A stretch of DNA of 64,000 nucleotides from a phage. How positions within the stretch are numbered: the stretch's first letter is position 1; every line of letters starts with the position of its first letter. Where the stretch lies: assembly GCA_014685065.1 (NCBI GenBank), contig GCA_014685065.1_4092.1; one strand, written 5' to 3'. Below the pieces are notes generated by a model that ran no database searches, was not told the DNA's origin, and saw only the letters and a list, made by a program, of their open reading frames with translations. The translations under genes were made by a program, and so were the position numbers. Shown one piece after another: positions 1-64,000 of the stretch.

Positions 1-753
1 ACAATTGACCAACATGACGTTCCACAAGAAGGTCAAGAAGGTGGTTCTAGTGAACAACAAAAACGCGATTATATGGATGATTTCAAAACAGCAATGATGA
101 ATGCTGCACGTGCAGGTGGTACACCAGCAGAAATCGCTCGTATGATTAACAACTTCAAAGAACCAAAGATTGACTGGCGTTCAAAACTTCAACGTACTCT
201 TCGTAGTTGGTTGAAGTCTGATGCAACTTATCAAAATCCAAATCGCCGTTCATGGGGTGCTGGTTTTGGTTCTAATGGTTCATTCTATGGTAATCCAATT
301 TACCCAGGGATGAAACCAGATGATGATATTGATATTGCGATTGCACTAGATGCTTCTGGGTCTATTTCTGAAGATATGCTTCGTGATTTCATTAGTGAAG
401 TTCTTGGCATCACTAAACAATTCAAACAGTTTAAGATTCGTATCATGACTTTTGATACTGAAGTTTATACTGTAAAGGATTACAAAACTGGCGAAGAACG
501 TAAGATTCTGGAATATCCAGTAAAAGGTGGTGGTGGTACTGACTTTGAAGCAGTATGGGTTCATATGAAGAACGACAACTACAAGCCTAAACAGCTTGTA
601 ATGTTTACTGATGGTGAACCGTGGCAGTCATGGGGTGATCCAAACTACTGTAAAACATTGTTCGTGATTCACAGTAACCCAAATAAAGTTGCACCATTTG
701 GTGAGACTGTACACTACGAATATGAAGCTGATAAAAAGCGTCAACGTAGTTAA
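1..753 (+). CDS. von Willebrand factor A (VWA) domain protein, 5' partial
   Basis: Reading frame is open to the window start (no in-frame stop upstream of the ATG at 73); MIDAS-like DxSxS motif (IALDASGSISEDM); intrinsic terminator follows. Confidence 0.6.
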   Translation, partial: TIDQHDVPQEGQEGGSSEQQKRDYMDDFKTAMMNAARAGGTPAEIARMINNFKEPKIDWRSKLQRTLRSWLKSDATYQNPNRRSWGAGFGSNGSFYGNPIYPGMKPDDDIDIAIALDASGSISEDMLRDFISEVLGITKQFKQFKIRIMTFDTEVYTVKDYKTGEERKILEYPVKGGGGTDFEAVWVHMKNDNYKPKQLVMFTDGEPWQSWGDPNYCKTLFVIHSNPNKVAPFGETVHYEYEADKKRQRS

Positions 754-765
754 GTACTAAATAAT

Positions 766-796
766 GAGAACGGAATTTTCCGTTCTCTTCTTTTAT
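766..796 (+). terminator. intrinsic terminator
   Basis: Perfect 8-bp stem GAGAACGG/CCGTTCTC with 6-nt loop followed by TTCTTTTAT. Confidence 0.6.
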
Positions 797-800
797 AAGT

Positions 801-828
801 GGGACAACTTATAAAAATATGATATAAT
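801..828 (+). promoter_or_regulatory. sigma70-type early promoter (GGGACA, 16 nt, TGaTATAAT)
   Basis: -35-like GGGACA 801-806, 16-nt spacer, extended -10 TGATATAAT ending at 828; same architecture recurs at 23342, 46315, 52039. Confidence 0.55.
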
Positions 829-862
829 AGTTAATGTACCAATATACATGGAGAGTATTAAA

Positions 863-1108
863 ATGGAACAAGAAAATAATCAAATTCAACTAACCCTTCT
901 AGACCTAATCAATGCTGCAAAAATCATGGAAGCTGCTGTTGCACGAAACACCTTTAAAGTTGAAGAACTCGTTGAGGTTGCTCCAGTTGTATCTAAATTT
1001 GTTTCTTTTGCAAATGTAGCTCTTGAAGATATTAAAGCACAAGAAGATGCAGCTAAAGAAGAAGCTGAATCACAAGATAGTGAAACTCAAGAAGATAAAG
1101 GAGAATAA
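863..1108 (+). CDS. hypothetical small acidic protein
   Basis: ORF-track frame 848-1108; the ATG at 863 is preferred because GGAGAG sits 7 nt upstream of it, while the ATG at 848 lies inside that RBS. Confidence 0.5.
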   Translation: MEQENNQIQLTLLDLINAAKIMEAAVARNTFKVEELVEVAPVVSKFVSFANVALEDIKAQEDAAKEEAESQDSETQEDKGE

Positions 1109-1110
1109 TT

Positions 1111-1767
1111 ATGGCAGCTATTCGTCATGTTGGTGTAATGCGTAATACAGGTTCTCGTGTTTTTGTTGTTTGGCGTTCACTACCAGATGATCCTGAACAC
1201 TGCCTTATTGTTTATCGTGATTCACTACCAGAAGCATATGTTCACGCAGTAACTGATATTGTTATGGGTCATGGTCAATCTAATATTGATTTGTGGGAAG
1301 TAATGCATAAAATTGGTTATCTCGATGGACGCAAAATGCTAGATGTTCTACACAATATGCAGCATCTACGTCGCGTTCGTACTTGTGACATTGATATGCA
1401 CACTGGTGGTAATAATAAAATTTCTCTTGATGTTCTAAACAAAGCATTAGATGAAAATCAAGCAAAAGTACAAGAAGATGGTAAAGTAAAAGACTTTAAC
1501 CCATTCAATCCACAAGAAGCGGACACTAAAGTAGAAGAAGCTACTATTGTAGAACAACTTCTCACTGATGCACAAAAATATGAAAAACTGGCTAAAGAAC
1601 ATTATGAACGTGCATATAATTTAGAGCCAAGTTTGCGTCCACAAACACAAGTTGTTGAACAACCGAAAGATAGTAAAACAATTTATCTAGAAATTCCAGA
1701 AGGTATTTCACAGACTAAAGCTATTGAGAAAGTAAAACAACTATTTGCAGAACGTAAAGCAAAATAA
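1111..1767 (+). CDS. hypothetical protein
   Basis: 218-aa ORF with AGGAG RBS upstream (aaaggagaataatt ATG); no family recognised. Confidence 0.5.
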   Translation: MAAIRHVGVMRNTGSRVFVVWRSLPDDPEHCLIVYRDSLPEAYVHAVTDIVMGHGQSNIDLWEVMHKIGYLDGRKMLDVLHNMQHLRRVRTCDIDMHTGGNNKISLDVLNKALDENQAKVQEDGKVKDFNPFNPQEADTKVEEATIVEQLLTDAQKYEKLAKEHYERAYNLEPSLRPQTQVVEQPKDSKTIYLEIPEGISQTKAIEKVKQLFAERKAK

Positions 1768-1770
1768 AAT

Positions 1771-2364
1771 ATGAAAAAGAATGAATTAGATGAAGCAATA
1801 AAAGGTTTATCTAATGTATGTTTTAGTGGCGGGGCAGCAGGTGCTGACCGCCTTTTTTCTATCTATGCAAAAAATAATGGATTTGAAGTTATTAATTTTT
1901 CATTCAAAGGTCATGAGCATAGTGTAGATGAAAGTACTATATTAGAAATACCATCCAATATTCTATCTGATATTTCTATATTAAATCAACTAAACATTGC
2001 ATGTTACTCGTTACAGCGAAAAGTACCGAAGCCTGGTTCTTATGTTTACAACTTACTTGCAAGGAATAGTTATCAGATACTTAATACAGAAAGAATATAT
2101 TGTATTGCAAATATCACATCACCAACTAAGGTAAGTGGTGGTACTGCATGGGCAGTACAGATGTATATGGATTCAGTTGAAAATCCTGAAATTTATTGTT
2201 ATGATATGAATTCACGTTCAGTATTTTATTTCGATACAGTACTGAAAGAGTTCACACAAACATTCGTCGTTCCAGCACCACATGGTAACTGGACTGGTAT
2301 TGGTTCACGCAATGCCACCGAAAAACATATGGAACATTTTATTACATTTTTCAAGGAAGAATAA
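1771..2364 (+). CDS. hypothetical protein with glycine-rich Rossmann-like motif (possible SLOG/DprA/LOG-like nucleotide-binding fold)
   Basis: FSGGAAGADRLF glycine-rich motif near the N-terminus and a second SGGTAWAVQ motif; immediately upstream of thymidylate synthase, overlapping its start by 1 nt. Confidence 0.4.
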   Translation: MKKNELDEAIKGLSNVCFSGGAAGADRLFSIYAKNNGFEVINFSFKGHEHSVDESTILEIPSNILSDISILNQLNIACYSLQRKVPKPGSYVYNLLARNSYQILNTERIYCIANITSPTKVSGGTAWAVQMYMDSVENPEIYCYDMNSRSVFYFDTVLKEFTQTFVVPAPHGNWTGIGSRNATEKHMEHFITFFKEE

Positions 2365-3293
2365 TGAAACAACTACAAGAACTATATCAAAAAATTCTAG
2401 ATGAAGGCGTAGAAAGCGTTGACCGTACTGGTGTTGGGACAATCAAACTTATCGGTCAACAAATGCGTTTCGACCTTAACGATGGTTTCCCAGCAGTGAC
2501 GACAAAACGTCTAGCTTGGAAAGCAATGACTTCAGAATTACTATGGTTTATTGAAGGTTCCCATGATGAGCGTCGCCTTTGTGAAATTTTGCATGGAACT
2601 CGTGATACCGAAAAGAAAACAATTTGGACAGATAATTACCTAAATCAAGGCGTTGCTCTTGGTTATACTGGTGGTGAATTGGGTCCAGTGTATGGTAAGC
2701 AATGGCGTGAATGGGAAGATTATAAATTTAGTTCCAGTACTGAAGAAATTCAAGAATTAAAAGATAAAGGATACAAAGTTATCGATTATACTGGTTCACA
2801 TGGTGTTGTTATGAAACGTACAACTGACCAATTACAAGAACTAATCAAAGGTATAAAGTCCGATCCATATGGTCGTCGCCACATTCTAAGTGCATGGAAC
2901 GTTGGTGAGCTTGATGATATGACGTTGCCACCTTGTCATAGCTTTGTGCAATTTTGTGTAGTACAAGGGAAACTAAGCTGCATTCTACATCAAAGATCCG
3001 CTGATCTATTTTTGGGAGTTCCATTTAATATCAGTAGTTATTCACTACTAACTCATATGATTGCACAAATTACTGGTTTAGATGTTGGTGAATTTATTTG
3101 GAATGGTGGTGATTGTCACATTTATAAAAACCACGTTGAACAAGTAAAAGAACAACTACAGCGAAAACCTCGTGAATTACCTGAATTGTGGCTTGATCCT
3201 ACAATTACTAATATTGAAGATTTCACAATGGATTCTTTCAAATTAGTGAATTACAACCCAATGCCTACAATTAAAGCACCGATGGCTGTATAA
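2364..3293 (+). CDS. thyA: thymidylate synthase (ThyA type)
   Basis: Full-length match to ThyA hallmarks: RTGVGT, WFIEGS, active-site PPCHSFVQF, HQRSADLFLGVPFNISSYSLLTHMIAQ. Confidence 0.9.
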   Translation: MKQLQELYQKILDEGVESVDRTGVGTIKLIGQQMRFDLNDGFPAVTTKRLAWKAMTSELLWFIEGSHDERRLCEILHGTRDTEKKTIWTDNYLNQGVALGYTGGELGPVYGKQWREWEDYKFSSSTEEIQELKDKGYKVIDYTGSHGVVMKRTTDQLQELIKGIKSDPYGRRHILSAWNVGELDDMTLPPCHSFVQFCVVQGKLSCILHQRSADLFLGVPFNISSYSLLTHMIAQITGLDVGEFIWNGGDCHIYKNHVEQVKEQLQRKPRELPELWLDPTITNIEDFTMDSFKLVNYNPMPTIKAPMAV

Positions 3294-3300
3294 ACGAAAA

Positions 3301-3327
3301 GGGAGAACTAATGTTCTCCCTTTTTTT
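3301..3327. terminator. bidirectional intrinsic terminator
   Basis: GGGAGAAC-TAAT-GTTCTCCC hairpin followed by TTTTTTT; sits between convergent genes. Confidence 0.7.
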
Positions 3328-3328
3328 A

Positions 3329-5293
3329 TTATCTAATTGTTACCAATGTTCTTCCGTCGAAACGTACATCAGGAGTTGAAGGTATACTAAACACTACGTT
3401 AGTGCCGTTAAACGTAACGCTATCGACCTCAACACGAGTATAGACACCAGGACTAACCTGTTCCTGTATCTCTGCTGTGACGATGTTTGAGGCTGTTACA
3501 GTAAGGGTGTAGTAGTTACCACTTAATACCCAAGATGAAATGGTAAAAGCATCGGTTCTCACTGAACCTGAACCAATCGGAACCCATTGACCTTGAACTT
3601 TTTGCATTGAAGTACGCTCGGTATTTGAGTATGCAATCATACCATCAACGCCAACAGAGTTATCAATAGTTGCTAGTACTGGTAATTGGATACCATATCT
3701 ATTAAAACGTGTTCTTATAGTTCCATTATCATAGATACTTACATCAGCATAATTACCCATTGATAGTTTTAAATCAGAACTAACTAATTGGATTGTACTT
3801 TGATTAGTAGTACTTTCTAATGTAATTATACCATTAGCTAATAGATTTATATTTTTAAATTTATTAGTTGTTCCATTGAAATTAGTGTTTGCTGTAAACG
3901 TACTAACTCCATTAACTGTAATTGTATCTGATGCAGCATCGCCTAATATGGTATTACCTTGAATGTTCAAATTACCACTAGCAGTGATATTACTAGCTGA
4001 TGTATCACCAGTCAATGTGCTTGTACCATCAACCACAATATTACCATGAAACGCACTTTCACCATTTTTAAATTCAACTTGTACTTTATTCATTGAACTA
4101 AATGAAATAATATTACTACTAGCACTTAGTCCAACATTAGTATTGGTTGCATTATCAAATCTTAGTACTGGGGTTGATGCTGGGGTTGAAGTTGTTTGGT
4201 ATAATGTTAATGTTGAATTATTAATTCTAATACGTTCAGTTCCCGCAGTACTGAAACCAATTGCATCATCTGCTGGATGAAACATACCAGTATTAGCGTC
4301 TGACCATTTTGCAGGATCATTACCTGGGTTATTGGTTGGATCAAATGGATTGTTATTAAATGTCAATGCTGGTGCTGCTGCACTACCATACACCACACCA
4401 AAACGCCCTGAGCCGCTTGTTCCATCATTATACATGGAATCACCAGTTCTACGTAAACATTCAATCACAACGTTATCTATGGATGTTTGTACGGTTCCTG
4501 CGTTCGTTCTAAATTGACGATGGTTTGCAATCATTACTGTATTGTCATATAATACAGAAGCAGCAGAAATGCTTGTTCTTGACTGGCGTAGACGTATGTT
4601 TTTATCTTCAGTTATAATGATCCAATCACCATCTGATAGTGCGGTTTGGTTCATTGGAACGCCTGAAGCAAATGGTTTGGTTAAGTCAGCATCTGTTGCT
4701 AAATTTTTAAGACCATCATGACCAGTACTAGGAATAGATGCAGTAATAATTCTTGCAAAAGCGTATGTTACAAGTTTAGCACCAGATATATTTGGATTGG
4801 AGTCAACATAATATAAAATTTCAATCCAATTACCTTGACCAGTTGGGTTCGTAGGTGTAAATGTAACCGGACTTGTTTGTGGGTTATTTGCTTCAAAGTG
4901 TGCTTGTGCTGCATCCATAATACCACGAACAACATAATAATCACCATTTAGTGATGCTGCTGGTGCTGGTAGTGGCGTTTGTGCTAAAGGTGGGTCAATA
5001 TCATCTGGAATAGGATTATATGTACCAACAAACTGCAAACCACTAGTTACTGAATCTGGTAATTGGGAAGTAAGAAGTTTACCATTTGCATCTAAGTTTG
5101 CAAAGCGGCGATATGCCATAGTACCATCTTCAAAATCCAGAACACCTTCAAATGATTTCCATTCCTTATTGTATCTAATCATCCCTGATCTTATTACATC
5201 AGCGGTTTCTTTTGATGGTGCTTTCGGTAACTCTAAAAAAGATTTACTATCAATAATTACACCACCATCACCTCTAATTCGATTTATACTCAT
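3329..5293 (-). CDS. tail fibre protein
   Basis: 654 aa, T/S/G/N-rich beta-rich composition typical of phage fibres; lies in a cluster of fibre genes. Confidence 0.55.
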   Translation of the reverse strand: MSINRIRGDGGVIIDSKSFLELPKAPSKETADVIRSGMIRYNKEWKSFEGVLDFEDGTMAYRRFANLDANGKLLTSQLPDSVTSGLQFVGTYNPIPDDIDPPLAQTPLPAPAASLNGDYYVVRGIMDAAQAHFEANNPQTSPVTFTPTNPTGQGNWIEILYYVDSNPNISGAKLVTYAFARIITASIPSTGHDGLKNLATDADLTKPFASGVPMNQTALSDGDWIIITEDKNIRLRQSRTSISAASVLYDNTVMIANHRQFRTNAGTVQTSIDNVVIECLRRTGDSMYNDGTSGSGRFGVVYGSAAAPALTFNNNPFDPTNNPGNDPAKWSDANTGMFHPADDAIGFSTAGTERIRINNSTLTLYQTTSTPASTPVLRFDNATNTNVGLSASSNIISFSSMNKVQVEFKNGESAFHGNIVVDGTSTLTGDTSASNITASGNLNIQGNTILGDAASDTITVNGVSTFTANTNFNGTTNKFKNINLLANGIITLESTTNQSTIQLVSSDLKLSMGNYADVSIYDNGTIRTRFNRYGIQLPVLATIDNSVGVDGMIAYSNTERTSMQKVQGQWVPIGSGSVRTDAFTISSWVLSGNYYTLTVTASNIVTAEIQEQVSPGVYTRVEVDSVTFNGTNVVFSIPSTPDVRFDGRTLVTIR

Positions 5294-5340
5294 TTAAATA
5301 TTTCCTCAGAATAGATTTATATGATGTATTTATTTTAGTT

Positions 5341-5371
5341 AAAAGAAAAGGCCAAGCATAGACTTGACCTT
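5341..5371 (-). terminator. intrinsic terminator (minus strand)
   Basis: 9-bp stem with one G-U pair (AAGGCCAAG/CTTGACCTT on plus) with T-run on the minus strand; near-identical copy at 6888-6920. Confidence 0.45.
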
Positions 5372-5380
5372 AATATGTTA

Positions 5381-6871
5381 TTAAACTACAGAAACCCCAC
5401 TCATTGAAGGTGGAACGATTTGCTCAGCAATTAATAATAAATTAGTGACTGTAAACTTGCCACCATGTGACATTAACGTAATAGGTGTTCCATTAGTTAC
5501 TAGGTTACCATTTTCATCAACACTTAAAAATGTATTAAATGAAATAGTATCAACTGTGATTGTTGGTGTTCTAACTTGGTTAATATTATTAAATTGAGTA
5601 TTTGTAAAATTAATAGCAAAACTCATATTAGATGAACTAGTAGTCCATGTACCGTATATATTTAATTTGAAATTTAGAGATGAATTGAAATTATAAACAT
5701 TTAGCTTATTACTTGTTGTATTGAAGAAACTATCTAGTGTTCCACTAGTGGGGGTCAATGATTTAAGTATTTGAATTAAATTCTGTTCAATACCATCTGT
5801 GAATTGTATATTTAAGTTTGAATAATATAATTCTCTTTTTCTACGAACTAGGTTAGTAGTATTATTACCATTAACAAATAATCCAGAACTATCTGATGTT
5901 AATATATTACCAGAGGTATTACTTATTTTAGACGAAATAACATTACTGTCAATAGTTATACCATTTCCAGCAGTATATGAGGATGGTCCAGTCGGTACAT
6001 ATAACCCATTTACGTCAGTTGTTAAAGTATTTCCTGGTGTTGTGCTTATTTTGGTTGAAATTGTTTCTGAACTAATTGATATACCAGTACCACCAACGTA
6101 ATTTATTCTTGTATTAGGCACAAACAATCCAGTACTGTCAGTAGATAGTATATTACCAGAAGTAGAACTAATTTTAGCACTTATTATATCAGAATTAATT
6201 GAAATTCCGTTACCAGCATTATAAGTTACAGTATTGTTAGGAACAAATAAACCATTGCTAGTAGAAGATAATATATTTTCTGGCGTAGGGTCAACCTCAA
6301 CACTAATCACTTCATCACTAATTACAATCCCATTACCCGCATTGTACGTTATCGAATTATCAGGTACGAATAGACCCGTACTATCAGTTGTAAGGATATT
6401 TCCTAAAGATGTGCTTACTTTTGATGATATAATATTATTATCTATTTTAATACTGTCACTACCTGTATATGTTACTGTATTATCAGGTACATATAAACCA
6501 TCTTCGGCAATAGTAAGGATGTTATTAGGTGATGTACTTATTTTAGTTGAGATAGTATTATCACTTATTGTCACACCAGTGCCACCAGAATACACAATTG
6601 ATGTATTAGGAACATATAAACCATTAGAATCATTACTAAGAATATTTCCTTGTGTTGAACTGATTTTTGTTGATATTAAATTAGAGGTTATTGATATACC
6701 AGTACCACCTTGATAGTTAATAGTGTTATCTGGAACATATAAACCATCACTTTCATGAATTAAAATATTTTTATTTTTAGAACTAATATCAGGTACTGGA
6801 ATCTTACCTATTAGAACACCGTCATAACTGATATCACCATTTACAATAATATCTGTTCTTATATTATACAT
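5381..6871 (-). CDS. tail fibre protein with tandem ~30-aa repeats
   Basis: At least 9 tandem repeats of the pattern NILSxDSxGL(F/Y)VPxNxxxYxxGxGIxIxxxxISxKIS. Confidence 0.6.
   Translation of the reverse strand: MYNIRTDIIVNGDISYDGVLIGKIPVPDISSKNKNILIHESDGLYVPDNTINYQGGTGISITSNLISTKISSTQGNILSNDSNGLYVPNTSIVYSGGTGVTISDNTISTKISTSPNNILTIAEDGLYVPDNTVTYTGSDSIKIDNNIISSKVSTSLGNILTTDSTGLFVPDNSITYNAGNGIVISDEVISVEVDPTPENILSSTSNGLFVPNNTVTYNAGNGISINSDIISAKISSTSGNILSTDSTGLFVPNTRINYVGGTGISISSETISTKISTTPGNTLTTDVNGLYVPTGPSSYTAGNGITIDSNVISSKISNTSGNILTSDSSGLFVNGNNTTNLVRRKRELYYSNLNIQFTDGIEQNLIQILKSLTPTSGTLDSFFNTTSNKLNVYNFNSSLNFKLNIYGTWTTSSSNMSFAINFTNTQFNNINQVRTPTITVDTISFNTFLSVDENGNLVTNGTPITLMSHGGKFTVTNLLLIAEQIVPPSMSGVSVV
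5560..6780 (-). repeat. in-frame tandem repeat array (~90 bp unit) inside the fibre gene
   Basis: Periodic protein repeats map to this DNA span; the boundaries are approximate. Confidence 0.5.
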
Positions 6872-6887
6872 ATATTTTCCTTATATT

Positions 6888-6920
6888 GAAACAAATAAAG
6901 GCCAACCATAGTTGACCTTT
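6888..6920 (-). terminator. intrinsic terminator (minus strand), paralogous to 5341-5371
   Basis: AAAGGCCAAC-CATA-GTTGACCTTT hairpin with T-rich tract on the minus strand. Confidence 0.45.
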
Positions 6921-6928
6921 ATTATTAA

Positions 6929-7708
6929 TTAACGTATACGTTCAGGAATATCAATACCTTCATATACCCAAGTTGCAGCTTGTTGTGCTTTATAAATTGC
7001 ATCAGGATCTAAATCATTAACTGCATCAATTGCAGCACACTGACGATCACATTCAGCAAACAACTGTTCTACCATCGCAAATGCTTCAGTATATAGTTGT
7101 GTCATTTCAGCAGCAGATAGTTTAACTATTGCATCATCGAGAAATATAGAGACAGTTTCAGCACCAGAAGTTACTTGAGTATAATAATTAAGTAACATTT
7201 GACGACCAGCTAGATCAGTACTATAACGTTGTCCTTTAAACAAATAACCACGATTAATACGTTCACCACGTTCTGCTACAGTTCTGGATTTTAAATCATA
7301 TTTCACATCAGTGATATTCATATCAACGTAATGGTATGTTTTCAGTACTGTTAATGCTTTATACTCTGATGTAGCTTCTTCAATAAATTCAACAACTGGT
7401 TGATTATCATCTTTTAACTTAATAAACTCCAATGGTTGTTCAATAGCATTAACATTGCCAATATTTTTATACACTAACCACCAAAAACCTTCTTCTTTTC
7501 TAACAGCATCATTAGGTTCCACTGGAGAACCATCTTTACTTGAAATACCATAAAGAGTTCTAATATCACTATAAAGATAACGATAGGTTTGTGGATCTTC
7601 TGGTGTAGCACCTGGACGTTCTTTCAATCCTTTTACACCAATTGGGTTAGAAATAATGCTACCCAATTCATAATTTTCTTTTGAATTTCCTTTCACATAT
7701 GTGAACAT
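6929..7708 (-). CDS. hypothetical protein, possibly a tail fibre assembly/chaperone protein
   Basis: 259-aa non-repetitive protein wedged between fibre genes; the role is inferred from position only. Confidence 0.3.
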   Translation of the reverse strand: MFTYVKGNSKENYELGSIISNPIGVKGLKERPGATPEDPQTYRYLYSDIRTLYGISSKDGSPVEPNDAVRKEEGFWWLVYKNIGNVNAIEQPLEFIKLKDDNQPVVEFIEEATSEYKALTVLKTYHYVDMNITDVKYDLKSRTVAERGERINRGYLFKGQRYSTDLAGRQMLLNYYTQVTSGAETVSIFLDDAIVKLSAAEMTQLYTEAFAMVEQLFAECDRQCAAIDAVNDLDPDAIYKAQQAATWVYEGIDIPERIR

Positions 7709-7771
7709 ATAACTACCTCACTTGTTATGATGGTGTCACCCAAAAGAGTGACACCTTTATTATTATAATTA

Positions 7772-10700
7772 TTAAGCTGTACGTTGTGCAATAAACATAT
7801 CTACAACTGGACTTACACCATCATAAATGACTTGGTAAATGGTCACAGAGTTTGCAGTTTTGTTTAGAGTGCCATCAACAACCGCATAAGTACCATCAGT
7901 AGTAAAGTTTCTGTTACCAGTTGCATCTTGTTTCACATAAATGTATACTGAAGATGCTTTACCACCACCGATTAGACCAGTGATTGGTGCTAGAGTTGTA
8001 TCTTGATCAAGGGTGATAAAGTATACGTTGCTAGTACCATCAGGAGTCCAAGTACCAGTTGGTGCAATAACAGAAGAAGTTACTTGATTAGGAATAACAT
8101 CATATTTTTTAGTAGTTACAGTAGTAGTAGTTAAATCAGCATTAGTTGTTGTTAGTTGACCAGTAACTGTTACATTTTTGTCAAACACAGCATTTTCTTT
8201 GAAAGAAGATGTTGCATTAACAGTTAATGTATCAGCAGCAGCGTCACCTAGAACAACACTACCATTTGCAGTCATTAAACCAGTAACAGTTAAAGTACCA
8301 CCTACGGTTGCTGCACCAGTTACAGATGCACTAGCAAGAGTAGCTGCACCAGAAGTAGTAATTGTAGTTACAGAAGTAGCACCAAGGGTAGCAGTACCAG
8401 TTGCAGAAATATCACCACCGACAGTTAGGTTACCAGAAGTAATACCAACAGTTCCTGTGATATTCGCACCACTTGACATAGTAACTGCACCACCGAATGA
8501 ACCAGTAGTAGTTACTTCAAGAGTGTTACCTTTTAGTAAACCAGTTGCAGTAATGCTTGTTCCTGCGGTAATACTAGTACCAGCAGCAACACTGTTAGTT
8601 GCAGTTAAAGATTTAACAGCCACATCAGAGTTAGCTTGGTTTAGCGTTGCGTTTAGAACACCCGTTACTGTAAAGTTACCATTGTTAACTACGTTACCAT
8701 TGATGGTTAAGTTGTTGTTTTGTGAACCAACATCACCAATAGTTGCAGATTTAGAAATCAATTCTGCACCAGATGTGATATTACCTGCTGCACTAATAGT
8801 ATCAGCAGCAACAACAGCATATGGTTCGATAGTTTGACCACTAACATCGATATCAGCGTTGATACCACCGTCTACACGCAAGGAACCTGCGATGTAAGTG
8901 TTAGGGAAAATCTGAACTGTTTCTGGTTGATCACCAATTTTTGTACCAATTACAACGTTCGCACCAGTTTTAACTGCACCAGATGTTGTTAGTGAACCTA
9001 AAGTTGCTTCACCAACTACACCTAATGTACCACCTACGGTTGCGTTATTAGTAACTGCCAAAGCTGTTCCTTCACCGTTAAGGGTGATAGATGGAGCAGT
9101 CGCTGCACCAGTTACGCCCAATGTACCACCTACGGTTGCGTTGCCATCAGAATGTAGTGTAGTAGCTACAGAAAGACTGTTTGCAACTACATCAGTACTT
9201 GCAAGATCCAATGCACCTGGTGTTAATGTACCAGTAATGTTAACATTATTACCAAAGGTTGCTGCACCAGTAACATCTAGAGTTGTACTAAATGTACCAG
9301 AAGTTGCAGAAACAGCACCAGAATCTAGTGAACCGACAGTTGCTTTTCCAGTTACACCTAGTGTACCACCTACAGTTGCGTCGGTTGTTACACCTAATGT
9401 ACCAGTACTAACTTCTTGAGCGGTTGCTTTACCAGATGCAGTAATAGTTGAAGTAGATACTCCCCCAGTTAATGTGCTTGCACCAGTTACTGCTAAAGTT
9501 GTTGCTGCTGTTACGCTGTTCACGTTAAGGTCAGCACCAGCTAGGTTCAAACCACCTTCAGGAATAAATTCACCCTTCACTGTTAGTTTTTGTACTGTAC
9601 TATCACCAGTGACTGCTAGTGTAGATGCAGTTAAACCACCATTCATACTAGCTGCACCAGTTACACCGAGTGTAGTGGTTACAACAGCACTATTAAGAGT
9701 AGCAGTGTCGGAAATATTAGCACTTGGTGCAGCAATAGTCCCAGCATCAACTTGAATACCACCAGTAACAACTTGGATACCACCAGCATTAACAGTGAGT
9801 TTACCAGCAGTGTTTAAGGTATTTGATACAGTTGTAGCACCAGATAGTGTACTTGTACCAGTAACACTTAGATTACCAGAAATTATTGGGCTACCAGTTA
9901 CATTACCAGTTGTTAGAATTAAATCAGTACCTACAGTTGTAGAACCAGTACTTTCTAATGTTACACCAACAATGTTAGAAGAACTTAGGTTAATTGAACC
10001 TGTTACAGTCAAGTCACCATTAACAGTTGCGTTACCTAGTGAATTTAATGATTTCACTGAAACATCAGTAGTGCTAAGGTCAATTACACCCGCAGTTAAT
10101 GTACCAGATACAGCCAAATCACCAGTGATTGCAGTGTTTTTAGTAATAGAAACACTTTCAGCAGCAGAAGTTAGAGAACCAACAGTCAAAGCACCGCCGA
10201 CAGTGGCGTTATTAGTAACGTTAAGTGCAGTACCAACACCAGATAGTGTTGCAGACGCACCATTAACAGCACCAGAGATATTTGCATTTGCAGCAGATAC
10301 ATCACCTGAAACAGCCGCAGTTGTTGCATTTACTGTAGTTGCGGTAATATCAGTACTTTGTACTTTTGGTAGTAGGTTAACACCTTCAGCACTACTAACA
10401 GTGATGATTCCAGCACTTGTTAGAGATTTTACTGATACATCAGCAGCAGATAGGTCTACAGTACCAGAAACAACAAGGTCACCACCAATATTTGCACCAG
10501 CAGTTGTTGTGATTGATTTAGCATTAACATCAGTTGTTGTTAAATCAATAGCACCTGGTGTTACTGTACCAGAAACTGTTAGGTCACCAGTAATAGATGT
10601 ATTATTAGCAATAGATACACCCGCAGTATTACCAATGGTTGGAACTTCAATAGAAACTGCTGTAACTTTACCAGAAGATGTTACATCAGCAACAGAAGTT

Positions 10701-13297
10701 GCACCAGTTACATTCAAATTAGTAATATTCGCAGTAGTAGAACCTAGAGTTGCAATTGTCGCATCAGTACTTTGTAGTTTAGGTAGAACACTACTAATAG
10801 TTGATTCATTACTAACGATTGCACCAGTACTGGTTAGAGATTTAACTGTTACATCAGCAGCAGTTAGGTCTACTGTACCGTTAACGGTTAAGTTTCCACC
10901 AATTGTTGCACCAGCAGTTGTTGTGATTGATTTAGCGTTAACATCAGTTGATGCTAGGTCGATAGATCCAGGAATCACAGCACCACTAACAGTTAAGTCA
11001 CCAGTGATAGAAGTATTATTACCAATTGTAACACCAGTTACATTGGAAATAGATGGAGTAACTAGAGATGCAGTTGTTGTTTCACCACTTACATTTAAAG
11101 TTGTTCCGACTACAACATCAGCACTTGTACGAACAGATGCTAGATTAGATGGACCTGTTACCGCAAGTTCAGTTGCATTAACAGTATTAATTGTTGCAGT
11201 AGTACTATTAAGTACTGGTAAAACGTTGGCGTTAACCAAATCATTACTTTTAACAATACCAGAAGTTGTTACAGATTTAACGTTAAGGTCAGCGGCTGAT
11301 AAATCAAATGACCCTTGAACAACTAAATCACCACCAATTGTTGCACCAGCAGTTGTTGTAATAGAGTTTGCATTAATATCAGTAGTGCTTAGATCTAAAG
11401 AACCTACAGTTAAACTACCAGTAATATCAACGTTTTCAGTAAAGTTAGTATTTCCAGTAATAGTTGGAGCAGAAAGACTTGTAGCACTAATAGTTGTACC
11501 ATTAATAGTTCCACCACTTAGTATACCACTTGCAGTAATAGTTGGAGCACTTACTTCAGTGGATGCAGTAATAGATGGTGCAGATACAGATGTTGTACCA
11601 GTAATAACACCAGCATTAATAGAACCAGCAGATAATGCACCAGATAGATTTGCAGTAGTACCTGCAATATCACCTGTAACGGTTAGTTTAGCACCTACAG
11701 TAGTATTTCCAGTACTTTCAAGAGTTGCACCTTTCACGTTTGCAGCAGCTACAACAGAGTTAGGAGTTAAGTTTTGACCACTAACATCAACAGTTAGGCC
11801 AGTAACAGTACCAGTGAAATCAACATCATTAAGAATAGTTTTACCACCAACTTGTAGGAATGGTGTACCTGGGGCTTGTGTTTCATTACCAGTGATAGTT
11901 AGGTAATCTAGTTTGTTAAGACCGTTACCAGTAATACCATAGGTAGATAGTGAAGCATTACCAAAAGTTGCGGTTTTTAGAACATTCAATGTTGCAGGTG
12001 AAACAACTTCTGATTGAACTTCGTTAGGTAAAATAACAGTTGGGCGTTGGCCTGGTGCTGTATATCCAAATCCTAATTTAACTGCTGCATCTTGACTGTT
12101 TTGACCCAAGCTAATGGATTTGAAAGAAGCAGTACTATTAAAGCCAGTGATATTTGAACCTAAAGTTACTGCACCAGTTAGTGAAGATGTACCAGTAACA
12201 TTCAATGAAACTGCATTAATATCGTCAAGTTGGAATGTACCACCTAGTAGACCAGAAACGTTAATGTTATTAAAGTTTGCGGTTCCTGTACTTTCAATAT
12301 TTGGAATAGTTGCTGTACCAGTAACTTCAAAGTCAGCAACTTTGGTTTTACCCTTTTGAACTTCCAATAGTGGGGTGTCTGGTGATTGAGTATTGTTACC
12401 AGATACAGTTAGGTAATCTAGTTTGTTAAGACCGTTACCAGTAATACCATAAGAAGAAAGAGAAGCGTTACCAAATGTTGCAGATGTCAAAACTGTTAAA
12501 TTTGCAGGTGACATTAATTCAGATTGAATTTCGTTTTGAAGAACTACAGTAGGACGTTTACCCGGAGCACTGTAAGGGAAGCTTAGTCTGAAGGTTTGAG
12601 ATTCAGAGTTGGAACCAATACGAATGTCTTTAAAAGTAGCAGTACTGTTAATACCAGTTACGTTAGCACCGAAAGTCACTGCACCTTGTTGGTTAGATGC
12701 ACCAGAAACGTTCAATGTTACTGCATTTAAGTCAGAAAGATTAAACTGACCACCTAATGTACCACTAATGGTTACATCTTTAAAAGTAGCAGTTCCAGTA
12801 CTACTAATATCGGTTGTACTTACATTAGTAATTTCTGCGGTATTAGCAGTAATTTTATCAAATGCAGCAGTAGTACCAACATCAGCAGTAATATTACCTT
12901 TAAATGCTGTTGTTTCAGCAACTTCTAAGTTTTTAACTTTAGTTGCTTGTAGAGTGGTTGTACCAGCAGTTTGTGTAAAATCAGAACCAACTGATACAGT
13001 ACCGTTAAAGGTAGCGTTTGAATTAATTGTTGCTGTATCAGACCCGACAACTGCACTACCGATTGTAGTATTACCCTCAACACCAAGACCACCAGAAAGT
13101 GTTGCTTTGCCACCAACATCTAAAGTAGATGTAATGTTGGCAGTTGATGATTCAATGGCAGTAAAAGTTGCATTTGCAAAAGTTACAGTACCATTTACAG
13201 TTAGGTTATTATTGAAAACAGCATTTCCTTTGACTAAAAGATCCTTACCAACCGTACCAGCACCAGTAATATCTAAGTCAGTTTTTATTGAGTACAT
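7772..13297 (-). CDS. giant tail fibre protein (1841 aa) with internal duplications
   Basis: Extremely T/G/S/A/V-rich; repeated ~45-aa modules (AIDLxxTDVNAKSITTTAGAxIGGxL) and a duplicated ~170-aa N-terminal segment; GGAGGG RBS before the ATG. Confidence 0.65.
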   Translation of the reverse strand: MYSIKTDLDITGAGTVGKDLLVKGNAVFNNNLTVNGTVTFANATFTAIESSTANITSTLDVGGKATLSGGLGVEGNTTIGSAVVGSDTATINSNATFNGTVSVGSDFTQTAGTTTLQATKVKNLEVAETTAFKGNITADVGTTAAFDKITANTAEITNVSTTDISSTGTATFKDVTISGTLGGQFNLSDLNAVTLNVSGASNQQGAVTFGANVTGINSTATFKDIRIGSNSESQTFRLSFPYSAPGKRPTVVLQNEIQSELMSPANLTVLTSATFGNASLSSYGITGNGLNKLDYLTVSGNNTQSPDTPLLEVQKGKTKVADFEVTGTATIPNIESTGTANFNNINVSGLLGGTFQLDDINAVSLNVTGTSSLTGAVTLGSNITGFNSTASFKSISLGQNSQDAAVKLGFGYTAPGQRPTVILPNEVQSEVVSPATLNVLKTATFGNASLSTYGITGNGLNKLDYLTITGNETQAPGTPFLQVGGKTILNDVDFTGTVTGLTVDVSGQNLTPNSVVAAANVKGATLESTGNTTVGAKLTVTGDIAGTTANLSGALSAGSINAGVITGTTSVSAPSITASTEVSAPTITASGILSGGTINGTTISATSLSAPTITGNTNFTENVDITGSLTVGSLDLSTTDINANSITTTAGATIGGDLVVQGSFDLSAADLNVKSVTTSGIVKSNDLVNANVLPVLNSTTATINTVNATELAVTGPSNLASVRTSADVVVGTTLNVSGETTTASLVTPSISNVTGVTIGNNTSITGDLTVSGAVIPGSIDLASTDVNAKSITTTAGATIGGNLTVNGTVDLTAADVTVKSLTSTGAIVSNESTISSVLPKLQSTDATIATLGSTTANITNLNVTGATSVADVTSSGKVTAVSIEVPTIGNTAGVSIANNTSITGDLTVSGTVTPGAIDLTTTDVNAKSITTTAGANIGGDLVVSGTVDLSAADVSVKSLTSAGIITVSSAEGVNLLPKVQSTDITATTVNATTAAVSGDVSAANANISGAVNGASATLSGVGTALNVTNNATVGGALTVGSLTSAAESVSITKNTAITGDLAVSGTLTAGVIDLSTTDVSVKSLNSLGNATVNGDLTVTGSINLSSSNIVGVTLESTGSTTVGTDLILTTGNVTGSPIISGNLSVTGTSTLSGATTVSNTLNTAGKLTVNAGGIQVVTGGIQVDAGTIAAPSANISDTATLNSAVVTTTLGVTGAASMNGGLTASTLAVTGDSTVQKLTVKGEFIPEGGLNLAGADLNVNSVTAATTLAVTGASTLTGGVSTSTITASGKATAQEVSTGTLGVTTDATVGGTLGVTGKATVGSLDSGAVSATSGTFSTTLDVTGAATFGNNVNITGTLTPGALDLASTDVVANSLSVATTLHSDGNATVGGTLGVTGAATAPSITLNGEGTALAVTNNATVGGTLGVVGEATLGSLTTSGAVKTGANVVIGTKIGDQPETVQIFPNTYIAGSLRVDGGINADIDVSGQTIEPYAVVAADTISAAGNITSGAELISKSATIGDVGSQNNNLTINGNVVNNGNFTVTGVLNATLNQANSDVAVKSLTATNSVAAGTSITAGTSITATGLLKGNTLEVTTTGSFGGAVTMSSGANITGTVGITSGNLTVGGDISATGTATLGATSVTTITTSGAATLASASVTGAATVGGTLTVTGLMTANGSVVLGDAAADTLTVNATSSFKENAVFDKNVTVTGQLTTTNADLTTTTVTTKKYDVIPNQVTSSVIAPTGTWTPDGTSNVYFITLDQDTTLAPITGLIGGGKASSVYIYVKQDATGNRNFTTDGTYAVVDGTLNKTANSVTIYQVIYDGVSPVVDMFIAQRTA
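11800..12800 (-). repeat. tandem ~0.5 kb duplication within the giant fibre gene
   Basis: DNA string GTTAGGTAATCTAGTTTGTTAAGACCGTTACCAGTAATACCATA occurs at ~11898 and ~12408; matching duplicated protein segments (GNASLSxYGITGNGLNKLDYLT). Confidence 0.6.
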
Positions 13298-13394
13298 TTA
13301 TACCCTCCATTATAACCTTGTTAATATGTATATATTTAGTTTTATTATGCTGTTATCCAACAATTAATACATTATTTGACAAAAGCAAATATAA

Positions 13395-13436
13395 TAAAAA
13401 ACCAGACTTATTTAGAACAAGTCTGGTTAATTTTTT
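13395..13436. terminator. bidirectional intrinsic terminator
   Basis: CCAGACTT-9 nt-AAGTCTGG hairpin flanked by A-run upstream and T-run downstream. Confidence 0.55.
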
Positions 13437-14331
13437 ACTTACCGGAGATGACAATCTTACCACTGAAAGAAATATCAGAAGTGAAGATTACATCACCAGT
13501 ACTACTAATTTGTGTATCAGTCACTACCAACTCGAATGGAGATGACGCAACACTTCCAGGTGTTTTATTTGCATAAATTGAAATATACAAATTATCTGGG
13601 GTTTGATTGTGTTCGGATGCTGGAATAGTGATTGTGAAATCACCAGCACTAGAAACCCAATCTGCTTGGTTTACTAATTTACTATAAGGTACTGTCATTG
13701 TGGTTGCTCCTATAATGTTTACTTTAACACTTGCATAATCTGTGATTTGACCAATCACATCAATTGTTATATCCCCAATACCACTAACTGTTACTGTGGT
13801 TTGGAATACTGATTCCAATGCAACATTACCTGGGTCACCTTGTAGTTGAATCATAATATCAGAACCTCTACCATGAACTGATTCTGGTAGTGTGTAAGTA
13901 TAATGATCAGTAGTATCTGGTACTAATGTAAATGCAGAAACAGGAACTATTTCAGTAGTTACATATGAGCTATCAGTTCCAGGTGAGCTACCTTTAAATG
14001 GTTTCCAAATACCAAGATCTTTAATATAAATTTGAAGAACATTAGTACTATCAACCAAAAAGTAAACGTCACCATCTAGACCAATAGAATCGGATGGTGC
14101 TGTTGTTCCACGTAAGATACCAGAACTACCACCACCACTGTGTGCGTTTAAATATCCCAATGTAACCAAGTGTGTGTTTGCAGTTGGTTCACCTGCTGAA
14201 ATTGGAAGAAGTTGTGTTCCTGAGTAGTTTTGAATTTGCACAACACTACCATTTGTGGTAATCTGTGCACCATTCTTCCCAAGAATGAAGGACTTCTTCA
14301 TGGTTCCTTCTAAATTAGAAAAAACTGCCAT
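13435..14331 (-). CDS. tail spike/fibre protein sharing an N-terminal module with the next gene
   Basis: N-terminus MAVFSNLEGTMKKSFILGKNGA is near-identical to that of the 14348-16489 product; GGAG RBS. Confidence 0.55.
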   Translation of the reverse strand: MAVFSNLEGTMKKSFILGKNGAQITTNGSVVQIQNYSGTQLLPISAGEPTANTHLVTLGYLNAHSGGGSSGILRGTTAPSDSIGLDGDVYFLVDSTNVLQIYIKDLGIWKPFKGSSPGTDSSYVTTEIVPVSAFTLVPDTTDHYTYTLPESVHGRGSDIMIQLQGDPGNVALESVFQTTVTVSGIGDITIDVIGQITDYASVKVNIIGATTMTVPYSKLVNQADWVSSAGDFTITIPASEHNQTPDNLYISIYANKTPGSVASSPFELVVTDTQISSTGDVIFTSDISFSGKIVISGK

Positions 14332-14347
14332 TTTAATATAATCTCCT

Positions 14348-16489
14348 TTATGGTAGGGTTATGTAAGTTACGGGTTGGGCGGCTTTTAATGCTGCACCAG
14401 CGGCAGTTGCTGTTATGATAGGATCTGCAATATCAATTCTATATACGTTGTTTACAACATACACTGCACGAGTTATATACGTTCTCAAATCACCACCATT
14501 TTCACCAGCACCAGATATAATAATCTCAGTACCAGCAGCTTTTGCATATTGGTTTTCACCCCATGACACACCCAATGCTTCTATATATGTTTGTCCTACT
14601 ACGGTTTGTCTAATAGTGTCGTATTTTCCGAAAAAAGAACCACCAACGGTCACAATATATTTTCCACCAGATTGCTTATGTATAATAGTACCTTCTGGGA
14701 AATAACGACCACCCGGAAAAGTGTCGTAGGGAATATAATATTGTTCAACTACTGGTATCAGTACTGGGCCACGGTGACCTGTACCATCGATTGCAGTTGT
14801 AACTTTAAAGTTATTAGATGATTGGTCTATTCTGTCTACATACATTTTAGAAAAACTATATTTTGAAACATTACAATCATCTTGAACAACACAGTTAGTC
14901 CAATTAGTATAAGTATATTTAGAGCGAGTATAGATACCACCACCTTCGCCTTCTGTAGAGAGATGTTGACCAATTACGTCTAATTCTTTAGTTCTAATAT
15001 CACTAAATTTAGATGATGATGGTAAACCACGCCAAAGAATTTTAGAACAGGTGATATTGCTCAATTCTGTATTATTTAACCAATTGTCAGAACCGGAAGT
15101 ATAAACAAGTATAGAAGACTCTGGAATATAGAGATTAGAAATTTTAAAGTTTCTAGGTGGTCCAGCAAAACGACCAGAAGTTACACCCCAGTTTATTGAA
15201 ACCATTCTATTTGTGATAGAAGGATCATTAAGCAAATGACCAGTCAACCCATCAATAATGAATTCTTTAGAACCATAAGTTATAACACCAGCAGTGGTTA
15301 ATCCAGTACCGACAGAAACTAAAGATGATGGATAAACTTCATTATTAAGTATTTTAAAGTCCATGCCTAATTCAACGTGGATACATTGTCTAACATTATA
15401 TAGTCTGTTATTTTTAATAACAAAGTTTCTGACATATTGTGTATCTGGTGCATCTAAACCATAAGGACCAGAACCAGCAACACCAATACCAATACCCCAG
15501 TTTGAAAGTGGGATTGGAGCGTTAGAACCATCAACGTTTTCAATTATGTTCCCTTCAATAACAAAACCATCAGGATAGTGTGAGTTAATTACGTTTAGTT
15601 CAATTGCATCACCATATATATCATGTATGTGGTTATATGAATATCTACCAACCTTCATTTTCTCACCAGTACCTTGTTGAAGAACACCATACTTACATTG
15701 GGTCATTTCATTAAAGCAAAAATCTATTGTACCTGGTTGTGTCATGCCTTGCATTAAAAATGCAGCAGTACTTGTGATGTTTATAAATTTATTAAAATAA
15801 AACTTACCATCGCCACCGAAGAATTTTAAATAACATCCAGTAAGTGTTGCAAATTGTATTTGGGAATTAATAACGGATACCATAGTACCACCGTTACCAG
15901 TAATAGTTCCCCCAAACCAAGTTACATCTTCCAGATATATTGCCGTTTTGATACGGTAATTACCACCAGCCTGAATTTGTATTTTATTTTCTTTAGCATA
16001 CGCAGCACATAAATTTACAGCAGCAGTGTCATCAGTTTCGCCATCACCTTTAGCACCAAATTCTTCTGGTGTTATATAAAACTGTGCCTGTTGAACTGTA
16101 CCTCCAGTAATAAGTCCGATGAAATCTCCACCATTTTTACTGGATAGAACTTTTTTATTAATGTATAATGATTTTACCCATGTACCATTGCTTTTTGCAA
16201 AAATATCAACAATACCATCTTCATCAATTTGAAAATACGTATTATTGTTCTTTCCTATATCATCGGTAGGTGGTACAACACCAAATAATGCATTAGGGTT
16301 ATCTTCAAGATATTTTACGTTAACTGCTGAATTAGGATCAGATGAAGTTCCTACCTTCAGTGGTAGGAACTGTTCTCCTAGATAATCTTTTATAGAAACT
16401 GAATCATTGATAAAATTTATTGAAGCACCTTTTTTCCCCAATATGAATTTGGGCTGCATAGTTCCTTCAAAATTAGAAAATACTGCCAT
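14348..16489 (-). CDS. tail spike protein, probable beta-helix glycanase/depolymerase-like
   Basis: 713 aa; shared N-terminal module MAVFSNFEGTMQPKFILGKKGA; G/N/T-rich central region consistent with a parallel beta-helix (inference); GGGAGG RBS. Confidence 0.5.
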   Translation of the reverse strand: MAVFSNFEGTMQPKFILGKKGASINFINDSVSIKDYLGEQFLPLKVGTSSDPNSAVNVKYLEDNPNALFGVVPPTDDIGKNNNTYFQIDEDGIVDIFAKSNGTWVKSLYINKKVLSSKNGGDFIGLITGGTVQQAQFYITPEEFGAKGDGETDDTAAVNLCAAYAKENKIQIQAGGNYRIKTAIYLEDVTWFGGTITGNGGTMVSVINSQIQFATLTGCYLKFFGGDGKFYFNKFINITSTAAFLMQGMTQPGTIDFCFNEMTQCKYGVLQQGTGEKMKVGRYSYNHIHDIYGDAIELNVINSHYPDGFVIEGNIIENVDGSNAPIPLSNWGIGIGVAGSGPYGLDAPDTQYVRNFVIKNNRLYNVRQCIHVELGMDFKILNNEVYPSSLVSVGTGLTTAGVITYGSKEFIIDGLTGHLLNDPSITNRMVSINWGVTSGRFAGPPRNFKISNLYIPESSILVYTSGSDNWLNNTELSNITCSKILWRGLPSSSKFSDIRTKELDVIGQHLSTEGEGGGIYTRSKYTYTNWTNCVVQDDCNVSKYSFSKMYVDRIDQSSNNFKVTTAIDGTGHRGPVLIPVVEQYYIPYDTFPGGRYFPEGTIIHKQSGGKYIVTVGGSFFGKYDTIRQTVVGQTYIEALGVSWGENQYAKAAGTEIIISGAGENGGDLRTYITRAVYVVNNVYRIDIADPIITATAAGAALKAAQPVTYITLP

Positions 16490-16503
16490 TATGACATCCT
16501 CCC

Positions 16504-17619
16504 TTAAATATTATCTTGAATCGGTTGGATAGGAGCTTGCCATGAAAGAGTACAAATAATTTCCATTTTTCCATAAGGACTGTTGTTAACAGAATCGTTG
16601 AATACACATGAAATAATTTCATCAACATCGGATGCTGCATGATTAGTTTCATTAACAATAAAACGCATCTGACGATTGATATCAAAGTAGGAAGTTGGTG
16701 CAATTACAGTCCCACCAATATCTTCTTGTGCTTCACCACCAAAACGTACAAACATATCAGTTACAGGAAGAGAATAAGGTTGTATAACGTTTACATCAAT
16801 ATTAGAAACTACATATCCAGCAGGACACGTACCAATAACTAATAGTGCGTTAGTCCATGAGCTATCTATTGTATTTCTAATAGAAATTGTATCTTTACCT
16901 GGTGCACCTGGTTCGCCTTGTATACCTTGAATACCTTGCTGACCTTCTTTACCACGGAATAGAATACCATCACTCCACTCTTTTGAAGGAGGGGTAGTTG
17001 TAGTTACTTCATCAACATAATATAGTTTTCCATCAGTGTTGTTATAAAAACAATAATCAACTGGAAGATTTTCAATACTTGGAAATTGATCACCACTGCT
17101 ATCAATATGGAAACGACCACGCGGACCTTGTTCACCACGGAAAGGGATACCATCACTCCAAGTGGCAGTTACACTTTGATAGAAATAAAGCTTACCATCT
17201 TGAGTATTATAAAATGTATAGTTATTAAAAAGACCAGTTGTTGGGAAAGAAGTCCCAGCACTATCAATGTGGAACGGCTTACCCGCTTCACCAGTATCAC
17301 CTTTACCAAACTCAACACTAATCCATGTACTTGTCGGATCTTGTGCATCGTTTGATTTAAAGTATAGAGTACTGGTATTGTTAGCCAAGCTTAAGTAGCA
17401 CCACCCAAGTGGTTCACCAACTTTAAATTGTTCGGAAGGAATTTCAAAACCAATCTCATTAGGATAAAAGTTTTTACCATTCTCGCCATTCTGTCCTACA
17501 ACAAGACCTAAATCTTGAATTGTGTTATCTGCATAGGTTACAATTAAATGCCCAGCACCATTAATAACTAGACTTTTGATGCCGGAGTTATTACATGAAC
17601 CATTAAATGAAATTGTCAT
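16504..17619 (-). CDS. tail fibre-like protein with a short collagen-like Gly-X-Y tract
   Basis: GKEGQQGIQGIQGEPGAPGKD tract and repeated DGKLY(F/Y) modules; start set at the internal ATG (AAGGGA RBS), ORF-track start is 17655. Confidence 0.45.
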   Translation of the reverse strand: MTISFNGSCNNSGIKSLVINGAGHLIVTYADNTIQDLGLVVGQNGENGKNFYPNEIGFEIPSEQFKVGEPLGWCYLSLANNTSTLYFKSNDAQDPTSTWISVEFGKGDTGEAGKPFHIDSAGTSFPTTGLFNNYTFYNTQDGKLYFYQSVTATWSDGIPFRGEQGPRGRFHIDSSGDQFPSIENLPVDYCFYNNTDGKLYYVDEVTTTTPPSKEWSDGILFRGKEGQQGIQGIQGEPGAPGKDTISIRNTIDSSWTNALLVIGTCPAGYVVSNIDVNVIQPYSLPVTDMFVRFGGEAQEDIGGTVIAPTSYFDINRQMRFIVNETNHAASDVDEIISCVFNDSVNNSPYGKMEIICTLSWQAPIQPIQDNI

Positions 17620-17729
17620 AATATTTCCCTTGTATGAGTTAATGTCATATACCAATATTTATCAGTACAAAATACATTTCGTTATCATTAATAAATAAAT
17701 GAAAGTTCACTACTAAAAGGGCTTAAACA

Positions 17730-18227
17730 ATGGCATTAAGATCAAAAGACTTTCTCTTCAGAAGAAAAACAAAAGATGGTTCATGGCAAGATTTTCCTGA
17801 ATCTGATAGCTGGTATCCAGCTAACTTGGATTATCACTGGAATGAACAAACGTTACCACTAGCAAGTGGTGGCTACTATGGCTGTACTACAGGTTTACAT
17901 ACGATTTCATTTACACTACGTAATTTTATTGGTAGAATTTATGTGTTAGCTACATTAGCTAGTAATCCTACTGATGATGATTGGTTTCCAATTAAATTCA
18001 CTGAAAGTTGTAATTATTATCTTGAATTTACTGATATGGTTATTTTAAATCCAAATGGTGGGGATTTAATTAGACAACAAGGAACAACCGGAACATTTGC
18101 TGAAACAGTAACTGGTAATTTTACTTACCTTAAAGTTGGTATAGACCGTGATTATATTAGTAAGTATCCATCAGATGTCCAAAAAAGTTTAGCTGGGAAG
18201 TTAGAACAAATTTTAATTAACTACTAA
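17730..18227 (+). CDS. hypothetical protein
   Basis: 165-aa ORF, first of three plus-strand genes inserted between minus-strand structural blocks. Confidence 0.4.
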   Translation: MALRSKDFLFRRKTKDGSWQDFPESDSWYPANLDYHWNEQTLPLASGGYYGCTTGLHTISFTLRNFIGRIYVLATLASNPTDDDWFPIKFTESCNYYLEFTDMVILNPNGGDLIRQQGTTGTFAETVTGNFTYLKVGIDRDYISKYPSDVQKSLAGKLEQILINY

Positions 18228-18236
18228 GGATTAGAA

Positions 18237-18845
18237 ATGAAATTAGAAACAGAACAACCAAAACTATTTGTTAAAGGTCATGTCCTAATTACTGACGTTA
18301 CTGATCCATCAAATCAAAAAATCGTTTTAGATAAATCTAACGCTATTCACCCTGAAAATATGAGTACTGCCATTGCTAATGCGTTAGCATATAATCAAGA
18401 CAGTACTGGTATTCCTATTGGTTCTATTAGCGAGATGCGTTTTGGTAATGGTGGTACAGTAGTTTTAAGTACTGGGCGTGTTACTTATAAAAAACCACGT
18501 GTTACATCATTTGGTGGTTTGTATTCACAAACATATTTGAAAAAAATCAACCCAAGAATTACGGCTGGTATCGATTCACAATATAATAATATTACGACTG
18601 TTCATATTCCAGGACAATCCTATACTGACATCGTGTGTATTTGTACTTTAGGCTTAGGTGAACCATCAGATCAAGGTGTGAGTTCAGGGACAAGCATGGA
18701 CGGAACATATGTGTTTGATGAATTGGGATTATACACCGATGGTGATAGTGGTATTCCTTTAACACATATTATTTTCCACCCAGTTGAAAAAAGTGCAAAC
18801 CGTGTTTTGCAAATTAAATACACTGTGCGTGTACAACTACAATAA
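18237..18845 (+). CDS. hypothetical protein
   Basis: 202-aa ORF with AAGGA RBS. Confidence 0.4.
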   Translation: MKLETEQPKLFVKGHVLITDVTDPSNQKIVLDKSNAIHPENMSTAIANALAYNQDSTGIPIGSISEMRFGNGGTVVLSTGRVTYKKPRVTSFGGLYSQTYLKKINPRITAGIDSQYNNITTVHIPGQSYTDIVCICTLGLGEPSDQGVSSGTSMDGTYVFDELGLYTDGDSGIPLTHIIFHPVEKSANRVLQIKYTVRVQLQ

Positions 18846-18857
18846 TGGGGTCATATA

Positions 18858-19958
18858 ATGAGTGTTAACTATACAATTTATCGAAGTAATGGTAGTGTTT
18901 ATGCTACCATTCCAAATAACGTTATTTTAGGTCCAAATCAGCCAGGTAGTAACCCAGTTCCATTAAATTTAGTTGGTAGAAACAAAGTAAGTTATGGTCA
19001 AGCATGGAATGAAAACTTTTTACATTTAGTTGAAAACTTCAGTTCAGCTTCAGCACCACGTGGTAACGTAAATGGTCAACTTTGGTATCGAAATACTGGA
19101 AGTACTGGTGAGTTATTAATATCATTAGTGGATAATGCTAGACAACCAGCAGATATGGTAAGTGAAGCGGAATGGGCTTCTATTCCAATGATAACTGTAT
19201 TCAACACTGTACCAGATGGTGAAAACAGTGTTATGGGTCGTATGGTATTAACCAGCAATGGTGATTCACTTCGTGTTTTGATGAAAAACAAAGAATGGCG
19301 TGAAATTCAAACATCTCGACCAGAAAACAAAGAATATACATCATTATTAGATATTAACTATGATAATGGAAAAAAATACATAGAGTTTACACAAAGTAAC
19401 AGTACTAAACCAATTGCGTATTTTAACTTAGGTGGTACTTCACAAGTAGATACAAATAACTGGACAACATTAACTAATGGTACTGGTGTCTTTGAATTTG
19501 GTAGCAACTATTTCTATGAATTAAAAATTATGATTAGAGAAGTAAATGATTCTTCTGGTGAGATAGTTTCTCTTCCCTATAATTCAAAAACCTTTTTTAT
19601 AAAAGGGCAATTCTATGTAGATAATCAAGGAACTTTTGTTCCTGGTTCGGTTGGGGCAAGTCAAATGCCAGACCCACGTAGGATTACACAATTAGAATCC
19701 ATAAAAGATGTTATTACCAGTAGTCGCCCAAACTGGGACGTAAATATTGTTATTAATGGTGTAGATCCATCTATCCCAAATCCTAATGGAACATCTAAAG
19801 CTGATTATGAAAATTGGGTTATCAATTCTCTAAACTCAAATAAAAATTTAGGTTTTCGAGTTGATGGTAGCATTAGTAATCTAACTGCTGGTGAATCCGT
19901 TAAACTACAAGCATCCGTGTTGTTAAATATCACAGGTATTCCGATTATTGGAGTATAA
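18858..19958 (+). CDS. hypothetical protein
   Basis: 366-aa ORF directly following the previous gene. Confidence 0.4.
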   Translation: MSVNYTIYRSNGSVYATIPNNVILGPNQPGSNPVPLNLVGRNKVSYGQAWNENFLHLVENFSSASAPRGNVNGQLWYRNTGSTGELLISLVDNARQPADMVSEAEWASIPMITVFNTVPDGENSVMGRMVLTSNGDSLRVLMKNKEWREIQTSRPENKEYTSLLDINYDNGKKYIEFTQSNSTKPIAYFNLGGTSQVDTNNWTTLTNGTGVFEFGSNYFYELKIMIREVNDSSGEIVSLPYNSKTFFIKGQFYVDNQGTFVPGSVGASQMPDPRRITQLESIKDVITSSRPNWDVNIVINGVDPSIPNPNGTSKADYENWVINSLNSNKNLGFRVDGSISNLTAGESVKLQASVLLNITGIPIIGV

Positions 19959-19962
19959 AAAA

Positions 19963-19988
19963 AGGAGCCACACGGCTCCTTTTTGTTT
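19963..19988. terminator. bidirectional intrinsic terminator
   Basis: AGGAGCC-ACAC-GGCTCCT hairpin with A-run before and T-run after; between convergent genes. Confidence 0.7.
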
Positions 19989-20452
19989 TAATATCTATAT
20001 GGTAAACTGTTGACAAACTGTGTACCTTCACGTATACTTTCCCATAGTGAGTAAAAATCTTTCATTAAGTTTGTGTTAAGTAAAGTATTTTTAGCACCAG
20101 GGTGTAATGGTTTAGGCCAAGAACCAATTCTAACCCAAGCATAACCAGAGCTTTCATGATTTAAAGTTGGTACAAATTCATTCTCAACTACAATAACAAA
20201 TGAATAATATTTAAATTTACCATTTTTTGTACAAAATACATCAAACGGTATAATATCAATAATGTTAGGTATTGAGTTGCCCAACTCTTCTTTAATTTCT
20301 CTCATCAGACCTTGTAATGGTGTTTCGTTATGTTCAAGCTTTCCACCAACAAATGCCCAGTTGTTAGAATAGGTACTTCTTTCAGAACGCAAGTTTAACA
20401 TCATATGTCCAGTACTTTTTGATAAAAATATAGCACCAACCGCTTCATTCAT
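19988..20452 (-). CDS. Nudix hydrolase
   Basis: Canonical Nudix box GGKLEHNETPLQGLMREIKEELG (Gx5Ex7REUxEExGU). Confidence 0.75.
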   Translation of the reverse strand: MNEAVGAIFLSKSTGHMMLNLRSERSTYSNNWAFVGGKLEHNETPLQGLMREIKEELGNSIPNIIDIIPFDVFCTKNGKFKYYSFVIVVENEFVPTLNHESSGYAWVRIGSWPKPLHPGAKNTLLNTNLMKDFYSLWESIREGTQFVNSLPYRY

Positions 20453-20465
20453 AACAACACCTCCT

Positions 20466-21809
20466 TTATTTGTCAGTGAAAGTTATTTTCCAATATCCCT
20501 GACGATACACAGGCATGATACTTTTATGCCATTTAAATTTGTCATTATATCTATAATAACCATTGTCTTCTTTATTATAAATGTAATTTCGTACAGTAGA
20601 TGGTTCAATTAATTGTGCACCATCATTTGTAATTTTAAACAAATAATTTGATGGGATTTCGGTTTCTTTATAAATGATGTTATGTATACTGTTATTTACA
20701 TAATATTGTTCAGGTAATGCATTTGAAAGTACTGAATCTTTCTGCACAAACCCATGTATAGTGTAATCAACAGTATAATTTGTATTATCAAGCTGTACTA
20801 TAATTTTGTTGGCATCTTCATTTTCACCATACGACGCTATATGACCTTTTAGTGGGTTGTCTTCTTCAATAGATTGTTGAAATTTAATCCCTACTTTTTT
20901 ATCATCAAAATTTGGTTCTAGATATTTAAGATATTTTTCCCATGAATATATTCCACCGTTGGGAGAAACCGCAGATAGCGATTGGCTAACCAAGGTAAGT
21001 TGGTATGTATCAGGTAAATTATACTTGGAATTAGTAATTTCTTCAACTTTAATACATAAGTTCTTTGGTGTAAAAACATCTGTTATTATATCTGAATAAT
21101 TTCCCATTTCAAAATCAAATTCGTCACGAGCACCTTTAATATTTGTAGTAATCTGTTGAATTAATTTTGGTTTTTCAACAATAGCTGGTAAAGAAAACCA
21201 TATTGTCGTTTCAAATGTTAAAACCATTATATCCAAATCTGGGTCAGTTCCTTGTGGAAAACCACGAGTAGAAAACTGACAATCTATTAGTTCAACATCA
21301 CTAAGCGATGTCCAATCTAACGGGTTATCAGATAATTGAAGTTGTATACTAGGTGCAAACAAAGTTGAGATTTGTTCGAATAATTCCATTTTAGTTTGAG
21401 TTTGAGTTACCCAAATATTCAAATCAAACGTAAAAGTCCAAGGTACTGGGTTATGTCTTACAATTTTGTATTGTGTGTCAAGATCTTTTGTGTACTCATT
21501 AATAGCAGGGGACTTGTTAGACCCCATTACTATAGTTTCGTTGGCATTAGAACGAATATTTTTACGATCCAACTTTAGTTGATTAACACTTATGGTCATT
21601 ATAGGTGCTGATGGGAGAACATTTTCACTATTCCCATTTATAATTGCTGCTGCCATTCTTGAAATATCGGCATAGCGACATGGAACCTTTTTGTATTTTG
21701 GGTTTCCATTAGCATCAACACCATTTTGTACTTGAAATTCACCAAAAACTCTGATAAGATGTTTCAGTACTCTGCGAAATTGACCGTCATAATAATAATC
21801 TATTTTCAT
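20466..21809 (-). CDS. hypothetical protein (possibly virion structural)
   Basis: 447-aa ORF, start/stop overlap (ATGA) with the upstream gene suggests translational coupling. Confidence 0.4.
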   Translation of the reverse strand: MKIDYYYDGQFRRVLKHLIRVFGEFQVQNGVDANGNPKYKKVPCRYADISRMAAAIINGNSENVLPSAPIMTISVNQLKLDRKNIRSNANETIVMGSNKSPAINEYTKDLDTQYKIVRHNPVPWTFTFDLNIWVTQTQTKMELFEQISTLFAPSIQLQLSDNPLDWTSLSDVELIDCQFSTRGFPQGTDPDLDIMVLTFETTIWFSLPAIVEKPKLIQQITTNIKGARDEFDFEMGNYSDIITDVFTPKNLCIKVEEITNSKYNLPDTYQLTLVSQSLSAVSPNGGIYSWEKYLKYLEPNFDDKKVGIKFQQSIEEDNPLKGHIASYGENEDANKIIVQLDNTNYTVDYTIHGFVQKDSVLSNALPEQYYVNNSIHNIIYKETEIPSNYLFKITNDGAQLIEPSTVRNYIYNKEDNGYYRYNDKFKWHKSIMPVYRQGYWKITFTDK

Positions 21810-23311
21810 TCTGTGTCCTTATGTATGCGATAAACAGTATTAGGTTTAACTGCGTCATGTAATGGAACTTTGTTATCACTATTTACAAACTGTGTAAGTG
21901 CTAAGTCTGCACCTTCCCACGGTTTTCTTCCACCATAATCAAAAATAACCCATGAATTCTTAGTTGCATTGAATTCCCATAACGTAACTGGAGTATAATC
22001 GGTGCGATAGAAATAGTCACCATCTACTGCATCAGTTGGGAACATATTTCCTTCAGGGACTGTACCTCGTGCTGGTGGAATTTTAGGACGATAATCTTGT
22101 TGCGAATCAATATTACCATATACACAATTGGACGTGAATGGTTCATTGACATAAGTTACCTTTGGTTCCCCCCACTTGTCATCATTATACTGATAAATGT
22201 GTGGTTCTTTATAAAAAATACAAAAATCTTCCACATCTTCTGGTGGAACATCACTGGTAGTATATTCTACATCACAATTTAACCATTTTTTAGCACTTTT
22301 ATCATATTGATACAACGTATAACCTGTCACATCTGCGTCATTTTCTTTAAAGAAGAAGTCACCATCCATTGGTTTTCTGGGAAAGATGGTTCCACGCTTG
22401 ACTTCCACAGAAATCCATGTATCATTAACAAACTCTTTGAGTACTGGGTATGTTTTTTTCAAAAAATACATTCCATCGGCAGGTTCTTCTGGAAAATCAT
22501 AACCGTTAAGCATATATTTTGATAAATCTACTGTATCAGGTCGATCATCATACAAATGTTCATTTGTATAATGAATATAGGGTACTTCATCATCAGCTTG
22601 CATGATGATACGGTTCATGATATCCATTTCATTGCCATAGTTACTGTTTTCCGACGAACCATCATCGGTATTTCCATTACCATTATTAGGGTCATCTGGA
22701 TTATCAGGATAATTATTGTTACCGAGTAAATCGGAGTACTCAGGTGAGTCGGTTAGCGGTTTAACTCTAAGTTTATAAATGTGATGTTGCCACGTAACCG
22801 AGTATCCCTCAGATGTACGAAATGCATCTTGGACGACATAGAAGCGGTTTAGACCTGTATCTTTACCCAATACATCAAAATCACGTAAATTTGGTAGTTC
22901 TATCACATCCCCTGGCATGATTTTTCTACCTAAACGCTGCATCATTGTATTATAATGGATTGTGATGTCCATAGTGTTGAAATTAAAGAACAATCCTGGG
23001 ATTTTCAAGTCTGGAGTTGCTTCTTGAACTTGATAGACACAACTAAGTGTGATAGCTTCAAGGTTGTAGTTTCTGTTTGGTGTGTCACCAAAAATTAAAT
23101 CGCCAATACTTGACACAACTGATCCTGAAGATGTATAATCACCTCCATAGGATAAGTCAGTGTTGTCAGCAACTTGTTTTGGACCGACATATGCATAAAG
23201 CCACATGTCAACTCCACCAATGTTGTATTGTTCAGCAATGGCAGAATCAATGAACTTGTAATCATTGGTTCTCCCTTTTTTCCACATTCTATATGTCATG
23301 TTTGTCTCCAA
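21806..23311 (-). CDS. hypothetical protein (possibly virion structural)
   Basis: 501-aa ORF; N/D/P-rich low-complexity linker (NNYPDNPDDPNNGNGNTDDGSSENSNYGN). Confidence 0.4.
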   Translation of the reverse strand: METNMTYRMWKKGRTNDYKFIDSAIAEQYNIGGVDMWLYAYVGPKQVADNTDLSYGGDYTSSGSVVSSIGDLIFGDTPNRNYNLEAITLSCVYQVQEATPDLKIPGLFFNFNTMDITIHYNTMMQRLGRKIMPGDVIELPNLRDFDVLGKDTGLNRFYVVQDAFRTSEGYSVTWQHHIYKLRVKPLTDSPEYSDLLGNNNYPDNPDDPNNGNGNTDDGSSENSNYGNEMDIMNRIIMQADDEVPYIHYTNEHLYDDRPDTVDLSKYMLNGYDFPEEPADGMYFLKKTYPVLKEFVNDTWISVEVKRGTIFPRKPMDGDFFFKENDADVTGYTLYQYDKSAKKWLNCDVEYTTSDVPPEDVEDFCIFYKEPHIYQYNDDKWGEPKVTYVNEPFTSNCVYGNIDSQQDYRPKIPPARGTVPEGNMFPTDAVDGDYFYRTDYTPVTLWEFNATKNSWVIFDYGGRKPWEGADLALTQFVNSDNKVPLHDAVKPNTVYRIHKDTE

Positions 23312-23341
23312 AATAAATCGGGTATATCTTTATTTACCTTG

Positions 23342-23369
23342 TAGACAAACCGTAAGAATGTGATATAAT
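23342..23369 (+). promoter_or_regulatory. sigma70-type early promoter (TAGACA, 16 nt, TGaTATAAT)
   Basis: Same architecture as 801-828; lies 40 nt upstream of the ClpA-like start codon. Confidence 0.55.
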
Positions 23370-23409
23370 GTTTATTAATTAGAGTGACGTGAATCACATA
23401 GGAGAATAC

Positions 23410-25698
23410 ATGAATCTTACTCAATTGTTCAAAAAAAGCGACGAACTGGCAACATCTCTAGGTCATACATTCTTGACTATTGACCACGTAAGTGCCACAG
23501 TACTGACTATTGATAGCATCAAGAACGTATTTGAAGATATGAACATTGATGCAGACAAACTGCACAACCGCCTGATGAACTATCTTAAAAATACAACAGT
23601 TCCACATGCACCAAAAAGTGTTAAAGATGAAGACGCGAATCGCACTTCACTTCTAGTGAATCGCGTTGTACATGAGCTTTCTAAAAAATCAGTTATTGAA
23701 CAACTAAAAAGTGATGATTTTTCGATTGATGCATATTTTGTTCTATTCGAATGTCTGTCTTTCCCTAACACAGCACTAGAAGCTGCGTTGAAAGAAGAAG
23801 GTGTTAGCTGTACTGAAGCTGCACGTGCATTGCAAAAACACGTTGAGTCACTTGATAAGGGTATCAACTTACAAAGTATTAATGACGAACCGATTGGAGA
23901 TAAAAAAGTGGCCCAACAGCAGCAATCATCTAAACAAAAAGGTTTGGAAGACTATACAACGAATCTAACTGCTCTTGCAAAAGAAGGCAAACTAGATCCT
24001 ATGATTGGTCGCCAGAAAGAATTGTCTGCATTGATTGAGACTCTTGCTCGCAAAACCAAAAAGAATGCTATTCTTACTGGTGAAGCTGGTGTAGGTAAAA
24101 CACAAATCATCGACGGTCTTGCACAAGCTATTGCTGACGGCAACGTACCTGAACACCTGAAAGACGTTGAAATTCTTTCACTAAATGTTGGTGCATTGAC
24201 TGCTGGTACTAAGTATCGTGGTGAGTTTGAAGAACGCATCGACAATTTGCTAAAAGAACTAAAGAAACGTGAAAATACTATTGTTTTCATTGATGAAATT
24301 CATATTATGGTTGGGGCTGGTTCCGCAAGTAATGGTTCTATGGACATGAGCAATATGCTTAAGCCAGCACTTTCACGTGGTGAGATTCGTGTAATTGGTG
24401 CAACAACATATGATGAATATCGTAAAAATATCGAGAAAGATAGTGCATTAACTCGTCGTTTTATGAAAATTGATGTAGTTGAGCCGTCAATTGATGAAAC
24501 TCGTGCAATTGTTAATGGTTTGAAACCAACTTATGAAAAATTCCATAATGTTGAGTTCACAACTGATGCAATGGATGCTGTAATTTCTCTCAGTGATAAA
24601 TTCCTGAAGAATAAGCACTTCCCAGATAAAGCAATTGATCTAATGGACGCTGCTGCTGCAAAAGTTCGTTCACGTGACAACAATAGTAAGCTTATTACTG
24701 CCAATTTGATTCAAGAAGTTGTTGCTGGTATTGCCAATTTGGATATCAACGTGGTTGCATGTACTGAAAGTGATCGTATGCGTAATCTACCAGATGCACT
24801 ACGCTCACGTGTATACGGTCAAGAGGAAGCTATTCAAAAATTAGTTGATAACGTGATGGTAGCTCGTGCAGGACTGCGTGACAAATCTAGTGTTCAGGGT
24901 GCATTTATGTTTGTTGGACCATCTGGTACTGGTAAAACAGAAATTACCAAAGCATTAGCAGATGCAACTGGTGCGGAACTGATTCGCTTTGATATGTCAG
25001 AATTTTCTCAAGAACATACTGTTTCTAAACTAATTGGTTCACCTCCAGGTTATGTTGGTCATGATTCTGGTAACGGTTTACTGTTGGATAAAATTGAGCA
25101 GTTCCCTAATGCAGTACTGTTACTTGATGAAATTGAAAAAGCAGATCGTAAAGTACTACTAACCTTCCTACAGGTTTTGGATGAAGGTCGCCTGACTGGT
25201 TCACAAGGTAAAACTGTATATTTTAATAACGTAACTGTTATTATGACTACAAACCTTGGTGCGGCAGATTCAACGAAGCGTAGCATTGGTATGAGCGGTA
25301 GTGATACTGCACAAGACAAGGCAATTAAAGCATTCTTGCCACCAGAGTTTATTAACCGTATTGATAGTATCGTTACGTTTAAAGACCTAAGCAGTGAAGC
25401 TATTGACAGCATCATTGATAAGTTCATGGGCAGTTTGAATGAACAAGTCAAAGACCGCAATGTTAAAGTTACATTGACAAAAGCTGCACGTGAATGGCTT
25501 GCGAAAAATGGGGTAAAAGTTGGCATGGGTGCACGTCCAATGAAACGTACCATTGAACAAAACATTCGTGTACCACTAGCTAAAGAAATGTTGTGTGGTT
25601 CACTTGTGAATGGTGGTAACATTACATTTGATGTTATTGATGGTAAAATCGGTATTAAACCGAAACGTACCAAAGCTGTAGATAAAGCACTGGCATAA
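23410..25698 (+). CDS. clpA: ClpA-like AAA+ unfoldase (two ATPase domains)
   Basis: Collinear with ClpA: D1 Walker A GEAGVGKT (24079-24102), Walker B FIDEIH; D2 Walker A GPSGTGKT (24916-24939), Walker [13 protein letters not shown]-track start is GTG 23389; ATG 23410 with AGGAG RBS preferred. Confidence 0.85.
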
Positions 25699-25706
25699 AA
25701 AAAGAA

Positions 25707-25735
25707 AAGGAGAGCAATATGCTCTCCTTTTTTAT
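25707..25735. terminator. bidirectional intrinsic terminator
   Basis: AAGGAGAGC-AATAT-GCTCTCCTT hairpin followed by TTTTTTATT; between convergent clpA-like and giant gene. Confidence 0.7.
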
Positions 25736-28700
25736 TACTTAACTAATAATATATTTTTAATATCATTACCACTAACTTGTAGACTATCAGTGTATACTGA
25801 AAGATCTATAGTGTAACTATTTTGTGTGTAACGTTTTAACATATCATAATTACCTAAATTAATTCCATTGAATGAATATGTAGTATTAAGTTTAAAATCA
25901 TGTTCTGCACTATACATTACTCCACGGAGTAAATTATTTGCATTTCTAACTTCAACTTTTTCATATCCAATCGATATAATATCATTCATGTTCGCGGCAG
26001 AACCGGATAAAACATTATTTCTAATACTATAAGGACTTATTGATTTAGGTTGAGAAACATAGGTTGTATTTTCTTCACTAATGGTTGTGATGTTAGTAAC
26101 CGTGCCACCAACAACACCGATGTACATACCGTCAACCATTGGATATCCATAAACCCATATACCTTCATTATTTCTAAACGGTTGAATAACACTTGAATCA
26201 TATTCAATAACGTTGATTTCTAAACTATCAGTCATTTTAGTTCTTGCTAATTCACTAAGAACTCCCGCACCAGTAATTGGTAGGTTATAACCGTTGTCGA
26301 TAGTAATTCCATCAACATCAAATATTTCGTTAGAGATTATCCAAACGTCAACGTCATCTGGTGTTATTCCGTCATTGTACTTACCACCATTTAAAGTAGT
26401 ATCGTAGAAAACATCATAATTAATTACATCAATTGTGTAATTTCTATTTTGTTCGTACAATTTGATACCATTCTTCACAAATTCTGGGTCAGCAAATGTT
26501 CTAACACGAACAATGTTCAATGCAAGAGGCTGTACTGGCTCATTTTGTTGTGCAAGAGTGATATTATCATAACGGAGAACTGCACCAGTACTCTCATCAA
26601 TCAATTCAATCGTTTCTTTACCTGTATTTCTTACAGTGAATAGGATCGGAGTTGTATTGTTTTTGATGTTAGATACACGCAAGATTGTTTCCCATGTGTG
26701 ATTTTGATATCTCACGAAATCTTCACCATCAGGAGTGAAAATCATCACCTTATCACCATCAGATAGGTCATTGTCAACTATTTCTGCTTCAGTTAAGCTA
26801 TTAATAGATCTCACACGATAGAAATATTTTTCATCAAACTTCGATGTTGTTTTATTAATATCATTTTCAATCTTAGCATATGAAGGAATACTAACAATTG
26901 CTTCTGTATGTTTATATGGATTGATAATTGCCATACCTTCAGTTTGATATCTGCTGTTATCACGTAATTGTACAAGAGATACATTGTCAAACCCATATCC
27001 ATCAACTGTAAATCTAATTTGACCAACATCACGCCCAGAAGGGTTTATGTCAGATATATCCACAATATAAGGATCAACCTCATCATCTTTAACTTCCCAT
27101 TTTATTGAAGAAGTTTGAGATTCTAATGCTAGGTTATCAAATGCATTCATATCATTGAAGTACTTAGCTTCAGTAATACTATCAAGTATATATTGATAAT
27201 CTGAATACATTGGGTTATTTTGATCTAGTGGTAAATCATCTAGATTTATTTCAGCTAGTTCAATCATTTCACCATTTGTGATAAAATAATCTTCCATGAA
27301 ATCATCAATACTTTGTTCATCAGGTATACTTTGATATACACCGTTAACATTTAAGTAAACATATTTTCGTGGAATCATTGTAATTGCATAGATATCAATT
27401 GGGGTTTTACTAAGAATCTCTTCAGCTTTTTCGTACTTATCAGTAGCGTCTTTGTCGAATAACCCTCTCATACCTGCTAATACGTGAATAGCATCAGTAT
27501 AGAAACGGGTATCACCACCGACTTCATCATAACGATAAACATATACACCATACTCAACTTCAAGTTTAACTTTTACTTCATAGTCTGATGCGTCAGGATT
27601 TTTATCTTTAATTAATGAAATATATTTTTGATACAGTTCACTGCTTATTTCAAAATATCCATAGTTATAATCATTACTAGAAGAAAAGCCTAATGGAAGT
27701 CTAGTACTAGGATTGTCATTATAAGTAAGTCCACTAAATCCACAACCAACTTCATCGTGAATTTTCTCATCACTTATATCTTTATAAAGTTTCAAACGGT
27801 TTGCCAATGTGTTATACTGAACATATTGTCTAAGGTCAGTAAACATATCGTTCTGCGTTGATTCTTTATAAACACGCTCCAATGTAGCAGTAAATTCATC
27901 TGTTGCTTCTAAATCTTCCGCATGGTCTTTATACCACTGGTTAACACCATATGCTGTTCCTAATGTTACATCCAATTCTGGATAGTAGATTTGCATTTGA
28001 TAAGCAATAAGAAGATCGAAAGTTTCTTCACTATATTCTGGGAAAGAATATATATAACGTTGTAATTCATAGTTACTAACAGCATCCTTTTCATTGGATT
28101 GATATTTGTTATTAACACTTACTAATTCATTTATGCTTGCCAAATCTGCATTTGGTTTACATTGAATGTTATCGTAATGCATAATAATATCAATTTCTTG
28201 GAATCTTCTATTTGGTGTAATGAAATCACTTGGTAGTGAACCTACCTGTTCCCATTTTTGGGTAATTTCATTAAATTGAGCGTACTCATAATCCCAAATA
28301 TCTTTTTCAGTTTTGACCCAAGAACCGTCAACGAAAATATATCCATTAGGATCTAAATCATTACACAGACCTTTTATTAAATCATCATCAGATGTCTTTT
28401 GCTCTATTTGTGAACGAATTTTAGTTCTATAAGGTTTAACTTCTTCAAAATATTCAACAATTTGATTAATCAAATTATCGTTTGAATAGTTTTGAACTAA
28501 TGATTGTTCCAAACCAACAATATAGATATATGATGTTTTAAATACCCAATCCACAACACTTTGTTCAACATGTACATATTTGACCATATCAAAAACAATT
28601 TCGCTTTGATGTAAATCGAAAGAATTTTTGAGTAAAGCTAGTGCTTTACGAACGTTGATTTCACGATTGCTTAGTGAACCATTATCATTATGAACACTAT

Positions 28701-31700
28701 AATCTGCGTAAAGCATATCATTGAGTTCAACTGTACTGTTTTCACGACCAATCGCTTTCCAATAAATTGAATCGCGTGATTGTGATTTAATATACAATGT
28801 CCAAATGTTTTCACTATCGGTAACTCTGATAATATCGCCAACTTGGTAGTTTTTAGTATTAGCATCTTCTAAGCTTGACTCTTGAGTATAAGTCGTGTTA
28901 CTATCATACCCAACATCATACCAATCAGCATATGACCAGTACTGAGTCATGTCCAATGAAGTTCCCAGTGATTCAACATAATCAGATTGTTTAATCATTT
29001 TATGTTGACCCTCACCTTTGTTCTCTAACGTTATAGTAACAACACTACCCGCGTTTGCTGGACTATTCATTAACTGAATATATCCATTTTCGTCGAAGTG
29101 AATAAAATAAACAGCACTAGAAGTTAATGGATTTGGTAGATATCCACTAGTACTTAAAATAACAGCGTCATTTTCTTTAAATTTATCACTTTCAACTGCA
29201 ATAACTAATTCATTATTGTAAGACAATACACGGAAAGAAACTTCATTCGGATTAACTTCAGTGGTTTTAACATTAAACACATCTTCCATAACAACACTAT
29301 TAGTGGTTATGTTTTGTGACCTATAATAATTATTAGCACTTTCTACAAAGTTTCTACGAGCTTCTATAACATTTTGGAACCAAGTTTTGTTTGAACCTAA
29401 ACCGTTATCAACATCTGGATATAATAAATTAATCACAGAACCTGATTCAGTTGTTTCTTGACCAATTAGTGAGTTCCACATTGAATCCCAAATTAGTGGG
29501 TTAAAGTTATAGCTGTCACCTTCTTTACATAGTTGATACTGGTCATGTTTAACAACTTCAGTACTATCCATATAATAAGAAACAGTTAAAATACTGGTAT
29601 CATCATTCACTTTAAATTGCATATTACTAAGAATAAACGAGTTTTCATTGATTGGAGCGAACCAAGGAATGTTTAGCTGTGTTGGATCTTTAATAATACG
29701 AGCAATGTCAGTACATGATTTTGTTCTGGTATGTAGTGGTGGTACATAAATTGTATCACGTACCCAGAAATAGTATTTTGTCACATAACTATCAGTTGAA
29801 CTATCATATTCCAAAAATGTACTATAATTATCTTCAAGTGCAGTTCCACTTGGTAGATACATAGTATTATTTTTGTTTTTCTTAGCAACATCTTTACAGT
29901 ATTTGTCCCAGTTATATGGCTCAACTGGTGAACAAACCCACTCTAACACATCAATTGTACTATGTGGTAATAAACGACCCCAGTTGTAACGTTTGTATTC
30001 ATTGGTTGCATCAATGTCAACATTACCGTCTGCGTCATAAATTGCACGAGTATAATCCAAATAAAATGCAGTGCTAGTGTTCCACCATACTTGACCAACT
30101 TTATCAGCACCCCAAGCCTGGATTAACTCTCCATTACTATTATACTGTGCAGGATCAACTGGTGAAGTATATGTTACGTTTTGCATAGCCGCACCTGGAA
30201 TAACACCATTAATTGGGTCATAAACGTTTAGATATAGCTCAGTAATGTTAGTACGTTCATCATATGTCGTTGGACGATCAAATAAAGTACTTTGTGGTGC
30301 TTTAAAACTATATTTCTTGTCAATGTAAGCTTGACGTTCATCAGTACTGGCAAAACGTGATACATAACGATACAAACGTGGACGTGTATCTGGATCAGTA
30401 AATTCAATATCAATAGAAGTATCAAATGGAACTACCATAACTTTAGGATCAGAACCAGCAGTATAATATTGACTTTCTACTGTTAAAGTATCTGGCATAA
30501 AGTTAGTTTCATCAACAAAATAATAATAATCACCATCTTCAAGTGGTACATTATCAGTTAAAGTTACTTTACAAAATTGTTCAGCATACACATCGGTATT
30601 TTCAATAGGTGTTATAGAAACCATTTGCACATTAGTATCAACCAATTCAAAAATGTTCCACAAACCATTACCGTCTTTAAACATCCACACAGATTCAGGA
30701 TTTTCACCTTTACCATTAGTATAAGTTATGCGGTCATTATATGCAGTACTGAAATCTTTTGTTGTGTACGATACTTCATCCAATGTTACTGGACCAATAT
30801 CTGGAAGTTGGATATTTTCACTTCTTCCACTACGCATTGGGAATGAGAACTTACCATTTGGACGTGTAATCCAACGAGGATCTTTACCCTGCTCACCGAA
30901 GTATACAATATGATTACCATTACCATTTGAAGTTGCATTTACATCAAAAGAAACCATTTGAGGTTGTTGTTTAAATTGGTCATTGATTAGTTTAAATTGA
31001 AGGTTTTTCTTACCATCAATATTACCATATGTACCAATTTTAAATGCCCATTCTTGTAATGCTTTATATTCATCAGTGTCATATGATTTAGAAACACGAA
31101 GTACACGTTCTAAAACTTGGTTAGTACCTTTATCGTGAATGAATCCTTTATAGAAATCAACACGACTAACATCACTACTAATCATACGCTGTAGATAATC
31201 ACGAGATTGATAACCAATCAAATGGTTTGACAACTCTTGTAATTGTACATCACTTACTGGAGTTTCACTATCATAATAATGTTGGAAATCCGACACTAAT
31301 TTTTCAAATGATGGTAGTGTTCCAGCTTCCAAGATAATAAATCCAGGAGCTTGTAGGCGACCAGTCCATGAACCAGTAATATATCCATACATTTTAATTA
31401 GTTCTTGAATAGAACCATATGTTGGCTGATAAATGTAATCACCAAAAATAGTTTTATCATCAAAAATAACAGCATGTTCATATGAACACAAACTTAAACG
31501 AATCAATGCAATGCGTTTATTAGATTCTAAAGTTCTAACAGTGAAGATATTTCCAATACGAGAAGTTTCAATTTCATATTGGCGAATACCTTGGTTATTA
31601 TCATCAAGTAATGACCATACACCACCATTATTTTGCGTAATAGATTGTACTGAACCAAAGTCTGCCCCAAATTTAGCGTTTGCAGCACTTGGGGTACAAG

Positions 31701-34700
31701 AAATAAATTCACCAGTTACTAGAGAATTCTGACTCCAGATCACGAAATCTTTAGCAATAGTGTTCCAATCTTGTTGAGCACCACTATCATTTACATCTTC
31801 AAAAATCCAACCATGTTCTTTAAGATATTCACCATATCCACAAATAAAAGTATAAACTTCTTGGTAACTATTGAAAACTTTACCATATTCAATTGAAGCT
31901 TCAGACTTCCATTCATTATAATGAACAACATTACGGTTTTCCAATTTAAGAGTTACTTTTCTACCATTTTTTACGGGAAGTTTATATTTAAATTTAGCAC
32001 CAACTAGATCATATCCATCAATCTGATATGCACTACCATTCCAAGTAATTTTGATCGCACTCATTTGCTCATCACGGATATTATTAGAACGAACAAGACC
32101 AATGGTTTGGTTTTCTTGTGAAATAAGACCGAAAGATTTAGCATTGAATGTTAGCTGATCTGCTTTAGTAAATCCTCCAATTTTATGACCAACATTTATA
32201 TAAGAAGAACGAACTACATCCCCATACTTGGTGGTAATATTTTTATTTTGATACATCAAATGGTCACTTACAAACATTTGATAACCAATTGTTCTTGTGC
32301 TATTTTCACCATGAACTACTGTATTTTTATCAAAATTAATACGCTTACGTGTATCACCATAAAGGAATTGTGAACCATCAGTGAATACTTCTTTTAAGTT
32401 ATCATTGCGGGTATCCCAGAAATAGTTAGCAAATTGTGCTGGTTTAGCTTTATACAAAAGCATCATTTGGTCATATGCAAACAATGTAGTGTTCATGTAT
32501 GTAAATTCCATGTCACCCATATCACCATATGTCCAAGGTTCTGCTCTATGATTTAAAGATCCAGACACTAAACCTAAAATTTCAGGTGCAATATATTCAA
32601 CCACACAAATATCAATACCAGAAGATGTTTTATTTCCAGTTTTTGTAATTTTGAATGGCTGTACACCAAATCTTTTATATTTGTCATATTGACCACGACG
32701 ATCACCAAATAAAATAGTTCCAGTACTGCTATCGCCAATAGTTCCGTCAATATCCCAAAGACCACTAGGAACTAAATCACCTTGCTCATTCATAACAAGT
32801 GCTTCATATACATATACAACATCACTATCACGTTCACCAACTTGAACAGCCGTTGGTTCGTATTCTTGGTTCCACCAAGTTGGACGTTGTGTAAAGCCAA
32901 ACATTTCCCACGGATGGGTAGCTGGGCGATATGTACCATATTGGTCAGTGTAAATGGCACGCCATGAACCACGTGCAGGAATTTCAGTACTTTGACCATT
33001 AACTACATAATAAGTGCCAGTATAGTTCCAAGTTCTCCAATTGTTAGGATCATAATCATGTGTACTATTACTGATACCATTAGTTGCGGTGAAGTTAATG
33101 TATCCACGTAGTAATAATGTTTGTTTCTCTTCAGCACTATATTCAGTTTTAGTGAAATATGGTGTAGGGAAAAGGTCATCACTATTCAATACTGGTACGT
33201 AATCAACATCTTTGAATTTATTATCAATACTATTAAAAATTCTATTTTCTAATTCATATACAACATCATCCATTTTATCAACACCATTGATAACACGGTA
33301 TGCTTTGGAAATAATACCAGTATGACTGATGTTATAACAGCTTGGTTTACTACCAGCAGTGAGGAATGTCGCTTTTTCTGGTACATATGCTTGAAGAATA
33401 CCTAAGAACTGTGGTGTTGGTGGTATAAATGCACGAATGAATCCAGAAGTACTTCCAACATTATCATAATAGAATGGGAATGAACTATCACGTCCCATAT
33501 TAATAGTAGTTAAAATTGCATCAACAATGTTTGCAGCACTATTTTGTAAAAAGTCTGATGGATTTTCATCATACATACGAAGCATTTGTGTATTAAATTT
33601 ATTAATGAATCTAAAATATTCAGATTGCATAAACATAGTTGCTTCAAATAAATCAATATCTTCATTTGCAGTATGTGCCATCAATGGAAGCATAGATGCT
33701 TCATTTTGGATAATTTTAGTACCTACGCCATTATTAACCAATCCTTTAGCCAAACGTTCTTCATAGTCATTGAAATCATCAGAAGAACCACGTGTAATGT
33801 TCTTTTGAATAATATCCTGAAAATGTAAAGTGTAGTCACCTTGGTTAATGTATATAATATTGGAATTGTATGGGTTATTTTGTAAGTTAATTGGAACTTC
33901 ATATGCACCTAATTCTTTATTAGGAGTTACAGTACTGCTATAAGTTCTAATTTGAATAACTGAATCTTCATCCAAATCTACAGTGCTATCTAAGGTGATA
34001 CTTTGAACTTGACCTTTTGATACATTTTTGGTATATTTTGATACATCAACACCATCAACAACAACTTCAATTATGTCAGAATCATTATCTAAAACTTTTT
34101 GTGCTAATTCGAATGTGTGGTCATATTTTACAATCTGAACACCATCACCAGTGATTGGATGCCAGTCTAGATAAGTTTCGCGGTCTGCTTTATAGTACTG
34201 ATAGGTTCTATCAACTTCAATAACATATGCATACATACCATCAACTGGTTCTTTAAAAACTTCCATATCATAAACAGTACTGAATACACGATACATATCA
34301 GTACGTTTGACTTGTGGAGTTTGTTTTACAAATTGTTTAGAGTACTCTTCTGAACGAACCCAATCGGTTTGAAGATTCATTTCATTATTTTCATCAATAA
34401 TGTTATAATAGTATAAACCATCAATTTCAACTTCTTTTCCAAGATGGTCATAGGTATAACGTTGGGATTGTAAAAAGTTTTCATAAATGTAATAATTATA
34501 ATCACCAAGTTCAATGTTATATCCATATACACTATCAGTTGCATAGTTGTAATTTATTTTAAAACCAAACAACTCTGAACCTTTAAAGTTACTTGATGGA
34601 TATGTAGTACTGTTGTCAAGTTTGATACCATTACGATCATAAAGTTGGAATTTAGGGAATACGTTAACACTAGTTTTTGATTGTGCACGAACCCACAAAG

Positions 34701-35706
34701 AACCATTCCAGTACATAGAACTATTACCATACTCATTACCTTTAGTGATTAGAACAACATCACCATCTTGAGGTTCACCACTTGGGCGTGATTCGGTTTC
34801 TTCTTCTGGATCTAGTGCTAAACCATAAACACGAGTACCATCTTGCATTTTTTTCACATATACATTATAAATTCTATTGTTTTCACCATTGTTACCAATA
34901 CTGGTGAATAGAATACGCATTCCATCTTGCGGAATAATACCATCAATACGTATACCACTATTAATATCTTTTTGAACGATATCTTCAGGTTTAATAATAT
35001 CAGAGAACAGATCAACAGTTCCACGGAATTTTGTACCGTAGTTAATTAGCTCAATATTTTTATTATATTCAATAATTGGTGCACGTGCACGAATAAAACG
35101 TGAATCTTGCATTAATTCTTCAGTTAATATTGAGCCATCTTCTAATGTTTCACCTAAAGTATACCAAAAGTTTTGTAGTGACCATGTATTACCATTAAGT
35201 GCTCCACGTTCCATTACAATGTAATCAGGTGAAGTAATATTATAAGAGTTTTTAGTATCCCAAAGATATGAGCTAAAATTGTTCATTTTATTTGGGTTAA
35301 TAGCTGGAGTCCATGCATAAAACTTACCGTTGAACAAACGGCTTTCATTATCGGTTAGTGCTCCATAATGATTCATGTATCCAACTAGATCATCATAAAA
35401 TTGAATTGAACGAATTGTCGAATCATCATTTTTTGAGACGTAAGCAGTGGACAACTGATAAAGTTGACGTGCTACAGTACTTTCATGTAAGAAGATATTA
35501 CCAGCAGCGGCAGGAGAACCCATATCACCAATATAGCCGTCAACTAATTCGTTTTCAGCCGGATTAAACCATTGTTGAATAACATCATCACTGACTTTTT
35601 GAATATCTTCTAAGCCTTGCATCCACTCAGGCAATCTTTTAATAAAAAGCTTCTTCTGTACTGCTTCAGCCATCTGTGTAGGTTGAAACTTAAAATTATT
35701 AGTCAT
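25735..35706 (-). CDS. giant virion protein (~3323 aa), probably baseplate/fibre-associated
   Basis: Uninterrupted ORF on the ORF track (25735-35736); start set at the second ATG because GGAG lies 8 nt upstream; sits downstream of the gp25-like and 1153-aa genes. Confidence 0.55.
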   Translation of the reverse strand: MTNNFKFQPTQMAEAVQKKLFIKRLPEWMQGLEDIQKVSDDVIQQWFNPAENELVDGYIGDMGSPAAAGNIFLHESTVARQLYQLSTAYVSKNDDSTIRSIQFYDDLVGYMNHYGALTDNESRLFNGKFYAWTPAINPNKMNNFSSYLWDTKNSYNITSPDYIVMERGALNGNTWSLQNFWYTLGETLEDGSILTEELMQDSRFIRARAPIIEYNKNIELINYGTKFRGTVDLFSDIIKPEDIVQKDINSGIRIDGIIPQDGMRILFTSIGNNGENNRIYNVYVKKMQDGTRVYGLALDPEEETESRPSGEPQDGDVVLITKGNEYGNSSMYWNGSLWVRAQSKTSVNVFPKFQLYDRNGIKLDNSTTYPSSNFKGSELFGFKINYNYATDSVYGYNIELGDYNYYIYENFLQSQRYTYDHLGKEVEIDGLYYYNIIDENNEMNLQTDWVRSEEYSKQFVKQTPQVKRTDMYRVFSTVYDMEVFKEPVDGMYAYVIEVDRTYQYYKADRETYLDWHPITGDGVQIVKYDHTFELAQKVLDNDSDIIEVVVDGVDVSKYTKNVSKGQVQSITLDSTVDLDEDSVIQIRTYSSTVTPNKELGAYEVPINLQNNPYNSNIIYINQGDYTLHFQDIIQKNITRGSSDDFNDYEERLAKGLVNNGVGTKIIQNEASMLPLMAHTANEDIDLFEATMFMQSEYFRFINKFNTQMLRMYDENPSDFLQNSAANIVDAILTTINMGRDSSFPFYYDNVGSTSGFIRAFIPPTPQFLGILQAYVPEKATFLTAGSKPSCYNISHTGIISKAYRVINGVDKMDDVVYELENRIFNSIDNKFKDVDYVPVLNSDDLFPTPYFTKTEYSAEEKQTLLLRGYINFTATNGISNSTHDYDPNNWRTWNYTGTYYVVNGQSTEIPARGSWRAIYTDQYGTYRPATHPWEMFGFTQRPTWWNQEYEPTAVQVGERDSDVVYVYEALVMNEQGDLVPSGLWDIDGTIGDSSTGTILFGDRRGQYDKYKRFGVQPFKITKTGNKTSSGIDICVVEYIAPEILGLVSGSLNHRAEPWTYGDMGDMEFTYMNTTLFAYDQMMLLYKAKPAQFANYFWDTRNDNLKEVFTDGSQFLYGDTRKRINFDKNTVVHGENSTRTIGYQMFVSDHLMYQNKNITTKYGDVVRSSYINVGHKIGGFTKADQLTFNAKSFGLISQENQTIGLVRSNNIRDEQMSAIKITWNGSAYQIDGYDLVGAKFKYKLPVKNGRKVTLKLENRNVVHYNEWKSEASIEYGKVFNSYQEVYTFICGYGEYLKEHGWIFEDVNDSGAQQDWNTIAKDFVIWSQNSLVTGEFISCTPSAANAKFGADFGSVQSITQNNGGVWSLLDDNNQGIRQYEIETSRIGNIFTVRTLESNKRIALIRLSLCSYEHAVIFDDKTIFGDYIYQPTYGSIQELIKMYGYITGSWTGRLQAPGFIILEAGTLPSFEKLVSDFQHYYDSETPVSDVQLQELSNHLIGYQSRDYLQRMISSDVSRVDFYKGFIHDKGTNQVLERVLRVSKSYDTDEYKALQEWAFKIGTYGNIDGKKNLQFKLINDQFKQQPQMVSFDVNATSNGNGNHIVYFGEQGKDPRWITRPNGKFSFPMRSGRSENIQLPDIGPVTLDEVSYTTKDFSTAYNDRITYTNGKGENPESVWMFKDGNGLWNIFELVDTNVQMVSITPIENTDVYAEQFCKVTLTDNVPLEDGDYYYFVDETNFMPDTLTVESQYYTAGSDPKVMVVPFDTSIDIEFTDPDTRPRLYRYVSRFASTDERQAYIDKKYSFKAPQSTLFDRPTTYDERTNITELYLNVYDPINGVIPGAAMQNVTYTSPVDPAQYNSNGELIQAWGADKVGQVWWNTSTAFYLDYTRAIYDADGNVDIDATNEYKRYNWGRLLPHSTIDVLEWVCSPVEPYNWDKYCKDVAKKNKNNTMYLPSGTALEDNYSTFLEYDSSTDSYVTKYYFWVRDTIYVPPLHTRTKSCTDIARIIKDPTQLNIPWFAPINENSFILSNMQFKVNDDTSILTVSYYMDSTEVVKHDQYQLCKEGDSYNFNPLIWDSMWNSLIGQETTESGSVINLLYPDVDNGLGSNKTWFQNVIEARRNFVESANNYYRSQNITTNSVVMEDVFNVKTTEVNPNEVSFRVLSYNNELVIAVESDKFKENDAVILSTSGYLPNPLTSSAVYFIHFDENGYIQLMNSPANAGSVVTITLENKGEGQHKMIKQSDYVESLGTSLDMTQYWSYADWYDVGYDSNTTYTQESSLEDANTKNYQVGDIIRVTDSENIWTLYIKSQSRDSIYWKAIGRENSTVELNDMLYADYSVHNDNGSLSNREINVRKALALLKNSFDLHQSEIVFDMVKYVHVEQSVVDWVFKTSYIYIVGLEQSLVQNYSNDNLINQIVEYFEEVKPYRTKIRSQIEQKTSDDDLIKGLCNDLDPNGYIFVDGSWVKTEKDIWDYEYAQFNEITQKWEQVGSLPSDFITPNRRFQEIDIIMHYDNIQCKPNADLASINELVSVNNKYQSNEKDAVSNYELQRYIYSFPEYSEETFDLLIAYQMQIYYPELDVTLGTAYGVNQWYKDHAEDLEATDEFTATLERVYKESTQNDMFTDLRQYVQYNTLANRLKLYKDISDEKIHDEVGCGFSGLTYNDNPSTRLPLGFSSSNDYNYGYFEISSELYQKYISLIKDKNPDASDYEVKVKLEVEYGVYVYRYDEVGGDTRFYTDAIHVLAGMRGLFDKDATDKYEKAEEILSKTPIDIYAITMIPRKYVYLNVNGVYQSIPDEQSIDDFMEDYFITNGEMIELAEINLDDLPLDQNNPMYSDYQYILDSITEAKYFNDMNAFDNLALESQTSSIKWEVKDDEVDPYIVDISDINPSGRDVGQIRFTVDGYGFDNVSLVQLRDNSRYQTEGMAIINPYKHTEAIVSIPSYAKIENDINKTTSKFDEKYFYRVRSINSLTEAEIVDNDLSDGDKVMIFTPDGEDFVRYQNHTWETILRVSNIKNNTTPILFTVRNTGKETIELIDESTGAVLRYDNITLAQQNEPVQPLALNIVRVRTFADPEFVKNGIKLYEQNRNYTIDVINYDVFYDTTLNGGKYNDGITPDDVDVWIISNEIFDVDGITIDNGYNLPITGAGVLSELARTKMTDSLEINVIEYDSSVIQPFRNNEGIWVYGYPMVDGMYIGVVGGTVTNITTISEENTTYVSQPKSISPYSIRNNVLSGSAANMNDIISIGYEKVEVRNANNLLRGVMYSAEHDFKLNTTYSFNGINLGNYDMLKRYTQNSYTIDLSVYTDSLQVSGNDIKNILLVK

Positions 35707-35754
35707 TTTTGGACTCCATATAATTCGTTCATTCATTTGATTTATTTATGATAT

Positions 35755-35778
35755 AAAAAAGGCGTTCCGAAGAACGCC
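35755..35778 (-). terminator. intrinsic terminator (minus strand)
   Basis: GGCGTTC-CGAA-GAACGCC hairpin with T-run on the minus strand. Confidence 0.55.
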
Positions 35779-35785
35779 CGTTATA

Positions 35786-38700
35786 TTAAGAACCGATATT
35801 AATATTACTTTTAGCTAGTGAGTTAACAATTTGAACATTTTCAACAGATGCAGTACTCAAGAATATTTGGTCTGAACGTGAAGGGATTTCAAATAGAGAA
35901 CCAAATTTCGAATTTGGATTTTGTGCAACTATAACAATAGTACTAATATGTCTACCTAACTGTGAGTGTATGTAAGTACACAAATCAGTATAATAGAAAC
36001 TTTCACCGAAATCCCAGTTATCAACATTGAAGTATTCATTAGTTAATGCTATGACATTTTGACGAATTTCATCATCACTCATTGTGCTGTTTGGTAATTT
36101 CACTACTTTAAAATCAGCTTTGTAATCTTCAGCAGCACTGTTTCCAAATAAAGGTAAGTACTCAGCACTATGCCAAATGATACTATCACTAATGACTATT
36201 TTTTGTTCAACATCTTTGAACATATCTTTTAATTCAACCGATGTTGGTGGTTTAGGAATACTACCAACAGCATTATTTTTCAACCAAACGTCAACTTCAG
36301 TTTTATATGAATTTGTTAATACATACATATCAATTAAGTTTGTTCTACTAGGATCAATGCGATTGTCGTCAGGTGCATAGTGTTTCCAATGGAAGTCTAT
36401 ACTAGTACGTGCATTAGTTTTAACAGTGTACTGTGAAGTAACATCTTTGTATCCATAATAATCTAGCTTCTGATTCTCGTCAGCATTAGTTCCCATGTTA
36501 TTAATTGCACGATAAAAAGCCAATTCAGGACTAACAGTGCCAGTATCATCGGAATAAGTTAAATTACTAATTAGTTGTCCCAAACGATCATTGTTATTGC
36601 CAACTGTTTGTTCAATAAAATAATATTTACCATCATAGTTAAAACCAACTAAAAATCCAGAACCTTTACTATATAATCCACTCAATGTGGTTGAACGAAT
36701 TGCGTTATTTCTAACAAATTCAGTTCTTTTATATGCATTCGGCTCTGCCAAAGCTTGTTCCATTGTATAAGACCACGATGAATCAAGAAGTGTGAAGGTA
36801 TCATTTGGTAAAGACAGTACTGATATAGTGAAATCACTATTTTCCTGAAATACCAAAATACCACCATATTTTAATGCATCGGTTCCAGTCCAAGTAGGAA
36901 CAATTTCTTTAAATTGGTTTGGTTCCAATGGTATACCATTACTATCTACTTTCCTAGATGTAACAATAACACGAGAACCATCTAGATAGCCATTCTCTTG
37001 TTGAATTGTGTCATAAATTTGAAAATCTATATTACTTGTCAATCCTGAATTACTACTACTAGTAGTGTTAGATGATAAAATTTCAATCTTATCACTTTGA
37101 ACTGTACCAGTACTTATATCAGTAATTTTTTTAGATGATACAAAGTAAAATCTTACTTTTTCTCCACCCACAAAAATATATTCAATACCGTTAGCATCAA
37201 ATTCCCAAGTTTCTGCTGTATATTTTACATTTATTATAATTAAAACTTCATTACCATTATACACAATAGTATCGTCATTAGTACTTGCTTCGATTGGAAC
37301 CCATGAAGTTGTTTCTTTATCATGTACAATTACAAAATCGGTTTTTTTATCCAACATAGCAGAAATAGACTGAACTTCAACTGTGTTAAATCTAGTTCTA
37401 TATGGTAATATGTACTCTATTGCTTGCATTCCACTAGGAACAGATGTGCTTAGTACATAAAAACCATTATCTAACACACTTACAACACTTGCCCATATCG
37501 TAGTACCAGAATTAGAAAATTTAATAAGAGTACCTACCTGATACGAACCATACACTGTTCCAGACGAACCCAAAATTCTGCCATATGTATTGGTTGTGTA
37601 ATTTGAATTGTACACTGGAGTCCATGCTTGTTGTATTTCAATACCAATTGTATTGGATGGATACGCTTGGTAACGTTGTATTACTGCATTTTCCCCAATC
37701 AATGGTTGAATATTGTCAATAACAATACTAGCATTTGTTTTTGTAGTTGGGAGCAATAACGATCTATTAAATTGCGTGTTTTCTTGATATAATGCACCAT
37801 CATCACTAAAAACGTCGGTATTCTGATACTTACCAGTAGGATCATTGATATCAATGAACCTTGATTGACCACTATAAATTCTATTAATAGCTTTAGATTT
37901 AAGTACTGTATTTCCTAAACTAAGTGGTGCTATATTATAATCTTCACCATTGACAAAACGGTTTTGGGTATAGTACATTTGTGGTGCACGTGCTTTAATC
38001 TGCTCAATAGTTTCAGCACTTTGTGCACGGTCGGATTCATATTGTAATGAAAAACGTATATCCAATGTACTAGATTCATAACTTGACTGTGTTTTTGTAC
38101 GATATGTATATTTTACGCTTTTGTTTTGAATTTCAGAAGTTTTAATGTTATATGTTTTACCATTACTAACACGATACCATACACGGAACGTCCCACGGGG
38201 AACAACACCACTTCTTGAGTCTGGGTACTTAATTGTTATTTGGTCTTTATCACGAGTAGTAACAGCAAAAATTGTTTTTAATTGACGATTAACAGTGTTA
38301 TATGCAATACTTTCCATTGATGGAACTTTTGTCCATTTGGTACGAACAATACCATCTTCATTTATTTCTTGAACCCATACATCAGTTTCGTTGATATTAT
38401 CAACGTTAATATCTTGTATACGGTTCTCTTCACGGATAGCATATTGATAATCTTGATATGTTAATGTACCTTGTACGAAATATACAAAAAACCCAGTATT
38501 TGGTGAGCTAAATCCATTACCATCATTTTGATAAACAATATATTTTTGCTCTTGTGGTTCTGGATGTCGTTCTTCAACACCAACAGACGTAATATCAGGA
38601 TTCACTACTTCAAATGTCATAGATTCACCATTGACAGTTGCAATAAATGGAATACTGGGTGCTGTCATTGGGATGGTGTTCATTCGATATAGTTGACGGG

Positions 38701-39247
38701 AGACACCATTAACATCAATACGCTTGACTGGATTACCAAATTGGTTAGTACTGACAAATGAACTGTTCATTACTAGAATAAAGTTTTCATACCAGTTAGC
38801 ATCCATCGGGTCATTCCAACGAATAATTTTATCTTTTAATGATTCATTAAAACTATTACGAACATCTTGGTTTGTTTTAATTTCGGTTAATTTAGCAACT
38901 GCACGACCTGGATATGAGCGGCGTGGTGAGTAAGAAATCATTTTAGCTAGTTTTAGTACTGATGCACGACGAGTTGCAGTATCTAAAAAGTTTTCACGTG
39001 TGTTCAAATCCATACGAAATGCCAAGTTCTGACCTAGCATAGAAATCGTATCTAAAATAAAAATAAACTGGTCGTTTTCGATCCAGTCATTGAATGAGTC
39101 TGGGTAAGTTGCACGTAGATAATCAATCATACTCTGACGGATAGTGTCGAAATCATAAGCTGTTAGATTGATTTTATAAAAACTTTCATATACTTGAGTC
39201 CAATCCTCACCAGCGTATAAATTTGATTGCCTTTTTTGTTGTGACAT
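35786..39247 (-). CDS. large baseplate protein, possibly gp6-like wedge
   Basis: 1153 aa immediately downstream of the gp25-like gene, the conserved position of gp6/J-like wedge proteins in contractile baseplates; assignment is positional. Confidence 0.4.
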   Translation of the reverse strand: MSQQKRQSNLYAGEDWTQVYESFYKINLTAYDFDTIRQSMIDYLRATYPDSFNDWIENDQFIFILDTISMLGQNLAFRMDLNTRENFLDTATRRASVLKLAKMISYSPRRSYPGRAVAKLTEIKTNQDVRNSFNESLKDKIIRWNDPMDANWYENFILVMNSSFVSTNQFGNPVKRIDVNGVSRQLYRMNTIPMTAPSIPFIATVNGESMTFEVVNPDITSVGVEERHPEPQEQKYIVYQNDGNGFSSPNTGFFVYFVQGTLTYQDYQYAIREENRIQDINVDNINETDVWVQEINEDGIVRTKWTKVPSMESIAYNTVNRQLKTIFAVTTRDKDQITIKYPDSRSGVVPRGTFRVWYRVSNGKTYNIKTSEIQNKSVKYTYRTKTQSSYESSTLDIRFSLQYESDRAQSAETIEQIKARAPQMYYTQNRFVNGEDYNIAPLSLGNTVLKSKAINRIYSGQSRFIDINDPTGKYQNTDVFSDDGALYQENTQFNRSLLLPTTKTNASIVIDNIQPLIGENAVIQRYQAYPSNTIGIEIQQAWTPVYNSNYTTNTYGRILGSSGTVYGSYQVGTLIKFSNSGTTIWASVVSVLDNGFYVLSTSVPSGMQAIEYILPYRTRFNTVEVQSISAMLDKKTDFVIVHDKETTSWVPIEASTNDDTIVYNGNEVLIIINVKYTAETWEFDANGIEYIFVGGEKVRFYFVSSKKITDISTGTVQSDKIEILSSNTTSSSNSGLTSNIDFQIYDTIQQENGYLDGSRVIVTSRKVDSNGIPLEPNQFKEIVPTWTGTDALKYGGILVFQENSDFTISVLSLPNDTFTLLDSSWSYTMEQALAEPNAYKRTEFVRNNAIRSTTLSGLYSKGSGFLVGFNYDGKYYFIEQTVGNNNDRLGQLISNLTYSDDTGTVSPELAFYRAINNMGTNADENQKLDYYGYKDVTSQYTVKTNARTSIDFHWKHYAPDDNRIDPSRTNLIDMYVLTNSYKTEVDVWLKNNAVGSIPKPPTSVELKDMFKDVEQKIVISDSIIWHSAEYLPLFGNSAAEDYKADFKVVKLPNSTMSDDEIRQNVIALTNEYFNVDNWDFGESFYYTDLCTYIHSQLGRHISTIVIVAQNPNSKFGSLFEIPSRSDQIFLSTASVENVQIVNSLAKSNINIGS

Positions 39248-39312
39248 AATTTATTCCTTTAAATCAGTAAAGTACTAGTTCAGTACTGGGAATTATATAT
39301 AGAAATATTTAT

Positions 39313-39346
39313 TCAAAAAGAAAAGCACTCCGAAGAGTGCTTTTAT
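39313..39346. terminator. intrinsic terminator
   Basis: AAGCACTC-CGAA-GAGTGCTT hairpin with A/T runs on both sides. Confidence 0.55.
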
Positions 39347-39348
39347 AA

Positions 39349-39744
39349 TTATAAAGACGAAACTGAATATGTTGCCATTCGATTATTACTTCTTGCATCA
39401 AATACTATAGTAAGTTCTTCTAATGTGTCCAATACTACGTACTGTAATACAATATTCATTTGGTATCCATATTCTATTCTTGAAATTTGTAATTTTTTAA
39501 GATTTAAACGTGGGTCTAAGCTAATTATTCTACGGGCATCTGCTTCTAAAAGGTTGATAGTATTATAACCTTCCAATTCAAATAGCAAATCCCATGCAAT
39601 AAACCCATAGTCAGCATCAAATGCTCGTTCACCTTTTTTTGTATTGAAATGATTCATTAAATCTTGGCGAACCAATTCACTATCATACAATGTTTCAGTT
39701 CTACCAACTACAGGGGTAGAAAACCCTTTAAAAACAACTGCCAT
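39349..39744 (-). CDS. baseplate wedge protein, gp25/W-like
   Basis: 131 aa; motif RAFDADYGFIAWDLLFE resembles the gp25 family core (T4 gp25, recalled from memory); position next to hub and lysozyme genes. Confidence 0.6.
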   Translation of the reverse strand: MAVVFKGFSTPVVGRTETLYDSELVRQDLMNHFNTKKGERAFDADYGFIAWDLLFELEGYNTINLLEADARRIISLDPRLNLKKLQISRIEYGYQMNIVLQYVVLDTLEELTIVFDARSNNRMATYSVSSL

Positions 39745-39759
39745 TGTCTATTTCCTTTA

Positions 39760-40248
39760 TTATACGGATTCAACGATACGTGCCATCTTTTCCGCTCGTG
39801 AAGTGGTTTGTTTATACCATGTACTATCACGCAATTCTTTACCAGCAGTTTTGTAATCAGCTTTACCTAATGCGGTCATTGCTTTTTTAAATTTCAAAAC
39901 TTTGGTTTTTCCCATTTGGAATACCATTAACCATAATACACGTTGTACCTGTACTGGTGCGGTCATACCGAATTGTTCATAAATTGATTTTGCATCATTG
40001 TACGCAGTTTGAGCATCTTTGAGAAGAAGTTGGTCAGCTTGAGCTTCGGTCAAACCATTCTTGAAATTTTCACCAGGAAGAACTAGATGACCATAACCAA
40101 TAGTATCAAGACCTAAACTGTCTTTATATACCCAAAACTTATCATTTTTAAAATAACCAAGTTTTTTCTGATAAGCAATAGTTCCTTCAAATTCTTTAAT
40201 TTCCTTAAAAAATTGCTCATCTGTATTTTTAATTTCCCATTTACTCAT
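39760..40248 (-). CDS. phage lysozyme (T4 e-like, GH24-type)
   Basis: 162 aa with DSLGLDTIGYGHL and following helical region typical of T4-type lysozymes; paralogous to the C-terminus of the adjacent hub protein. Confidence 0.7.
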   Translation of the reverse strand: MSKWEIKNTDEQFFKEIKEFEGTIAYQKKLGYFKNDKFWVYKDSLGLDTIGYGHLVLPGENFKNGLTEAQADQLLLKDAQTAYNDAKSIYEQFGMTAPVQVQRVLWLMVFQMGKTKVLKFKKAMTALGKADYKTAGKELRDSTWYKQTTSRAEKMARIVESV

Positions 40249-40284
40249 AAAGATATCCTCGTTTTATTTATAGTGCTAAAATAT

Positions 40285-42948
40285 TTATTGACATGCCTCC
40301 AAACGACGAGCCATTAACTCCGCACGGCGTGTGGTTTGGCGATACCAAGCAGAATTGCGGATTTGTGCCGCTGCTTGTTTATAATTACCTTTTGCCATTT
40401 CTGATAACATAGTTTTAAATTTCAATACACCACCTTTACCCATCTGAAATACCATTTGGCATAGTACTTGTTGAGCAAGATAAGGAGTTTTCATGTTATA
40501 TGAAGCATAAATTGATTTGGCATCATAAATTGCTTTACTACTATCACGAACTAACATATCATTTGCTTGTTGTTCAGTTATTCCATCAGAGAAGTTTTCA
40601 CCGCTAACAATTAAGTGACCGTAACCAATAGTTGGATATCCACGACTATCTAAATAACGCCAGAACTTACCATTACGATAATATCCCTTTGCTTGTTGAT
40701 ATTGTAATGTACCCTCATATTCTTTTAATTCAGAAATAAACTGAGCATCACCTGGAACAACTTTCCAATCTATGGCTGTTTTATCAACATTACCTATATT
40801 ATAAGTTGGTTGCTCAACTGGCGTAGTTGAAACACCACTTCTTTGTGTTCTTCTTCGACGAGGAACATGTCGTGAACCACGTTGTGAATAACCTGTACCA
40901 ATTGTTTTAATTTTTGTAGTAACTACTAATTCATCACTATCAACAGAAGGTTGCACTACTGCTTGAGGTGCAGATTGATTGGTTGCTTTTCCTGCAATTA
41001 ATGTTTTATTGGCTGCGTCAGAACCAGTACCAGTTTGAGATGCATAAAATAGACCCGGATCAACTGAACCGCTAAAACCAAGCACGTTAGCTGATGTAAC
41101 ACGTATTTCAAACTGTATAACACCATTTGCTTTACCAACAACTTGTCCTTTTTGAACAACATCTTTGTTTAATAAATCAGATTGAATATTATAAAATACA
41201 GATTTATATCCTGACTTATGTTGTATTAACAGTGCACCATTAGTAATTACTATTACACCACCATCGGGTGCAACTATGTCACCTTTACATTGTATTTCCC
41301 ATCCAGAACGATCTGACTTCCCACCACTTTGTGTTGGAACACCTTTCCCCCAATAACCATATTGGCGAATAGTACCACTACATGGCATGAACATATGTAA
41401 ACCTTCATATGTAATACTATATCCAGTCATCCCAGGGTCAGATGTCATTAAATCTTGAGATTGCACTTGTTCAGTTTCTGATGTATAGTTTACAAACTGA
41501 ACAGCTTCTGTATCTTGTGCAACTGGTAGTTCTGGCGATACATCGTTTGCTGGCTGTGGTTGAACTGGTGATTCACTTGAGCCACTCCCCCCACCTTGCC
41601 TTGGTGGTTCAACATAACTACCATGATTTTCAGCATTAACCCAAGCGGCAATATCATGAATGTGTTCATTAAGACCAGCAGATGGTGTTCTGAAATTTGG
41701 TGCAGTAAATTCAGCAGTACCGCTATTACCACCACTATTAACTGTTAATGTTTGACCTCCACCACTAACAATTGCTGAAGATGAACCAATTAAGTTTGCA
41801 GATGTAGAAGCAGAAATAGACGCATTTGAACCAGCAGTAATATCAGTACTGCTACCACTTTGCATACGTAATGATGCAGCAGTAACTAAACGAAGGTCTG
41901 CCCCAGAATTAACAACAACTTGTCCACCAACTTTTGCATCAAGAGCACCAATTAGATCTAATTTAGTATTTGCACCAACTCGTGCATTGAAATCTTGTCC
42001 GGTTTCAATATTATATGAACGTCCAGCAGTAATATTAATATCTTGACCAGCACGAATATTAATATTCTTATCACAGTGCATGTCAATATCACCTTCACCA
42101 GTGAATTTTATACGTGCAGTGCCATCACGGTTAATTAAAAGAACATCACCAGTAGCTTCTGATAAAAGAAGTTGTGCACCACTACGTGTTTTTATTACGA
42201 CACCTTCATTTTTACGAGAACCAACACGTGTATCGTTTACTGGGTTATTAAATTGTGTATCTTGATATCCATCTGGGTCTTGATCCCACGTTGGTGCTGT
42301 TAATTCCTCTTCAGTATATCCATCATCAATAATAAAACTATTACCACGTGGCGAAGACATACCATATACAGTACTGGTGGTTTGTCGAGTACTACTACGA
42401 TTCGCCAACCCAGCTTCTTCGTCATATAAAAGGTTTTGCTTTTTAAGACCTGCGATAATTGGAACGTTAGCATATTTGTCTTGCATATCGGTAGTGATAG
42501 TGTTACGATCATAGTCAGTAACAGGAAGTGGCATATCAGTTCCACCATAATTACTTACTTCAGTTGCCATGCCTGGAACCATAGTATTCATACGCTGGTC
42601 ATATACACAACCAATCCAATATGCTTGGAATGTACGGGCTTGTGCAAAAATTACAACAACTGTACACCCTACGTCTGGTGGTACTGCCCAAAAACCGTAT
42701 CCTTTTGGATATTGACCATATGCATCAGCACTTGGAATACCTGGTGTTTTACCAGCAAAAGGAGACATGTAAGATGCTTCTATCCATGATTCTTTTGAGT
42801 TTTTATCACTTTGAGAACCTTGTATCCAAACTTTCAGTTTTCCTGATTTAGTTGGATCTCTGTTATCCATAACAGTTGCTAACTGCGGATAAGATGGGTC
42901 AAAACGACCCAACTGCTGTTGTGCATACTTTTTACTTGTATCTGCCAT
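40285..42948 (-). CDS. baseplate hub/cell-puncturing protein (gp5-like) with C-terminal lysozyme domain
   Basis: 887 aa; N-terminal gp5/gpV-like OB region (GKLKVWIQG...); central degenerate M23-like segment; C-terminal ~160 aa lysozyme domain (GYPTIGYGHL...). Confidence 0.65.
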   Translation of the reverse strand: MADTSKKYAQQQLGRFDPSYPQLATVMDNRDPTKSGKLKVWIQGSQSDKNSKESWIEASYMSPFAGKTPGIPSADAYGQYPKGYGFWAVPPDVGCTVVVIFAQARTFQAYWIGCVYDQRMNTMVPGMATEVSNYGGTDMPLPVTDYDRNTITTDMQDKYANVPIIAGLKKQNLLYDEEAGLANRSSTRQTTSTVYGMSSPRGNSFIIDDGYTEEELTAPTWDQDPDGYQDTQFNNPVNDTRVGSRKNEGVVIKTRSGAQLLLSEATGDVLLINRDGTARIKFTGEGDIDMHCDKNINIRAGQDINITAGRSYNIETGQDFNARVGANTKLDLIGALDAKVGGQVVVNSGADLRLVTAASLRMQSGSSTDITAGSNASISASTSANLIGSSSAIVSGGGQTLTVNSGGNSGTAEFTAPNFRTPSAGLNEHIHDIAAWVNAENHGSYVEPPRQGGGSGSSESPVQPQPANDVSPELPVAQDTEAVQFVNYTSETEQVQSQDLMTSDPGMTGYSITYEGLHMFMPCSGTIRQYGYWGKGVPTQSGGKSDRSGWEIQCKGDIVAPDGGVIVITNGALLIQHKSGYKSVFYNIQSDLLNKDVVQKGQVVGKANGVIQFEIRVTSANVLGFSGSVDPGLFYASQTGTGSDAANKTLIAGKATNQSAPQAVVQPSVDSDELVVTTKIKTIGTGYSQRGSRHVPRRRRTQRSGVSTTPVEQPTYNIGNVDKTAIDWKVVPGDAQFISELKEYEGTLQYQQAKGYYRNGKFWRYLDSRGYPTIGYGHLIVSGENFSDGITEQQANDMLVRDSSKAIYDAKSIYASYNMKTPYLAQQVLCQMVFQMGKGGVLKFKTMLSEMAKGNYKQAAAQIRNSAWYRQTTRRAELMARRLEACQ

Positions 42949-42961
42949 AATATTTTATTCC

Positions 42962-45211
42962 TTAATCAACTATACTATCGTGACGTTTGAGTGCACGAAT
43001 TACAATTGCAGCTTGAATTTGTTGTGTAAAAGAACCACCTGCACCAAAATCATGAACAATTTTATTAACACGATAAATTGTTTGGTTAAATGTGGTTGGT
43101 GTATTAATATCCAAAACACCAGTGTTATCATTTATTGATATTACTGGTTGTAATTTTAGTAATAGATACGCTTCAGATGTTATATAATTTGCTACATGAT
43201 AATCATCTGGGTTAATTTCCATATCTTCACCATTAATTACTTGTTCTAGATATTGTAAGTAAGAGTAATCACTCCACCCTAACCAGTACGGGTCGCCTAC
43301 TACACGCATATCGAGTTTACACAAAAAAGGTCTATTGTAATAGTTGTCACGTATTTTACGTCTATCCATTTCATATGTGCTGCTGTTATCGTTTAACGAA
43401 GCGGATAAAGTTGTTTCATTGTTAGTTGCTTCGGTTGGCATTGTGAACACTTCACCATAACGGTGACCAACACCATCAGTACCGCCATCGTTTTCTTCAT
43501 AAGTGGTTACATAATCTTCAATATATTGAGGTAAAACATTGACTTGATAGTTATTATAACGGTCTTGTTCTTCTGCGTTACCAACCTGCATTTGATTTTT
43601 TGCTAAAGTTTCAACTTCAGTTAACAATTGTTGTTGGGCTTGTGTTAACATCCCTCCTAAATCACGAGTTACACGTAAATCACTTGTTTTTGCCCATGCG
43701 TCTGGTATACTATTGTATTGTACACCTTGAATATTGAGTTCTTGGGATGTATGTGTACCTGCATGGTTCGCTACATCTTGTATCGGACCAGGGTTACGTG
43801 TAGTGGCTACGAAAAATTGCTGATCAAATTTCAAATCCAAATCAAGTATCTCACTATTAAGCCCACTAAATTGATAATTATAAGTTTTCATGTTTATTTT
43901 TGGTTTTTGATCATTAGGATCTACGTATTTTTCTGCGTTCTCAAAAAAGTACTCAAATGTGAAATTTTCAGGTTGTAAATCCGATTCATGAACAATATCA
44001 CCTATTTTAAATCTAACAATATAAAAAATTACTTTATAAACAGAAGTATTACGATAATTATCAAAACCAACGTATTGTTTAACTGGTATAATGTTTACAA
44101 ATTGACGCACACTAGTACTATCATCGGCTTGTACAGTACATGTATCAATAACGTCATCAATAATTCGAGATATAGGAGTACTTGGGTTCCATGAAAAGTT
44201 TTTAGAACCTTGTGCACCACTTTTAGTTGTTCCGGCCTCTGCCATTTGTTTAGAATCATAGTTTATAAACAAATCTTGCAAATCAGGTGCTACTTTAAAT
44301 TCGAAAAATTTACCTTCGGATAATTCACCAAATTTATATCTAAGATAACCATATTGTTGGTCAGCCATCTGATTTAATTTATCTTCTAAATCAAAGCAGA
44401 AGTCACCAAAGTTTTCAGCAGTACAATTGAATGGTTCTTTTAAGGTCCATTCAATGTTATCAACTAAAGCTGCTCTATTATGAACTAAGTTCATAGTATA
44501 CATCATAGTACTACCACTTTGTGAAGCACTTGCAGTAACACTATTAATTTTAACTGACCAGCGTCTTGTTGTTTCTGGGATAATTTCAGGTATTCCATTT
44601 TTATTAAAGCCAATAAACTTTAATTCCAAGATCAATGGCAAGTCCATAAATTTATGATATCTAAGTTTGTTACTTAACGAAATTAATTCATCATATAGAC
44701 TCATACTATTATTTTCAGACATATTAAGTACTGCTGTATTAAAACAATAGTTTGTTGTCATTCCTGGTGTTGAAGGTCCAGCTTGTGTCATTTGTACACT
44801 AGTGATATTATATTTGCCAGTAACACCACTTTCTGATATCACATGTCGTTGCACTTCTGCATCTGGGTAAAGCCAAAAGTTTTTAAAATCATCTTTATCT
44901 AAGGCAAATAAACAAAAGTGCCAAGTTGGGTTATCATATTTCAATAATTTATTGTCATACGGTATTACAAATTGACTTAAATCGAGATCTTCATAAACTT
45001 GATCAACACTAGCACTTTGTTTTGGTAATGATACTACATTACTTACATTTGCTTTGTAATTATTTTTTGTAATAGTTTTTACATCATTTTGTAATGTATT
45101 TGCTGTAGCTTTCAAACTATCAAGTGCATTAGATGTGGTGGTTTTAGCCTTACCAGTAATACTTGTAATATCATTTTGAAAATTATCAACTGTACTTCGT
45201 AAATCTGCCAT
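42962..45211 (-). CDS. hypothetical baseplate protein (possibly hub, gp27-like by position)
   Basis: 749-aa ORF immediately upstream of the gp5-like gene; GGAG RBS; no motif recognised. Confidence 0.35.
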   Translation of the reverse strand: MADLRSTVDNFQNDITSITGKAKTTTSNALDSLKATANTLQNDVKTITKNNYKANVSNVVSLPKQSASVDQVYEDLDLSQFVIPYDNKLLKYDNPTWHFCLFALDKDDFKNFWLYPDAEVQRHVISESGVTGKYNITSVQMTQAGPSTPGMTTNYCFNTAVLNMSENNSMSLYDELISLSNKLRYHKFMDLPLILELKFIGFNKNGIPEIIPETTRRWSVKINSVTASASQSGSTMMYTMNLVHNRAALVDNIEWTLKEPFNCTAENFGDFCFDLEDKLNQMADQQYGYLRYKFGELSEGKFFEFKVAPDLQDLFINYDSKQMAEAGTTKSGAQGSKNFSWNPSTPISRIIDDVIDTCTVQADDSTSVRQFVNIIPVKQYVGFDNYRNTSVYKVIFYIVRFKIGDIVHESDLQPENFTFEYFFENAEKYVDPNDQKPKINMKTYNYQFSGLNSEILDLDLKFDQQFFVATTRNPGPIQDVANHAGTHTSQELNIQGVQYNSIPDAWAKTSDLRVTRDLGGMLTQAQQQLLTEVETLAKNQMQVGNAEEQDRYNNYQVNVLPQYIEDYVTTYEENDGGTDGVGHRYGEVFTMPTEATNNETTLSASLNDNSSTYEMDRRKIRDNYYNRPFLCKLDMRVVGDPYWLGWSDYSYLQYLEQVINGEDMEINPDDYHVANYITSEAYLLLKLQPVISINDNTGVLDINTPTTFNQTIYRVNKIVHDFGAGGSFTQQIQAAIVIRALKRHDSIVD

Positions 45212-45222
45212 ACGTTACTCCA

Positions 45223-45537
45223 TTAGCCTATGTTTCGAGTACCATTAAGATAATTCTGTACTCTTTGATTTGCTGGTATTCTAATTGTTACTCCACTTTT
45301 AAAATTATATATAGGATCTTCTCCTAGTATGTCTGGATTTAACAATGCGAAAATATAATATAAGCGTTCATTACCATACATTTCGTATGCTAAACGCCAA
45401 GGTTGATATTCATATTTCAATGGGATCTCATAAAAATCATCAGTATCAGCCGGAACAATATCACGTGGTAAATTATACCCAAGATACCATGTTTGTTTCA
45501 CCTTAGCGTAAGGTGAGTATTGACTATAGTTGGACAT
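45223..45537 (-). CDS. hypothetical protein
   Basis: 104-aa ORF, start overlaps the upstream stop by 1 nt. Confidence 0.4.
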   Translation of the reverse strand: MSNYSQYSPYAKVKQTWYLGYNLPRDIVPADTDDFYEIPLKYEYQPWRLAYEMYGNERLYYIFALLNPDILGEDPIYNFKSGVTIRIPANQRVQNYLNGTRNIG

Positions 45538-46268
45538 TAAATGAATCCTCCTTTACGTAATAGTTCACCACGTTTGAATGCATTGAGGTTGAACGTTTTA
45601 GTCATATAATCCGATGTTGGTTGTTCTTCAAGTTGTAACATAACTGAGATTTTTTGTGGAACCCAAACTTCATCTTGTGGGTTCATATATCCAGTACTTC
45701 TAAGTTGTTCGAAGAATTTTCTACTATCCATGTCGGATAAATTAAAAGTACTATCGCTACTATTCAACGGAACTTGAATATAAGAAACATCATTTGGGTA
45801 AGTAAAATTATAAGATTTTAAAATAACAGGAATATCATTATATGTATAACGACCATATCCACTTAGAAGTAAGATTGGTGGTGGTGCACCTGCAATTGCG
45901 AGTTCGGGGTTATTAGCCGAAGCAGCTTGTCTACCAAAATCCATCAATGAAACAGAACGTATAAAATGAACACATGCCAACGCATACATAGCTTCTGCTG
46001 CTGTATTTGCATAAAATTCACCCTGAATAGTGAAAACTGTATTAGTAGTGTTCTTATAGTTGTTATAGTTACTGTTGGTATGTATAGGAGACTGTGTTTC
46101 ATACTGAATTGACCTTTGTTCAGTAATTGTTGGTGTTACAGTCCAAACCAACCCATTAGTTGGACGCAGAAACGAAAGTAGTGTTGGTTCGGAGCTATCC
46201 CCGAAATCACCATATACATAGTTAGCACCTGCGGCTTTAGGTCGTAATCGAATTCTACGATCAATCAT
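45537..46268 (-). CDS. hypothetical protein (start shortened)
   Basis: ORF-track start 46358 would overlap the 46315-46342 promoter; internal ATG at 46268 has GGAG 9 nt upstream. Confidence 0.4.
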   Translation of the reverse strand: MIDRRIRLRPKAAGANYVYGDFGDSSEPTLLSFLRPTNGLVWTVTPTITEQRSIQYETQSPIHTNSNYNNYKNTTNTVFTIQGEFYANTAAEAMYALACVHFIRSVSLMDFGRQAASANNPELAIAGAPPPILLLSGYGRYTYNDIPVILKSYNFTYPNDVSYIQVPLNSSDSTFNLSDMDSRKFFEQLRSTGYMNPQDEVWVPQKISVMLQLEEQPTSDYMTKTFNLNAFKRGELLRKGGFI

Positions 46269-46314
46269 CTTTTTGATTCTCCATAATAAGGGAACATTTG
46301 ATGTATTTATACGT

Positions 46315-46342
46315 GGGACAAAATGCTTTTTGGTGCTATAAT
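46315..46342 (+). promoter_or_regulatory. sigma70-type early promoter (GGGACA, 16 nt, TGcTATAAT)
   Basis: Same architecture as 801-828; followed by perfect palindrome GGTACAA-gga-TTGTACC (46352-46368) and the gp55-like gene. Confidence 0.5.
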
Positions 46343-46399
46343 AACATTGATGGTACAAGGATTGTACCTATTGGATTTAAACATGGAGAGTAAAATACA

Positions 46400-47239
46400 A
46401 TGACAAATAGGCCAAAGCGTAAAAAGTATCTCAATAATGCTGATTTACTTCGTGAAATACAAAAAAGTAAGATTTCATACTGCTGGTTATTAGACAAATC
46501 ATATAGTATGTATGATTATATTGTTTTTCATGAGTCAGAAATTACTGCTGAGTTACTTGAAAAAGCCAAAGCAGCACGAATCAAACGACTAAACAATGAA
46601 ATGCTTGATAGTATTCGTGAAAAGGAAAGTATGAGTGCTAAAAAAGCTAAAGAATATGCAGATGAAAATAATTTAGTTATCACTGATGTTCCAATCGATG
46701 AAGTTGTTATTCGTGTTATCACTGATGAACATATTCCACCCGACACTAGAGTTAACTTTGAACCATTCAAGCATTACATTGTAGATAATGAAGGAATTCT
46801 CTATGAAGTATGTCGTTCTCATTGGAAAGGAGATCTTGAAACTGGTGAATTCAGTACTGTTCATGGTAAAATTACAAATGAACTAGGGAAGATGTTCATT
46901 AAACTTGCTGAGGAAATCTCTCATAAATCTAATTACAGAAACTATACATACTTAGATGAAATGATGGGTGATGCAAGAATACAATTAGTTAAAAACGCAC
47001 TTCTCTTTAAAGAGAGCATTCTTTATAAAAAAGATAAACCAGCAGTTCAGCTAAATCCTTTCTCTTACTATACATCATTCGTAAACAATAGTTTTCGTTC
47101 TATATTGAATAGTGAGAAAAATGTTCGAAATATACGTGATGATTTACTTGAAATGCATGGCTTTACGCCATCACATACACGTCAAATTGAGATTGAATTG
47201 AACATGATTGAAAGGAAAAATGAAGATGGCTCTGTTTGA
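46400..47239 (+). CDS. late-transcription sigma factor, gp55-like
   Basis: N-terminal KKYLNNADLLREIQ resembles T4 gp55 (recalled from memory) with further collinear segments; sits next to gp47/gp46 as in T4. Confidence 0.55.
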   Translation: MTNRPKRKKYLNNADLLREIQKSKISYCWLLDKSYSMYDYIVFHESEITAELLEKAKAARIKRLNNEMLDSIREKESMSAKKAKEYADENNLVITDVPIDEVVIRVITDEHIPPDTRVNFEPFKHYIVDNEGILYEVCRSHWKGDLETGEFSTVHGKITNELGKMFIKLAEEISHKSNYRNYTYLDEMMGDARIQLVKNALLFKESILYKKDKPAVQLNPFSYYTSFVNNSFRSILNSEKNVRNIRDDLLEMHGFTPSHTRQIEIELNMIERKNEDGSV

Positions 47240-48257
47240 TAAAGCAATTACATTCACTGATATTCACTTAGGTTTAAAGAATAACAGCAAGCAACACAAT
47301 GAAGATTGTTTAAACTTCATTAAATTCATGATTGATGTAGCTAAAAAAAATAATATCAAAGTTTGTGTTTTTATGGGAGATTATTTTCATAATAGAAGTA
47401 ATATCAATATTCAAACACTAAACTATGGTTTACAAATTCTTCAATTATTAAATGATAATTTTGAAAAAGTATATTTTTTAGTAGGCAACCATGATATGTA
47501 TCATAAAAACAAACGTGATATAACAAGTATCAATATGGCTCAAGTTTATGAAAATATAGAATTCATTAATGAAATTACAACATTTGATGATTGTACTTTC
47601 ATTCCATTTATGATTGAAGATGAATATAAGTTGTTACCTCAACTAAAAAGTAAGTATGTTTTTGGTCACTTAGAGTTACCAGGTTACTTGCTTAACAAAA
47701 TGGTAGAAATGCCTGATCATGGAAAAGAAACAGAAGGTTCTTTTGGTGGTTGTGAGTATGTTTTTAGTGGACATTTTCATAAAAGGCAGTCAAAAACAAC
47801 TTCAAAAGGAACTCGTGTAGTTTATACTGGTAATTGTTTTCCACATAATTTTTCCGATACATGGGATGATGCAAGAGGTGTGATGATTCTTGAACATGGA
47901 AAAGAACCTATTTTCAAGTCATGGGATAATGCACCAAAATATAGAACATTCACACTTTCTGAATTGTTGACTGATCCAAGCTATTATCTACAAGATAACA
48001 CAATATCAAAAGTTCAAGTTGATATATCAATAACAACTGATGAGATTAGTTTTATTCGTGATACATTTACTAAACTTTATAACATTAGGGAGTTTAATGT
48101 TGTAACTAGCAAGCAAAGTATTTCAGAATTAATCGAAGATGGTGTTAGTTTTGAAAGTACTGAATCAGTTGATGAGATAGTTTTACAGCAAATTATGGAA
48201 ATTGATTCACCAATGTTTGATAAAAATCTTCTAATCCAAATTTACAGATCGTTATAA
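47220..48257 (+). CDS. recombination nuclease subunit, SbcD/Mre11-like (T4 gp47-like)
   Basis: Calcineurin-like phosphoesterase motifs: GDYFH, GNHDM, GHLE, GHFH. ORF-track start 47208; ATG 47220 with AAAGGA RBS preferred. Confidence 0.8.
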   Translation: MKMALFDKAITFTDIHLGLKNNSKQHNEDCLNFIKFMIDVAKKNNIKVCVFMGDYFHNRSNINIQTLNYGLQILQLLNDNFEKVYFLVGNHDMYHKNKRDITSINMAQVYENIEFINEITTFDDCTFIPFMIEDEYKLLPQLKSKYVFGHLELPGYLLNKMVEMPDHGKETEGSFGGCEYVFSGHFHKRQSKTTSKGTRVVYTGNCFPHNFSDTWDDARGVMILEHGKEPIFKSWDNAPKYRTFTLSELLTDPSYYLQDNTISKVQVDISITTDEISFIRDTFTKLYNIREFNVVTSKQSISELIEDGVSFESTESVDEIVLQQIMEIDSPMFDKNLLIQIYRSL

Positions 48258-48265
48258 GGGACTAT

Positions 48266-50413
48266 ATGCTAAACATTACACGTATATCTATGAGGAACTT
48301 CTTTTCATTTGGTAATGCACCACAATCAATTGATTTGAATGGTTCCGACATTTCATTAGTACTGGGTCAAAATAATGATGCAGTTATTGAAGGTGGTGAC
48401 AGTACCGGACGTCGAAATGGTGTAGGGAAAAGTGCTATTATTCAAGGATTAGTTTTTGGATTATTTGGTAAAAGTATTGGTAATGATATTAAAATTCCGA
48501 ACCTAGTCAATAAAACTAATGGCAAAAATTGTGAAGTAGTTGTAGAGTTTGAAAAAGATGGTGTACAATATCTGGTTGAACGTGGGAGAAGTCCCACGTA
48601 TTTCAATTTTGTTACTTTAGGGAAAGATAATAAAATTGAAGATGAATCAAGGGGAGAAAAGAAAGACACACAAGAAGATTTGAATGAAATTCTTGGTATA
48701 TCTCAATTATTATTTGAACATATTGTAGTACTGAATGCTAACGTTGAACCTTTCTTAGCTTTATCCACACAAAAACAACGTGATATGATAGAAGAACTTC
48801 TTGGAATAACACAGTTGACGGAAAAAGCTGAAATGCTAAAGGAGATGTATAAGGATACTAAACGTTTAGCCGAACAAGAAAAGTTCAAAAATGAAACTGT
48901 AGCTGCAAGTAATGAACGTATTCAAAAAAGTATTGAGGCACTACAAGAACAGGCAAACCAGTTTGAAATTGATAAAAATAATAGAGTATCTAAGTTAAAT
49001 GAAGAGTTGAATATATATAAAACTTTAGACTTTAATGACCTCTATGAAGCTGCGGACATAAAAGAGAAAGCTCTTATTCATAACGCAAAGCGTGGTGAAA
49101 TCGAACGCCGTGTACAAGAGTTGGCTTTAAAATTTGATGCATATGACCGTGAACTTGAAAGATCTAAAAGAGCATTAAATCTAAGCATTGATAAGCTAAA
49201 AACTATTGATATTAGTGCAGAATTGGAAAATCATAATGAGTTGGAGATATGGAAACAGTTAGAGGGTATTCTAAAAGAGAATAATAACCAAAAACGTTTC
49301 AAAGAACAAAAACTAAACTCACTAAAAATAGCTTTAAAAGGATATGAATGTTCAATTAATGCTGAAATTGACAAATTATCAACAGTTGAAAACAGCAAAT
49401 GTCCACTTTGTATGTCTGAATTGGAACATAACGAACATACTTCTTCAATTAAAGACAAAATCCAAAGTACTATTAATGATCTTCAAGCTAAAATTGATAG
49501 TTCTTCTTCTGAAATTGAAACATTACTTCAAGAAATTGATAGTATTGAGATTTTTGATATGCCACCTAAGCCTGTGACATATTATAATACACTTTCAGAA
49601 GCACAAATGCATGAACATAAGCTTCAAGAATTGGTCAGAAAGAGTGAAGAAGAACAAATAAACATCTATGCAAATGAACTTATGTCATCATATGATGAAC
49701 TTAACTCATATGAACTAATGGAAGTTCCAGATACATTAAACAAATATGAAGTTAAAGAGTTAGAAATGACTGTAAATTCATTATCACAGCAATTAGATCG
49801 TGAATTGAAGACTACTAACACATTTATTAGCCAAATTAATACCCTGAAGACTGATTCTTTAGTACCAATTGATTATAGCGACTATAATAATCTTGATAAA
49901 ATGTCAAATCACCAAGATTTCTTGGTTAAATTACTTTTAAACAAGGATTCTTATGTCCGTAAACGTATTATTGAGCAAAATATATCATATTTGAATACAC
50001 GACTTCAGTACTATATCGATATGTGCGGTTCTGAGCATAATGTTGTGTTTTTGAATGATTTGAGTGTTGAAATTGAGAAGAGTGGACAGTACTTTGACTA
50101 TAAACAGCTTAGTAGAGGTGAGCGTACAAGGGTAAACATCGCATTATCTTGTGCTTTCCGTGATACATATGAGTCATTATACCAAAGTATTAATATTCTT
50201 ATCATTGATGAGATGATTGACCAAGGTCTTGACTCAAGTGGTGTTCTACGTGTGTGGTCTATCTTCCAAGATATGGCTGCTGTACGTGGTAAGAACGTTT
50301 ATGCTATTTCCCACAGAGAAGAGTTACTATCTAAGACTGAAAAAATCCTCAAAGTTGTTAAAGAGGACGGTTTCAGTACTGTTGAATATGCAACCCTTGA
50401 TGATGTTTTCTAA
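48266..50413 (+). CDS. recombination ATPase subunit, SbcC/Rad50-like (T4 gp46-like)
   Basis: N-terminal Walker A NGVGKSAIIQGLVFGLFGKS, long central coiled-coil, C-terminal Walker B ILIIDEMIDQGLD. Confidence 0.8.
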   Translation: MLNITRISMRNFFSFGNAPQSIDLNGSDISLVLGQNNDAVIEGGDSTGRRNGVGKSAIIQGLVFGLFGKSIGNDIKIPNLVNKTNGKNCEVVVEFEKDGVQYLVERGRSPTYFNFVTLGKDNKIEDESRGEKKDTQEDLNEILGISQLLFEHIVVLNANVEPFLALSTQKQRDMIEELLGITQLTEKAEMLKEMYKDTKRLAEQEKFKNETVAASNERIQKSIEALQEQANQFEIDKNNRVSKLNEELNIYKTLDFNDLYEAADIKEKALIHNAKRGEIERRVQELALKFDAYDRELERSKRALNLSIDKLKTIDISAELENHNELEIWKQLEGILKENNNQKRFKEQKLNSLKIALKGYECSINAEIDKLSTVENSKCPLCMSELEHNEHTSSIKDKIQSTINDLQAKIDSSSSEIETLLQEIDSIEIFDMPPKPVTYYNTLSEAQMHEHKLQELVRKSEEEQINIYANELMSSYDELNSYELMEVPDTLNKYEVKELEMTVNSLSQQLDRELKTTNTFISQINTLKTDSLVPIDYSDYNNLDKMSNHQDFLVKLLLNKDSYVRKRIIEQNISYLNTRLQYYIDMCGSEHNVVFLNDLSVEIEKSGQYFDYKQLSRGERTRVNIALSCAFRDTYESLYQSINILIIDEMIDQGLDSSGVLRVWSIFQDMAAVRGKNVYAISHREELLSKTEKILKVVKEDGFSTVEYATLDDVF

Positions 50414-50424
50414 TTAAAGTTAAA

Positions 50425-50447
50425 GGGAGCCTTAGCTCCCTTTTTTT
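50425..50447. terminator. bidirectional intrinsic terminator
   Basis: GGGAGC-CTTA-GCTCCC hairpin followed by TTTTTTT; the stop codon of the minus-strand gene lies in the loop. Confidence 0.65.
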
Positions 50448-50923
50448 ATATCTACCATATTTAATTTACCGTCCTTAATTAGCTTTCTAGCTTGTTTAGT
50501 TCTTTCCTTGACGTTACCTCCAGGAACTACTCCTAAATCGCTTAGAATGGCGTTCTGCTGCGTTGCTGGAAGCCTTTTAAACTTAGCTACGTCAACGGTT
50601 AATGCCGTGTGGTGAATGACCTGCTCATCTTCTGGTATATGATTGTTCCTTTCAAGATAATCTGCCAGATTACGCAATACTTCATGTAATGGCTTATCAG
50701 TTAAATGACTTAGGCATCGTTTATATGAGTTTGCTACTCTCCCTTCCCATCCATTCACTTCGTTTTGAAGAACCTGCCTACAATGTTGATTTCCACCATG
50801 ATAATGGTCCAGTACTGGTTTTGTTATTTCTATACCAATTATAGGGTCAATCCCATTCTGCTTCTTTAATAGTTCATTTCGATAAGATGCTGCTTCTTTA
50901 GGATTTTTTAATCTCTTTTTCAT
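50432..50923 (-). CDS. hypothetical protein, possible HNH/EndoVII-like nuclease
   Basis: 163 aa with LDHYHGGNQHCRQVLQNEVNGWEG (DHxH...N...EG) loosely resembling beta-beta-alpha-Me nucleases; no zinc-binding Cys quartet, so weak. Confidence 0.3.
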   Translation of the reverse strand: MKKRLKNPKEAASYRNELLKKQNGIDPIIGIEITKPVLDHYHGGNQHCRQVLQNEVNGWEGRVANSYKRCLSHLTDKPLHEVLRNLADYLERNNHIPEDEQVIHHTALTVDVAKFKRLPATQQNAILSDLGVVPGGNVKERTKQARKLIKDGKLNMVDIKKGS

Positions 50924-50983
50924 AGCTGTTTGTCCTGTTTTGTTAAATAAAGTATATTAAAAAGTTTTGTGAGGTACAATAGA

Positions 50984-51931
50984 ATGGCTAAAATGACACA
51001 ACAACAATTTATAGATAAATCAATTAATCTACATGGTAGTATTTACACCTACAATAACACCGTGTATGTTAATGCACATCAACCAGTGTCTATTACATGT
51101 AAAATTCATGGTGACTTTACGGTAGTTCCTAATAAACATATTTCCGCAAAGCAAGGTTGTCCGGTTTGTTCTGATATTGCAAAGAAAGAACGTAAATCTA
51201 AAAAGTCACTGGAGTCATTCTTTACTGAAGCAAAAGAAGTACACGGTGATAAGTATGATTACTCTAAAGTGTTTTTCAACATTCGTTCAGAGAAAATTAC
51301 TATCATATGCAAAGAAGAAGGTCATGGTGAATTTAATCAGGTAGTTAGTAATCACCTAGCTGGACAGGGTTGCCCTGAATGCTCCAAAGCACTTATTGGT
51401 TTAAAGAAAAGAACACCAGAAGATGTATTCTTTGAAGATTGTAAGTACATTCATATGGATGCATACGACTACTCCAATACAAAATATAATGGTATGTATG
51501 AAACAATTACACCAGTATGCAAACGTCATGGAGAATTCACAGTACTGGCAACTAAACATTATCATAGAAAGCAAGGTTGTCCGGTTTGTTCTGACATGGA
51601 ACTAAAGTCAAGACCAGTTATTGAAATTCAGAATTTTTTAAAAGAGTATGATATAATATTTGAAATGGAAAAGAAGTTTGATGGTTGTAAAAATATAAAC
51701 CATTTACCATTTGATTTTTATATTCCTTCACTGAATCTTCTAATAGAGTATGATGGTATTCAACACTTCAAACCAATAGAGTACTTTGGTGGTAAACAAG
51801 CTTTAGCTGAACAGCAAAGAAATGATGAAATAAAAAATCAATTCTGTTTTAATAACAACATTACTCTTCTTAGAATAAAGTATTTCGAAGATCATATTAA
51901 AATCATCAAAGACTATATATCAAAACTTTAA
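50984..51931 (+). CDS. free-standing nuclease: three Cys/His repeat units plus C-terminal DUF559/Vsr-like PD-(D/E)XK domain (putative homing endonuclease)
   Basis: Three ~45-aa repeats (YxYS...C..HGxF......H....QGCPxCS) then LPFDFYIPSLNLLIEYDGIQHF...LLRIKYFE. ORF-track start is GTG 50969; ATG 50984 with GAGGT RBS preferred. Confidence 0.55.
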   Translation: MAKMTQQQFIDKSINLHGSIYTYNNTVYVNAHQPVSITCKIHGDFTVVPNKHISAKQGCPVCSDIAKKERKSKKSLESFFTEAKEVHGDKYDYSKVFFNIRSEKITIICKEEGHGEFNQVVSNHLAGQGCPECSKALIGLKKRTPEDVFFEDCKYIHMDAYDYSNTKYNGMYETITPVCKRHGEFTVLATKHYHRKQGCPVCSDMELKSRPVIEIQNFLKEYDIIFEMEKKFDGCKNINHLPFDFYIPSLNLLIEYDGIQHFKPIEYFGGKQALAEQQRNDEIKNQFCFNNNITLLRIKYFEDHIKIIKDYISKL

Positions 51932-51954
51932 AATATGATATAGTTTTTTTAGAA

Positions 51955-51986
51955 CCAAGTAATAAAAATGTTACTTGGGTTTTTTA
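51955..51986 (+). terminator. intrinsic terminator
   Basis: 8-bp stem CCAAGTAA/TTACTTGG with 8-nt loop followed by GTTTTTT. Confidence 0.6.
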
Positions 51987-52038
51987 TATGTGTAAAAGTT
52001 GGAACTAAGTACTTAATGAATATTTTTATAAAAATAGT

Positions 52039-52066
52039 GAGACAACTTTAAAGTTTGTGCTATAAT
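52039..52066 (+). promoter_or_regulatory. sigma70-type early promoter (GAGACA, 16 nt, TGcTATAAT) with no protein gene downstream
   Basis: Same architecture as the promoters at 801, 23342 and 46315. Confidence 0.5.
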
Positions 52067-52072
52067 GTTTGT

Positions 52073-52526
52073 TGTAGTAATGACAATCCTGTTGAATGCA
52101 GAAATGCATATAAATTAGAACCTGATCCTATCGAAAATGTAGATGGCAGATGAGCAGTTCAACAGTGCGATGAGCAAAAGAAACCCGTTAGATGTGGGCA
52201 TAGTTTGAACCCCTCACGGCAATGCGGCTCAATAAAGAACTCCGATAAGCATACAGAGAGTTCCTCGATAGACATATAAGGATCGCACCTTACCAGATTT
52301 GCTAAGGGAGTTTATTAAGTGATTTTAATAAACAGCCTGAAGTTTGATTGTATAGACTTTCAGGTGAGTGTCAGGATGATTAAGACTGACGACCGTTGCA
52401 CATGACTGCGATAGAGAGAAACAGAGCAACCCGCTTTCGTTCTTAATATATTTTTAAGAAATTCGCAATACAATAAATGCTGAAACCATCAGCGTCAAGA
52501 AATAGAGACTTCATTGTCTCTTTTTT
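52073..52526 (+). ncRNA. candidate structured noncoding RNA (~450 nt), identity unknown
   Basis: Bounded by the promoter above and an intrinsic terminator (stem 52504-52521 plus T-run); no ORF of 60 aa or more; GC-rich hairpins. Confidence 0.3.
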
Positions 52527-52740
52527 ATTGTCTTCATTCCCCTGCGGGGGGATGAAAATGTCCTCAACAAATCCCGTCAAGTATTAAATCTTTTAAAGTT
52601 CTTTATAATTAATTTAATTAAATGAATATGAGTTACGTAGTAACGAATATTCTTCAGCTAACGAATGAAATGAGTTAGATGAATCCAATAATATTAAAAT
52701 TAATCCTTTCATAATTCAATTCAAATAATTCTGTAGTTTA

Positions 52741-52771
52741 AAACCAAAAAAAACCAGCAACAATGTGCTGG
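52741..52771 (-). terminator. intrinsic terminator (minus strand)
   Basis: CCAGCA-6 nt-TGCTGG hairpin; minus strand reads hairpin then TTTTTTTTGG. Confidence 0.6.
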
Positions 52772-52782
52772 CTATATGAAAA

Positions 52783-52992
52783 TTAGTGCTTCTCGTTTTG
52801 TTTTTTAATTTTTTTATTAAAAGACTTAACTAATAAGTCTCTATCTATTAATGGCATATTAAGGAGTGTTCCATAGTCAATGTTATCCATATATACAGAA
52901 CATTCCATTAGTGCATTTTTGATTTCTGACTTATTCAGTTCTATCTCCTTCAGTACTTCTTGTATTTCTTCAGGAGATGACTGGAGAAGCAT
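52783..52992 (-). CDS. hypothetical small protein
   Basis: 69-aa ORF, start overlaps the stop of the upstream gene by 1 nt. Confidence 0.4.
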   Translation of the reverse strand: MLLQSSPEEIQEVLKEIELNKSEIKNALMECSVYMDNIDYGTLLNMPLIDRDLLVKSFNKKIKKQNEKH

Positions 52993-53828
52993 TACTCGAA
53001 AAAATGACTAGGATCATATTTTAGTCCATCAATTTCCCATTGATGATTACATCCATCACATTCTACTTCCATACTATGTGATACTCCAATTTCAAGTACT
53101 TCATCCATTTTTTCACGAATTAGTTTAAGTACTCCCTTCGATTGTTGTCCAAGCCATTCATTAATAAATTCTTTTTCAACTACTTCATCACCATCTGGTG
53201 TTATAATTTTTGCAATAACTCCACCGATCATGTCGAAGTTAAGTTGAGCCATGTTTTCAAATACTTCAGAAAATATTTTTACTTTTTCATCTTTATCAAT
53301 ATCAGCAGTTTCAAGAAACTTAGTCTTCTGTTGCTCACTGAACATGCGTTCAGCAAACGATGAATATTCTTTCCATGTCAGTGGTCTAAATTCTAAACGG
53401 AGTCCATTATCTAAATCAATTGATGGGATTTCTTCAAATGCTTGTGCAGTTTCAAGAAGATATGATAGATTACGCTCAAATCGACCTTCTTTTTCACATT
53501 CAGGACATACAACGTTAATATCATATGTTTCTTCTTTAGAAGCAACTTTAATAGCAATAAGAAGCATTTCAACGTCATTTACATACAACTCATCAGCGTC
53601 AATTACATTAGGAACACAGTTTTCAATAACACGGGATACTGCATCTCCGTTTAGTAACATATCGGGGGTATTAAGTGTCATTTCATCACGTGCACTACGT
53701 GCACAAACTCCACATTTGACACCTTTTGGACCTAGGACTCCTTCTTTATAAGGAATAACGCCGTTTGTAACTAACTTAGTACTGATCTCTTCAATTTTAG
53801 TGTACTTAGCAAGTGGATTCATAGCCAT
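52992..53828 (-). CDS. hypothetical Cys-rich protein (possible zinc-binding virion/assembly protein)
   Basis: 278 aa with CGVC, CPEC and CDGC pairs; preceded by GGAG RBS and a TATAAATA late-type motif. Confidence 0.45.
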   Translation of the reverse strand: MAMNPLAKYTKIEEISTKLVTNGVIPYKEGVLGPKGVKCGVCARSARDEMTLNTPDMLLNGDAVSRVIENCVPNVIDADELYVNDVEMLLIAIKVASKEETYDINVVCPECEKEGRFERNLSYLLETAQAFEEIPSIDLDNGLRLEFRPLTWKEYSSFAERMFSEQQKTKFLETADIDKDEKVKIFSEVFENMAQLNFDMIGGVIAKIITPDGDEVVEKEFINEWLGQQSKGVLKLIREKMDEVLEIGVSHSMEVECDGCNHQWEIDGLKYDPSHFFE

Positions 53829-53862
53829 TTTATTAAATCTCCATGTAATAAATGTGTTTTAG

Positions 53863-53870
53863 TATTTATA
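53863..53870 (-). promoter_or_regulatory. T4-like late promoter motif TATAAATA (minus strand)
   Basis: Exact TATAAATA on the minus strand about 35 nt upstream of the 53828 start codon. Confidence 0.45.
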
Positions 53871-53958
53871 AGACCAAAAAAGATTAAATTAAACTAATTT
53901 TTATATTCTCTATAGTTTCATAAATATTTCTATAATACATCTATTAAAAGGGAATGTT

Positions 53959-56163
53959 ATGGCTGGAAATACAAGTGATTACCTACTCCAGCAGTTGGTT
54001 AATCAAACTAAAGATAACAACGATAGTTTGAGTGCTATACGTGAGTTATTGGCTGAAAATATAAAAAATGATAGAAAGAAATCCGGTTCTAAAAGTGGAA
54101 AACGTAATGGAAGTAATTCATCAAGTACTGGAAACCGTGGCTCTCGAACAAATAACAAAGCTGATGATGGTAAAGAATTTGGAAAAATATTTAAATCATT
54201 ATCATCTGAAGTATCGAATGTCGGCAAAACTATGATGAGTACGTCTGCAAACGTTAGCAATGTTGTAAACTCACTAGGAATGAGTGCATCTTCATTTGCT
54301 GGTTCATTAGCAATGATCCCAGGTCCAGTTGGTGCAGCAGCATCTGCCTTCAAATTGGTTGCTGACGCTGGTTTAGCAGTTTATAATGTGTTAAATGCAC
54401 AGCTTGAAGTTTATAATAGAATAAACAGTGCTGGTGTCGCTCTATCTGAAGGTTACGGCTCCATATTAAAAGGTGCTGGTGCATCAATGATGAGTATTGA
54501 TGCATTTGGTGAAGCATTACAAACTCATAGTGCCGTTGTTGCACAATTAGATGGTGCATATGGTGATGGTGTTTCTACATTTGGTAAATTATTGGGTACT
54601 GTGCAACAAGCACAAAATCAATTAGGTTTATATGGTGTTTCTCAAAAAACATTAACTGATTTAACTGCACGTAATATTAAATTCCAAAAGCAATTTGGTG
54701 GAAGAGAAATGTTACGTAGTATGGATCAAGCAAAAAGTACTGAACAGTTTATCATGAGCATGACTAAGTTCAGTAAAAGCATGGGTGAGTCAGTTGATGC
54801 ACTATTAAATAAAACACAAAACTTAGATAAATCATTAGACACACGTTCAATGCAAATCGCATTACAAAACTATTCTGGATTATCTAGTAAAGCAGCAGTT
54901 GCAACATCAAAAGCATTTAACGAAGCGGCTGCCAGTATGGGTGATGCTGGTGCAGATTTTCTACGTTTAATTTCACATCGTTTAACTATTGGTGGAGTAC
55001 CAGATGATTTATTGACTCCAGTACTGAACCAATTTGCTGATTTAGGTGAGAACTTGGTACGTAGTGGTGTTACTGATTCACAAGAAATTCGCCGTCAACA
55101 ATTGGAATTTGTTAAAAAGAACAAAGAACTAATAAAGCAAGATTTATTAAATCAGATACAATTAGGAAACACTACGGCAGCAACCTTCAACCAACAACTA
55201 CTTGATATGGAAGCTGCGATTAATGATCCTAAGAGTCAACCAGCAGATAAACTAACACAATTCACTGATAGATTCAATAGATGGATTAGTAAAGAATTTA
55301 CTGAACCATTTAATAAAATGTATGCAGATACACAAAATTCTATTGCGGATTACCTTACTGATATTGCAGACCGTACTGATGGTGCATGGGAATTTATCGG
55401 AGAGTTAGCACTTGATGGTTTTGGTTTGGTTCCTATTGCGAAAGATGCAGTTGCGTATTTGGATAGGATTGGTGGTGAGTTTGAGCAGTGGTTAGAAGGG
55501 TTAGGTACTGAAATTTTTGGTAGTGGATATAATAAAGTTTCAGAAGCATTTGATAGCTTTATGAATAACCTAATGGATCTTCCTGGTAAACTTTGGGATT
55601 CTGTTAAAGGTTGGTTTGGTGGTTCAGACGACAAAGTAAAAGTAGAAAACAATTCTGTTACCGATGGTGCAGAAAAAGTTAATAATTATTTTGAAGAAAA
55701 AATGAATTCATTTGGTGATTATATTTCTAGTTCATTTGATGGTTTTTTAAAATGGAATTCAAGTAGAAACTTTAAACAACCAAAACCCCTTGATGAATCA
55801 GTTGCTGAAAAACTTATTAGTAGTGGTCTTGAAAATAAGCCAAGAGCTACTGCGAGAATTGAAAAATCTGAACATGTTGCACCATATGTAACGATAACTC
55901 CAAAAACATTTGACAAATCAGCATGGGGACCAAATGATCTACCAATTCAAGCTGAACCGGACGATTATGAGTCCATGAAAGCGATGATAAATAGTGGTAG
56001 TAGTATGGCAAATGCTAATAATAATGCCACAATATCAGAAGACATGAAAGAGTTACTTAAAAAACTTGCTGATGTTAATGAGCAATCTCTATCTGCTGTG
56101 CAACAGACAAATAACTATCTAAGAACTATCTCTGAAAACACTCAAGGTGAGAGAAACAGTTAA
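53959..56163 (+). CDS. hypothetical virion protein
   Basis: 734 aa; basic S/G/N-rich low-complexity N-terminus, hydrophobic Gly/Ala-rich segment; immediately upstream of the portal gene. Confidence 0.45.
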   Translation: MAGNTSDYLLQQLVNQTKDNNDSLSAIRELLAENIKNDRKKSGSKSGKRNGSNSSSTGNRGSRTNNKADDGKEFGKIFKSLSSEVSNVGKTMMSTSANVSNVVNSLGMSASSFAGSLAMIPGPVGAAASAFKLVADAGLAVYNVLNAQLEVYNRINSAGVALSEGYGSILKGAGASMMSIDAFGEALQTHSAVVAQLDGAYGDGVSTFGKLLGTVQQAQNQLGLYGVSQKTLTDLTARNIKFQKQFGGREMLRSMDQAKSTEQFIMSMTKFSKSMGESVDALLNKTQNLDKSLDTRSMQIALQNYSGLSSKAAVATSKAFNEAAASMGDAGADFLRLISHRLTIGGVPDDLLTPVLNQFADLGENLVRSGVTDSQEIRRQQLEFVKKNKELIKQDLLNQIQLGNTTAATFNQQLLDMEAAINDPKSQPADKLTQFTDRFNRWISKEFTEPFNKMYADTQNSIADYLTDIADRTDGAWEFIGELALDGFGLVPIAKDAVAYLDRIGGEFEQWLEGLGTEIFGSGYNKVSEAFDSFMNNLMDLPGKLWDSVKGWFGGSDDKVKVENNSVTDGAEKVNNYFEEKMNSFGDYISSSFDGFLKWNSSRNFKQPKPLDESVAEKLISSGLENKPRATARIEKSEHVAPYVTITPKTFDKSAWGPNDLPIQAEPDDYESMKAMINSGSSMANANNNATISEDMKELLKKLADVNEQSLSAVQQTNNYLRTISENTQGERNS

Positions 56164-56174
56164 GGACGAAAATA

Positions 56175-57914
56175 ATGAGTTGGAAACGACATATGACAGT
56201 GGGAAGGTCTAAACTATCGACCATCCCAAATCAGTCCAGTAATAGCAATAAATCAACAGGAACGAAAACAAATTTCGCTTCCTATCTTCCTGTTGTATAT
56301 AATGGATTGGCAAATCGTACTGAGCGTTATAGTCAGTATGAGCAAATGGACCAAGATCCTGAAATTAGAACTGCATTGAATATAATTGCTGACTTTTGTA
56401 CTCAAAGTACTGAAGATTTTGGTTTACCATATAAAATCAAATATAAAGATGATATTGGTGATACTGAAGTAACGACTATTGAAGATCGTTTAGATGCATG
56501 GACTGAACAAAATGATTTTAAAACACGAATGTATGAAATTGTGCGTGGTCTTCTGAAATATGGTGATCAATTTTTCATTCGAGATCCAGAAACATTCGAT
56601 TGGTATTGGGTAAGTCCCAAAAATGTTGAGCAAGTATTTGTTAACGAAGCCACTGGTAAAACACCAGTAATTTATTATATACGTGACGTATCATTAAATT
56701 TGAAAGATAAAGTTTTTAGTAACCTTCAAGTAGGATTTGATAAAACCGCTTATCCAGGAGCTATTCCAACAACAATGGGTGGTGGTGGTTCAGTAGCTGC
56801 TGGTGGTGCATCTGGTTTTACAAGTCAAGGAAATACGGCTGACCCATTCAGTACTAATGGACAATTAGACGTTATTCCTGTTGGTGCAGAACACGTAATT
56901 CATCTAACACTAAATACAGGACAAGATGGGGTATGGCCTTTTGGTACTAGTATACTTGAGGACGTATTTAAAGTCTATAAGCAAAAAGAACTTCTGGAAG
57001 ATAGTATCATAATTTATCGTGTACAACGTGCACCTGAGCGTCGTGTATTTAAAATTGATGTTGGTGATATGCAAGCACACCAAGCGATGGCTTATGTTGA
57101 AAGATTTAAAAATGAAATCCACCAGCGTAGAATACCTTCAAACAAAGGTGGAAGTACTTCACTAATGGATGCAGCGTATAATCCATTAAGCATTTTAGAA
57201 GACTACTTTTTCCCACAAACTTCTGAAGGTCGTGGTTCAGATGTTCAAACATTACCAGGCGGTGATAACTTAGGACAAATTGATGACTTACGTTATTTCA
57301 ATAATAAATTGATTCGTGGTCTTCAAATACCAGCTTCATATCTACCACAAGGTCCAGATGATGGTGGTGTTTCATTATTTGGTGATGGTGCTACACAAGC
57401 TATGGCAAGTGAATTGCGATTCAATAATCAATGTATGCGTTATCAACGTTTAGTTGCAAAACATTTTGATGCTGAATTCAAAAGATTTATGGTTAAAAAT
57501 GGATATAACATTAGTACTTCATCTTTTGAAGTTATTATGAATCCACCTATTAACTTAGCTTCTTATCGTAAAGCTGAACTAGATGCTAAACTAATTAATA
57601 CATATCTTCCTCTTAATGACTTGCCTTATATGGCGAAACAAACAATTCTTGAAAAAATGGGCTTTTCTAAAGCTGATATTGTTAAGAATGAACAAATGTG
57701 GTTACAAGAGAATCCACAAGATGGTTCCCAACCTTCTGGTGGTGAAGAAGATTCCGCAGGATTGCAGTCTGTTGGTATTGATGCTCCAAATGATCCTGGA
57801 ATGGATCTTGGTATTGATGGAGAAGGTAATTTGGAAAGTGCTGATGCCGAATACCAAGAGCAACAGAGTGGAAGTGGTGGTTTCGACCCTAATAATTTAG
57901 GCAATTCTTTTTAA
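56175..57914 (+). CDS. portal protein (T4 gp20-like)
   Basis: LEDSIIIYRVQRAPERRVFKIDVGDM...TLPGGDNLGQIDDLRYF collinear with the T4 gp20 core (recalled from memory). Confidence 0.8.
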   Translation: MSWKRHMTVGRSKLSTIPNQSSNSNKSTGTKTNFASYLPVVYNGLANRTERYSQYEQMDQDPEIRTALNIIADFCTQSTEDFGLPYKIKYKDDIGDTEVTTIEDRLDAWTEQNDFKTRMYEIVRGLLKYGDQFFIRDPETFDWYWVSPKNVEQVFVNEATGKTPVIYYIRDVSLNLKDKVFSNLQVGFDKTAYPGAIPTTMGGGGSVAAGGASGFTSQGNTADPFSTNGQLDVIPVGAEHVIHLTLNTGQDGVWPFGTSILEDVFKVYKQKELLEDSIIIYRVQRAPERRVFKIDVGDMQAHQAMAYVERFKNEIHQRRIPSNKGGSTSLMDAAYNPLSILEDYFFPQTSEGRGSDVQTLPGGDNLGQIDDLRYFNNKLIRGLQIPASYLPQGPDDGGVSLFGDGATQAMASELRFNNQCMRYQRLVAKHFDAEFKRFMVKNGYNISTSSFEVIMNPPINLASYRKAELDAKLINTYLPLNDLPYMAKQTILEKMGFSKADIVKNEQMWLQENPQDGSQPSGGEEDSAGLQSVGIDAPNDPGMDLGIDGEGNLESADAEYQEQQSGSGGFDPNNLGNSF

Positions 57915-57927
57915 ACATAAATAACAG

Positions 57928-57952
57928 TGTATAAGAATGAGGGTTTATTTTT
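57928..57952 (+). terminator. putative intrinsic terminator
   Basis: TGAGGGT-8 nt-ACCCTCA hairpin followed by TTTATAAT (short T-run). Confidence 0.4.
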
Positions 57953-57987
57953 ACCCTCATTTATAATGCATATTTCAAGGAGATCAA

Positions 57988-58215
57988 ATGTTAAAGGACA
58001 TCTTTGAATCTAGCAGTGATTCAATGTACGACCCTGAAGATGATCAGAACGTATATAAAATTACTGATTCCAGAAAACCGAAACTAACATTACAAGTATT
58101 AAACAACTTAAGAAAGTACCGTGAATTTAAAGCACATGAAGAACAACGCCGCAAAAATGTGGTTGCAGTTGTTTATGCCGCTGCACCAACAGGTGACGGT
58201 TCTGGGTTAATGTAA
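57988..58215 (+). CDS. hypothetical small protein (possibly prohead core component by position)
   Basis: 75-aa ORF with AGGAG RBS, between the portal and head-core genes. Confidence 0.4.
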   Translation: MLKDIFESSSDSMYDPEDDQNVYKITDSRKPKLTLQVLNNLRKYREFKAHEEQRRKNVVAVVYAAAPTGDGSGLM

Positions 58216-58267
58216 ATCGAAAATCGCACTTTTTAAAGCTTTTAAAAAAGGCGATTTTATTCAGTAC

Positions 58268-58283
58268 TAAATAATATCATACT
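58268..58283 (+). promoter_or_regulatory. late-type promoter/leader element, variant of TATAAATA
   Basis: 16-mer TAAATAATATCATACT identical to 61032-61047; also shared downstream ACGAAT and GGAGxATATAATG start context. Confidence 0.4.
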
Positions 58284-58316
58284 TTATACGAATGTAATAT
58301 ATCTATGGAGGATATA

Positions 58317-59165
58317 ATGGCGAATTTAAAACTACTACAAGAAGCAATTGCGGCGTTTGCAAATGGCGAACAAGATATTGCTGATAAAAAAATGCGTAAG
58401 TATTTCGTTGAGCAAGCTCAAGAAATTAACAAACAACTAGAAGAAAGCATGGAAGATGAAGACGACGATGAAGATTGTGAAGTCGAAGTTAAAGTCAAAG
58501 ATGAAGAAAAGCTTGACGAAGATTTTGATGTACAACCAGACGAAGGTCTAAATGCTGAAATCGAATACACCCTTGGTGAAGAAGATGAAAGTGCAGAAGA
58601 AGAAGTTGAATTCTCTGCTGATGCAGATGGTGACGGTGAAGACGATGTTGACGTTGAAGTGAAAGCTGATGCTGATGTTCCTTCCGAAGACCAATGGGAA
58701 TCAATCCAAGATGCTTTCCGTGGCCTACAACAAATGTTTGATGAAATCGGTGACGGTGAAGTTGATCTAGATTCTGAAGAAGAAGTAGAAGATAGCGAAG
58801 AAGAAGTTGGTGTTGACGGTGACGACGAATTTGCTGATGTTGAATTCGGCGATGAAAAATTCGGTGAATCCTTCAAACTAGAAAAAGTTGCTCCAGTTGA
58901 TAAGAAAGAAAAAGCTGGCACTCATTCCAAATCTCCAGTAGCACCAGAAGCTAAATCTCCAGTAGCAGGAGCAGAGCCAGTTAAATTCGCTAAGAAAACT
59001 GACCAAGCACCACTACTAGACCTAGATGATAAATCTGTTCTACCAAAAGATAGCCTAGATCTTGGTAAAAATGCTCGCGGTGAAATGAAAGATGTTAAAG
59101 CACCAAAAACTACTGCATCTAATTCTAAATCACCACTAAGCAAAGCACAACCTAAACTAAAATAA
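58317..59165 (+). CDS. highly acidic protein, probable prohead core/scaffolding-type protein
   Basis: Long D/E-rich tracts (EDEDDDEDCEVEVKVKDEE, DGDGEDDVDVEVKADADV); position between portal and prohead protease. ORF-track start 58305; ATG 58317 with GGAGG RBS preferred. Confidence 0.45.
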   Translation: MANLKLLQEAIAAFANGEQDIADKKMRKYFVEQAQEINKQLEESMEDEDDDEDCEVEVKVKDEEKLDEDFDVQPDEGLNAEIEYTLGEEDESAEEEVEFSADADGDGEDDVDVEVKADADVPSEDQWESIQDAFRGLQQMFDEIGDGEVDLDSEEEVEDSEEEVGVDGDDEFADVEFGDEKFGESFKLEKVAPVDKKEKAGTHSKSPVAPEAKSPVAGAEPVKFAKKTDQAPLLDLDDKSVLPKDSLDLGKNARGEMKDVKAPKTTASNSKSPLSKAQPKLK

Positions 59166-59185
59166 ATATCTGAAAGGAGATCATT

Positions 59186-59809
59186 ATGAGTAGTATGATT
59201 CGTGAATGGTCTTCATTCAATGATTCTAAAGTTGTTTTGGAACATCGTGATAATGGATTTGGTGGGCGTGACTGCTATCTTCGTGGTATTGCTATTCAAG
59301 CCGACCAACGAAATTTGAACGAGAGAATTTACCCTTTATCTGAAATTACAAGGGCAGTAAATAACATGAACCAGCGTTTAGCTAAAGGTGAAAGCATTCT
59401 TGTTGAATGTGACCATCCAGAAACACTAACTATTAACCTAGACCGTGTAGCAGCAATGATTACTAAGGTTTGGATGGAAGGTGCTAATGGTATGGCAGAA
59501 ATCAAACTACTTGATACTGCACATGGTCAGAATATCCGTAAAATGCTAGAGGCTGGTGTAAAACTTGGTGTAAGTTCTCGCGGTTCCGGTAACGTTGATT
59601 ATAATGGAATAGTTTCTGATTTTGAAATTATCACTATTGATATTGTTGCTCAACCTAGTGCTCCAGAAGCATACCCAACAGCGGTATTTGAATCTCTGAT
59701 GAGTAAGTACGGATCACCTTGTAATAGTTCTAAAAAAATCACTGAATCTAAAAAAGTAAATAATTTAGATTCTGAAATATACGATTTTTTCAAGAAATTA
59801 AAAGGTTAA
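59186..59809 (+). CDS. prohead core protease (T4 gp21-like)
   Basis: Collinear with gp21-family pattern N.RIYP...CDHPE...AMITKVWMEG...GVKLGVSSRGSG...DFE...D.V.QPS.PEAY (T4 gp21 recalled from memory). Confidence 0.6.
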   Translation: MSSMIREWSSFNDSKVVLEHRDNGFGGRDCYLRGIAIQADQRNLNERIYPLSEITRAVNNMNQRLAKGESILVECDHPETLTINLDRVAAMITKVWMEGANGMAEIKLLDTAHGQNIRKMLEAGVKLGVSSRGSGNVDYNGIVSDFEIITIDIVAQPSAPEAYPTAVFESLMSKYGSPCNSSKKITESKKVNNLDSEIYDFFKKLKG

Positions 59810-59820
59810 CATTTTAAAAA

Positions 59821-59828
59821 TATAAATA
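59821..59828 (+). promoter_or_regulatory. T4-like late promoter motif TATAAATA
   Basis: Exact TATAAATA 48 nt upstream of the scaffold start; overlaps an 8-bp hairpin (59826-59849). Confidence 0.45.
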
Positions 59829-59875
59829 TCTGTATGTTGAAGTACAGATATTTCAGTACTTAAAGGAGAGAACGA

Positions 59876-60991
59876 ATGTCTAAATTAGAAAAGCTTCTAA
59901 AAGAATCATCTCTTTCTGATGAGGCAAAACAGCTAATTCAGGAAGCATGGAATGAAGAAAAGAATACACTAGCCGCAGAGATGCGTGAAGAAATGAAAGG
60001 CCGTTATCAGCAAGATTTGGCTGAACTAACCGAAGGTTTGAACACTATGGTTACTCAAGTCATTGCTGAAGAAATGGGTGCTGTATATGAAGAGAAAAAA
60101 CGTCTCGTTGAAGATCGTGTAACTCTACGTAAAACACTAAGCAATTTCTCTGCGTTTTCAAACTCTGTTTTGGCTGAAGAAGTTAAACAAATGCGTAAAG
60201 AACGTAAGCATCTTCATGAATGCATGGGTAAATTCGTTAATTTTTCTAACGGTATCCTAGCAGAAGAGCTAAAAGAATTCCACACTGAAAAACGCCAACT
60301 AGTAGAAACTCGCGTTAAACTACTTGCTGAAGGTTCACGTCAAATTGCTGAAGCTCGTAATAACTTCATCAAACGTACATCTGAAAGTGCTGCTAAATAT
60401 ATTGCAGAAACCACTCAGAAGAATCTATATGCGTTGAAACAAGATCTAGTGGAAGCAAAACAAAATATGTTTGGTCGTAAAATCTTTGAAGCATTTGCTC
60501 AAGAGTTTAATGTCAAACAATTTAATGAAAACTCATTGCTACGTTCCCTAACTGAATCAATTAAATCTAAAGAAGATGAAATTGCTCAAGTTAAGCAAGA
60601 ACTACATGAAACTGCTAATGCCGTTAAAGCTGCTAAAACCAAACTACGTATTATGGAAGATGCACAAGCACGTAATGCGATTATGTCTGAACTAGTAAAA
60701 CCACTAACTGCACAGCAAAAACAAATTATGGAATCCCTTCTAGCTACTTCACCTACTGAAAAGCTTAAAGAAGATTTCAGCAAGTACCATAAGTCAGTAC
60801 TTAACGGTACTAAAGTAAATGAATCTGCTACCACTCGTCAAGCAGTTCAGTCTTCCGCTAAGAAAACTCTTGCAGAAGGTAAAGTAATCACTGGCAACCG
60901 TCAGGCTATTGTTGAAAGCGAAGAAATGACCGCTGACGATATGGCATTCCTAAAAGAACTAGATGTTCTTTCAGGTATCAATAAAAAATAA
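59876..60991 (+). CDS. prohead scaffolding protein (gp22-like)
   Basis: 371 aa, A/E/K/Q-rich with heptad-like periodicity (predicted coiled coil); position between protease and capsid genes. Confidence 0.55.
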   Translation: MSKLEKLLKESSLSDEAKQLIQEAWNEEKNTLAAEMREEMKGRYQQDLAELTEGLNTMVTQVIAEEMGAVYEEKKRLVEDRVTLRKTLSNFSAFSNSVLAEEVKQMRKERKHLHECMGKFVNFSNGILAEELKEFHTEKRQLVETRVKLLAEGSRQIAEARNNFIKRTSESAAKYIAETTQKNLYALKQDLVEAKQNMFGRKIFEAFAQEFNVKQFNENSLLRSLTESIKSKEDEIAQVKQELHETANAVKAAKTKLRIMEDAQARNAIMSELVKPLTAQQKQIMESLLATSPTEKLKEDFSKYHKSVLNGTKVNESATTRQAVQSSAKKTLAEGKVITGNRQAIVESEEMTADDMAFLKELDVLSGINKK

Positions 60992-61029
60992 ACATTTTAA
61001 AGCATTTTAATAATCAAATTTTTCAGTTC

Positions 61030-61037
61030 TATAAATA
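61030..61037 (+). promoter_or_regulatory. T4-like late promoter motif TATAAATA
   Basis: Exact TATAAATA 46 nt upstream of the capsid start; extended block TAAATAATATCATACT shared with 58268-58283. Confidence 0.5.
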
Positions 61038-61082
61038 ATATCATACTGAAAAACGAATATAACATCTTTAAGGAGATATATA

Positions 61083-62258
61083 ATGTCACAACTACTAAAT
61101 GAATCCAAATGGGTAGCAGTAAAAGAGAAACTAGTTGAAGGTCTACAGGGTACTCGTAAGTCTGTAATGGAAACTGTTCTTGATAACCATCGTAAAGTTA
61201 TGCTAACTGAATCCGCAACTTCTGGTGCAACTACCGCTGGTAACATCGCTACTCTAAACAAAGTGATTCTACCAATTATGCGTCGTGTAATGCCAACCGT
61301 TATTGCTAACGAAATCATCGGTGTTCAACCTATGACTGGTCCAGTTGGTCAGATCCACACCCTACGTGTACAATATGCTGATAACGCACCTGGTGTAATC
61401 GCTGGTGAAGAAATGCTTTCTCCATACAAAATCGCTAAATCTTACTCTGGTGATCTAAATGCGGATAATAGCAACCCACAAGCTGCTCCTACTAGCCAAC
61501 TAGAAGGTACTATGGGTCGTCGCGTTAACATCCGTATTCTACGTGAAACTGTTGAAGCGAAATCTCGTCGTCTATCTGCACGTTGGACTGTTGAATCTGC
61601 ACAAGATGCTCAATCCCAACATGGTGTTGACGTTGAAGCAGAACTAATGGCTGCAATCGCTCAAGAAGTTACTGTAGAAATCGACCAAGAGCTACTAAGC
61701 CGTCTACGTGCACTACCTGGTGCTGCTGCTGTAACTTATGACCAATCTAAAGTTACTGGTGTTGCAACCTTCGTTGGTGATGAGCACGCTGCTCTAGCTA
61801 CTCTAATTAACCGTCAAGCAAACGAAGTTGCTCGTCGTACTAAGCGTGGTGCTGCAAACTGGGCTGTTGTTTCCCCAACTGCACTAACCATTCTACAATC
61901 TGCTACTACTTCTAGCTTTGCACGTACCACTGAAGGTACTTTTGAAGCACCAACTAACGTTAAGTTTGTAGGTACTCTAAACAGCACTATGCGTATTTTC
62001 GTTGATACCTATGCTAGTGATGCAGAAGATATTCTAATTGGTTATAAAGGAAATGCGGAAACTGATGCTGGTGTATTCTATTGCCCATACATCCCACTAA
62101 TGGCTTCCGGTACTGTAATGGACCCTAACACTGGGGAACTCGTTACAACTTTCTTAACCAGATACGGGTATGTTCAGTTGACCGATAGCACCAGTTCACT
62201 AGGTAACGCTGCGGACTACTACAGCAAAATCGCTATCAAAAACGTTACTTTCATGTAA
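61083..62258 (+). CDS. major capsid protein (gp23-like position)
   Basis: 391 aa directly after the scaffold gene; strongly biased codon usage suggests high expression; strong terminator follows. Confidence 0.6.
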   Translation: MSQLLNESKWVAVKEKLVEGLQGTRKSVMETVLDNHRKVMLTESATSGATTAGNIATLNKVILPIMRRVMPTVIANEIIGVQPMTGPVGQIHTLRVQYADNAPGVIAGEEMLSPYKIAKSYSGDLNADNSNPQAAPTSQLEGTMGRRVNIRILRETVEAKSRRLSARWTVESAQDAQSQHGVDVEAELMAAIAQEVTVEIDQELLSRLRALPGAAAVTYDQSKVTGVATFVGDEHAALATLINRQANEVARRTKRGAANWAVVSPTALTILQSATTSSFARTTEGTFEAPTNVKFVGTLNSTMRIFVDTYASDAEDILIGYKGNAETDAGVFYCPYIPLMASGTVMDPNTGELVTTFLTRYGYVQLTDSTSSLGNAADYYSKIAIKNVTFM

Positions 62259-62302
62259 TTGTAATAGATTTAAAAGATTTAATCAAAAAAAATAAAAACA
62301 AA

Positions 62303-62333
62303 AGGGACTCTTCGGAGTCCCTTTTCTTTTTAT
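62303..62333 (+). terminator. intrinsic terminator
   Basis: AGGGACTC-TTCG-GAGTCCCT hairpin followed by TTTCTTTTTATT. Confidence 0.75.
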
Positions 62334-62404
62334 TAAAAAACCCTTTACACAATGTTCTGGAATGTATATAATACGCACATACACGAAAATAAAGAGACAA
62401 AATT

Positions 62405-63502
62405 ATGCCAAACGTAAGTATCAACAAAGAAGAGTTTATCAGCAAAATGACTGCTAAGTATGGTGAATTTGATTTCAGTACTTTAGTATTCAAAGCAAGT
62501 AAAACAACTGTGAAATGTAACAAGTGTGGAAAAGAAAACATAAAATCTGCACTTCGTCACATTGCATGTACATGTGCATCATGTTATTCAAACATGTCGC
62601 AACGTTCAAACAACGACACATTCATCAGCACGGTAGAAAATAAATTTGGTAAAGATAAATTCAAATTTGATAAACTAAATTACACTAACGCTATAACAAA
62701 AGTAACACTCTTTTGCACTGATGAAGAGCACAACGATTACTTTGAAATAACACCAAACAAATTTCTTTCTGGTAAGGGATGTCCTGTGTGTAATAAAAAT
62801 GAAGCATACAGTACTGAATCATTCACTGCAAAAGTAAAAGAAAACTATGGTGATGCATTGGATTTGACAAATACTGTTTATGTCAATCAGAAAACTAAAG
62901 TAACGGTTCATTGCACAAAAGGACATCACGACTGGACAGTAGATCCAAAAACTTTAATCGTCGGTAAAACTGGCTGTGGTACATGCTCTGGTAAAGGTGG
63001 ACGAAGTACTGAGCGTTTCATTGAACTAGTATCACCAATTCATAACCATAAGTATGATTATAGCTTGGTGGATTATACAACAAGTGAGAAGTATGTGGAT
63101 ATTGTGTGTCCGACGCATGGTGTTTTTTCCCAACAACCAAAAGCACATATGGCGGGTAAAGGATGTCCATCATGTGGTGAATATGGATATCAACCATCAA
63201 AACCTGGATATTTCTATGTTCAAAAACTAACTAACAATGACAAGACGGTGTACAAATATGGAATCACTGGTGATATGAAACGCCGTGTAAACGAACAAAG
63301 TCGTAATTCTGGGTTCGAACATGAAGTACTAGTAGAACGCTACTTTGAAGATGGAAATCAACCATTACTGTTGGAAAAGTTCATAAAGAAATACATTGAA
63401 AGTGGAGTAGTAAGTACTGAAGAGTTGCCGTCAGGATTTACTGAAACGTTTGATGAAAAGTATCTAAAATCTGTACTGGAAATTGTAAATAACTTTAAGT
63501 AA
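62405..63502 (+). CDS. free-standing nuclease: four Cys/His repeat units plus C-terminal GIY-YIG-like domain (putative homing endonuclease)
   Basis: Four repeats ending in GKGCPxC-type motifs, then GYFYVQKL...YKYGITGDMKRRVNEQ (GIY...YIG...R...E) at 63216-63275. Confidence 0.55.
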   Translation: MPNVSINKEEFISKMTAKYGEFDFSTLVFKASKTTVKCNKCGKENIKSALRHIACTCASCYSNMSQRSNNDTFISTVENKFGKDKFKFDKLNYTNAITKVTLFCTDEEHNDYFEITPNKFLSGKGCPVCNKNEAYSTESFTAKVKENYGDALDLTNTVYVNQKTKVTVHCTKGHHDWTVDPKTLIVGKTGCGTCSGKGGRSTERFIELVSPIHNHKYDYSLVDYTTSEKYVDIVCPTHGVFSQQPKAHMAGKGCPSCGEYGYQPSKPGYFYVQKLTNNDKTVYKYGITGDMKRRVNEQSRNSGFEHEVLVERYFEDGNQPLLLEKFIKKYIESGVVSTEELPSGFTETFDEKYLKSVLEIVNNFK

Positions 63503-63525
63503 ACAATCTAAAGGAGTTGACACGG

Positions 63526-63876
63526 ATGTTAACTGTATACAAATTTAATAGAGAAGAGTACTTAAAGAGTCAGTACTCAAACATAGAAATAAATGTTCCT
63601 TATGGGACATTAGTTGGTTATGATGAATCCACCGAAACTTTATATTATAATGATGATAGATTGGATTATAGTTTAGATTCTTTTATAGAAGATATACTAA
63701 ACACACATACTGAAGATATGTTATATGAAGAATACATAGATCATTATAGGGAACGTATGTCACAATTACACTCGGACGCTCCAGTACTAAACATTACACA
63801 AGAACCTTCTGAATTTCAGCCCCATAATCCTTTTCAACGTTTAATAGATATTGGTTTGAAATTCACTATTAGTTGA
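63526..63876 (+). CDS. hypothetical protein
   Basis: ORF-track start is TTG 63517; ATG 63526 with AAGGAG RBS preferred; 116 aa. Confidence 0.45.
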   Translation: MLTVYKFNREEYLKSQYSNIEINVPYGTLVGYDESTETLYYNDDRLDYSLDSFIEDILNTHTEDMLYEEYIDHYRERMSQLHSDAPVLNITQEPSEFQPHNPFQRLIDIGLKFTIS

Positions 63877-63915
63877 TAGATAAATATCTCCATATTAATG
63901 ATGGAGATTGAATCT

Positions 63916-64000
63916 ATGTCACAGATATGTTATGTTATAATAAATTCTGCATGGCCTGAGTATGTTAAAATTGGTTTTACTTCAAAATCAGAAATGACAG
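63916..64000 (+). CDS. 3' partial ORF, N-terminus resembles GIY-YIG/T5orf172-type nuclease fold
   Basis: MSQICYVIINSAWPEYVKIGFTS fits the YVI...KIG(F/I)T start of T5orf172/GIY-YIG-like domains; runs off the window end. Confidence 0.3.
   Translation, partial: MSQICYVIINSAWPEYVKIGFTSKSEMT

What the first reader, a model, noticed from the sequence alone, without database searches (positions are those of the whole stretch)
801..828. Recurring early promoter class (nnGACA, 16 nt, TGnTATAAT) driving diverse genes
Four near-identical promoter architectures occur at 801-828 (small-gene/thyA operon), 23342-23369 (clpA-like), 46315-46342 (gp55-like late sigma factor) and 52039-52066 (ORF-free locus). 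All have a GACA-ending -35-like hexamer, an exactly 16-nt spacer and an extended -10. Two of the 5' leaders share ACATGGAGAGTA around the RBS (853-864 and 46385-46396). This looks like the phage's host-polymerase-dependent early regulon.
Basis: seen in the sequence. Interest (0 to 1): 0.45.

Follow-up and report, generated by a model that had tools for sequence, protein, structure and literature searches.

The report
Second promoter class of a jumbo phage
The four look-alike sites are real promoters of a distinct, conserved class in a giant E. coli phage. They are probably not its first-wave "early" promoters but a second wave that switches on replication genes, the late sigma factor and an undescribed large structured RNA.

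Summary
GACA-N13-TGNTATAAT occurs 4 times in the window against 0.03 expected. All four hits lie in the 4.3% of the window that is intergenic and point at downstream genes.

The window is a Rak2/121Q-type jumbo coliphage. In the near-identical complete 121Q genome the same motif occurs 19 times, 17 of them intergenic.

The class is discrete. A separate TTGACA-16-(AGTACTG)TATAAT class without TGn clusters before tiny genes and the phage's own RpoD-like sigma gene (Fisher p = 1e-7).

Orthologous promoters keep the architecture across genera. Their -35-like element changes in concert by clade: GGGACA in Asteriusvirus and the Munch clade, GGAACG in CBB, GAP32 and BF. TTGACA promoters persist in every clade.

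This class matches the "divergent RpoD-like" promoters predicted for GAP32 and CBB. I therefore read it as a middle-type regulon, probably read by the phage sigma. Timing and reader are inferred, and direct use by host sigma70 is not excluded.

The "ORF-free locus" is a roughly 530-nt structured RNA. It has 4 paralogs per genome and 58 covarying base pairs, gives no Rfam hit, and also occurs in Serratia integrative elements.

The parts
801..828 (+). Class-B promoter 1: GGGACA (801-806), 16-nt spacer, TGA (820-822), TATAAT (823-828). Expected start about 834-836.
   Evidence: Identical to 121Q 277199-277226.
766..794 (+). Terminator-like hairpin plus T-run just upstream of promoter 1. It insulates the unit from the preceding gene.
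   Evidence: Read from the sequence (gagaacgg-aatttt-ccgttctc ttctttt).
863..3293 (+). Operon driven by promoter 1: 81-aa protein (863-1108), 218-aa protein (1111-1767), DprA/SLOG-like protein (1771-2364) and thymidylate synthase (2364-3293). A hairpin terminator follows at 3294-3328.
   Evidence: The 121Q annotation starts gene 565 at the position equal to window 863.
846..857 (+). ACATGGAGAGTA ribosome-binding-site 12-mer in the leader of the first gene.
23342..23369 (+). Class-B promoter 2: TAGACA, 16-nt spacer, TGA-TATAAT.
23410..25698 (+). ClpA/ClpB-like double AAA+ ATPase driven by promoter 2. A terminator follows at 25699-25734.
   Evidence: Pfam AAA_2 2e-49, ClpB_D2-small and Clp_N..
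46315..46342 (+). Class-B promoter 3: GGGACA, 16-nt spacer, TGC-TATAAT. It lies back to back with a late TATAAATA promoter on the - strand (46304-46311).
   Evidence: Phylogenetic footprint.
46352..46368 (+). Conserved hairpin in the 5' leader of the late-sigma mRNA: GGTACA-AGGAT-TGTACC, with a GGA in the loop.
   Evidence: 90% of cells paired against 32-48% when slid, and 3 of 6 pairs have compensatory changes. Alignment.
46381..46392 (+). Second copy of the ACATGGAGAGTA ribosome-binding-site 12-mer.
46400..50413 (+). Operon driven by promoter 3: gp55-like late sigma (46400-47239), gp47/Mre11-like protein (47220-48257) and gp46/Rad50-like protein (48266-50413).
   Evidence: PHROG 12791 at 2.7e-154. 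Pfam Metallophos and Rad50_zn_hook. 121Q annotation.
52039..52066 (+). Class-B promoter 4: GAGACA, 16-nt spacer, TGC-TATAAT. It drives the RNA gene.
52074..52596 (+). Gene for a roughly 520-nt structured non-coding RNA. It is one of four paralogs per genome. The 5' end is inferred from the promoter and the 3' end from the limit of conservation.
   Evidence: No ORF of 46 aa or more lies in the locus. Paralogs. Covariation over 95 pairs in 19 helices. Helix coordinates. No Rfam family.
52505..52528 (+). Terminator-like hairpin (GAGAC-TTCATT-GTCTC) plus U-run inside the RNA. It lies upstream of the 3' strand of the long-range closing helices.
   Evidence: Helix 18. Present in 15 of 18 aligned homologs, and all 5 pairs covary.
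62344..62372 (+). The only other sigma70-like promoter candidate in intergenic DNA of the window: TTTACA-17-TATAAT. It is not a member of the class and is listed for contrast.

Best explanation
The four sites belong to a discrete, genome-wide promoter class of Rak2-type jumbo phages. I call it class B.

Architecture: a T-G-R-R-A-C-R element (here GGGACA, GAGACA or TAGACA) ends exactly 16 bp upstream of a perfect TATAAT that is preceded by TG. Transcription is by the host core RNA polymerase.

Class B is not the canonical early class. That role fits a separate set, class A: TTGACA-16-(AGTACTG)TATAAT promoters in front of tiny genes and of the phage's own RpoD-like sigma gene.

The most likely logic is a sigma cascade:
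1. Host sigma70 fires the TTGACA promoters.
2. These make the phage RpoD-like sigma, which has regions 2, 3 and 4.
3. That sigma reads TGn-TATAAT through regions 2 and 3 and the GGGACA element through region 4. This turns on replication and nucleotide-metabolism genes, Clp-type proteins, tRNAs, four structured RNAs and the gp55-like late sigma.
4. gp55 then fires the TATAAATA late promoters.

Shown: the class exists, is discrete, is conserved at orthologous positions, and has clade-specific consensus changes.
For: Enrichment and placement:
- 4 hits against 0.03 expected in the window.
- 19 exact hits in 121Q, all on the + strand. 17 lie outside ORFs although only about 10% of the genome is intergenic.

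Discreteness:
- Among intergenic nnGACA-N15-17-TATAAT sites: non-TT with TGn 17, non-TT without TGn 2, TT with TGn 2, TT without TGn 21. Fisher p = 1.2e-7.
- The TTGACA class clusters at 92-154 kb in 121Q and sits upstream of the sigma operon.

Targets:
- Primase, exonuclease, helicase, a tRNA cluster, ClpP-like, nudix, ATPase, the thyA operon, ClpA-like, the gp55-like sigma and the RNA paralogs.

Phylogenetic footprint:
- TGRRAC and TGNTATA(A/C)T are invariant, while the 13-nt spacer varies freely at fixed length.

Concerted clade-specific change:
- Asteriusvirus: (G/T)(G/A)GACA-16-TG(A/C)TATAAT.
- Munch clade: GGGACA-16/17-TGATATAAT.
- Mimasvirus and Eneladusvirus: G(G/A)AAC(G/A)-16-TGGTATAAT.
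- TTGACA promoters persist near the sigma genes of all clades.
- All hosts are Enterobacterales. From general knowledge I assume their sigma70 DNA-contact regions are the same. A consensus that moves at many promoters at once then argues for a phage-encoded reader.

The candidate reader:
- The phage sigma has Pfam regions 2, 3 and 4. It matches solved SigA/RpoD/RpoS at 1e-25 to 1e-30 and is present in all these phages.
- By elimination it needs a promoter class. Class A must fire before the sigma exists, and the late class belongs to gp55.
- The Munch sigma is overall closer to CBB and BF (45%) than to 121Q (38%). Yet it shares with 121Q the residues at one region-3 position and three positions of the C-terminal helix, in step with the shared GGGACA/TGA consensus.

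Literature:
- The CBB paper describes the same three-class layout, with a gp55-like gene behind a divergent promoter.
Against: - No transcription start sites or time-course data exist for any Asteriusvirus in the searchable literature.
- A perfect extended -10 with 4 of 6 matches at -35 is expected to work with host sigma70 alone (general knowledge). Early activity is therefore plausible.
- The same promoter type (GAAACA-16-TGCTATACT) precedes copies of the RNA in Serratia chromosomes, inside integrative elements. No phage sigma is seen in the 8 kb held for each.
- The sigma-residue correlation rests on two or three clades. The register against sigma70 R584, E585 and R588 is ambiguous because of an insertion.
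- Rak2's own gp55 promoter lacks the motif.
- Some class-B promoters precede genes annotated as structural.
Confidence: 0.5

Rival explanations
1. One reading: the sites are host sigma70-dependent promoters that fire immediately on infection. They rely on the extended -10 because the -35 is weak. The GACA is simply the remnant of TTGACA.
For: - TGnTATAAT is the textbook sigma70 extended -10, and GACA matches 4 of 6 positions of TTGACA.
- Several members have A/T-rich UP-like stretches (aaaaatagt) upstream, as the TTGACA class does.
- RNA copies in Serratia chromosomes carry the same promoter type apparently without a phage sigma.
- No AsiA homolog was detected that would shut sigma70 off (a weak test).
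Against: - The class is sharply separate from the TTGACA class, with almost no intermediates.
- The first two positions are conserved as non-T, and T-G-R-R-A-C is invariant in footprints. A dispensable -35 should drift instead.
- The consensus changes in concert between clades whose hosts share sigma70.
- The class is absent from the small-gene cluster and precedes replication genes and the late sigma.
- This view leaves the phage RpoD-like sigma without a promoter class.
Confidence: 0.3
2. Sigma appropriation or an activator: host sigma70 reads the -10, while a phage DNA-binding protein (like T4 MotA with AsiA) binds the TGRRACR element.
For: - The functional analogy with T4 middle promoters: a good -10, a non-canonical upstream box at fixed distance, and replication genes as targets.
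- A phage-encoded reader is required by the clade-specific consensus.
- CBB has an HTH regulator two genes upstream of its sigma gene.
Against: - The element sits in the -35 slot with sigma-like 16-17 bp spacing, not at -30.
- There is no MotA box. Only site 3 has aaaTGCTTt, and at the wrong distance, as read.
- No AsiA-like hit was found (best E 0.055).
- A complete sigma with region 4 is available and is the more economical explanation.
Confidence: 0.1
3. The similarity reflects copied DNA: a mobile or duplicated promoter cassette, rather than independent selection on a shared reader.
For: Some class-A promoters in 121Q are near-identical over 36 nt, as cassettes would be (142462, 145492 and 149132).
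Against: Among the class-B sites only the two boxes are shared. The spacers and flanks are unrelated. Orthologs keep the boxes while the spacers diverge.
Confidence: 0.03
4. These are chance matches in AT-rich intergenic DNA and have no function.
For: The genome is AT-rich (34.7% G+C), so TATAAT-like strings are common.
Against: - 4 hits against 0.03 expected in the window.
- 19 hits in 121Q against about 0.2 expected from base composition (my arithmetic).
- All hits are correctly oriented, and orthologs are conserved across genera.
Confidence: 0.02

Closest known systems
'Divergent RpoD-like' promoters predicted in Cronobacter phage GAP32 and Pectobacterium phage CBB (Abbasifar 2014; Buttimer 2017, PMC5259590)
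   Same: - Canonical -10 with a non-canonical -35.
- About 18 copies per genome, placed before DNA-synthesis genes and the gp55-like sigma gene.
- I show they are orthologous position by position, before the gp55-like gene and before the RNA locus, with the same 16-bp spacing and TGn.
   Different: - The -35-like hexamer here is GGGACA/GAGACA rather than (T)G(G/A)AACG.
- The base between TG and TATAAT is A or C here, not G.
- Those papers did not note the extended -10, the fixed spacing or the RNA genes, and did not assign a reader.
E. coli sigma70 extended -10 promoters (TGnTATAAT, e.g. galP1)
   Same: TG located one base upstream of a consensus -10 hexamer, and use of host core polymerase.
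   Different: In the classical cases the -35 is dispensable and not conserved. Here a specific non-TTG element is conserved at fixed spacing and co-varies by phage clade.
T4 middle promoters (MotA box plus sigma70 -10, with AsiA)
   Same: The likely role: a second temporal class that drives replication and nucleotide-metabolism genes in a T4-related phage with gp55-type late transcription.
   Different: There is no MotA box at -30 and no detectable AsiA. The phage carries a full RpoD-like sigma instead.
Phage-encoded sigma cascades (Bacillus phage SPO1 gp28 and gp33/34; phiEco32 gp36)
   Same: A phage sigma made from early genes redirects host core polymerase to a phage-specific promoter class.
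   Different: Those sigmas recognise very different -10 and -35 boxes. Here the -10 stays sigma70-like and only the -35 differs. No experimental link has been made.
Large phage-associated structured RNAs (ROOL, GOLLD, HEARO) and the RNA-seq-defined lncRNAs of jumbo phage PA5oct. These are comparators for the RNA at 52074-52596.
   Same: Several hundred nucleotides long, many helices, phage-borne and of unknown function.
   Different: There is no match to any Rfam 15 model and no sequence similarity to the PA5oct ncRNAs. The RNA is present in four paralogs per genome.

Membership tests
Sigma70-family extended -10 promoter | Consensus -10 hexamer TATAAT | tested here: met
   All four sites have a perfect TATAAT.
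Sigma70-family extended -10 promoter | TG located one base upstream of the -10 hexamer | tested here: met
   All 4 of 4 sites in the window, and 17 of 19 intergenic non-TT members in 121Q.
Sigma70-family extended -10 promoter | Intergenic position, oriented towards a downstream gene | tested here: met
   4 of 4 in the window and 17 of 19 in 121Q.
Sigma70-family extended -10 promoter | Transcription start 6-8 nt downstream of the -10 | not testable with these tools
   No 5'-end data were found for this phage group.
Canonical host-sigma70 early promoter class of this phage | -35 hexamer TTGACA | tested here: not met
   None of the 4 sites has TTG. Orthologs are never TTGACA. A separate TTGACA class exists.
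Canonical host-sigma70 early promoter class of this phage | Located in the cluster of small host-takeover genes | tested here: not met
   Class-B sites are dispersed. The TTGACA class clusters at 92-154 kb of 121Q.
Canonical host-sigma70 early promoter class of this phage | Active in the first minutes without phage protein synthesis | not testable with these tools
   This needs a time-course RNA experiment.
GAP32/CBB 'divergent RpoD-like' promoter class | Classic -10 with a non-TTGACA -35 (TGAAACG-like) | tested here: met
   The orthologous promoters read GGGACA here and GGAACG/GAAACG in CBB, GAP32 and BF, in the same slot. Paper description.
GAP32/CBB 'divergent RpoD-like' promoter class | Precedes the gp55-like late sigma gene and DNA-synthesis genes | tested here: met
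   Site 3 precedes the gp55-like gene. 121Q members precede primase, helicase and exonuclease genes.
T4-type middle promoter (MotA-dependent) | MotA box (a/t)(a/t)(a/t)TGCTT(t/c)A centred at -30 | tested here: not met
   Absent from three sites. Site 3 has aaaTGCTTt only 7 nt from the -10.
T4-type middle promoter (MotA-dependent) | Phage encodes AsiA and MotA | tested here: inconclusive
MotA was not tested.
Regulon of the phage RpoD-like sigma (proposed here) | Phage sigma with regions 2, 3 and 4, encoded behind early-type promoters | tested here: met
   Pfam r2, r3 and r4. PDB profile matches. TTGACA promoters lie upstream of its operon.
Regulon of the phage RpoD-like sigma (proposed here) | Promoter consensus co-varies with the sigma across clades | tested here: inconclusive
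   The consensus does change by clade, and four candidate contact residues track it. However, only two or three independent clades are available and the helix register is ambiguous.
Regulon of the phage RpoD-like sigma (proposed here) | Specific initiation by core polymerase plus phage sigma | not testable with these tools
   This needs in vitro transcription.
Structured non-coding RNA (for 52074-52596) | Conserved secondary structure supported by compensatory changes | tested here: met
   96.9% of cells are paired against 38-46% when slid. 58 of 95 pairs have double changes. 0 of 500 shuffles reached the observed values.
Structured non-coding RNA (for 52074-52596) | Membership of a described RNA family | tested here: not met
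   No Rfam 15 hit at gathering score, and only chance-level hits at E up to 10.

The most novel reading that the evidence does not exclude
Class B is the regulon of the RpoD-like sigma that all 'group 2' jumbo phages carry and whose promoters are unknown. Its region 4 would read a GGGAC/GGAAC-type -35 that co-evolves with it, while the -10 stays sigma70-like. One output of this regulon would be a previously undescribed family of roughly 530-nt, 19-helix RNAs. These RNAs are kept in four paralogs per phage genome, one of them next to the sigma gene itself. They have also been captured, together with their promoter, by integrative elements in Serratia chromosomes.
Probability: 0.4. Interest if true: 0.75.

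Novelty: new member of a known kind. Interest (0 to 1): 0.55.

Why it matters
Rak2-type jumbo phages have no RNA polymerase of their own but carry two sigma factors. What the RpoD-like one reads has not been shown.

This analysis gives a concrete candidate promoter class with a clade-specific -35. That makes swap experiments possible, for example 121Q sigma against CBB sigma on GGGACA and GGAACG templates. It also places the late sigma gene downstream of this class, which would complete a three-step cascade.

The analysis corrects the tempting annotation of every TATAAT promoter as 'early'.

It also shows that the 'empty' 0.85-kb gaps in these genomes, which public records either leave blank or fill with tiny ORFs, encode a large and strongly covarying RNA of unknown function.

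Tried and rejected
- Rfam at gathering and at permissive thresholds, on the window, the locus and the Serratia copy: nothing credible.
- tRNA and tmRNA search of the window: none.
- Homology of the RNA to the four RNA-seq-defined ncRNAs of the related jumbo phage PA5oct: none by blastn or nhmmer. Its expression data cannot be borrowed.
- The search for related loci with the phage sigma returned only the phage itself. I used tblastn against the phage records instead.
- Mapping the phage sigma recognition helix onto E. coli sigma70 R584, E585 and R588. My manual alignment used the sigma70 C-terminus from memory and disagrees with the HMMER alignment to a solved SigA, because of an insertion. I therefore make no residue-to-base claims.
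- AsiA search with a remembered T4 sequence: no significant hit.
- MotA-box reading of site 3: rejected on spacing.
- Group I intron idea for the RNA. The lead was a shared CGAUAGACA with the T4 td intron (from memory) and a P7-like long-range helix. There is no Rfam Intron_gpI signal and the RNA interrupts no gene, so this stays a lead only.
- 'Short' 3'-half RNA variants in metagenomes. Some are cut by contig ends. The others are more distant relatives in the same baseplate-hub synteny.
- A search for promoter annotation in the G17 and UE-S1 records: none. UE-S1 only marks a 'repeat_region' inside the RNA.

Full report
**What the window is.** The first 8 kb match Escherichia jumbo phages PBECO4, 121Q, Sharanji and G17 (genus Asteriusvirus, the Rak2-like group) at 95-97% identity. 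The ORF-free locus is 100% identical to 121Q. G+C is 34.7%. My simple ORF map gives 43 genes and 4.3% intergenic DNA. I used the complete, annotated 121Q genome (348,532 bp) as a stand-in for the whole genome. The four promoter sequences are identical in it.

**Checking the observation.**
- GACA-N13-TGNTATAAT gives 4 hits, all on the + strand, against 0.03 expected from shuffles. One mismatch adds none.
- All four are intergenic and face a + strand unit.
- The units are an 81-aa gene through thyA, a ClpA/B-like ATPase, a gp55-like late sigma followed by gp47- and gp46-like genes, and an ORF-free stretch.
- The shared 12-mer ACATGGAGAGTA is real and unique to these two leaders, even in the whole 121Q genome. 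It lies at 846-857 and 46381-46392, a few bases from the stated coordinates.
- The shorter ACATGGAG is a general ribosome-binding-site context.

In 121Q the exact motif occurs 19 times, always on the + strand. 17 hits lie outside ORFs, although only about 10% of the genome is intergenic by my ORF map. Base composition predicts roughly 0.2 hits (my arithmetic). Relaxing the -35 slot shows about 30 intergenic TGNTATAAT sites whose hexamer at 16-bp spacing is GGGACA (9), GAGACA (4), TGGACA (3), or variants such as GGAACA, GGGAAA, GGGATA and GAGACG.

**There are two sigma70-like classes, not one.** I took all intergenic nnGACA-N15-17-TATAAT sites in 121Q.
- 17 have a non-TT start and TGn.
- 21 have TTGACA and no TGn.
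- Only 2 and 2 fall in the mixed cells. Fisher p = 1.2e-7.
- The TTGACA class usually reads TTGACA-N10-AGTACTG-TATAAT. It clusters at 92-154 kb in front of very small genes, many with their own promoter. It also lies upstream of the operon that holds the phage's RpoD-like sigma factor.
- In the window no intergenic TTGACA promoter occurs. The only other sigma70-like site is TTTACA-17-TATAAT at 62344-62372.
- All five TATAAATA octamers (T4 late type) in the window are intergenic and precede structural genes.
- The window therefore shows class B and late promoters, and the genome shows a three-class layout.

**What class B drives.** From the 121Q annotation the targets are:
- a structural-protein gene followed by the RecA, UvsW-like helicase block
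- primase and the gp41-like helicase
- exonuclease
- a helicase
- a tRNA cluster (the promoter at 73453 lies 10 nt before tRNA-Ser)
- a ClpP-like protease
- nudix hydrolase
- an ATPase
- the thyA operon
- a ClpA-like ATPase
- the gp55-like sigma
- four ORF-free loci

. This is a replication, metabolism and late-regulator set. It is not the host-takeover set of tiny ORFs.

**Relatives.** Orthologous promoters keep the architecture but not the hexamer.
- Before the gp55-like gene:
  - GGGACA-16-TGCTATAAT in the window and other Asteriusvirus. JNE01 has GGAACA and EJP2 has GAGACA.
  - GGGACA-16-TGATATAAT in the Munch clade.
  - GGAACG or GAAACG-16-TGGTATAAT in CBB, GAP32, BF, fHe-Yen9-04 and metagenomic relatives.
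  - GAAACA-16-TGCTATACT in one more distant contig.

- The alignment is a textbook footprint. T-G-R-R-A-C and TG-N-TATA(A/C)T are invariant, and the 13 bases between them vary freely at constant length.
- The same holds before the RNA locus.
- In every promoter I could collect per clade, the clade's own consensus is used. TTGACA promoters persist next to the sigma genes of CBB, BF and a Hallingskeid-like genome.
- The CBB paper reports exactly this layout for CBB and GAP32:
  - 18 RpoD-like promoters in the small-gene region that holds the sigma gene
  - 18 'divergent RpoD-like' promoters with -35 TGAAACG before DNA-synthesis genes and the gp55-like gene
  - ATAAATA late promoters

I found no description of it for Asteriusvirus and no experimental mapping in this phage group.

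**Who reads it.**
- The phage has no annotated RNA polymerase, so host core polymerase is certain.
- 121Q gene 167 is a sigma70-family protein with regions 2, 3 and 4. It matches solved SigA, RpoD and RpoS chains at 1e-25 to 1e-30. It is present in every Rak2-like phage but diverges fast, at 35-46% identity between genera.
- Reviews state only that such sigmas 'likely' direct host polymerase to phage promoters.
- Three arguments point to class B as its regulon:
  1. By elimination. The TTGACA class must fire before the sigma exists, and the late class belongs to gp55.
  2. The -35-like element is conserved as something other than TTGACA. A promoter that merely leaned on its extended -10 would not keep such an element.
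- A weak fourth point concerns the Munch sigma.
  - It is closer overall to CBB and BF than to 121Q.
  - Yet it shares with 121Q a tyrosine at the position aligned to sigma70 H455, and R-S-H in the C-terminal helix. CBB and BF have H and K-T-S there.
  - This tracks the promoter consensus rather than phylogeny.
  - The register of that helix against sigma70 is ambiguous, so I make no base-contact claims.

**What argues the other way.**
- A perfect TGnTATAAT with GACA should be usable by sigma70 holoenzyme (general knowledge), so early activity is not excluded. The two readers are not mutually exclusive.
- Copies of the RNA gene in bacterial chromosomes carry the same promoter type (see below).
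- Rak2's own gp55 promoter lacks the motif.
- I found no AsiA-like protein that would switch sigma70 off, though the test was weak.
- I therefore give the cascade 0.5, direct sigma70 use 0.3 and an activator model 0.1.

**The ORF-free locus.**
- The longest ORF in 51932-52782 is 45 aa.
- The stretch from the promoter to about 52596 has three paralogs in 121Q, at 90.3, 192.8 and 247.5 kb. Each lies in an ORF-free gap and each follows a class-B promoter: GGGATG, GAGACA or GGGACA-16-TGATATAAT.
- One paralog starts right after the terminator of the RpoD-like sigma gene. Rak2 keeps that arrangement.
- Every Rak2-like locus downstream of the gp46 and endonuclease VII genes has a copy, except Rak2's own (L029).
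- An 18-sequence alignment at 64-74% identity gives a consensus of 95 pairs in 19 helices, and 58 pairs show compensatory double changes.
- 96.9% of cells pair, against 38-46% when partners are slid by 1-3 columns. The covariation score is 0.50 against at most 0.09. No shuffle out of 500 reaches the observed values.
- Frequent G-U pairs fit the + strand, as does the promoter.
- Two long-range helices tie GAC (52271-52273) and GGGA (52306-52309) to TCCC-GTC (52572-52578). These vary on one side only, so they are not proven by covariation.
- A covarying hairpin plus U-run at 52505-52528 lies inside this closure and is present in 15 of 18 sequences. Whether it terminates is unexplained.
- No Rfam 15 family matches. 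Literature searches found no description. Public records leave the locus blank or call tiny ORFs, and one record marks a repeat_region.

**Distribution of the RNA.**
- An invariant 25-nt motif finds 33 places in viral contigs, all in Rak2-like jumbo phages and up to 4 per genome.
- It finds 43 places in metagenome contigs, where full-length copies again follow clade-appropriate class-B promoters.
- It finds three bacterial records.
- The bacterial copies are full length, with nhmmer E-values from 1e-58 to 1e-71. They sit at the edge of integrative elements:
  - next to a large serine recombinase and two ParB/RepB proteins beside rof and tilS, in the Serratia fonticola GTA-SR07 chromosome
  - next to a serine recombinase beside arsC and dapE, in Serratia sp. 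2723
  - next to a CI-type repressor beside thiM and thiD, in an Enterobacteriaceae MAG

- Their promoters are GAAACA-16-TGCTATACT or GAAACA-16-TCCTATACT.

**Verdict.** The 'early, sigma70' label is probably wrong. As a promoter class it is a new member of a kind already predicted in sister genera. The added value is fourfold: the evidence that it is a separate, co-evolving class; a testable candidate regulon for the jumbo-phage RpoD-like sigma; its position upstream of the late sigma; and the large RNA family it drives.

Noticed in passing
window 52074-52596; paralogs at 121Q 90284-90800, 192765-193339 and 247461-248069: A family of roughly 520-600-nt structured RNAs with four paralogs per genome. 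58 of 95 predicted pairs covary. It is absent from Rfam 15 and from annotations, and is conserved across all Rak2-like genera.
   Followed up: yes
L041 3675-4154 (- strand; Serratia fonticola GTA-SR07 chromosome NZ_CP183218.1); L040 5398-5920; L039 6450-7037: Full-length copies of the same RNA, with the same promoter type, lie in bacterial chromosomes. They sit at the edge of integrative elements (large serine recombinase, ParB/RepB pair, CI-like repressor). It is unclear whether they were captured from jumbo phages, are used against them, or are parasitic on them.
   Followed up: partly
window 52505-52528: A covarying hairpin followed by a U-run looks like an intrinsic terminator. It lies inside the RNA, upstream of the 3' strand of its closing helices. 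It is missing in 3 of 18 homologs. Possible readings are two isoforms or conditional termination.
   Followed up: partly
window 46352-46368: The leader of the gp55-like late-sigma mRNA has a conserved, covarying hairpin with A(A/C)GGAU(C/U) in the loop. In this phage GUACAAGGAUUGU resembles the CsrA high-affinity consensus RUACARGGAUGU (from memory). With the GGAG ribosome-binding site 25 nt downstream, this suggests translational control of the late sigma.
   Followed up: partly
window 46304-46342: A late TATAAATA promoter (- strand, for the structural genes) and the class-B promoter (+ strand, for the late sigma) sit back to back with only 3 bp between them. Both are invariant in all relatives aligned.
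   Followed up: partly
window 50984-51931: A roughly 1-kb insertion relative to 121Q lies between the endonuclease VII gene and the RNA promoter. It encodes a 315-aa protein with treble-clef/zinc-ribbon repeats (DUF723, DUF4379) and a DUF2726 endonuclease-like end, so it is likely a free-standing homing endonuclease. It is also present in phages ECO103 4-12-1 and EC22.5-2 and in Munch.
   Followed up: partly
121Q 92615-153564 (loci L003-L005), e.g. 142462, 145492, 149132: The canonical TTGACA class carries a conserved palindromic AGTACT immediately before (G)TATAAT, and some copies are identical over about 36 nt. This could be an operator for shut-off of early transcription, or a recombination cassette like the promoter-stem-loop repeats of T4-type phages.
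   Followed up: no
121Q 109281-109308, 110563-110590 and 112731-112758; Serratia phage BF locus L038 about 5362-5389: A repeated module, GGGTTGACTTCGGTCAGCCCTTTT-TGCTATAAT. A terminator hairpin holds a TTGACT in its stem and is fused to an extended -10. It is conserved between distant genera.
   Followed up: no
window 62344-62372: TTTACA-17-TATAAT sits just after a terminator downstream of the major capsid gene and before a 365-aa gene. It is the only sigma70-like site in the window's intergenic DNA outside the class.
   Followed up: no
L079 1577-1734 (phage UE-S1, ON568341.1): The depositors annotated a 158-nt 'repeat_region' that is the conserved 5' domain of the RNA. Other records place up to five tiny 'hypothetical protein' ORFs over the locus.
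   Followed up: partly
L035 795-2019 (phage CBB) and L038 1136-1723 (phage BF): Further ORF-free gaps lie upstream of the sigma genes of CBB and BF. They begin with TTGACA-16-TG(C/A)TATACT promoters and do not match the RNA family, so they may encode other non-coding RNAs.
   Followed up: no

Follow-up and report, generated by a model that had tools for sequence, protein, structure and literature searches.

An apparently circularly permuted SLOG-fold protein encoded beside thymidylate synthase in a 121Q-type jumbo phage: a possible role in dTMP/dNTP supply

The gene that precedes thymidylate synthase (thyA) in a 121Q/PBECO4-type jumbo phage (Asteriusvirus, RaK2-like) encodes a stand-alone protein of the SLOG (Smf/DprA-LOG Rossmannoid) superfamily. 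The protein probably belongs to the YpsA/DprA-like clade of the superfamily and its domain seems to be circularly permuted. The gene lies in a window of 64,000 nucleotides, by which we mean the whole stretch of DNA that was analysed, and bases 1-6000 of the window are 97-99% identical to genomes of this phage type. The protein is identical to gp567 of phage 121Q and is referred to here as gp567. Its gene context, thyA in this phage and a dNMP kinase gene in most distant relatives, favours a role in nucleotide metabolism. The reading that we prefer, to which we give not quite an even chance, is that gp567 is a nucleotide-binding or nucleotide-processing module that works on (deoxy)nucleoside monophosphates in dTMP/dNTP supply, either as a LOG-like hydrolase or as a ligand-binding partner.

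As read from the sequence, the gene appears to be part of a four-gene unit that runs from a promoter-like site through the gp565 and gp566 homologues and the SLOG gene to thyA and a terminator. The features in and around the unit are the following.

766..787, both strands: bidirectional terminator-like hairpin with a 9-bp stem, which closes the upstream gene (gp564 homologue)
801..828, plus strand: sigma-70-like promoter candidate for the four-gene unit, GGGACA-16-TATAAT with TG
848..1108, plus strand: 86-aa ORF with an acidic C-terminus, 121Q gp565 homologue, phrog_13789
1111..1767, plus strand: 218-aa ORF, 121Q gp566 homologue, phrog_15894, with its stop 3 nt ahead of the SLOG gene start
1771..2364, plus strand: 197-aa SLOG-fold protein, probably circularly permuted, 121Q gp567 homologue, phrog_768
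2353..2359, plus strand: Shine-Dalgarno-like AAGGAAG for thyA, inside the 3' end of the SLOG gene, read from the sequence
2362..2366, plus strand: TAATG stop/start overlap, in which TAA (2362-2364) and ATG (2364-2366) share base 2364
2364..3293, plus strand: thyA, canonical thymidylate synthase of 309 aa (Pfam and NCBIfam)
3296..3325, plus strand: strong intrinsic terminator with a 13-bp stem and a T-run, which ends the unit

An initial annotation had described a 197-aa ORF with NVCFSGGAAGADRLF that overlaps the thyA start by one nucleotide, and had suggested that the two genes are co-expressed. Both points are borne out: the ORF with this segment occupies 1771..2364 on the plus strand and ends in the TAATG overlap, and co-expression is supported by the layout of the unit between 801-828 and 3296-3325. 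Promoter-like sites are not enriched over shuffles, and the 801-828 candidate is backed by position only. The neighbour is a genuine thymidylate synthase, as had been stated. Its product matches Pfam PF00303 at 340 bits, passes the NCBIfam equivalogs NF002497 (342.7 bits, cutoff 327) and TIGR03284 (326.8 bits, cutoff 108), contains the PPCH and PFN motifs and exceeds the 264-aa model by about 45 aa. A DNA base-modification role was rejected because thyA encodes a canonical dTMP synthase and nothing suggests a hydroxymethylase. A DHFR identity was rejected as well: the Pfam search gave no DHFR family match, in agreement with the earlier remark that the protein lacks DHFR motifs.

Does the position next to thyA carry information? 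Among the 32 same-strand neighbour pairs in the window five overlap, three of these by exactly 1 nt. Because overlaps are common here and thyA has its own Shine-Dalgarno sequence, the overlap of the SLOG gene and thyA is by itself a weak argument that the two are specially linked. The other two genes of the unit, the gp565 and gp566 homologues, have PHROG matches without a recognisable function, and an AF2 model of the gp566 homologue (40 homologues, pLDDT 80) gave no Foldseek match with E<0.5, so that gp566 offers no functional clue. The adjacency could be incidental packing in a dense genome, with a role for gp567 that is unrelated or purely structural or regulatory. The frequency of overlaps and short gaps in the window, the separate ribosome-binding signal of thyA, the two neighbours of no recognisable function and an extra ORF that stands between the SLOG gene and thyA in most RaK2-like relatives all agree with such packing. 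We consider it very unlikely, however, as there is a second, independent linkage to dNMP kinase in distant lineages that has been kept through rearrangements, and the protein has a strongly conserved polar pocket typical of ligand binding.

The ORF at 1771..2364 is a real gene, as judged from tblastn, profile searches and AlphaFold. Using tblastn, the gene was found in 86 phage records at 29-100% identity. In an exhaustive profile search of representative clusters (50% identity), 2,754 had E<=1e-3 and 712 of these had E<=1e-30; the family is almost entirely phage-borne, and no Pfam or NCBIfam model recognises it above threshold. The protein had been called unassigned in the initial annotation, which does not hold. 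It matches phrog_768 (E=1.3e-26, 94.3 bits, residues 4-161 against profile positions 23-181 of 191), which carries the label 'DprA-like DNA recombination-mediator protein', and identical proteins in RefSeq and GenBank bear either this name or 'DUF2493 domain-containing protein'. The sole Pfam family touched by gp567 is YAcAr (PF10686), at 20.2 bits against a gathering cutoff of 28.2, and the match spans profile positions 21-60 of 66, that is, the strand with SGGAxGAD and the helix. A precomputed Pfam domain is present in none of 106 close homologues, and NCBIfam and PADLOC searches with gp567 gave no match. Searches of PDB sequences with native gp567 and with the native family profile gave nothing relevant; their sole matches, designed-repeat 'Ika' proteins, are spurious. 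The database labels were already in place; what is modestly novel is the link to phage dTMP metabolism.

The SLOG fold predicted for gp567 is a secure assignment that draws on the structural model, the match to 3imk, phrog_768, the weak family matches and the motifs, and the earlier proposal of a SLOG/DprA-like fold is upheld by it. The AlphaFold model, calculated from an input alignment of 64 homologues (A1), has a mean pLDDT of 96.9 and a pTM of 0.92 and consists of one compact domain in which strands and helices alternate. The best PDB match found by Foldseek, and the only one with a probability of 1.0, is 3imk (E=2e-3, TM 0.48/0.58), a structural-genomics entry from Syntrophus aciditrophicus named 'putative molybdenum carrier protein'. 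We take 3imk to be the structure behind the Pfam family cpYpsA (circularly permuted YpsA, PF12694). The top 50 PDB matches include no DprA, LOG, YpsA or ShosA structure. Among the 64 family members, weak Pfam matches were obtained to YAcAr in 28 (best E 1.2e-4) and to DprA in 6, and the relatives P0215, P0225 and P0246 gave sub-threshold matches to cpYpsA (16.5-19.5 bits, cutoff 26.2). The features of the SLOG superfamily are found in gp567, namely a three-layer alpha/beta Rossmannoid fold with GSR-type, GGxxGxD/E and GG(T) loops. Four motifs stand out in the sequence.

1825..1848, plus strand: SGGAAGAD, residues 19-26, glycine-rich loop that follows strand 1 of the chain and carries the YpsA/DprA-clade signature GxD
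2062..2076, plus strand: helix motif R98-N99-S-Y-Q102, whose RN is placed on DprA 'RNRII' in our alignment
2137..2154, plus strand: GGTAWA loop, residues 123-128, placed in our alignment on LOG 'PGGxGT' and DprA 'SGsLiT'
2296..2310, plus strand: GIGSR, residues 176-180, the 'GSR' strand-loop, here C-terminal; in the model, strand E174-178 is followed by helix 184-191

All four motifs are strongly conserved among 149 diverse stand-alone members with a median identity of 33% to gp567. Residues S19, G20, A22, G24 and D26 are conserved at 97% or above, R98, N99 and Q102 at 100%, 95% and 97%, and both the group G123, G124, T125, W127 and A128 and the group G176, I177, G178 and R180 at 95% or above; the set conserved at 93-100% also takes in G21 and R83. 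Eight of these residues, S19, D26, R83, R98, N99, Q102, T125 and R180, would form a polar pocket and are all 93-100% conserved. The conserved set matches what we take to be the nucleotide pocket of the DprA/YpsA clade, with Q102 and R83 as family-specific extras. Across the 149 members no acidic residue is conserved where LOG proteins have their catalytic Glu, and Q130 and D134 of gp567 are not kept family-wide. The protein is acidic (pI 5.75, net charge -4), and with a median pI of 6.6 the family as a whole is not basic.

In canonical DprA and SLOG domains the 'GSR' phosphate-binding strand-loop comes first and SGxxGxD comes second. In gp567 GIGSR lies at residues 176-180, after SGGAAGAD at residues 19-26, which implies a circular permutation. 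When residues 166-197 were moved to the front in silico, three sequences gained collinear matches to PF02481 that start at the moved GIGSR and that the native sequences lack. The best of these matches reached 23 bits against a cutoff of 29.6 (E=5e-5) and aligned residues 7-156 with profile positions 45-186. The same rearrangement left the YAcAr scores unchanged and did not extend that match, so only the DprA matches rise, and weakly. With a profile built from 31 permuted sequences (A2), four entries for DprA were retrieved from the PDB sequences, 3uqz, 5mll, 4ljr and 4ljk, each of them weakly (E=0.025-0.27), and the native family profile retrieved none of the four. The A2 alignments cross the artificial junction, pairing 'tGIGsR-helix-vclSGGAaGaD' with 'avVGSR-helix-vivSGlAkGID' over strand 1, helix 1 and strand 2. 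The sequence statistics are weak; taken with the model, they give moderate support to a circularly permuted domain in which the usual first strand, GIGSR, has come to lie at the C-terminus. This permuted topology appears to be a new result.

Several known families lie close to gp567. If 3imk is one of its structures, cpYpsA provides the best structural match, which Foldseek aligned sequentially, and gp567 may share its permuted topology, in which the GSR-type strand would come last. Relatives of gp567 give collinear weak matches to the cpYpsA profile. However, gp567 itself has no match to PF12694, the scores of its relatives stay below the cutoff, and the TM values to 3imk are modest at 0.48/0.58. 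Proteins of the phage family are also about 40 aa longer than cpYpsA; they have an insertion that forms a hairpin/helix region at about residues 45-90, and a beta-hairpin precedes their last strand. YAcAr/DUF2493, a SLOG family that is related to YpsA and cpYpsA and is common in phages, resembles gp567 over SGGAxGAD and lends its DUF number to some of the records, but the score is sub-cutoff, 40 of the 66 profile positions align and moving GIGSR to the front gives no gain. The LOG/PpnN nucleotide 5'-monophosphate N-glycosidases belong to the same superfamily, and the chemistry that we propose for gp567 is modelled on them. They differ from gp567, which has SGGTAWAVQ instead of PGGxGTxxE, no conserved Glu thereafter and no match to Pfam LOG. 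The SLOG domain of ThsA from the Thoeris system and Bacillus subtilis YpsA are of the YpsA clade, whose SLOG domains share a GxD/E signature (PMC6459960). As non-catalytic nucleotide sensors, they serve as a model for gp567 as a sensor; they have the canonical, non-permuted order, however, and no sequence or structural match between them and gp567 was found.

Gene neighbourhoods were compared in 75 IMG/VR loci with a callable SLOG gene, of which 14 are RaK2-like (>=49% identity to gp567) and 61 are not. The distance between thyA and the SLOG gene is no more than 6 kb in all 14 RaK2-like loci and in none of the others. The two genes directly adjoin each other in five of the 14, including 121Q and RaK2, and are separated by an ORF of about 110 aa in the other nine. 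Among the 61 non-RaK2-like loci, 35 have near the SLOG gene a gene for a dNMP kinase, a P-loop protein of about 216 aa (PF21448, 46-54 bits, cutoff 27.1). The kinase gene is directly upstream and on the same strand in 31 loci, in 15 of them with a 4-nt overlap. The pair spans seven clusters at 50% identity (median pairwise identity 43%) and is kept in at least two locus architectures, with the tail sheath gene either divergent upstream or co-directional downstream. The RaK2/121Q-type phages have an orthologous dNMP kinase 15-16 kb away, with about 42% identity to that of Atu_ph07. The dTMP-pathway enzyme encoded beside the SLOG gene is thus one of two, depending on the lineage. One or the other of these enzymes, thyA or dNMP kinase, neighbours the SLOG gene in 49 of the 75 loci. 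The 26 loci with neither form a mixed group, in which dUTPase, dCTP deaminase, NADAR, Acb1 and others turn up in single loci. The linkages are partly inherited and not all of them are independent events. Enzymes that produce or use dTMP account for the commonest and deepest linkage, and this favours a role that involves (deoxy)nucleoside monophosphates. A literature search found no experimental work on the gp567 family and no account of its linkage to dNMP kinase or thyA.

Given its public name, gp567 would be a DprA-like mediator of recombination that binds ssDNA and either loads a RecA/UvsX-type recombinase or protects the ssDNA. The profile of permuted gp567-family sequences aligns to DprA/Smf (PF02481; 3uqz, 4ljr) and finds DprA structures, and the PHROG annotation agrees. 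The four motifs of gp567 are presumably all present in DprA as GSR, SGxxGxD, RN and SG..T, so that the set GSR / SGxxGxD / RN / GGT would fit a DprA. We further assume that these are the motifs with which DprA binds ssDNA; on that assumption the motifs do not separate a small-molecule ligand from DNA. In phage Cr30 the SLOG gene comes after gp46/gp47, the recombination nuclease. On the chromosomes of Flavobacterium, Myroides and Paenimyroides it forms a conserved pair with the gene for a WYL/WCX regulator between miaB and topA, and WYL regulators can sense ssDNA. Fusions of related SLOG domains to SF1B or 3'-5' helicases are known (10.1101/671271). ShosA, a DprA-like protein from a phage-defence context, binds ssDNA and RecA and provides a precedent (PMC12961424), and the 'DprA' copies of jumbo phages have been predicted to bind ssDNA in a survey of viral SLOG domains by Iyer, Aravind et al. 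(PMC7824862, PMC9503650). Several observations on gp567 itself argue the other way. It has no match to PF02481 (gathering cutoff 29.6 bits), the order of its strands is permuted, and it is a single domain that lacks the SAM domain and the C-terminal winged-helix domain (DML1) and shows no other Pfam match. Neither DprA nor ShosA is among the top 50 Foldseek matches, and the protein is acidic with its net charge of -4. Its neighbours are genes of nucleotide metabolism and not of competence or recombination; recombination genes adjoin it in 1 of the 75 loci, against 49 with dTMP-pathway enzymes. A DprA-like function is on these grounds quite unlikely. As gp567 fails the tests for DprA (Pfam score, strand order, accessory domains), the RefSeq name is a fold label, and 'DprA-like DNA recombination-mediator' is probably over-specific.

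A further possibility is that gp567 processes or soaks up ADP-ribose or NAD+-derived nucleotides and thereby counters host immunity, by binding or cleaving signals of the cADPR type made by Thoeris/TIR systems or ADPr derivatives. In the same survey of viral SLOG domains, members of the YpsA clade were predicted to sense or cleave signals derived from NAD+ and ADPr, and coupling of viral SLOG domains to Macro and NADAR was reported along with sporadic fusions that include guanylate kinase (PMC7824862, PMC9503650). Some members of the gp567 family have a context of this kind. In P0203, a polyprotein of 2,942 aa, NADAR comes directly after the SLOG domain, and NADAR and Acb1 are neighbours in single loci. 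ADP-ribosylglycohydrolase is encoded upstream of the SLOG gene in a Bacteroidales locus, and NAD synthetase two genes upstream in Atu_ph07. In the N4-like phage Pylas the domain occupies about residues 980-1144 of the virion RNA polymerase, and it is also present within giant proteins of the crAss-like type; domains inside injected proteins are expected of early counter-defence cargo. Another copy of the domain is in a helicase fusion. Pfam searches of the medium-sized fusion proteins were mostly uninformative. By eye, the flanking regions in P0215 and P0225 resemble NADAR; as Pfam found no NADAR there, they were not counted. An ADPr-directed role for gp567 is nonetheless unlikely, since the dominant and deeply conserved partners of the stand-alone proteins are dNMP kinase and thyA and not Macro, NADAR or Nudix proteins. 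There is no PADLOC or other defence-related match, and in the window the gene lies in a thyA unit beside tail genes and not in an early anti-defence cluster.

The three readings (dNMP, ADPr and ssDNA) share the conserved pocket, and each has some fusions that point to it. For the preferred role in dTMP/dNTP supply we count the linkages to thyA and dNMP kinase, the single dUTPase and dCTP deaminase neighbours, a fusion to a His_Phos_1 phosphatase in one relative, P0146, and the non-basic charge. Against it we count the missing LOG catalytic acid, the 26 of 75 loci without a partner, and the contexts with NADAR, ADP-ribosylglycohydrolase, WYL, virion RNA polymerase and gp46/47. The initial annotation had hinted at a nucleotide-processing enzyme and had set an assignment to a family unrelated to nucleotide metabolism as the outcome that speaks against this; no such assignment occurred.

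How might gp567 act in dTMP/dNTP supply? The ligand, any catalysis and the physiological role are what we infer from the fold, the motifs and the linkages. In this reading the GIGSR, SGGAxGAD, RNxxQ and GGTAW loops would come together in one pocket for a 5'-phosphorylated (deoxy)ribosyl ligand, with R180 and R98 contacting the phosphate and D26, N99, Q102 and T125 contacting the sugar or the base. The gene would share one unit of transcription and translation with thyA, its orthologue being coupled to dNMP kinase in most other lineages, and the protein may act on or sense a molecule of the (deoxy)nucleoside monophosphate type in phage dTMP/dNTP supply. The likeliest form of such a protein would be a hydrolase of N-glycosidic bonds that sanitises or redirects the dNMP pool; alternatively, it could be a ligand-binding subunit of ThyA or dNMP kinase.

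A bolder proposal, which we think somewhat unlikely, is that the permuted SLOG proteins of the phrog_768 type represent an enzyme of phage deoxynucleotide metabolism that has so far gone unrecognised and that works as the dedicated partner of dNMP kinase or ThyA. A candidate activity would be that of a dNMP N-glycosidase or a related hydrolase, which would clear unwanted or modified dNMPs that stem from host DNA before dNMP kinase re-phosphorylates them. Virion-delivered polyproteins and a bacterial operon under WYL regulation would then have taken up the same module. If gp567 is instead a processor of ADPr signals or a binder of ssDNA, it bears on phage counter-defence or recombination, and either way its current annotation names a fold and not a function. 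If the linkage to dNMP kinase, with its lineage-specific switch to thyA, reflects function, gp567 would be a new component of the classical dNTP-supply pathway of phages.

Many RaK2-like relatives carry additional ORFs on both sides of the SLOG gene. Immediately ahead of it lies an ORF of ~100 aa (e.g. 5709-6011 in locus L009), and between it and thyA there is an additional D/E/Y-rich coiled-coil ORF of ~110 aa (e.g. L009 6592-6936). The 121Q lineage lacks both of these ORFs; the ~110-aa and ~100-aa ORFs are neighbour-gene clusters 10 and 11 of the locus comparison.

The thyA gene in the window (2364-3293) encodes 309 aa, an excess of ~45 aa over the 264-aa NCBIfam model, and the extra residues form an insertion at roughly residues 110-155. 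In a RaK2-like metagenomic phage (L099 5134-7109) a GIY-YIG/I-TevI-like gene divides thyA into pieces of 219 aa and 99 aa, an arrangement reminiscent of the td intron of T4 and the homing endonuclease associated with it.

The neighbouring genes in the window include the following:
73-753, homologue of 121Q gp564 (3' part), with DUF2201 (VWA-like) and DUF2201_N metallopeptidase domains
3329-13297, minus strand, three large tail-fibre-like ORFs converging on the thyA terminator

Both PHROG and RefSeq name the gp564 homologue "HNH endonuclease" despite these domains, and the label looks wrong from the domain content. For the gp566 homologue (1111-1767), the N-terminal domain was modelled confidently, with pLDDT >90 across residues 11-110; the model had no match among PDB structures at E <0.5 and the protein has no family annotation. 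Among the tail-fibre-like ORFs, one of 496 aa (5381-6871, minus strand) repeats a "GLYVPDNT...GGTGI" unit many times.

Members of this SLOG family are also found in other settings. The virion RNA polymerase polyprotein of the N4-like Klebsiella phage Pylas embeds such a domain at about residues 980-1144 (L098 6001-6492), and given this location the domain is presumably packaged and injected. In the chromosomes of Flavobacterium, Myroides and Paenimyroides, a gap of 3-7 nt separates a member of this SLOG family from a WYL/WCX regulator downstream of it, and the miaB-topA interval is the conserved site of this pair:
L088 4986-6482, SLOG-WYL/WCX pair, present also in loci L085, L090, L093 and L094

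The SLOG protein and the WYL/WCX regulator may constitute a bacterial ligand-sensing pair.

Follow-up and report, generated by a model that had tools for sequence, protein, structure and literature searches.

A ClpA-type unfoldase gene in the late structural region of an Escherichia coli jumbo phage, and its possible partnership with phage ClpP and ClpS-like proteins

The window analyzed here, a stretch of 64,000 nt that shares 99% identity with Escherichia phage 121Q (Asteriusvirus), carries a clpA-like gene on its plus strand. In the open reading frame listing of the window, the ORF at this locus starts at a GTG and runs from 23389 to 25698 (+); translation of clpA probably begins at an in-frame ATG, position 23410, which yields 762 aa, the length of the annotated 121Q gp581 (2289 nt). 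The gene, the motifs of its product, and the elements that border it are as follows.

23342-23369, plus strand: sigma-70-type promoter with extended -10, TAGACA-N16-TATAAT (11/12 matches plus TGn)
23400-23404, plus strand: ribosome-binding site AGGAG, 5 nt before the ATG
23410-25698, plus strand: clpA-like coding sequence, 762 aa plus stop (orthologs 121Q gp581, RaK2 ORF069, and phAPEC6 gp246c)
23410-23859, plus strand: N-domain, aa 1-150, eight helices, divergent double Clp_N repeat (Pfam, AF2 model)
23941-24729, plus strand: D1 AAA+ module, motifs invariant in 23 homologs
24079-24102, plus strand: D1 Walker A, GEAGVGKT
24211-24222, plus strand: D1 pore loop, KYRG
24280-24303, plus strand: D1 Walker B, IVFIDEIH
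24454-24459, plus strand: D1 Arg fingers, RR
24772-25659, plus strand: D2 AAA+ module
24916-24939, plus strand: D2 Walker A, GPSGTGKT
25048-25059, plus strand: D2 pore loop, GYVG
25117-25143, plus strand: D2 Walker B
25282-25296, plus strand: tip of the ClpP-docking loop, S-I-G-M-S, aa 625-629 (aligned with E. coli ClpA)
25348-25365, plus strand: D2 Arg finger, inside FINRID
25528-25542, plus strand: D2 sensor 2, GARPM
25705-25731, both strands: bidirectional intrinsic terminator, 12-bp hairpin with T-runs on each side
25735-35736, minus strand: gene for a 3333-aa virion protein, convergent with clpA, common terminator

The original prediction had given this gene a promoter of its own and a bidirectional terminator within a block of structural genes on the opposite strand, and the analysis bears it out on each count. 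The promoter lies at exactly 23342-23369, its spacer ending in TGA (last 3 bases). The terminator, with T-runs on both strands, separates two convergent genes, the stop codon of clpA being at 25698 and that of the 3333-aa gene at 25735. On either side of clpA the genes are on the minus strand and belong to the tail and baseplate, its neighbors encoding a tail sheath stabilizer, virion proteins, and a baseplate wedge. The promoter class GACA-N13-TGNTATAAT is represented by four copies in the window versus 0.03 expected, a count reached in 0 of 100 shuffles of the window. No promoters of the sigma-70 type precede the flanking structural genes, which carry T4 late-type (T)ATAAATA motifs. The T4 late promoter TATAAATA is not enriched in the window (5 copies versus 10.9 expected), and each of the five is placed shortly before a gene start, which lends soft support. 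PA5oct, a related phage, relies on host RNA polymerase (PMC7318152). To judge by the promoter motifs, clpA is probably expressed early.

By its sequence, the ORF is a genuine, intact ClpA-type protein unfoldase of a 121Q/PBECO4-group E. coli jumbo phage. A profile search of the protein finds the Pfam domains AAA (D1), AAA_lid_9, AAA_2 (D2), ClpB_D2-small, and Clp_N, and Pfam, TIGR02639, and the alignment agree with the prediction of a ClpA-type Clp/Hsp100 ATPase that has two rings and both Walker pairs intact. The top NCBIfam model is ClpA TIGR02639 (755.6 bits, E 5e-227), and its alignment covers residues 9-747, N-domain included. The scores do, however, miss the NCBIfam equivalog cutoffs (755.6 versus 993.15 for TIGR02639 and 656.2 versus 1350 for PRK11034), and with ClpA still the top model the protein is thus a divergent ClpA-like protein rather than an NCBI equivalog. 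The N-domain and the ClpP-docking loop, the two places at which the original prediction had proposed to look, are both present. For Clp_N the score of 21.7 bits, on the first repeat only, exceeds the cutoff of 20.7; in the AF2 model the N-domain helices span aa 3-148, with a disordered linker at aa 150-176 (pLDDT < 50).

Among PDB sequences E. coli ClpA matches best, in a single stretch (E 6e-181) that spans residues 24-748 as numbered on the 769-aa GTG-start reading; the two proteins are 44% identical over 732 aa. In this alignment both Walker A/B pairs are intact, as are both pore loops, the Arg fingers, and sensor 2; the catalytic and translocation motifs are, moreover, invariant in 23 homologs of 93% to 39% identity, indicating purifying selection on an active motor. 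The AF2 monomer model (pLDDT 78.8) has no long inserted helices, and its TM-score to ClpA in ClpAP complexes (7uiz_F) is 0.87 normalized to the target, with 48% identity. ClpB/Hsp104 and ClpC likewise have two AAA+ rings and Clp_N, and they give matches of about 500 bits. However, the alignment to E. coli ClpA is contiguous and that to ClpB, ClpC, or Hsp104 falls into two stretches, which indicates that the phage protein has no coiled-coil M-domain. Because it lacks this domain and possesses a ClpP-docking loop, it is not a ClpB-type disaggregase; sequence and model together place it as ClpA-type, neither ClpB nor ClpC.

The gene is already known: GenBank and RefSeq annotate it as ClpA-like in dozens of public genomes, and clpA of Rak2-like jumbo phages has been mentioned as conserved (PMC6102473, PMC7824862). 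The protein is 99.3-99.6% identical to 21 Asteriusvirus records, 75% to RaK2, and 62% to GAP32, and it matches PHROG phrog_4871 (“ATP-dependent protease”) with 1036 bits over its full length. The same gene, with the same neighbors and orientation, is found as 121Q gp581, RaK2 ORF069, and phAPEC6 gp246c, nothing material differing; near clpA, the window phage and 121Q differ only in the presence or absence of a homing endonuclease. Like the phage protein, E. coli ClpA (PDB 1KSF/1R6B, 6W1Z, 7UIV) consists of an N-domain, D1, and D2 without an M-domain, has its docking loop at the same place in D2, and is accompanied by ClpP and ClpS-domain partner genes in the same genome. The phage protein differs from it in a much more divergent N-domain and in its docking tripeptide, IGM versus IGL. 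The Agrobacterium jumbo phage Atu_ph07 also encodes a ClpA (gp292), a ClpP (gp676), and a ClpS (gp708) (PMC6102473), its ClpA being 38.5% identical to the one studied here and located near tail-fiber genes. Its Clp set is, however, larger than that of Asteriusvirus: it counts seven family members, ClpX and ClpB among them, and its clpA directly follows a DnaJ gene, whereas no J-protein gene adjoins the Asteriusvirus clpA.

Elsewhere in the window, at 52074-52530, lies a structured RNA of about 450 nt that is unannotated, conserved, and multicopy, with strong covariation. It matches no Rfam family, and a four-sequence alignment found no conserved block in common between it and PA5oct ncRNA002. 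This RNA may be a more original lead in the window than clpA.

The original prediction had described the unfoldase as stand-alone, with no ClpP-like peptidase or adaptor in view. Within the 64,000-nt window this holds, as E. coli ClpP and ClpS queries found nothing there (tblastn, best E > 5). At the level of the genome, however, “stand-alone” fails, because the 99%-identical reference genome 121Q, in which the partner genes were established outside the window, encodes both a ClpP homolog, gp464, and a ClpS-domain protein, gp48. The former (Pfam CLP_protease PF00574, 141 bits) lies ~83 kb from clpA and is 35-37% identical to E. coli ClpP. The Ser-His-Asp triad S97/H122/D171 is intact in all six phage ClpPs examined, and the phage ClpP has a conserved C-terminal extension of roughly 20 aa. 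The gp464 gene has its own terminator and a promoter of the same class as clpA, TGGACA-16-gTGaTATAAT. Since the window itself encodes a separate T4 gp21-type prohead protease (Peptidase_S77, 59186-59809), the ClpP homolog is not needed for head maturation. Other 121Q candidates were set aside: as a ClpP partner, gp473 scores below the Pfam threshold (16.7 versus 20.2 bits) and has a signal peptide-like N terminus, and the HslV-like gp475 has no Pfam match; gp465 and gp466, just downstream of clpP, are not ClpS-like by Pfam.

The ClpS-domain protein gp48 (181 aa, with extensions) scores 24.7 bits with Pfam ClpS PF02617, for which the cutoff is 23. E. coli ClpS as a tblastn query misses the Asteriusvirus gene, which was reached only with the GAP32 ClpS-like protein as an intermediate query. 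It forms a pair with an IF3-like gene, and the pair has a sigma-70 consensus promoter (12/12). In E. coli ClpS the canonical N-degron pocket is formed by N34, D35, D36, and H66, with M40 as the gate. Relative to this pocket, gp48 keeps E79 and carries P in place of D36, N in place of H66, and A in place of M40. The loss of these key residues argues against a canonical N-degron adaptor, and gp48 is probably an adaptor-like protein and not an N-degron reader.

Unlike E. coli, which has a clpS–clpA operon, the phage has its three Clp genes scattered over the genome (one each at ~34, 214, and 298 kb). ClpA, ClpP, and ClpS-like queries match the same sets of phage records across the Rak2-like jumbo phages (33-34 records for Escherichia, 10-11 for Klebsiella, 8-10 for Salmonella, and 8 for Erwinia as host genus). 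The ClpA/ClpP/ClpS-like identities run roughly in parallel, at 75%/70%/43% for RaK2-like phages (ClpP and ClpS taken from RaK2-type Klebsiella phages, e.g., Muenster/K64-1) and 62%/71%/39% for GAP32.

How far the phage proteins might fit one another can be considered at the docking loop. At the D2 position homologous to IGL (617-619) in E. coli ClpA, the phage protein has IGM, and not the IGL or IGF that might have been looked for, so that a tip of two hydrophobic residues around a Gly is retained. The ClpP-docking consensus attributed to Kim et al. 2001 is said to be [LIV]-G-[FL], and the third docking residue, M, falls outside this canonical F/L set. The homolog alignment shows the tripeptide to vary across the clade (IGM, LGM, LGL, IGV, IGA, LGH, VGF, MNM, MSM), MNM and MSM having lost the Gly. 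Residues 624-630 have low pLDDT in the AF2 model, as expected of a flexible loop. On the ClpP side, 14 IGL-loop-contacting residues of E. coli ClpP have been listed (bioRxiv 10.1101/820209), of which only two are identical and 12 differ in gp464. In six phages, the tripeptide showed no clean covariation with single residues of the pocket, and the drift of the tripeptide could reflect relaxed constraint on ClpP docking rather than coevolution. Together, the IGM tip and the 12 altered pocket residues make a private ClpA–ClpP docking interface in the phage possible. Compared with E. coli ClpAPS, then, the phage set has a ClpP with a remodeled docking pocket and a C-terminal extension, and a ClpS-like protein with an altered pocket.

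Collectively, these data lead us to favor, with some reservation, a model in which the product of the ORF is the hexameric AAA+ unfoldase component of a ClpAP(S)-type protease that the phage itself encodes. Host sigma-70 RNA polymerase would transcribe clpA as a monocistronic unit, from 23342-23369 to 25705-25731, independently of the surrounding late tail and baseplate genes and probably before them. Using ATP in both rings, the hexamer would thread substrates through the KYRG and GYVG pore loops, and its D2 docking loop (IGM) would pass them to a ClpP tetradecamer, most likely that of phage gp464, with gp48 acting as a putative specificity factor on the ClpA N-domain. Candidate substrates are host proteins or short-lived phage proteins. 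From the sequences, we infer that the phage ClpA pairs physically with the phage ClpP and ClpS-like partners and that the output is proteolytic rather than purely that of a chaperone. Against this model count the off-consensus and drifting docking tripeptide, the changed ClpP pocket, the dispersal of the genes, the altered gp48 pocket, the missed NCBIfam cutoff, and the detection of the CBB ClpP homolog in virions, by one peptide (PMC5259590). The literature searched reports no experiment on any phage ClpA, and searches for the phrases “phage-encoded ClpP” and “phage-encoded ClpA” returned no papers.

One alternative, which the original prediction had raised as the remodeling of virion proteins and which we now consider an unlikely minority reading, is that the protein serves as a ClpP-independent chaperone or unfoldase in virion assembly. 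It would remodel or disassemble tail or baseplate components, such as the 3333-aa neighbor, much as E. coli ClpA has ClpP-independent chaperone activity on RepA. The position of the gene in the tail/baseplate block (with the NUDIX gene, the sheath stabilizer, and the giant-protein genes) is kept in RaK2, GAP32, and the distant Vibrio phage 2.275.O, clpA lies near tail-fiber genes in Paride and Atu_ph07, and a J-domain or DnaJ protein is encoded immediately upstream of it in both. However, gene order in collinear genomes may be mere inheritance. The 2236-aa protein downstream of clpA in Paride is, moreover, not homologous to the 3333-aa protein (BLASTP E > 1), so that the link between ClpA and a giant neighbor is positional at best. 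Some relatives have a degenerate docking tripeptide (MNM, MSM, IGA), and Iyer et al. propose a translocase or virion-assembly role (PMC7824862), but in the phage studied here the docking loop keeps its length and its hydrophobic character. An assembly role would also leave the co-conserved ClpP and ClpS-like genes unexplained, and it sits poorly with a clpA that, in contrast to the late genes around it, is read from the other strand and from a sigma-70-type promoter of its own. In addition, in the 99.5%-identical phAPEC6, for which 62 virion proteins are listed, the ClpA ortholog gp246c is missing from the list, although its neighbors gp245 and gp248 are present (PMC7247149).

Another alternative, the redirection of a host ClpP, also dates from the original prediction. 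In it, E. coli ClpP would be the main docking partner of the phage ClpA, which would compete with host ClpA and ClpX and so redirect host proteolysis. With ClpP and ClpS-like genes in the phage genome this is no longer the most economical reading, and we judge it improbable. The change from IGL to IGM is a conservative one, the D2 base is very similar to that of host ClpA at 44% overall identity, and mixed complexes are compatible with the data. However, this identity is no higher than that to distant bacterial ClpAs (39-47%) and thus gives no sign of host adaptation or of recent capture from the host. Phages of closely related enterobacteria, whose ClpP proteins are nearly identical, differ in the tripeptide, which speaks against its being tuned to the host pocket, and the phage has its own ClpP, catalytically intact by its triad, with a matching promoter. 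Finally, that clpA is an acquired gene in decay or without function, a moron with no role, finds nothing specific in its favor beyond the subthreshold NCBIfam score and the divergent N-domain, and is effectively refuted by the conservation pattern, with all catalytic residues invariant in homologs from 93% to 39% identity, the gene kept in every Rak2-like genus examined, and the promoter, ribosome-binding site, and terminator intact.

Returning to the favored ClpAP(S)-type protease, a more specific and distinctly tentative proposal is that the Rak2-like jumbo phages carry an orthogonal, early ClpAPS protease. The xGM tip, along with the remodeled pocket and C-terminal extension of ClpP, would form a private interface insulated from host ClpA, ClpX, and ClpP. 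The divergent ClpS-like protein, having lost N-degron reading, would deliver to the protease either specific host proteins, such as those of defense or the stress response, or early phage proteins that are short-lived. In any event, a clade of enterobacterial jumbo phages, some of which are considered for therapy, brings a ClpA/ClpP/ClpS-like set into its hosts. If the phage protease is orthogonal to that of the host, then it would represent a natural case of a virus importing private regulated proteolysis, and it could supply orthogonal degradation parts for synthetic biology.

The window comes from an Asteriusvirus, and so from the 121Q/PBECO4 group of jumbo myoviruses that infect Escherichia coli: over 10 kb around clpA, its DNA is 99.0% identical to that of Escherichia phage 121Q and 98–99% identical to about 20 other records. 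The clpA reading frame in a six-frame ORF list is 23389–25698 (plus strand), with a GTG start; because AGGAG lies 5 bases before an in-frame ATG at 23410, and because that start gives a 2289-nt CDS matching the annotation of 121Q gp581 ("ClpA-like"), the gene is taken as 23410–25698, encoding 762 aa. The finding of a phage ClpA is real and already known: the gene is the same as 121Q gp581 and RaK2 ORF069, many records annotate it as ClpA or ATP-dependent Clp protease, its product has its own PHROG (phrog_4871, a 1036-bit match), and Iyer et al. count ClpA/ClpX, ClpP, and ClpS as adaptations of jumbo phages (PMC7824862). No functional study of a phage ClpA was found in the literature searched.

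The domains assigned to the product by Pfam are Clp_N, the N-domain that was sought, followed by AAA (D1), AAA_lid_9, AAA_2 (D2), and ClpB_D2-small. The top NCBIfam model is ClpA TIGR02639 (755.6 bits over residues 9–747, below the equivalog cutoff of 993), and BLASTP gives 44% identity over 732 residues to MG1655 ClpA. The closest PDB sequence is E. coli ClpA, aligned in a single contiguous stretch (E 6e-181); ClpB, ClpC, and Hsp104 each match in two stretches, and the product therefore lacks an M-domain. An AlphaFold2 model built from an alignment of 23 homologues (mean pLDDT 78.8) contains an N-domain of eight helices, a disordered linker (residues 150–176), a pair of AAA+ modules, and a loop that is flexible at residues 624–630. 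Foldseek superposes the model on ClpA as it stands in ClpAP complexes (target-normalised TM-score 0.87, 48% identity). As the original prediction held, both ATPase sites are intact: the D1 motifs with the RR Arg fingers, and the D2 motifs with the Arg of FINRID and sensor-2 GARPM, align with the matching E. coli residues, and the D1 and D2 motifs are essentially invariant among 23 homologues spanning 93% to 39% identity.

That prediction had also been staked on the ClpP-docking loop, and the combined loss of this loop and of both ATPase sites is not what is found. The loop equivalent to I617-G618-L619 of E. coli ClpA is S-I-G-M-S (aa 625–629, nt 25282–25296), with IGM at its tip. Phages of the clade vary this tripeptide to an unusual degree: IGM occurs in 5 of the 20 phage-type sequences sampled, other tips are LGM, MGM, VGM, LGL, IGV (RaK2), IGA, and LGH, XaC1 and two further homologues have VGF, and the SE_PL group has MNM and MSM, which lack the glycine. 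E. coli and the four most distant homologues aligned (39–45% identity; of cellular or phage origin) carry IGF, MGF, IGY, or IGL. The canonical docking rule, reportedly set out by Kim et al. in 2001, is [LIV]-G-[FL]; in the alignment the loop is retained, with a tip that departs from this rule.

The unfoldase had been described as standing alone. This holds within the window, where tblastn with E. coli ClpP and ClpS found no match, as expected from the predicted lack of a ClpP-like peptidase or adaptor there; at the level of the genome the description is wrong, since a search for clpP and clpS found a clpP and a ClpS-like gene in 121Q. The peptidase and adaptor genes concerned are:

121Q 214,364–215,059: gp464, ClpP (PF00574, 141 bits; 35–37% identity to E. 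coli ClpP)
121Q, directly downstream of an IF3-like gene: gp48, ClpS-domain protein, 181 aa (PF02617, 24.7 bits against a cutoff of 23)
Window 59186–59809: T4 gp21-type prohead protease (Peptidase_S77), a separate gene

By these measures gp464 is a strong ClpP homologue. Catalytic Ser97, His122, and Asp171 are kept in all six phage ClpPs aligned, and the phage proteins carry a conserved C-terminal extension (ending ...VKRRGGVEEWV in 121Q, with variants in other phages). The RefSeq label of gp464, "head maturation protease," probably stems from the way the family is named, because the gp21-type prohead protease is a separate gene. Of 14 residues at which E. coli ClpP is reported to contact the IGL loop (bioRxiv 10.1101/820209), gp464 retains only Y62 and M92; its pocket changes include Y60 to T, F82 to S, L114 to G, R192 to P, and A52 to S, the remaining positions being conservative changes. 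The xGM tip and the remodelled pocket are compatible with a private ClpA–ClpP interface, although the drifting tripeptide could equally reflect relaxed constraint on docking.

The ClpS-domain gene was missed with the E. coli ClpS query and recovered using the GAP32 ClpS-like protein. In E. coli ClpS, D36, H66, and M40 belong to the N-degron pocket; the gp48 core keeps E79 and replaces D36 with P, H66 with N, and M40 with A, and gp48 is unlikely to be a reader of classical N-degrons. The identity of the three parts and their co-distribution are direct observations: clpA, clpP, and the ClpS-like gene match the same phage records (Escherichia 33–34, Klebsiella 10–11, Salmonella 8–10, and Erwinia 8), and also co-occur in phages of Yersinia, Serratia, Cronobacter, Pectobacterium, and Xanthomonas. 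The surroundings of the partner genes hold further features. In 121Q 33,944–35,623 (L015 2445–4124 in local numbering), gp47 is an IF3-like translation initiation factor (Pfam IF3_N and IF3_C), with which gp48 is apparently co-transcribed from a perfect sigma-70 consensus promoter (TTGACA-17-TATAAT); a KTSC-domain protein is next, and the IF3–ClpS order recurs in GAP32. Besides gp464, 121Q 214,364–219,952 (L005 14364–19952) encodes two further annotated peptidases, gp473, a second, very divergent "ClpP-like" protein with a signal-peptide-like N-terminus (Pfam 16.7 bits, below cutoff), and gp475, an HslV-like peptidase with no HslU seen nearby; gp457, a 75-aa DnaJ zinc-finger-like protein, lies 5 kb upstream.

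The promoter and terminator predicted for clpA were both recovered, the promoter at exactly the predicted position. The transcription features of the window are:

23342–23369, plus strand: promoter-like site before clpA (TAGACA, 16 nt, TATAAT, TGn extended -10; 11/12), also a GACA-N13-TGNTATAAT site
Before the gene at 848: GACA-N13-TGNTATAAT site
46317–46342, plus strand: GACA-N13-TGNTATAAT site before 46400–47239, a late-transcription sigma factor by 121Q annotation
52041–52066, plus strand: GACA-N13-TGNTATAAT site, the fourth of the clpA class, opening an ORF-free stretch
25705–25731, both strands: terminator hairpin with T-runs on either side, between the stops of clpA and the convergent 3333-aa gene
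52074–52530, plus strand: structured RNA candidate, predicted transcript about 450 nt
52504–52521, plus strand: intrinsic terminator at the end of the ORF-free stretch

The clpA promoter is a member of a genuine class: the window has 4 copies of GACA-N13-TGNTATAAT where 0.03 would be expected, and none of 100 shuffles reaches 4. The clpP promoter (TGGACA-16-gTGaTATAAT, 35 nt before the ATG) is of the same class, and clpP has its own terminator. A site before a sigma-factor gene is consistent with promoters of early or middle type that the host polymerase reads; in the 46400–47239 protein no domain was found by Pfam at E ≤ 0.001. The structural genes around clpA have no sigma-70-like site of at least 10/12 and carry (T)ATAAATA-type motifs just 5' of their starts. 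Together, the promoter class, these late-type motifs, and the shared hairpin suggest that host RNA polymerase would transcribe clpA as a separate unit, at a different time from the surrounding late genes. The related phage PA5oct is rifampicin-sensitive and thus dependent on the host polymerase (PMC7318152).

The RNA at 52074–52530 is a candidate for a new family of structured RNA, apparently genuine and so far undescribed, and merits its own study. It matched no Rfam 15 family at any gathering threshold, and at E up to 1 gave two far-sub-threshold minus-strand matches and none on the plus strand; PA5oct ncRNA002 has no evident similarity to it. Among Rak2-like phages that infect Erwinia, Yersinia, Cronobacter, and Xanthomonas, its nucleotide identity is 67–78%. 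A genome holds 4–5 copies (71 records with 291 places in all), and they are nearly always left without annotation. The orthologous copy adjoins an EndoVII gene in 4 of 4 enterobacterial phages examined (SE_PL, pEa_SNUABM_12, GAP32, and fHe-Yen9-04) and has a different neighbour in XaC1. An alignment of seven copies, including a 121Q paralogue at 247,457–248,001 (L005 47457–48001) with a promoter of the same class, yields 15 consensus helices with 82 pairs, 35 of which show compensatory changes; 97.5% of cells are paired versus 37–45% in slid controls, and the covariation score of 0.438, versus 0.05–0.08 in controls, was reached by 0 of 500 shuffles. After the terminator (window 52530–52580) a conserved short element, CTTCATTCCCCTGCGGGGGGATG, shared by several genera and the 121Q paralogue, folds as a GC-rich hairpin (alignment columns about 655–690).

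The predicted placement of clpA on the opposite strand inside structural genes is borne out by PHROGs and 121Q annotation. One flank carries a NUDIX hydrolase (non-structural), a sheath stabiliser of gp15 type, and a virion protein of 497 aa; the other carries the 3333-aa virion protein and a baseplate wedge resembling gp6. The same arrangement, with clpA again on the opposite strand, is seen in RaK2, in GAP32, and in Vibrio phage 2.275.O, a distant phage with a ClpA of 46% identity. In Paride (PA5oct-like) and Atu_ph07, unlike the window, clpA points the same way as the genes around it, follows a gene for a J-domain or DnaJ protein, and is near tail-fibre genes. The phAPEC6 orthologue, gp246c (99.5% identical), is missing from a table of 62 virion proteins that includes gp245 and gp248 (PMC7247149); clpA is therefore a non-structural gene in a structural block. 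The 3333-aa protein itself (25735–35736, minus strand; phrog_10938, with no other family assignment) is convergent with clpA across the common terminator; its counterpart gp245 was detected in phAPEC6 virions at 382 kDa with 17 peptides (PMC7247149).

Endonuclease genes vary in the region. Window 39248–39348 lacks a ~740-bp insertion that in 121Q (L001 38250–39090) carries the HNH endonuclease gene gp584, intergenic between the gp6-like baseplate wedge gene and a gp25-like gene, with about 20 nt of the wedge gene start repeated at both ends; the site is a homing-endonuclease presence/absence polymorphism. The paralogous genes 50984–51931 and 62405–63502 (both plus strand) contain repeats of a CPxCS treble-clef zinc-finger motif (DUF723/DUF4379) and resemble free-standing endonucleases; 121Q lacks the first at the matching position, and the second, with an 11/12 sigma-70-like promoter, is the counterpart of gp604 ("endonuclease").

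The simplest reading, which we consider reasonably probable, is a phage-encoded ClpAP(S) protease in which gp581 would be the ATP-driven unfoldase, its three parts each expressed from host-type promoters. ClpA, ClpP, and the ClpS-like protein would assemble with each other, expression would be early, and the output would be degradation, not remodelling. An assembly chaperone acting independently of ClpP is unlikely, and so is a ClpA working mainly with host ClpP. These readings and the ClpAP(S) protease are not fully exclusive, because E. coli ClpA itself has both ClpP-linked and ClpP-independent activity. A functionless gene, given such ATPase motifs, is highly improbable. To the known gene this analysis adds a docking tripeptide that is non-canonical and drifting, a remodelled ClpP pocket with a C-terminal extension, an altered pocket in the ClpS-like protein, the absence of ClpA from the published virion proteome, and a single promoter class for clpA and clpP, the ClpS-like operon having a separate consensus sigma-70 promoter.

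What the first reader, a model, noticed from the sequence alone, without database searches (positions are those of the whole stretch)
25735..35706. Single ~10 kb gene encoding a ~3300-aa protein next to the baseplate core
An uninterrupted ORF of about 3323 codons follows the gp25-like and 1153-aa genes in the positions normally occupied by gp6/gp7-type wedge proteins. Its size far exceeds typical wedge proteins (T4 gp7 is about 1000 aa), implying a large elaboration of the baseplate periphery or a fused fibre/wedge protein.
Basis: partly seen in the sequence, partly recalled or inferred. Interest (0 to 1): 0.5.

Follow-up and report, generated by a model that had tools for sequence, protein, structure and literature searches.

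The report
Giant baseplate protein of jumbo phage
The 10-kb gene is real and already annotated: it encodes the 382-kDa virion protein of 121Q/RaK2-type jumbo phages, sits where baseplate wedge protein gp7 normally sits, and has no detectable relative among solved structures, so its exact role is still inferred.

Summary
An uninterrupted minus-strand ORF runs from 35706 (ATG preceded by GGAG) to 25735 and encodes 3,323 aa (381.8 kDa, pI 4.6).

The window is a 121Q/PBECO4/phAPEC6-type jumbo coliphage (99% nt identity). The gene is 121Q gp582, annotated "virion structural protein". Published mass spectrometry found the orthologues in virions: phAPEC6 gp245 and CBB_236.

The gene order is gp53-like, 749-aa protein, gp5-type hub-lysozyme, lysozyme, gp25, gp6-like (1,153 aa), then the giant gene. 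The gp25, gp6-like, giant order also holds in metagenomic relatives at 27–28% identity. The giant gene therefore occupies the gp7/gpI slot.

- Residues 1–2450 are a conserved core, and 1–1200 model compactly (pLDDT 87).
- The N-terminal ~160 aa define a family of at least 1,383 clusters, with members up to 6,281 aa.
- The C-terminal ~820 aa diverge fastest.

Best reading (confidence about 0.6): a gp7-position wedge and peripheral scaffold protein, one copy per wedge, anchored by its N-terminus and presenting fibre-docking or host-facing domains. The gene is known and its role is uncharacterised. Interest is moderate.

The parts
25735..35706 (-). Giant gene (3,323 codons plus stop). Orthologue of 121Q gp582, phAPEC6 gp245, CBB_236 and PA5oct gp128; phrog_10938.
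35714..35717 (-). GGAG Shine-Dalgarno, 7 nt before the ATG at 35706. The in-frame ATG at 35736 has none.
35227..35706 (-). N-terminal domain (aa 1-160). It is one of the two most conserved segments and is always at the extreme N-terminus of family members. It contains a predicted helix-turn-helix (aa 12-47, invariant L25-P26) that is low-confidence in the monomer model. Proposed anchor to the gp6-like dimer.
32107..35706 (-). [not shown]
28357..35706 (-). Conserved core (aa 1-~2450), shared with all distant homologues. Insertion hot-spots lie after aa ~149 and at aa ~1600-1815.
28414..28443 (-). Invariant motif EVKPYRTKIR (aa 2422-2431). It lies inside a highly conserved run of long helices (aa ~2347-2452) that AF2 cannot place in a monomer. 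Proposed inter-subunit interface.
25738..28209 (-). Fast-evolving C-terminal region (aa 2500-3323): a helical domain (~2520-2860) followed by beta-barrel-rich domains (~2865-3323). It is replaced by unrelated sequence in homologues below about 40% identity.
35760..35779 (-). Terminator-like GC hairpin plus T-run between the gp6-like gene and the giant gene.
25705..25731 (-). Terminator-like 12-bp hairpin plus T-run immediately after the giant gene's stop codon. It lies between the giant gene and the convergent ClpA-like gene.
35786..39247 (-). gp6-like baseplate wedge protein (1,153 aa; DUF8360/PF27647 family; phrog_10646 and phrog_219). Presumed partner of the giant protein.
39349..39744 (-). 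gp25-like sheath initiator (PF04965).
40285..42948 (-). gp5-type hub/spike protein with a C-terminal lysozyme.
45223..45537 (-). gp53-like wedge protein (PF11246, 22.4 bits against a cut-off of 21).

Best explanation
The gene encodes the gp7-position wedge and peripheral scaffold protein of the Rak2-like jumbo-myophage baseplate.

Proposed mechanism:
- One copy per wedge (six per virion, about 2.3 MDa in total) is anchored by its conserved N-terminal ~160 residues. These start with a helix-turn-helix that would join the N-terminal helices of two gp6-like (1,153-aa) subunits beneath gp25 and gp53.
- The compact ~1,200-aa body and the rest of the conserved core (to aa ~2450) build the outer baseplate. 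Other phages assemble this from many separate proteins: T4 gp7-gp11, or phiKZ gp26, gp27, gp130, gp139 and gp157.
- The faster-evolving, loosely connected C-terminal ~820 aa face outward. They would dock the branched tail fibres and/or contact the host surface, and relay binding to the wedge ring that releases sheath contraction.

Shown: the ORF, its conservation, its virion presence, its synteny, its domain conservation pattern, and the absence of known folds.

Inferred: wedge membership, stoichiometry, the anchoring mode, and fibre docking or signalling.
For: 1. The gene order is collinear with T4 (53, 5..., 6, 7...) and P2 (V, W, J, I, H). In the window it is gp53-like, 749-aa protein, gp5-type hub, lysozyme, gp25, gp6-like, giant. 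The gp25, gp6-like, giant order also holds in metagenomic loci at 27-28% identity, where the preceding genes have similar sizes. One of those loci has tail-fibre genes immediately after the giant gene. PA5oct has gp128 next to gp129, gp130 and gp133.
2. Orthologues are virion components by MS, at the low coverage expected for a large protein: phAPEC6 gp245 at 7.6% coverage and CBB_236.
3. The N-terminal domain is one of the two most conserved segments. It is always N-terminal in at least 1,383 family representatives. It begins with helices 12-47 that are low-confidence in a monomer model. Known gp7-type proteins start with such an HTH that only packs in the (gp6)2-gp7 core bundle (XM1 gp17 residues 1-48, PMC10457771; Pam3; phiKZ gp128).
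5. No other T4 gp7-core homologue is BLAST-detectable in any Rak2-like genome.
6. P1 gp16 is a confirmed gp7 equivalent that has no HHpred hit. It was chosen because it lies next to the gp6 homologue. Giant PHROG families carrying the T4 gp7 core motif exist.
7. The polarity is peripheral: a conserved N-terminus and core, a variable C-terminus, and CBM_5_12 and FG-GAP adhesion-type inserts in distant homologues.
8. RaK2 long fibres attach to an unidentified baseplate partner through the gp528 anchor (PMC10253068).
Against: - No sequence or profile similarity to T4 gp7, P2 gpI, T4 gp6 or the protein's own gp6-like neighbour was found.
- The HTH is only a low-confidence monomer prediction. No complex could be modelled.
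- aa 1201-2220 were not modelled.
- Stoichiometry and location in the virion have not been measured.
- The 25-Å phAPEC6 tail map does not resolve the protein.
- The measured Rak2-like baseplate (about 35-36 nm wide) is smaller than that of T4, so part of the chain may extend outside it as an arm.
Confidence: 0.6

Rival explanations
1. It is a baseplate-attached arm or short fibre, or an adhesin, rather than the third member of the wedge heterotrimer. A monomeric chain of domains would be bolted to the periphery and would form the roughly 29-nm 'baseplate fibres with terminal globules' seen in CBB, acting mainly as a receptor-binding or spacing element. Some other undetected small protein would then play the gp7 role.
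For: - The C-terminal third models as loosely connected domains (pTM 0.35) and evolves fastest.
- Distant homologues carry CBM_5_12 and FG-GAP inserts.
- Weak fold hits are to N-terminal anchor domains of tail fibres and tailspikes: T7 gp17-N, CBA120 TSP4-N and Mtd-N-like proteins.
- CBB micrographs show short baseplate fibres.
- gp7 homology was not detected.
Against: - There are no repeats and no fibre-type folds.
- The first 1,200 aa are a compact body with pTM 0.82.
- The most conserved part is the extreme N-terminus, directly after the gp6-like gene in every locus examined.
- No alternative gp7 candidate was seen in the conserved module.
Confidence: 0.2
2. It is an internal or ejected protein encoded within the tail module. 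Candidates are a tape-measure-like protein, a pilot or channel protein, or an N4-like virion enzyme, and it would be delivered into the host at infection.
For: - Its size class resembles N4 vRNAP (about 3,500 aa; from general knowledge).
- It is a virion protein of unknown function.
- PHROGs files the family under 'head and packaging'.
Against: - No polymerase or enzyme family or fold was found.
- It is not a long helical tape-measure type: the architecture is mixed alpha/beta and confidently globular.
- There are no TM-like hydrophobic runs.
- The gene sits after gp6, not between the tube or chaperone genes and the hub.
- The exposed adhesion-type inserts in homologues argue for an external location.
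Confidence: 0.05
3. It forms another virion appendage, such as the hair-like tail whiskers or neck decorations of CBB and phAPEC6, and is only genetically adjacent to the baseplate genes.
For: phAPEC6 and CBB carry unusual tail hairs whose proteins are unassigned.
Against: - The family is conserved across many clades: RaK2, PA5oct, Atu_ph07, SCTP-2 and at least 1,383 metagenomic clusters.
- Synteny with gp25 and gp6 is strict.
- Hairs 119 nm long in many copies would need an abundant fibrous protein. This one is a non-repetitive globular protein recovered at low peptide coverage.
Confidence: 0.04
4. It is an artefact: a misassembly, or a chance or fused ORF.
For: A few Salmonella phage records have the gene split into 3-4 CDS.
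Against: - The ORF is intact in 35 or more independent genomes and in dozens of metagenomic contigs at nearly constant length.
- The chance probability is about 1e-108.
- Peptides from the orthologues have been detected.
- AF2 gives high confidence for aa 1-1200.
Confidence: 0.01

Closest known systems
T4 gp7 / P2 gpI / T6SS TssG-type wedge protein, the third chain of the (gp6)2-gp7 heterotrimer
   Same: - The gene lies directly after the gp6/J-type gene in a module that also has gp53, gp5 and gp25.
- It is a virion protein.
- It has a predicted N-terminal helix-turn-helix.
- The expected polarity is present: a conserved core-facing end and a variable outward end that in known systems carries fibre-docking sites (Pam3 gp23, XM1 gp17).
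   Different: - It is three times longer than T4 gp7 and about 19 times longer than P2 gpI.
- It has no detectable sequence, profile or fold similarity to them.
- In T4 gp7 the conserved core lies at residues ~646-759, whereas here the conserved anchor is at the extreme N-terminus.
Phage P1 gp16 (gp7 equivalent identified by cryo-EM)
   Same: P1 gp16 has no HHsearch or HHpred similarity to T4 gp7. It was assigned because it is encoded next to the gp6 homologue, and it is the proposed tail-fibre attachment point. The same logic and the same evidential situation apply here.
   Different: P1 gp16 is a small protein confirmed in density. The giant protein is unconfirmed and carries about 3,000 extra residues.
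phiKZ outer baseplate periphery (gp26, gp27, gp127, gp130, gp139, gp157 around the gp87(2)-gp128 wedges)
   Different: phiKZ builds the periphery from many separate medium-sized proteins in multiple copies. In the Rak2-like clade one 382-kDa chain would supply most of the extra mass. No homology was detected.
Giant PHROG families carrying the T4 gp7 core motif (phrog_2885, 4,179 positions, 'baseplate wedge subunit'; phrog_701; phrog_4406)
   Same: They are a precedent for multi-thousand-residue wedge proteins in phages.
   Different: This protein and 22 diverse relatives do not match those families. They form their own family, phrog_10938.

Membership tests
gp7 / gpI / TssG-type baseplate wedge protein | Encoded immediately downstream of the gp6/J-type gene within the baseplate module | tested here: met
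   Window gene order. The gp25, gp6-like, giant order also holds in loci L003, L004 and L005 at 27-28% identity and in PA5oct.
gp7 / gpI / TssG-type baseplate wedge protein | Helix-turn-helix that forms the core bundle with two gp6 N-terminal helix-turn-helix motifs, followed by the trifurcation unit | tested here: inconclusive
   [not shown]
gp7 / gpI / TssG-type baseplate wedge protein | Sequence or profile similarity to gp7/gpI families (Pfam Tail_P2_I and the T4 gp7 domain families; PHROGs 964, 48, 17744, 2885) | tested here: not met
   No Pfam hit for the whole protein or its segments. PHROGs returned only phrog_10938. hhalign against T4 gp7, the T4 gp7 core and P2 gpI was non-significant. 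PDB sequence and profile searches were empty. Confirmed members such as P1 gp16 also fail this test.
gp7 / gpI / TssG-type baseplate wedge protein | Fold similarity to a solved gp7-type chain | tested here: not met
   [not shown]
gp7 / gpI / TssG-type baseplate wedge protein | Structural component of the virion, six copies per baseplate | not testable with these tools
   Virion presence is published for orthologues. Copy number and location are unknown.
Tail fibre / tailspike | Trimeric fibrous architecture (repeats, beta-helix, coiled coil, intramolecular chaperone) | tested here: not met
   [not shown]
Tape measure protein | Long, mostly helical protein encoded between the tail chaperones and the hub | tested here: not met
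   The structure is beta-rich, compact and confidently folded. The gene lies after gp6.
Virion-packaged giant enzyme (N4 vRNAP-like) | Polymerase or other catalytic fold or motifs | tested here: not met
   [not shown]
phrog_10938 / Rak2-like 'largest ORF' virion structural protein | Full-length match to the family profile | tested here: met
   5,791 bits over positions 1-3324 of 3324. The gene is 99% identical at nt level to 121Q gp582.

The most novel reading that the evidence does not exclude
A single roughly 380-kDa chain with no detectable relative among solved structures replaces the multi-protein outer baseplate (the T4 gp7-gp11 or phiKZ star-lobe equivalent). It would be the hallmark wedge and fibre-platform protein of a very large clade of jumbo and huge phages: at least 1,383 clusters at 50% identity, with members up to 6,281 aa. 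Its two most conserved segments, which AF2 cannot fold in a monomer, are the N-terminal helix-turn-helix and the aa 2347-2452 helices containing EVKPYRTKIR. They would be the interfaces that couple fibre binding to sheath triggering.
Probability: 0.3. Interest if true: 0.6.

Novelty: new variant of a known kind. Interest (0 to 1): 0.4.

Why it matters
If the assignment is right, it identifies the missing outer-baseplate component of Rak2-like jumbo phages. It is also the likely docking partner for their branched, multi-depolymerase tail fibres, which matters for host-range engineering of Klebsiella and E. coli therapeutic phages.

It would also define a large structural family without detectable relatives among solved structures that is widespread in metagenomic huge phages. 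It would show a second route to a complex baseplate: one giant chain instead of many small proteins.

The practical novelty is limited. The gene is already annotated, is used as a landmark ("largest ORF") in the literature, and is known to be a virion protein.

Tried and rejected
- Pfam on the whole protein and on seven 323-500-aa segments at E<=5 gave nothing.
- PHROGs on segments and on 23 diverse N-terminal domains returned only the protein's own family.
- PDB sequence searches with the single protein, the whole-family profile and the N-terminal-domain profile gave nothing.
- hhalign of the N-terminal profile against T4 gp7, the T4 gp7 core, T4 gp6, P2 gpI and the profile of its own gp6-like neighbour was non-significant. 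An eyeballed resemblance of 'LLPxxxQTExLxKFF' to the T4 gp7 segment 'MMPDSYLLQDSNFEAFCEAY' was reproduced only as a non-significant local alignment. I do not rely on it.
- An attempt to build a T4 gp7-core profile returned only 3 homologues, so profile-profile testing could not be improved.
- The exhaustive HMM search with the N-terminal domain found only members of the same giant family among the 150 hits listed. It gave no bridge to small annotated wedge proteins.
- Self-BLAST for internal repeats found none.
- A literature search found no structure or functional assignment of this protein.
- I rejected the tape-measure, vRNAP-like, whisker and artefact readings, as set out under the rival explanations.
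Full report
**Observation**

The window contains one uninterrupted minus-strand ORF from 35736 to 25735, 3,333 codons from the first ATG. The ATG at 35706 is preceded by GGAG (35717-35714) at a 7-nt spacing. It matches the annotated start of the 121Q orthologue and the N-termini of the homologues. The product is 381.8 kDa, has pI 4.6, is rich in Asp, Asn and Tyr, and has no TM-like hydrophobic runs. At this base composition, about 7.2% of random codons are stops, so a 3,333-codon open frame has a probability of about 1e-108.

**Identity of the genome and prior knowledge**

The gene is 99% identical at nucleotide level to Escherichia phages 121Q, phAPEC6, PBECO4, G17, Sharanji and others. These are ~350-kb Asteriusvirus, "Rak2-like" jumbo myophages. 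Thirty-five records cover at least 80% of the gene.

In 121Q it is gp582, "virion structural protein". It is flanked upstream by gp583, "baseplate wedge (T4 gp6-like)", and by gp585 (gp25), gp586 and gp587 (lysozyme; hub plus lysozyme) and gp589 (wedge). A convergent ClpA-like gene lies downstream.

Mass spectrometry of purified virions detected the orthologues:
- phAPEC6 gp245: 381.88 kDa, 17 unique peptides, 7.6% coverage, listed directly after gp244, "baseplate wedge", 131 kDa (PMC7247149).
- CBB_236: 21 peptides (PMC5259590). That paper also uses the gene as "the largest ORF" to orient Rak2-like genomes.

I found no paper that assigns the protein a position or function.

**Context**

The module on the minus strand reads as follows:

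| Gene | Window coordinates | Evidence |
|---|---|---|
| gp53-like | 45223-45537 | PF11246, |
| 749-aa structural protein | 42962-45211 | |
| gp5-type hub with lysozyme | 40285-42948 | |
| free-standing lysozyme | 39760-40248 | |
| gp25 | 39349-39744 | |
| 1,153-aa gp6-like protein | 35786-39247 | |
| giant gene | 25735-35706 | |

The gp6-like protein matches phrog_219 at E=1e-20. Its N-terminal profile aligns collinearly to T4 gp6 residues 21-113 at E=6e-4. It belongs to the Pfam DUF8360 family.

This is the T4 order (53, 5..., 6, 7) and the P2 order (V, W, J, I, H). The giant gene takes the gp7/gpI slot. The gp25, gp6-like (~1,125 aa), giant order also holds in metagenomic loci whose giant proteins are only 27-28% identical, preceded by genes of similar sizes. 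One of those loci lies on a contig family reaching 512 kb and continues directly into tail-fibre genes. PA5oct has gp128 next to gp129, gp130 and gp133.

Terminator-like hairpins bracket the gene at 35779-35760 and 25731-25705.

**Family and anatomy**

The word-indexed search found 196 homologues. The full-length ones among the 120 listed are all giant, 2,780-5,638 aa.

An exhaustive HMM search with the N-terminal 157-position profile found 1,383 cluster representatives at 50% identity, 1,192 of them at E<=1e-10. In every hit listed, the domain starts within about the first 40 residues. Lengths reach 6,281 aa, and the median of complete members is about 3,700 aa.

Named phages carrying the family include RaK2, K64-1, GAP32, CBB, BF, XaC1, PA5oct, Atu_ph07 and SCTP-2.

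Mapping the alignments gives these regions:
- A conserved core at aa 1-~2450.
- Insertion hot-spots after aa ~149 and at ~1600-1815. In distant homologues the second hosts an FG-GAP repeat, and CBM_5_12 modules occur elsewhere.
- A C-terminal ~820 aa that is lineage-specific beyond about 40% identity.

Among full-length orthologues there are almost no indels. Identity is about 65% over aa 1-2500 and about 40% over aa 2500-3323. The drop is uniform at every divergence level, so it reflects faster evolution rather than mosaic exchange. The two most conserved segments are aa 1-150 and aa 2251-2500. The second contains the invariant motif EVKPYRTKIR at aa 2422-2431. There are no internal repeats.

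**Structure**

AlphaFold2 with a 35-sequence alignment models aa 1-1200 as one compact multidomain body (pLDDT 87.3, pTM 0.82). Only the N-terminal helices (aa 12-47, around invariant L25-P26) are low-confidence.

aa 2221-3323 gives pLDDT 67.7 and pTM 0.35. The C-terminal beta-rich domains are individually confident but loosely arranged. The long helices at aa ~2347-2452 are low-confidence. So the two most conserved stretches are the ones a monomer model cannot place. I read this, as an inference, as a sign that they are intermolecular interfaces.

Foldseek against BFVD returns only N-terminal fragments of the same family, with TM up to 0.86 and down to 13-20% identity. It also returns weak local matches to tail-fibre N-termini.

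**Membership tests**

Every sequence-based test for gp7/gpI membership failed. These were Pfam, PHROGs, PDB sequences, and hhalign against T4 gp7, its conserved core, P2 gpI, T4 gp6 and the neighbour's own N-terminus.

A defining feature was therefore tested and not met, and I do not file the protein as a demonstrated gp7 homologue. That test has low power for this family. The gp7 equivalent of phage P1 (gp16) also has no HHsearch or HHpred hit. It was picked because it is encoded next to the gp6 homologue, and it was then confirmed in the cryo-EM map.

[quoted passage not shown] No Rak2-like genome has any other BLAST-detectable T4 gp7 core. The T4 gp7 core also matches PHROG families with 3,231-6,136-position profiles, so giant wedge proteins have precedents.

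**Mechanism proposed**

The giant protein is the gp7-position wedge and peripheral scaffold protein, at a confidence of about 0.6. Six copies are anchored through the N-terminal domain to gp6-like dimers beneath gp25 and gp53. The conserved ~2,450-aa core builds the outer baseplate, which T4 makes from gp7-gp11 and phiKZ makes from five or more separate proteins. The divergent C-terminal domains face outward.

In known systems the gp7-type chain carries the fibre docking sites (Pam3 gp23, XM1 gp17, P1 gp16). In RaK2 the six branched long fibres attach through the gp528 anchor to an unidentified baseplate partner. This protein is the obvious candidate for that partner.

The main rival (about 0.2) is that it is a peripheral arm or adhesin attached to the wedge rather than a member of the heterotrimer. 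The tape-measure, ejected-enzyme, whisker and artefact readings are unlikely, as set out under the rival explanations.

**Verdict**

The position and virion association are supported. Homology to gp7 or to fibres was not detected.
- The gene is already annotated and known as a virion protein, so novelty lies only in its unassigned role and its lack of detectable structural relatives.
- I rate it a new variant of a known kind (baseplate wedge and periphery), with interest 0.4.

Noticed in passing
window 39248-39348, compared with L001 7721-8485 (121Q gp584): 121Q carries an HNH endonuclease gene ('protein associated with group I intron') between the gp25-like and gp6-like genes. The window has only a 101-nt spacer with a terminator-like hairpin there. 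This looks like a homing-endonuclease presence/absence polymorphism between near-identical phages.
   Followed up: partly
window 23389-25698 (+): A ClpA/ClpB-type double AAA+ ATPase (AAA_2, AAA, ClpB_D2-small, AAA_lid_9, weak Clp_N; GTG start) is encoded convergently, right after the giant gene. The two genes are separated only by the 25705-25731 hairpin. A phage unfoldase next to a 382-kDa structural gene might suggest an assembly chaperone, but the adjacency is not seen in the distant loci L003 and L004.
   Followed up: partly
L002 (T4) gp7 residues ~646-759: The conserved core of T4 gp7 matches PHROG families with giant profiles: phrog_2885 with 4,179 positions ('baseplate wedge subunit'), phrog_701 with 6,136 and phrog_4406 with 3,231. 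Multi-thousand-residue gp7-type wedge proteins therefore exist in other phage groups.
   Followed up: no
P0074 aa 1276-1306; P0089 aa 1668-1698 and 2352-2393: Distant homologues of the giant protein carry CBM_5_12 carbohydrate-binding modules. One has an FG-GAP repeat inside the aa ~1800 insertion hot-spot. In the precomputed Pfam hits, other family members show Laminin_G_3, TIG and Gly_rich_2 domains.
   Followed up: partly
phage records OQ411014 (EJP2), PP408249 (PAC2) and OR699181-OR699183 (Salmonella phages SD-2_S15, SD-6_S16 and SD-1_S14): Annotation of the orthologues is inconsistent. EJP2 calls it 'D-alanyl-D-alanine carboxypeptidase', for which I found no domain support. PAC2 calls it 'chitin-binding type-3 domain-containing protein'. 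The three Salmonella phage records split the gene into 3-4 CDS, probably through sequencing frameshifts.
   Followed up: no
window 39760-40248 (-): A free-standing 162-aa T4-type lysozyme gene sits between the hub-lysozyme gene and gp25. The baseplate module therefore encodes two lysozyme domains. This extra gene is absent from the distant loci L003 and L004.
   Followed up: no
window 35760-35779, 39321-39344 and 25705-25731 (-): Terminator-like hairpins follow each of gp25, the gp6-like gene and the giant gene. There are 10 such sites in the 15-kb region scanned (25400-40400), against 5.2 expected. Partial termination between the gp6-like gene and the giant gene could tune a 12:6 stoichiometry. 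This is speculative.
   Followed up: no
window 14348-17655 (-): Downstream genes include a pectate-lyase/endosialidase-N-like protein (the 121Q 'colanic acid-degrading protein') and a 383-aa protein with a weak collagen-repeat hit. Both are likely tailspike or fibre components.
   Followed up: no
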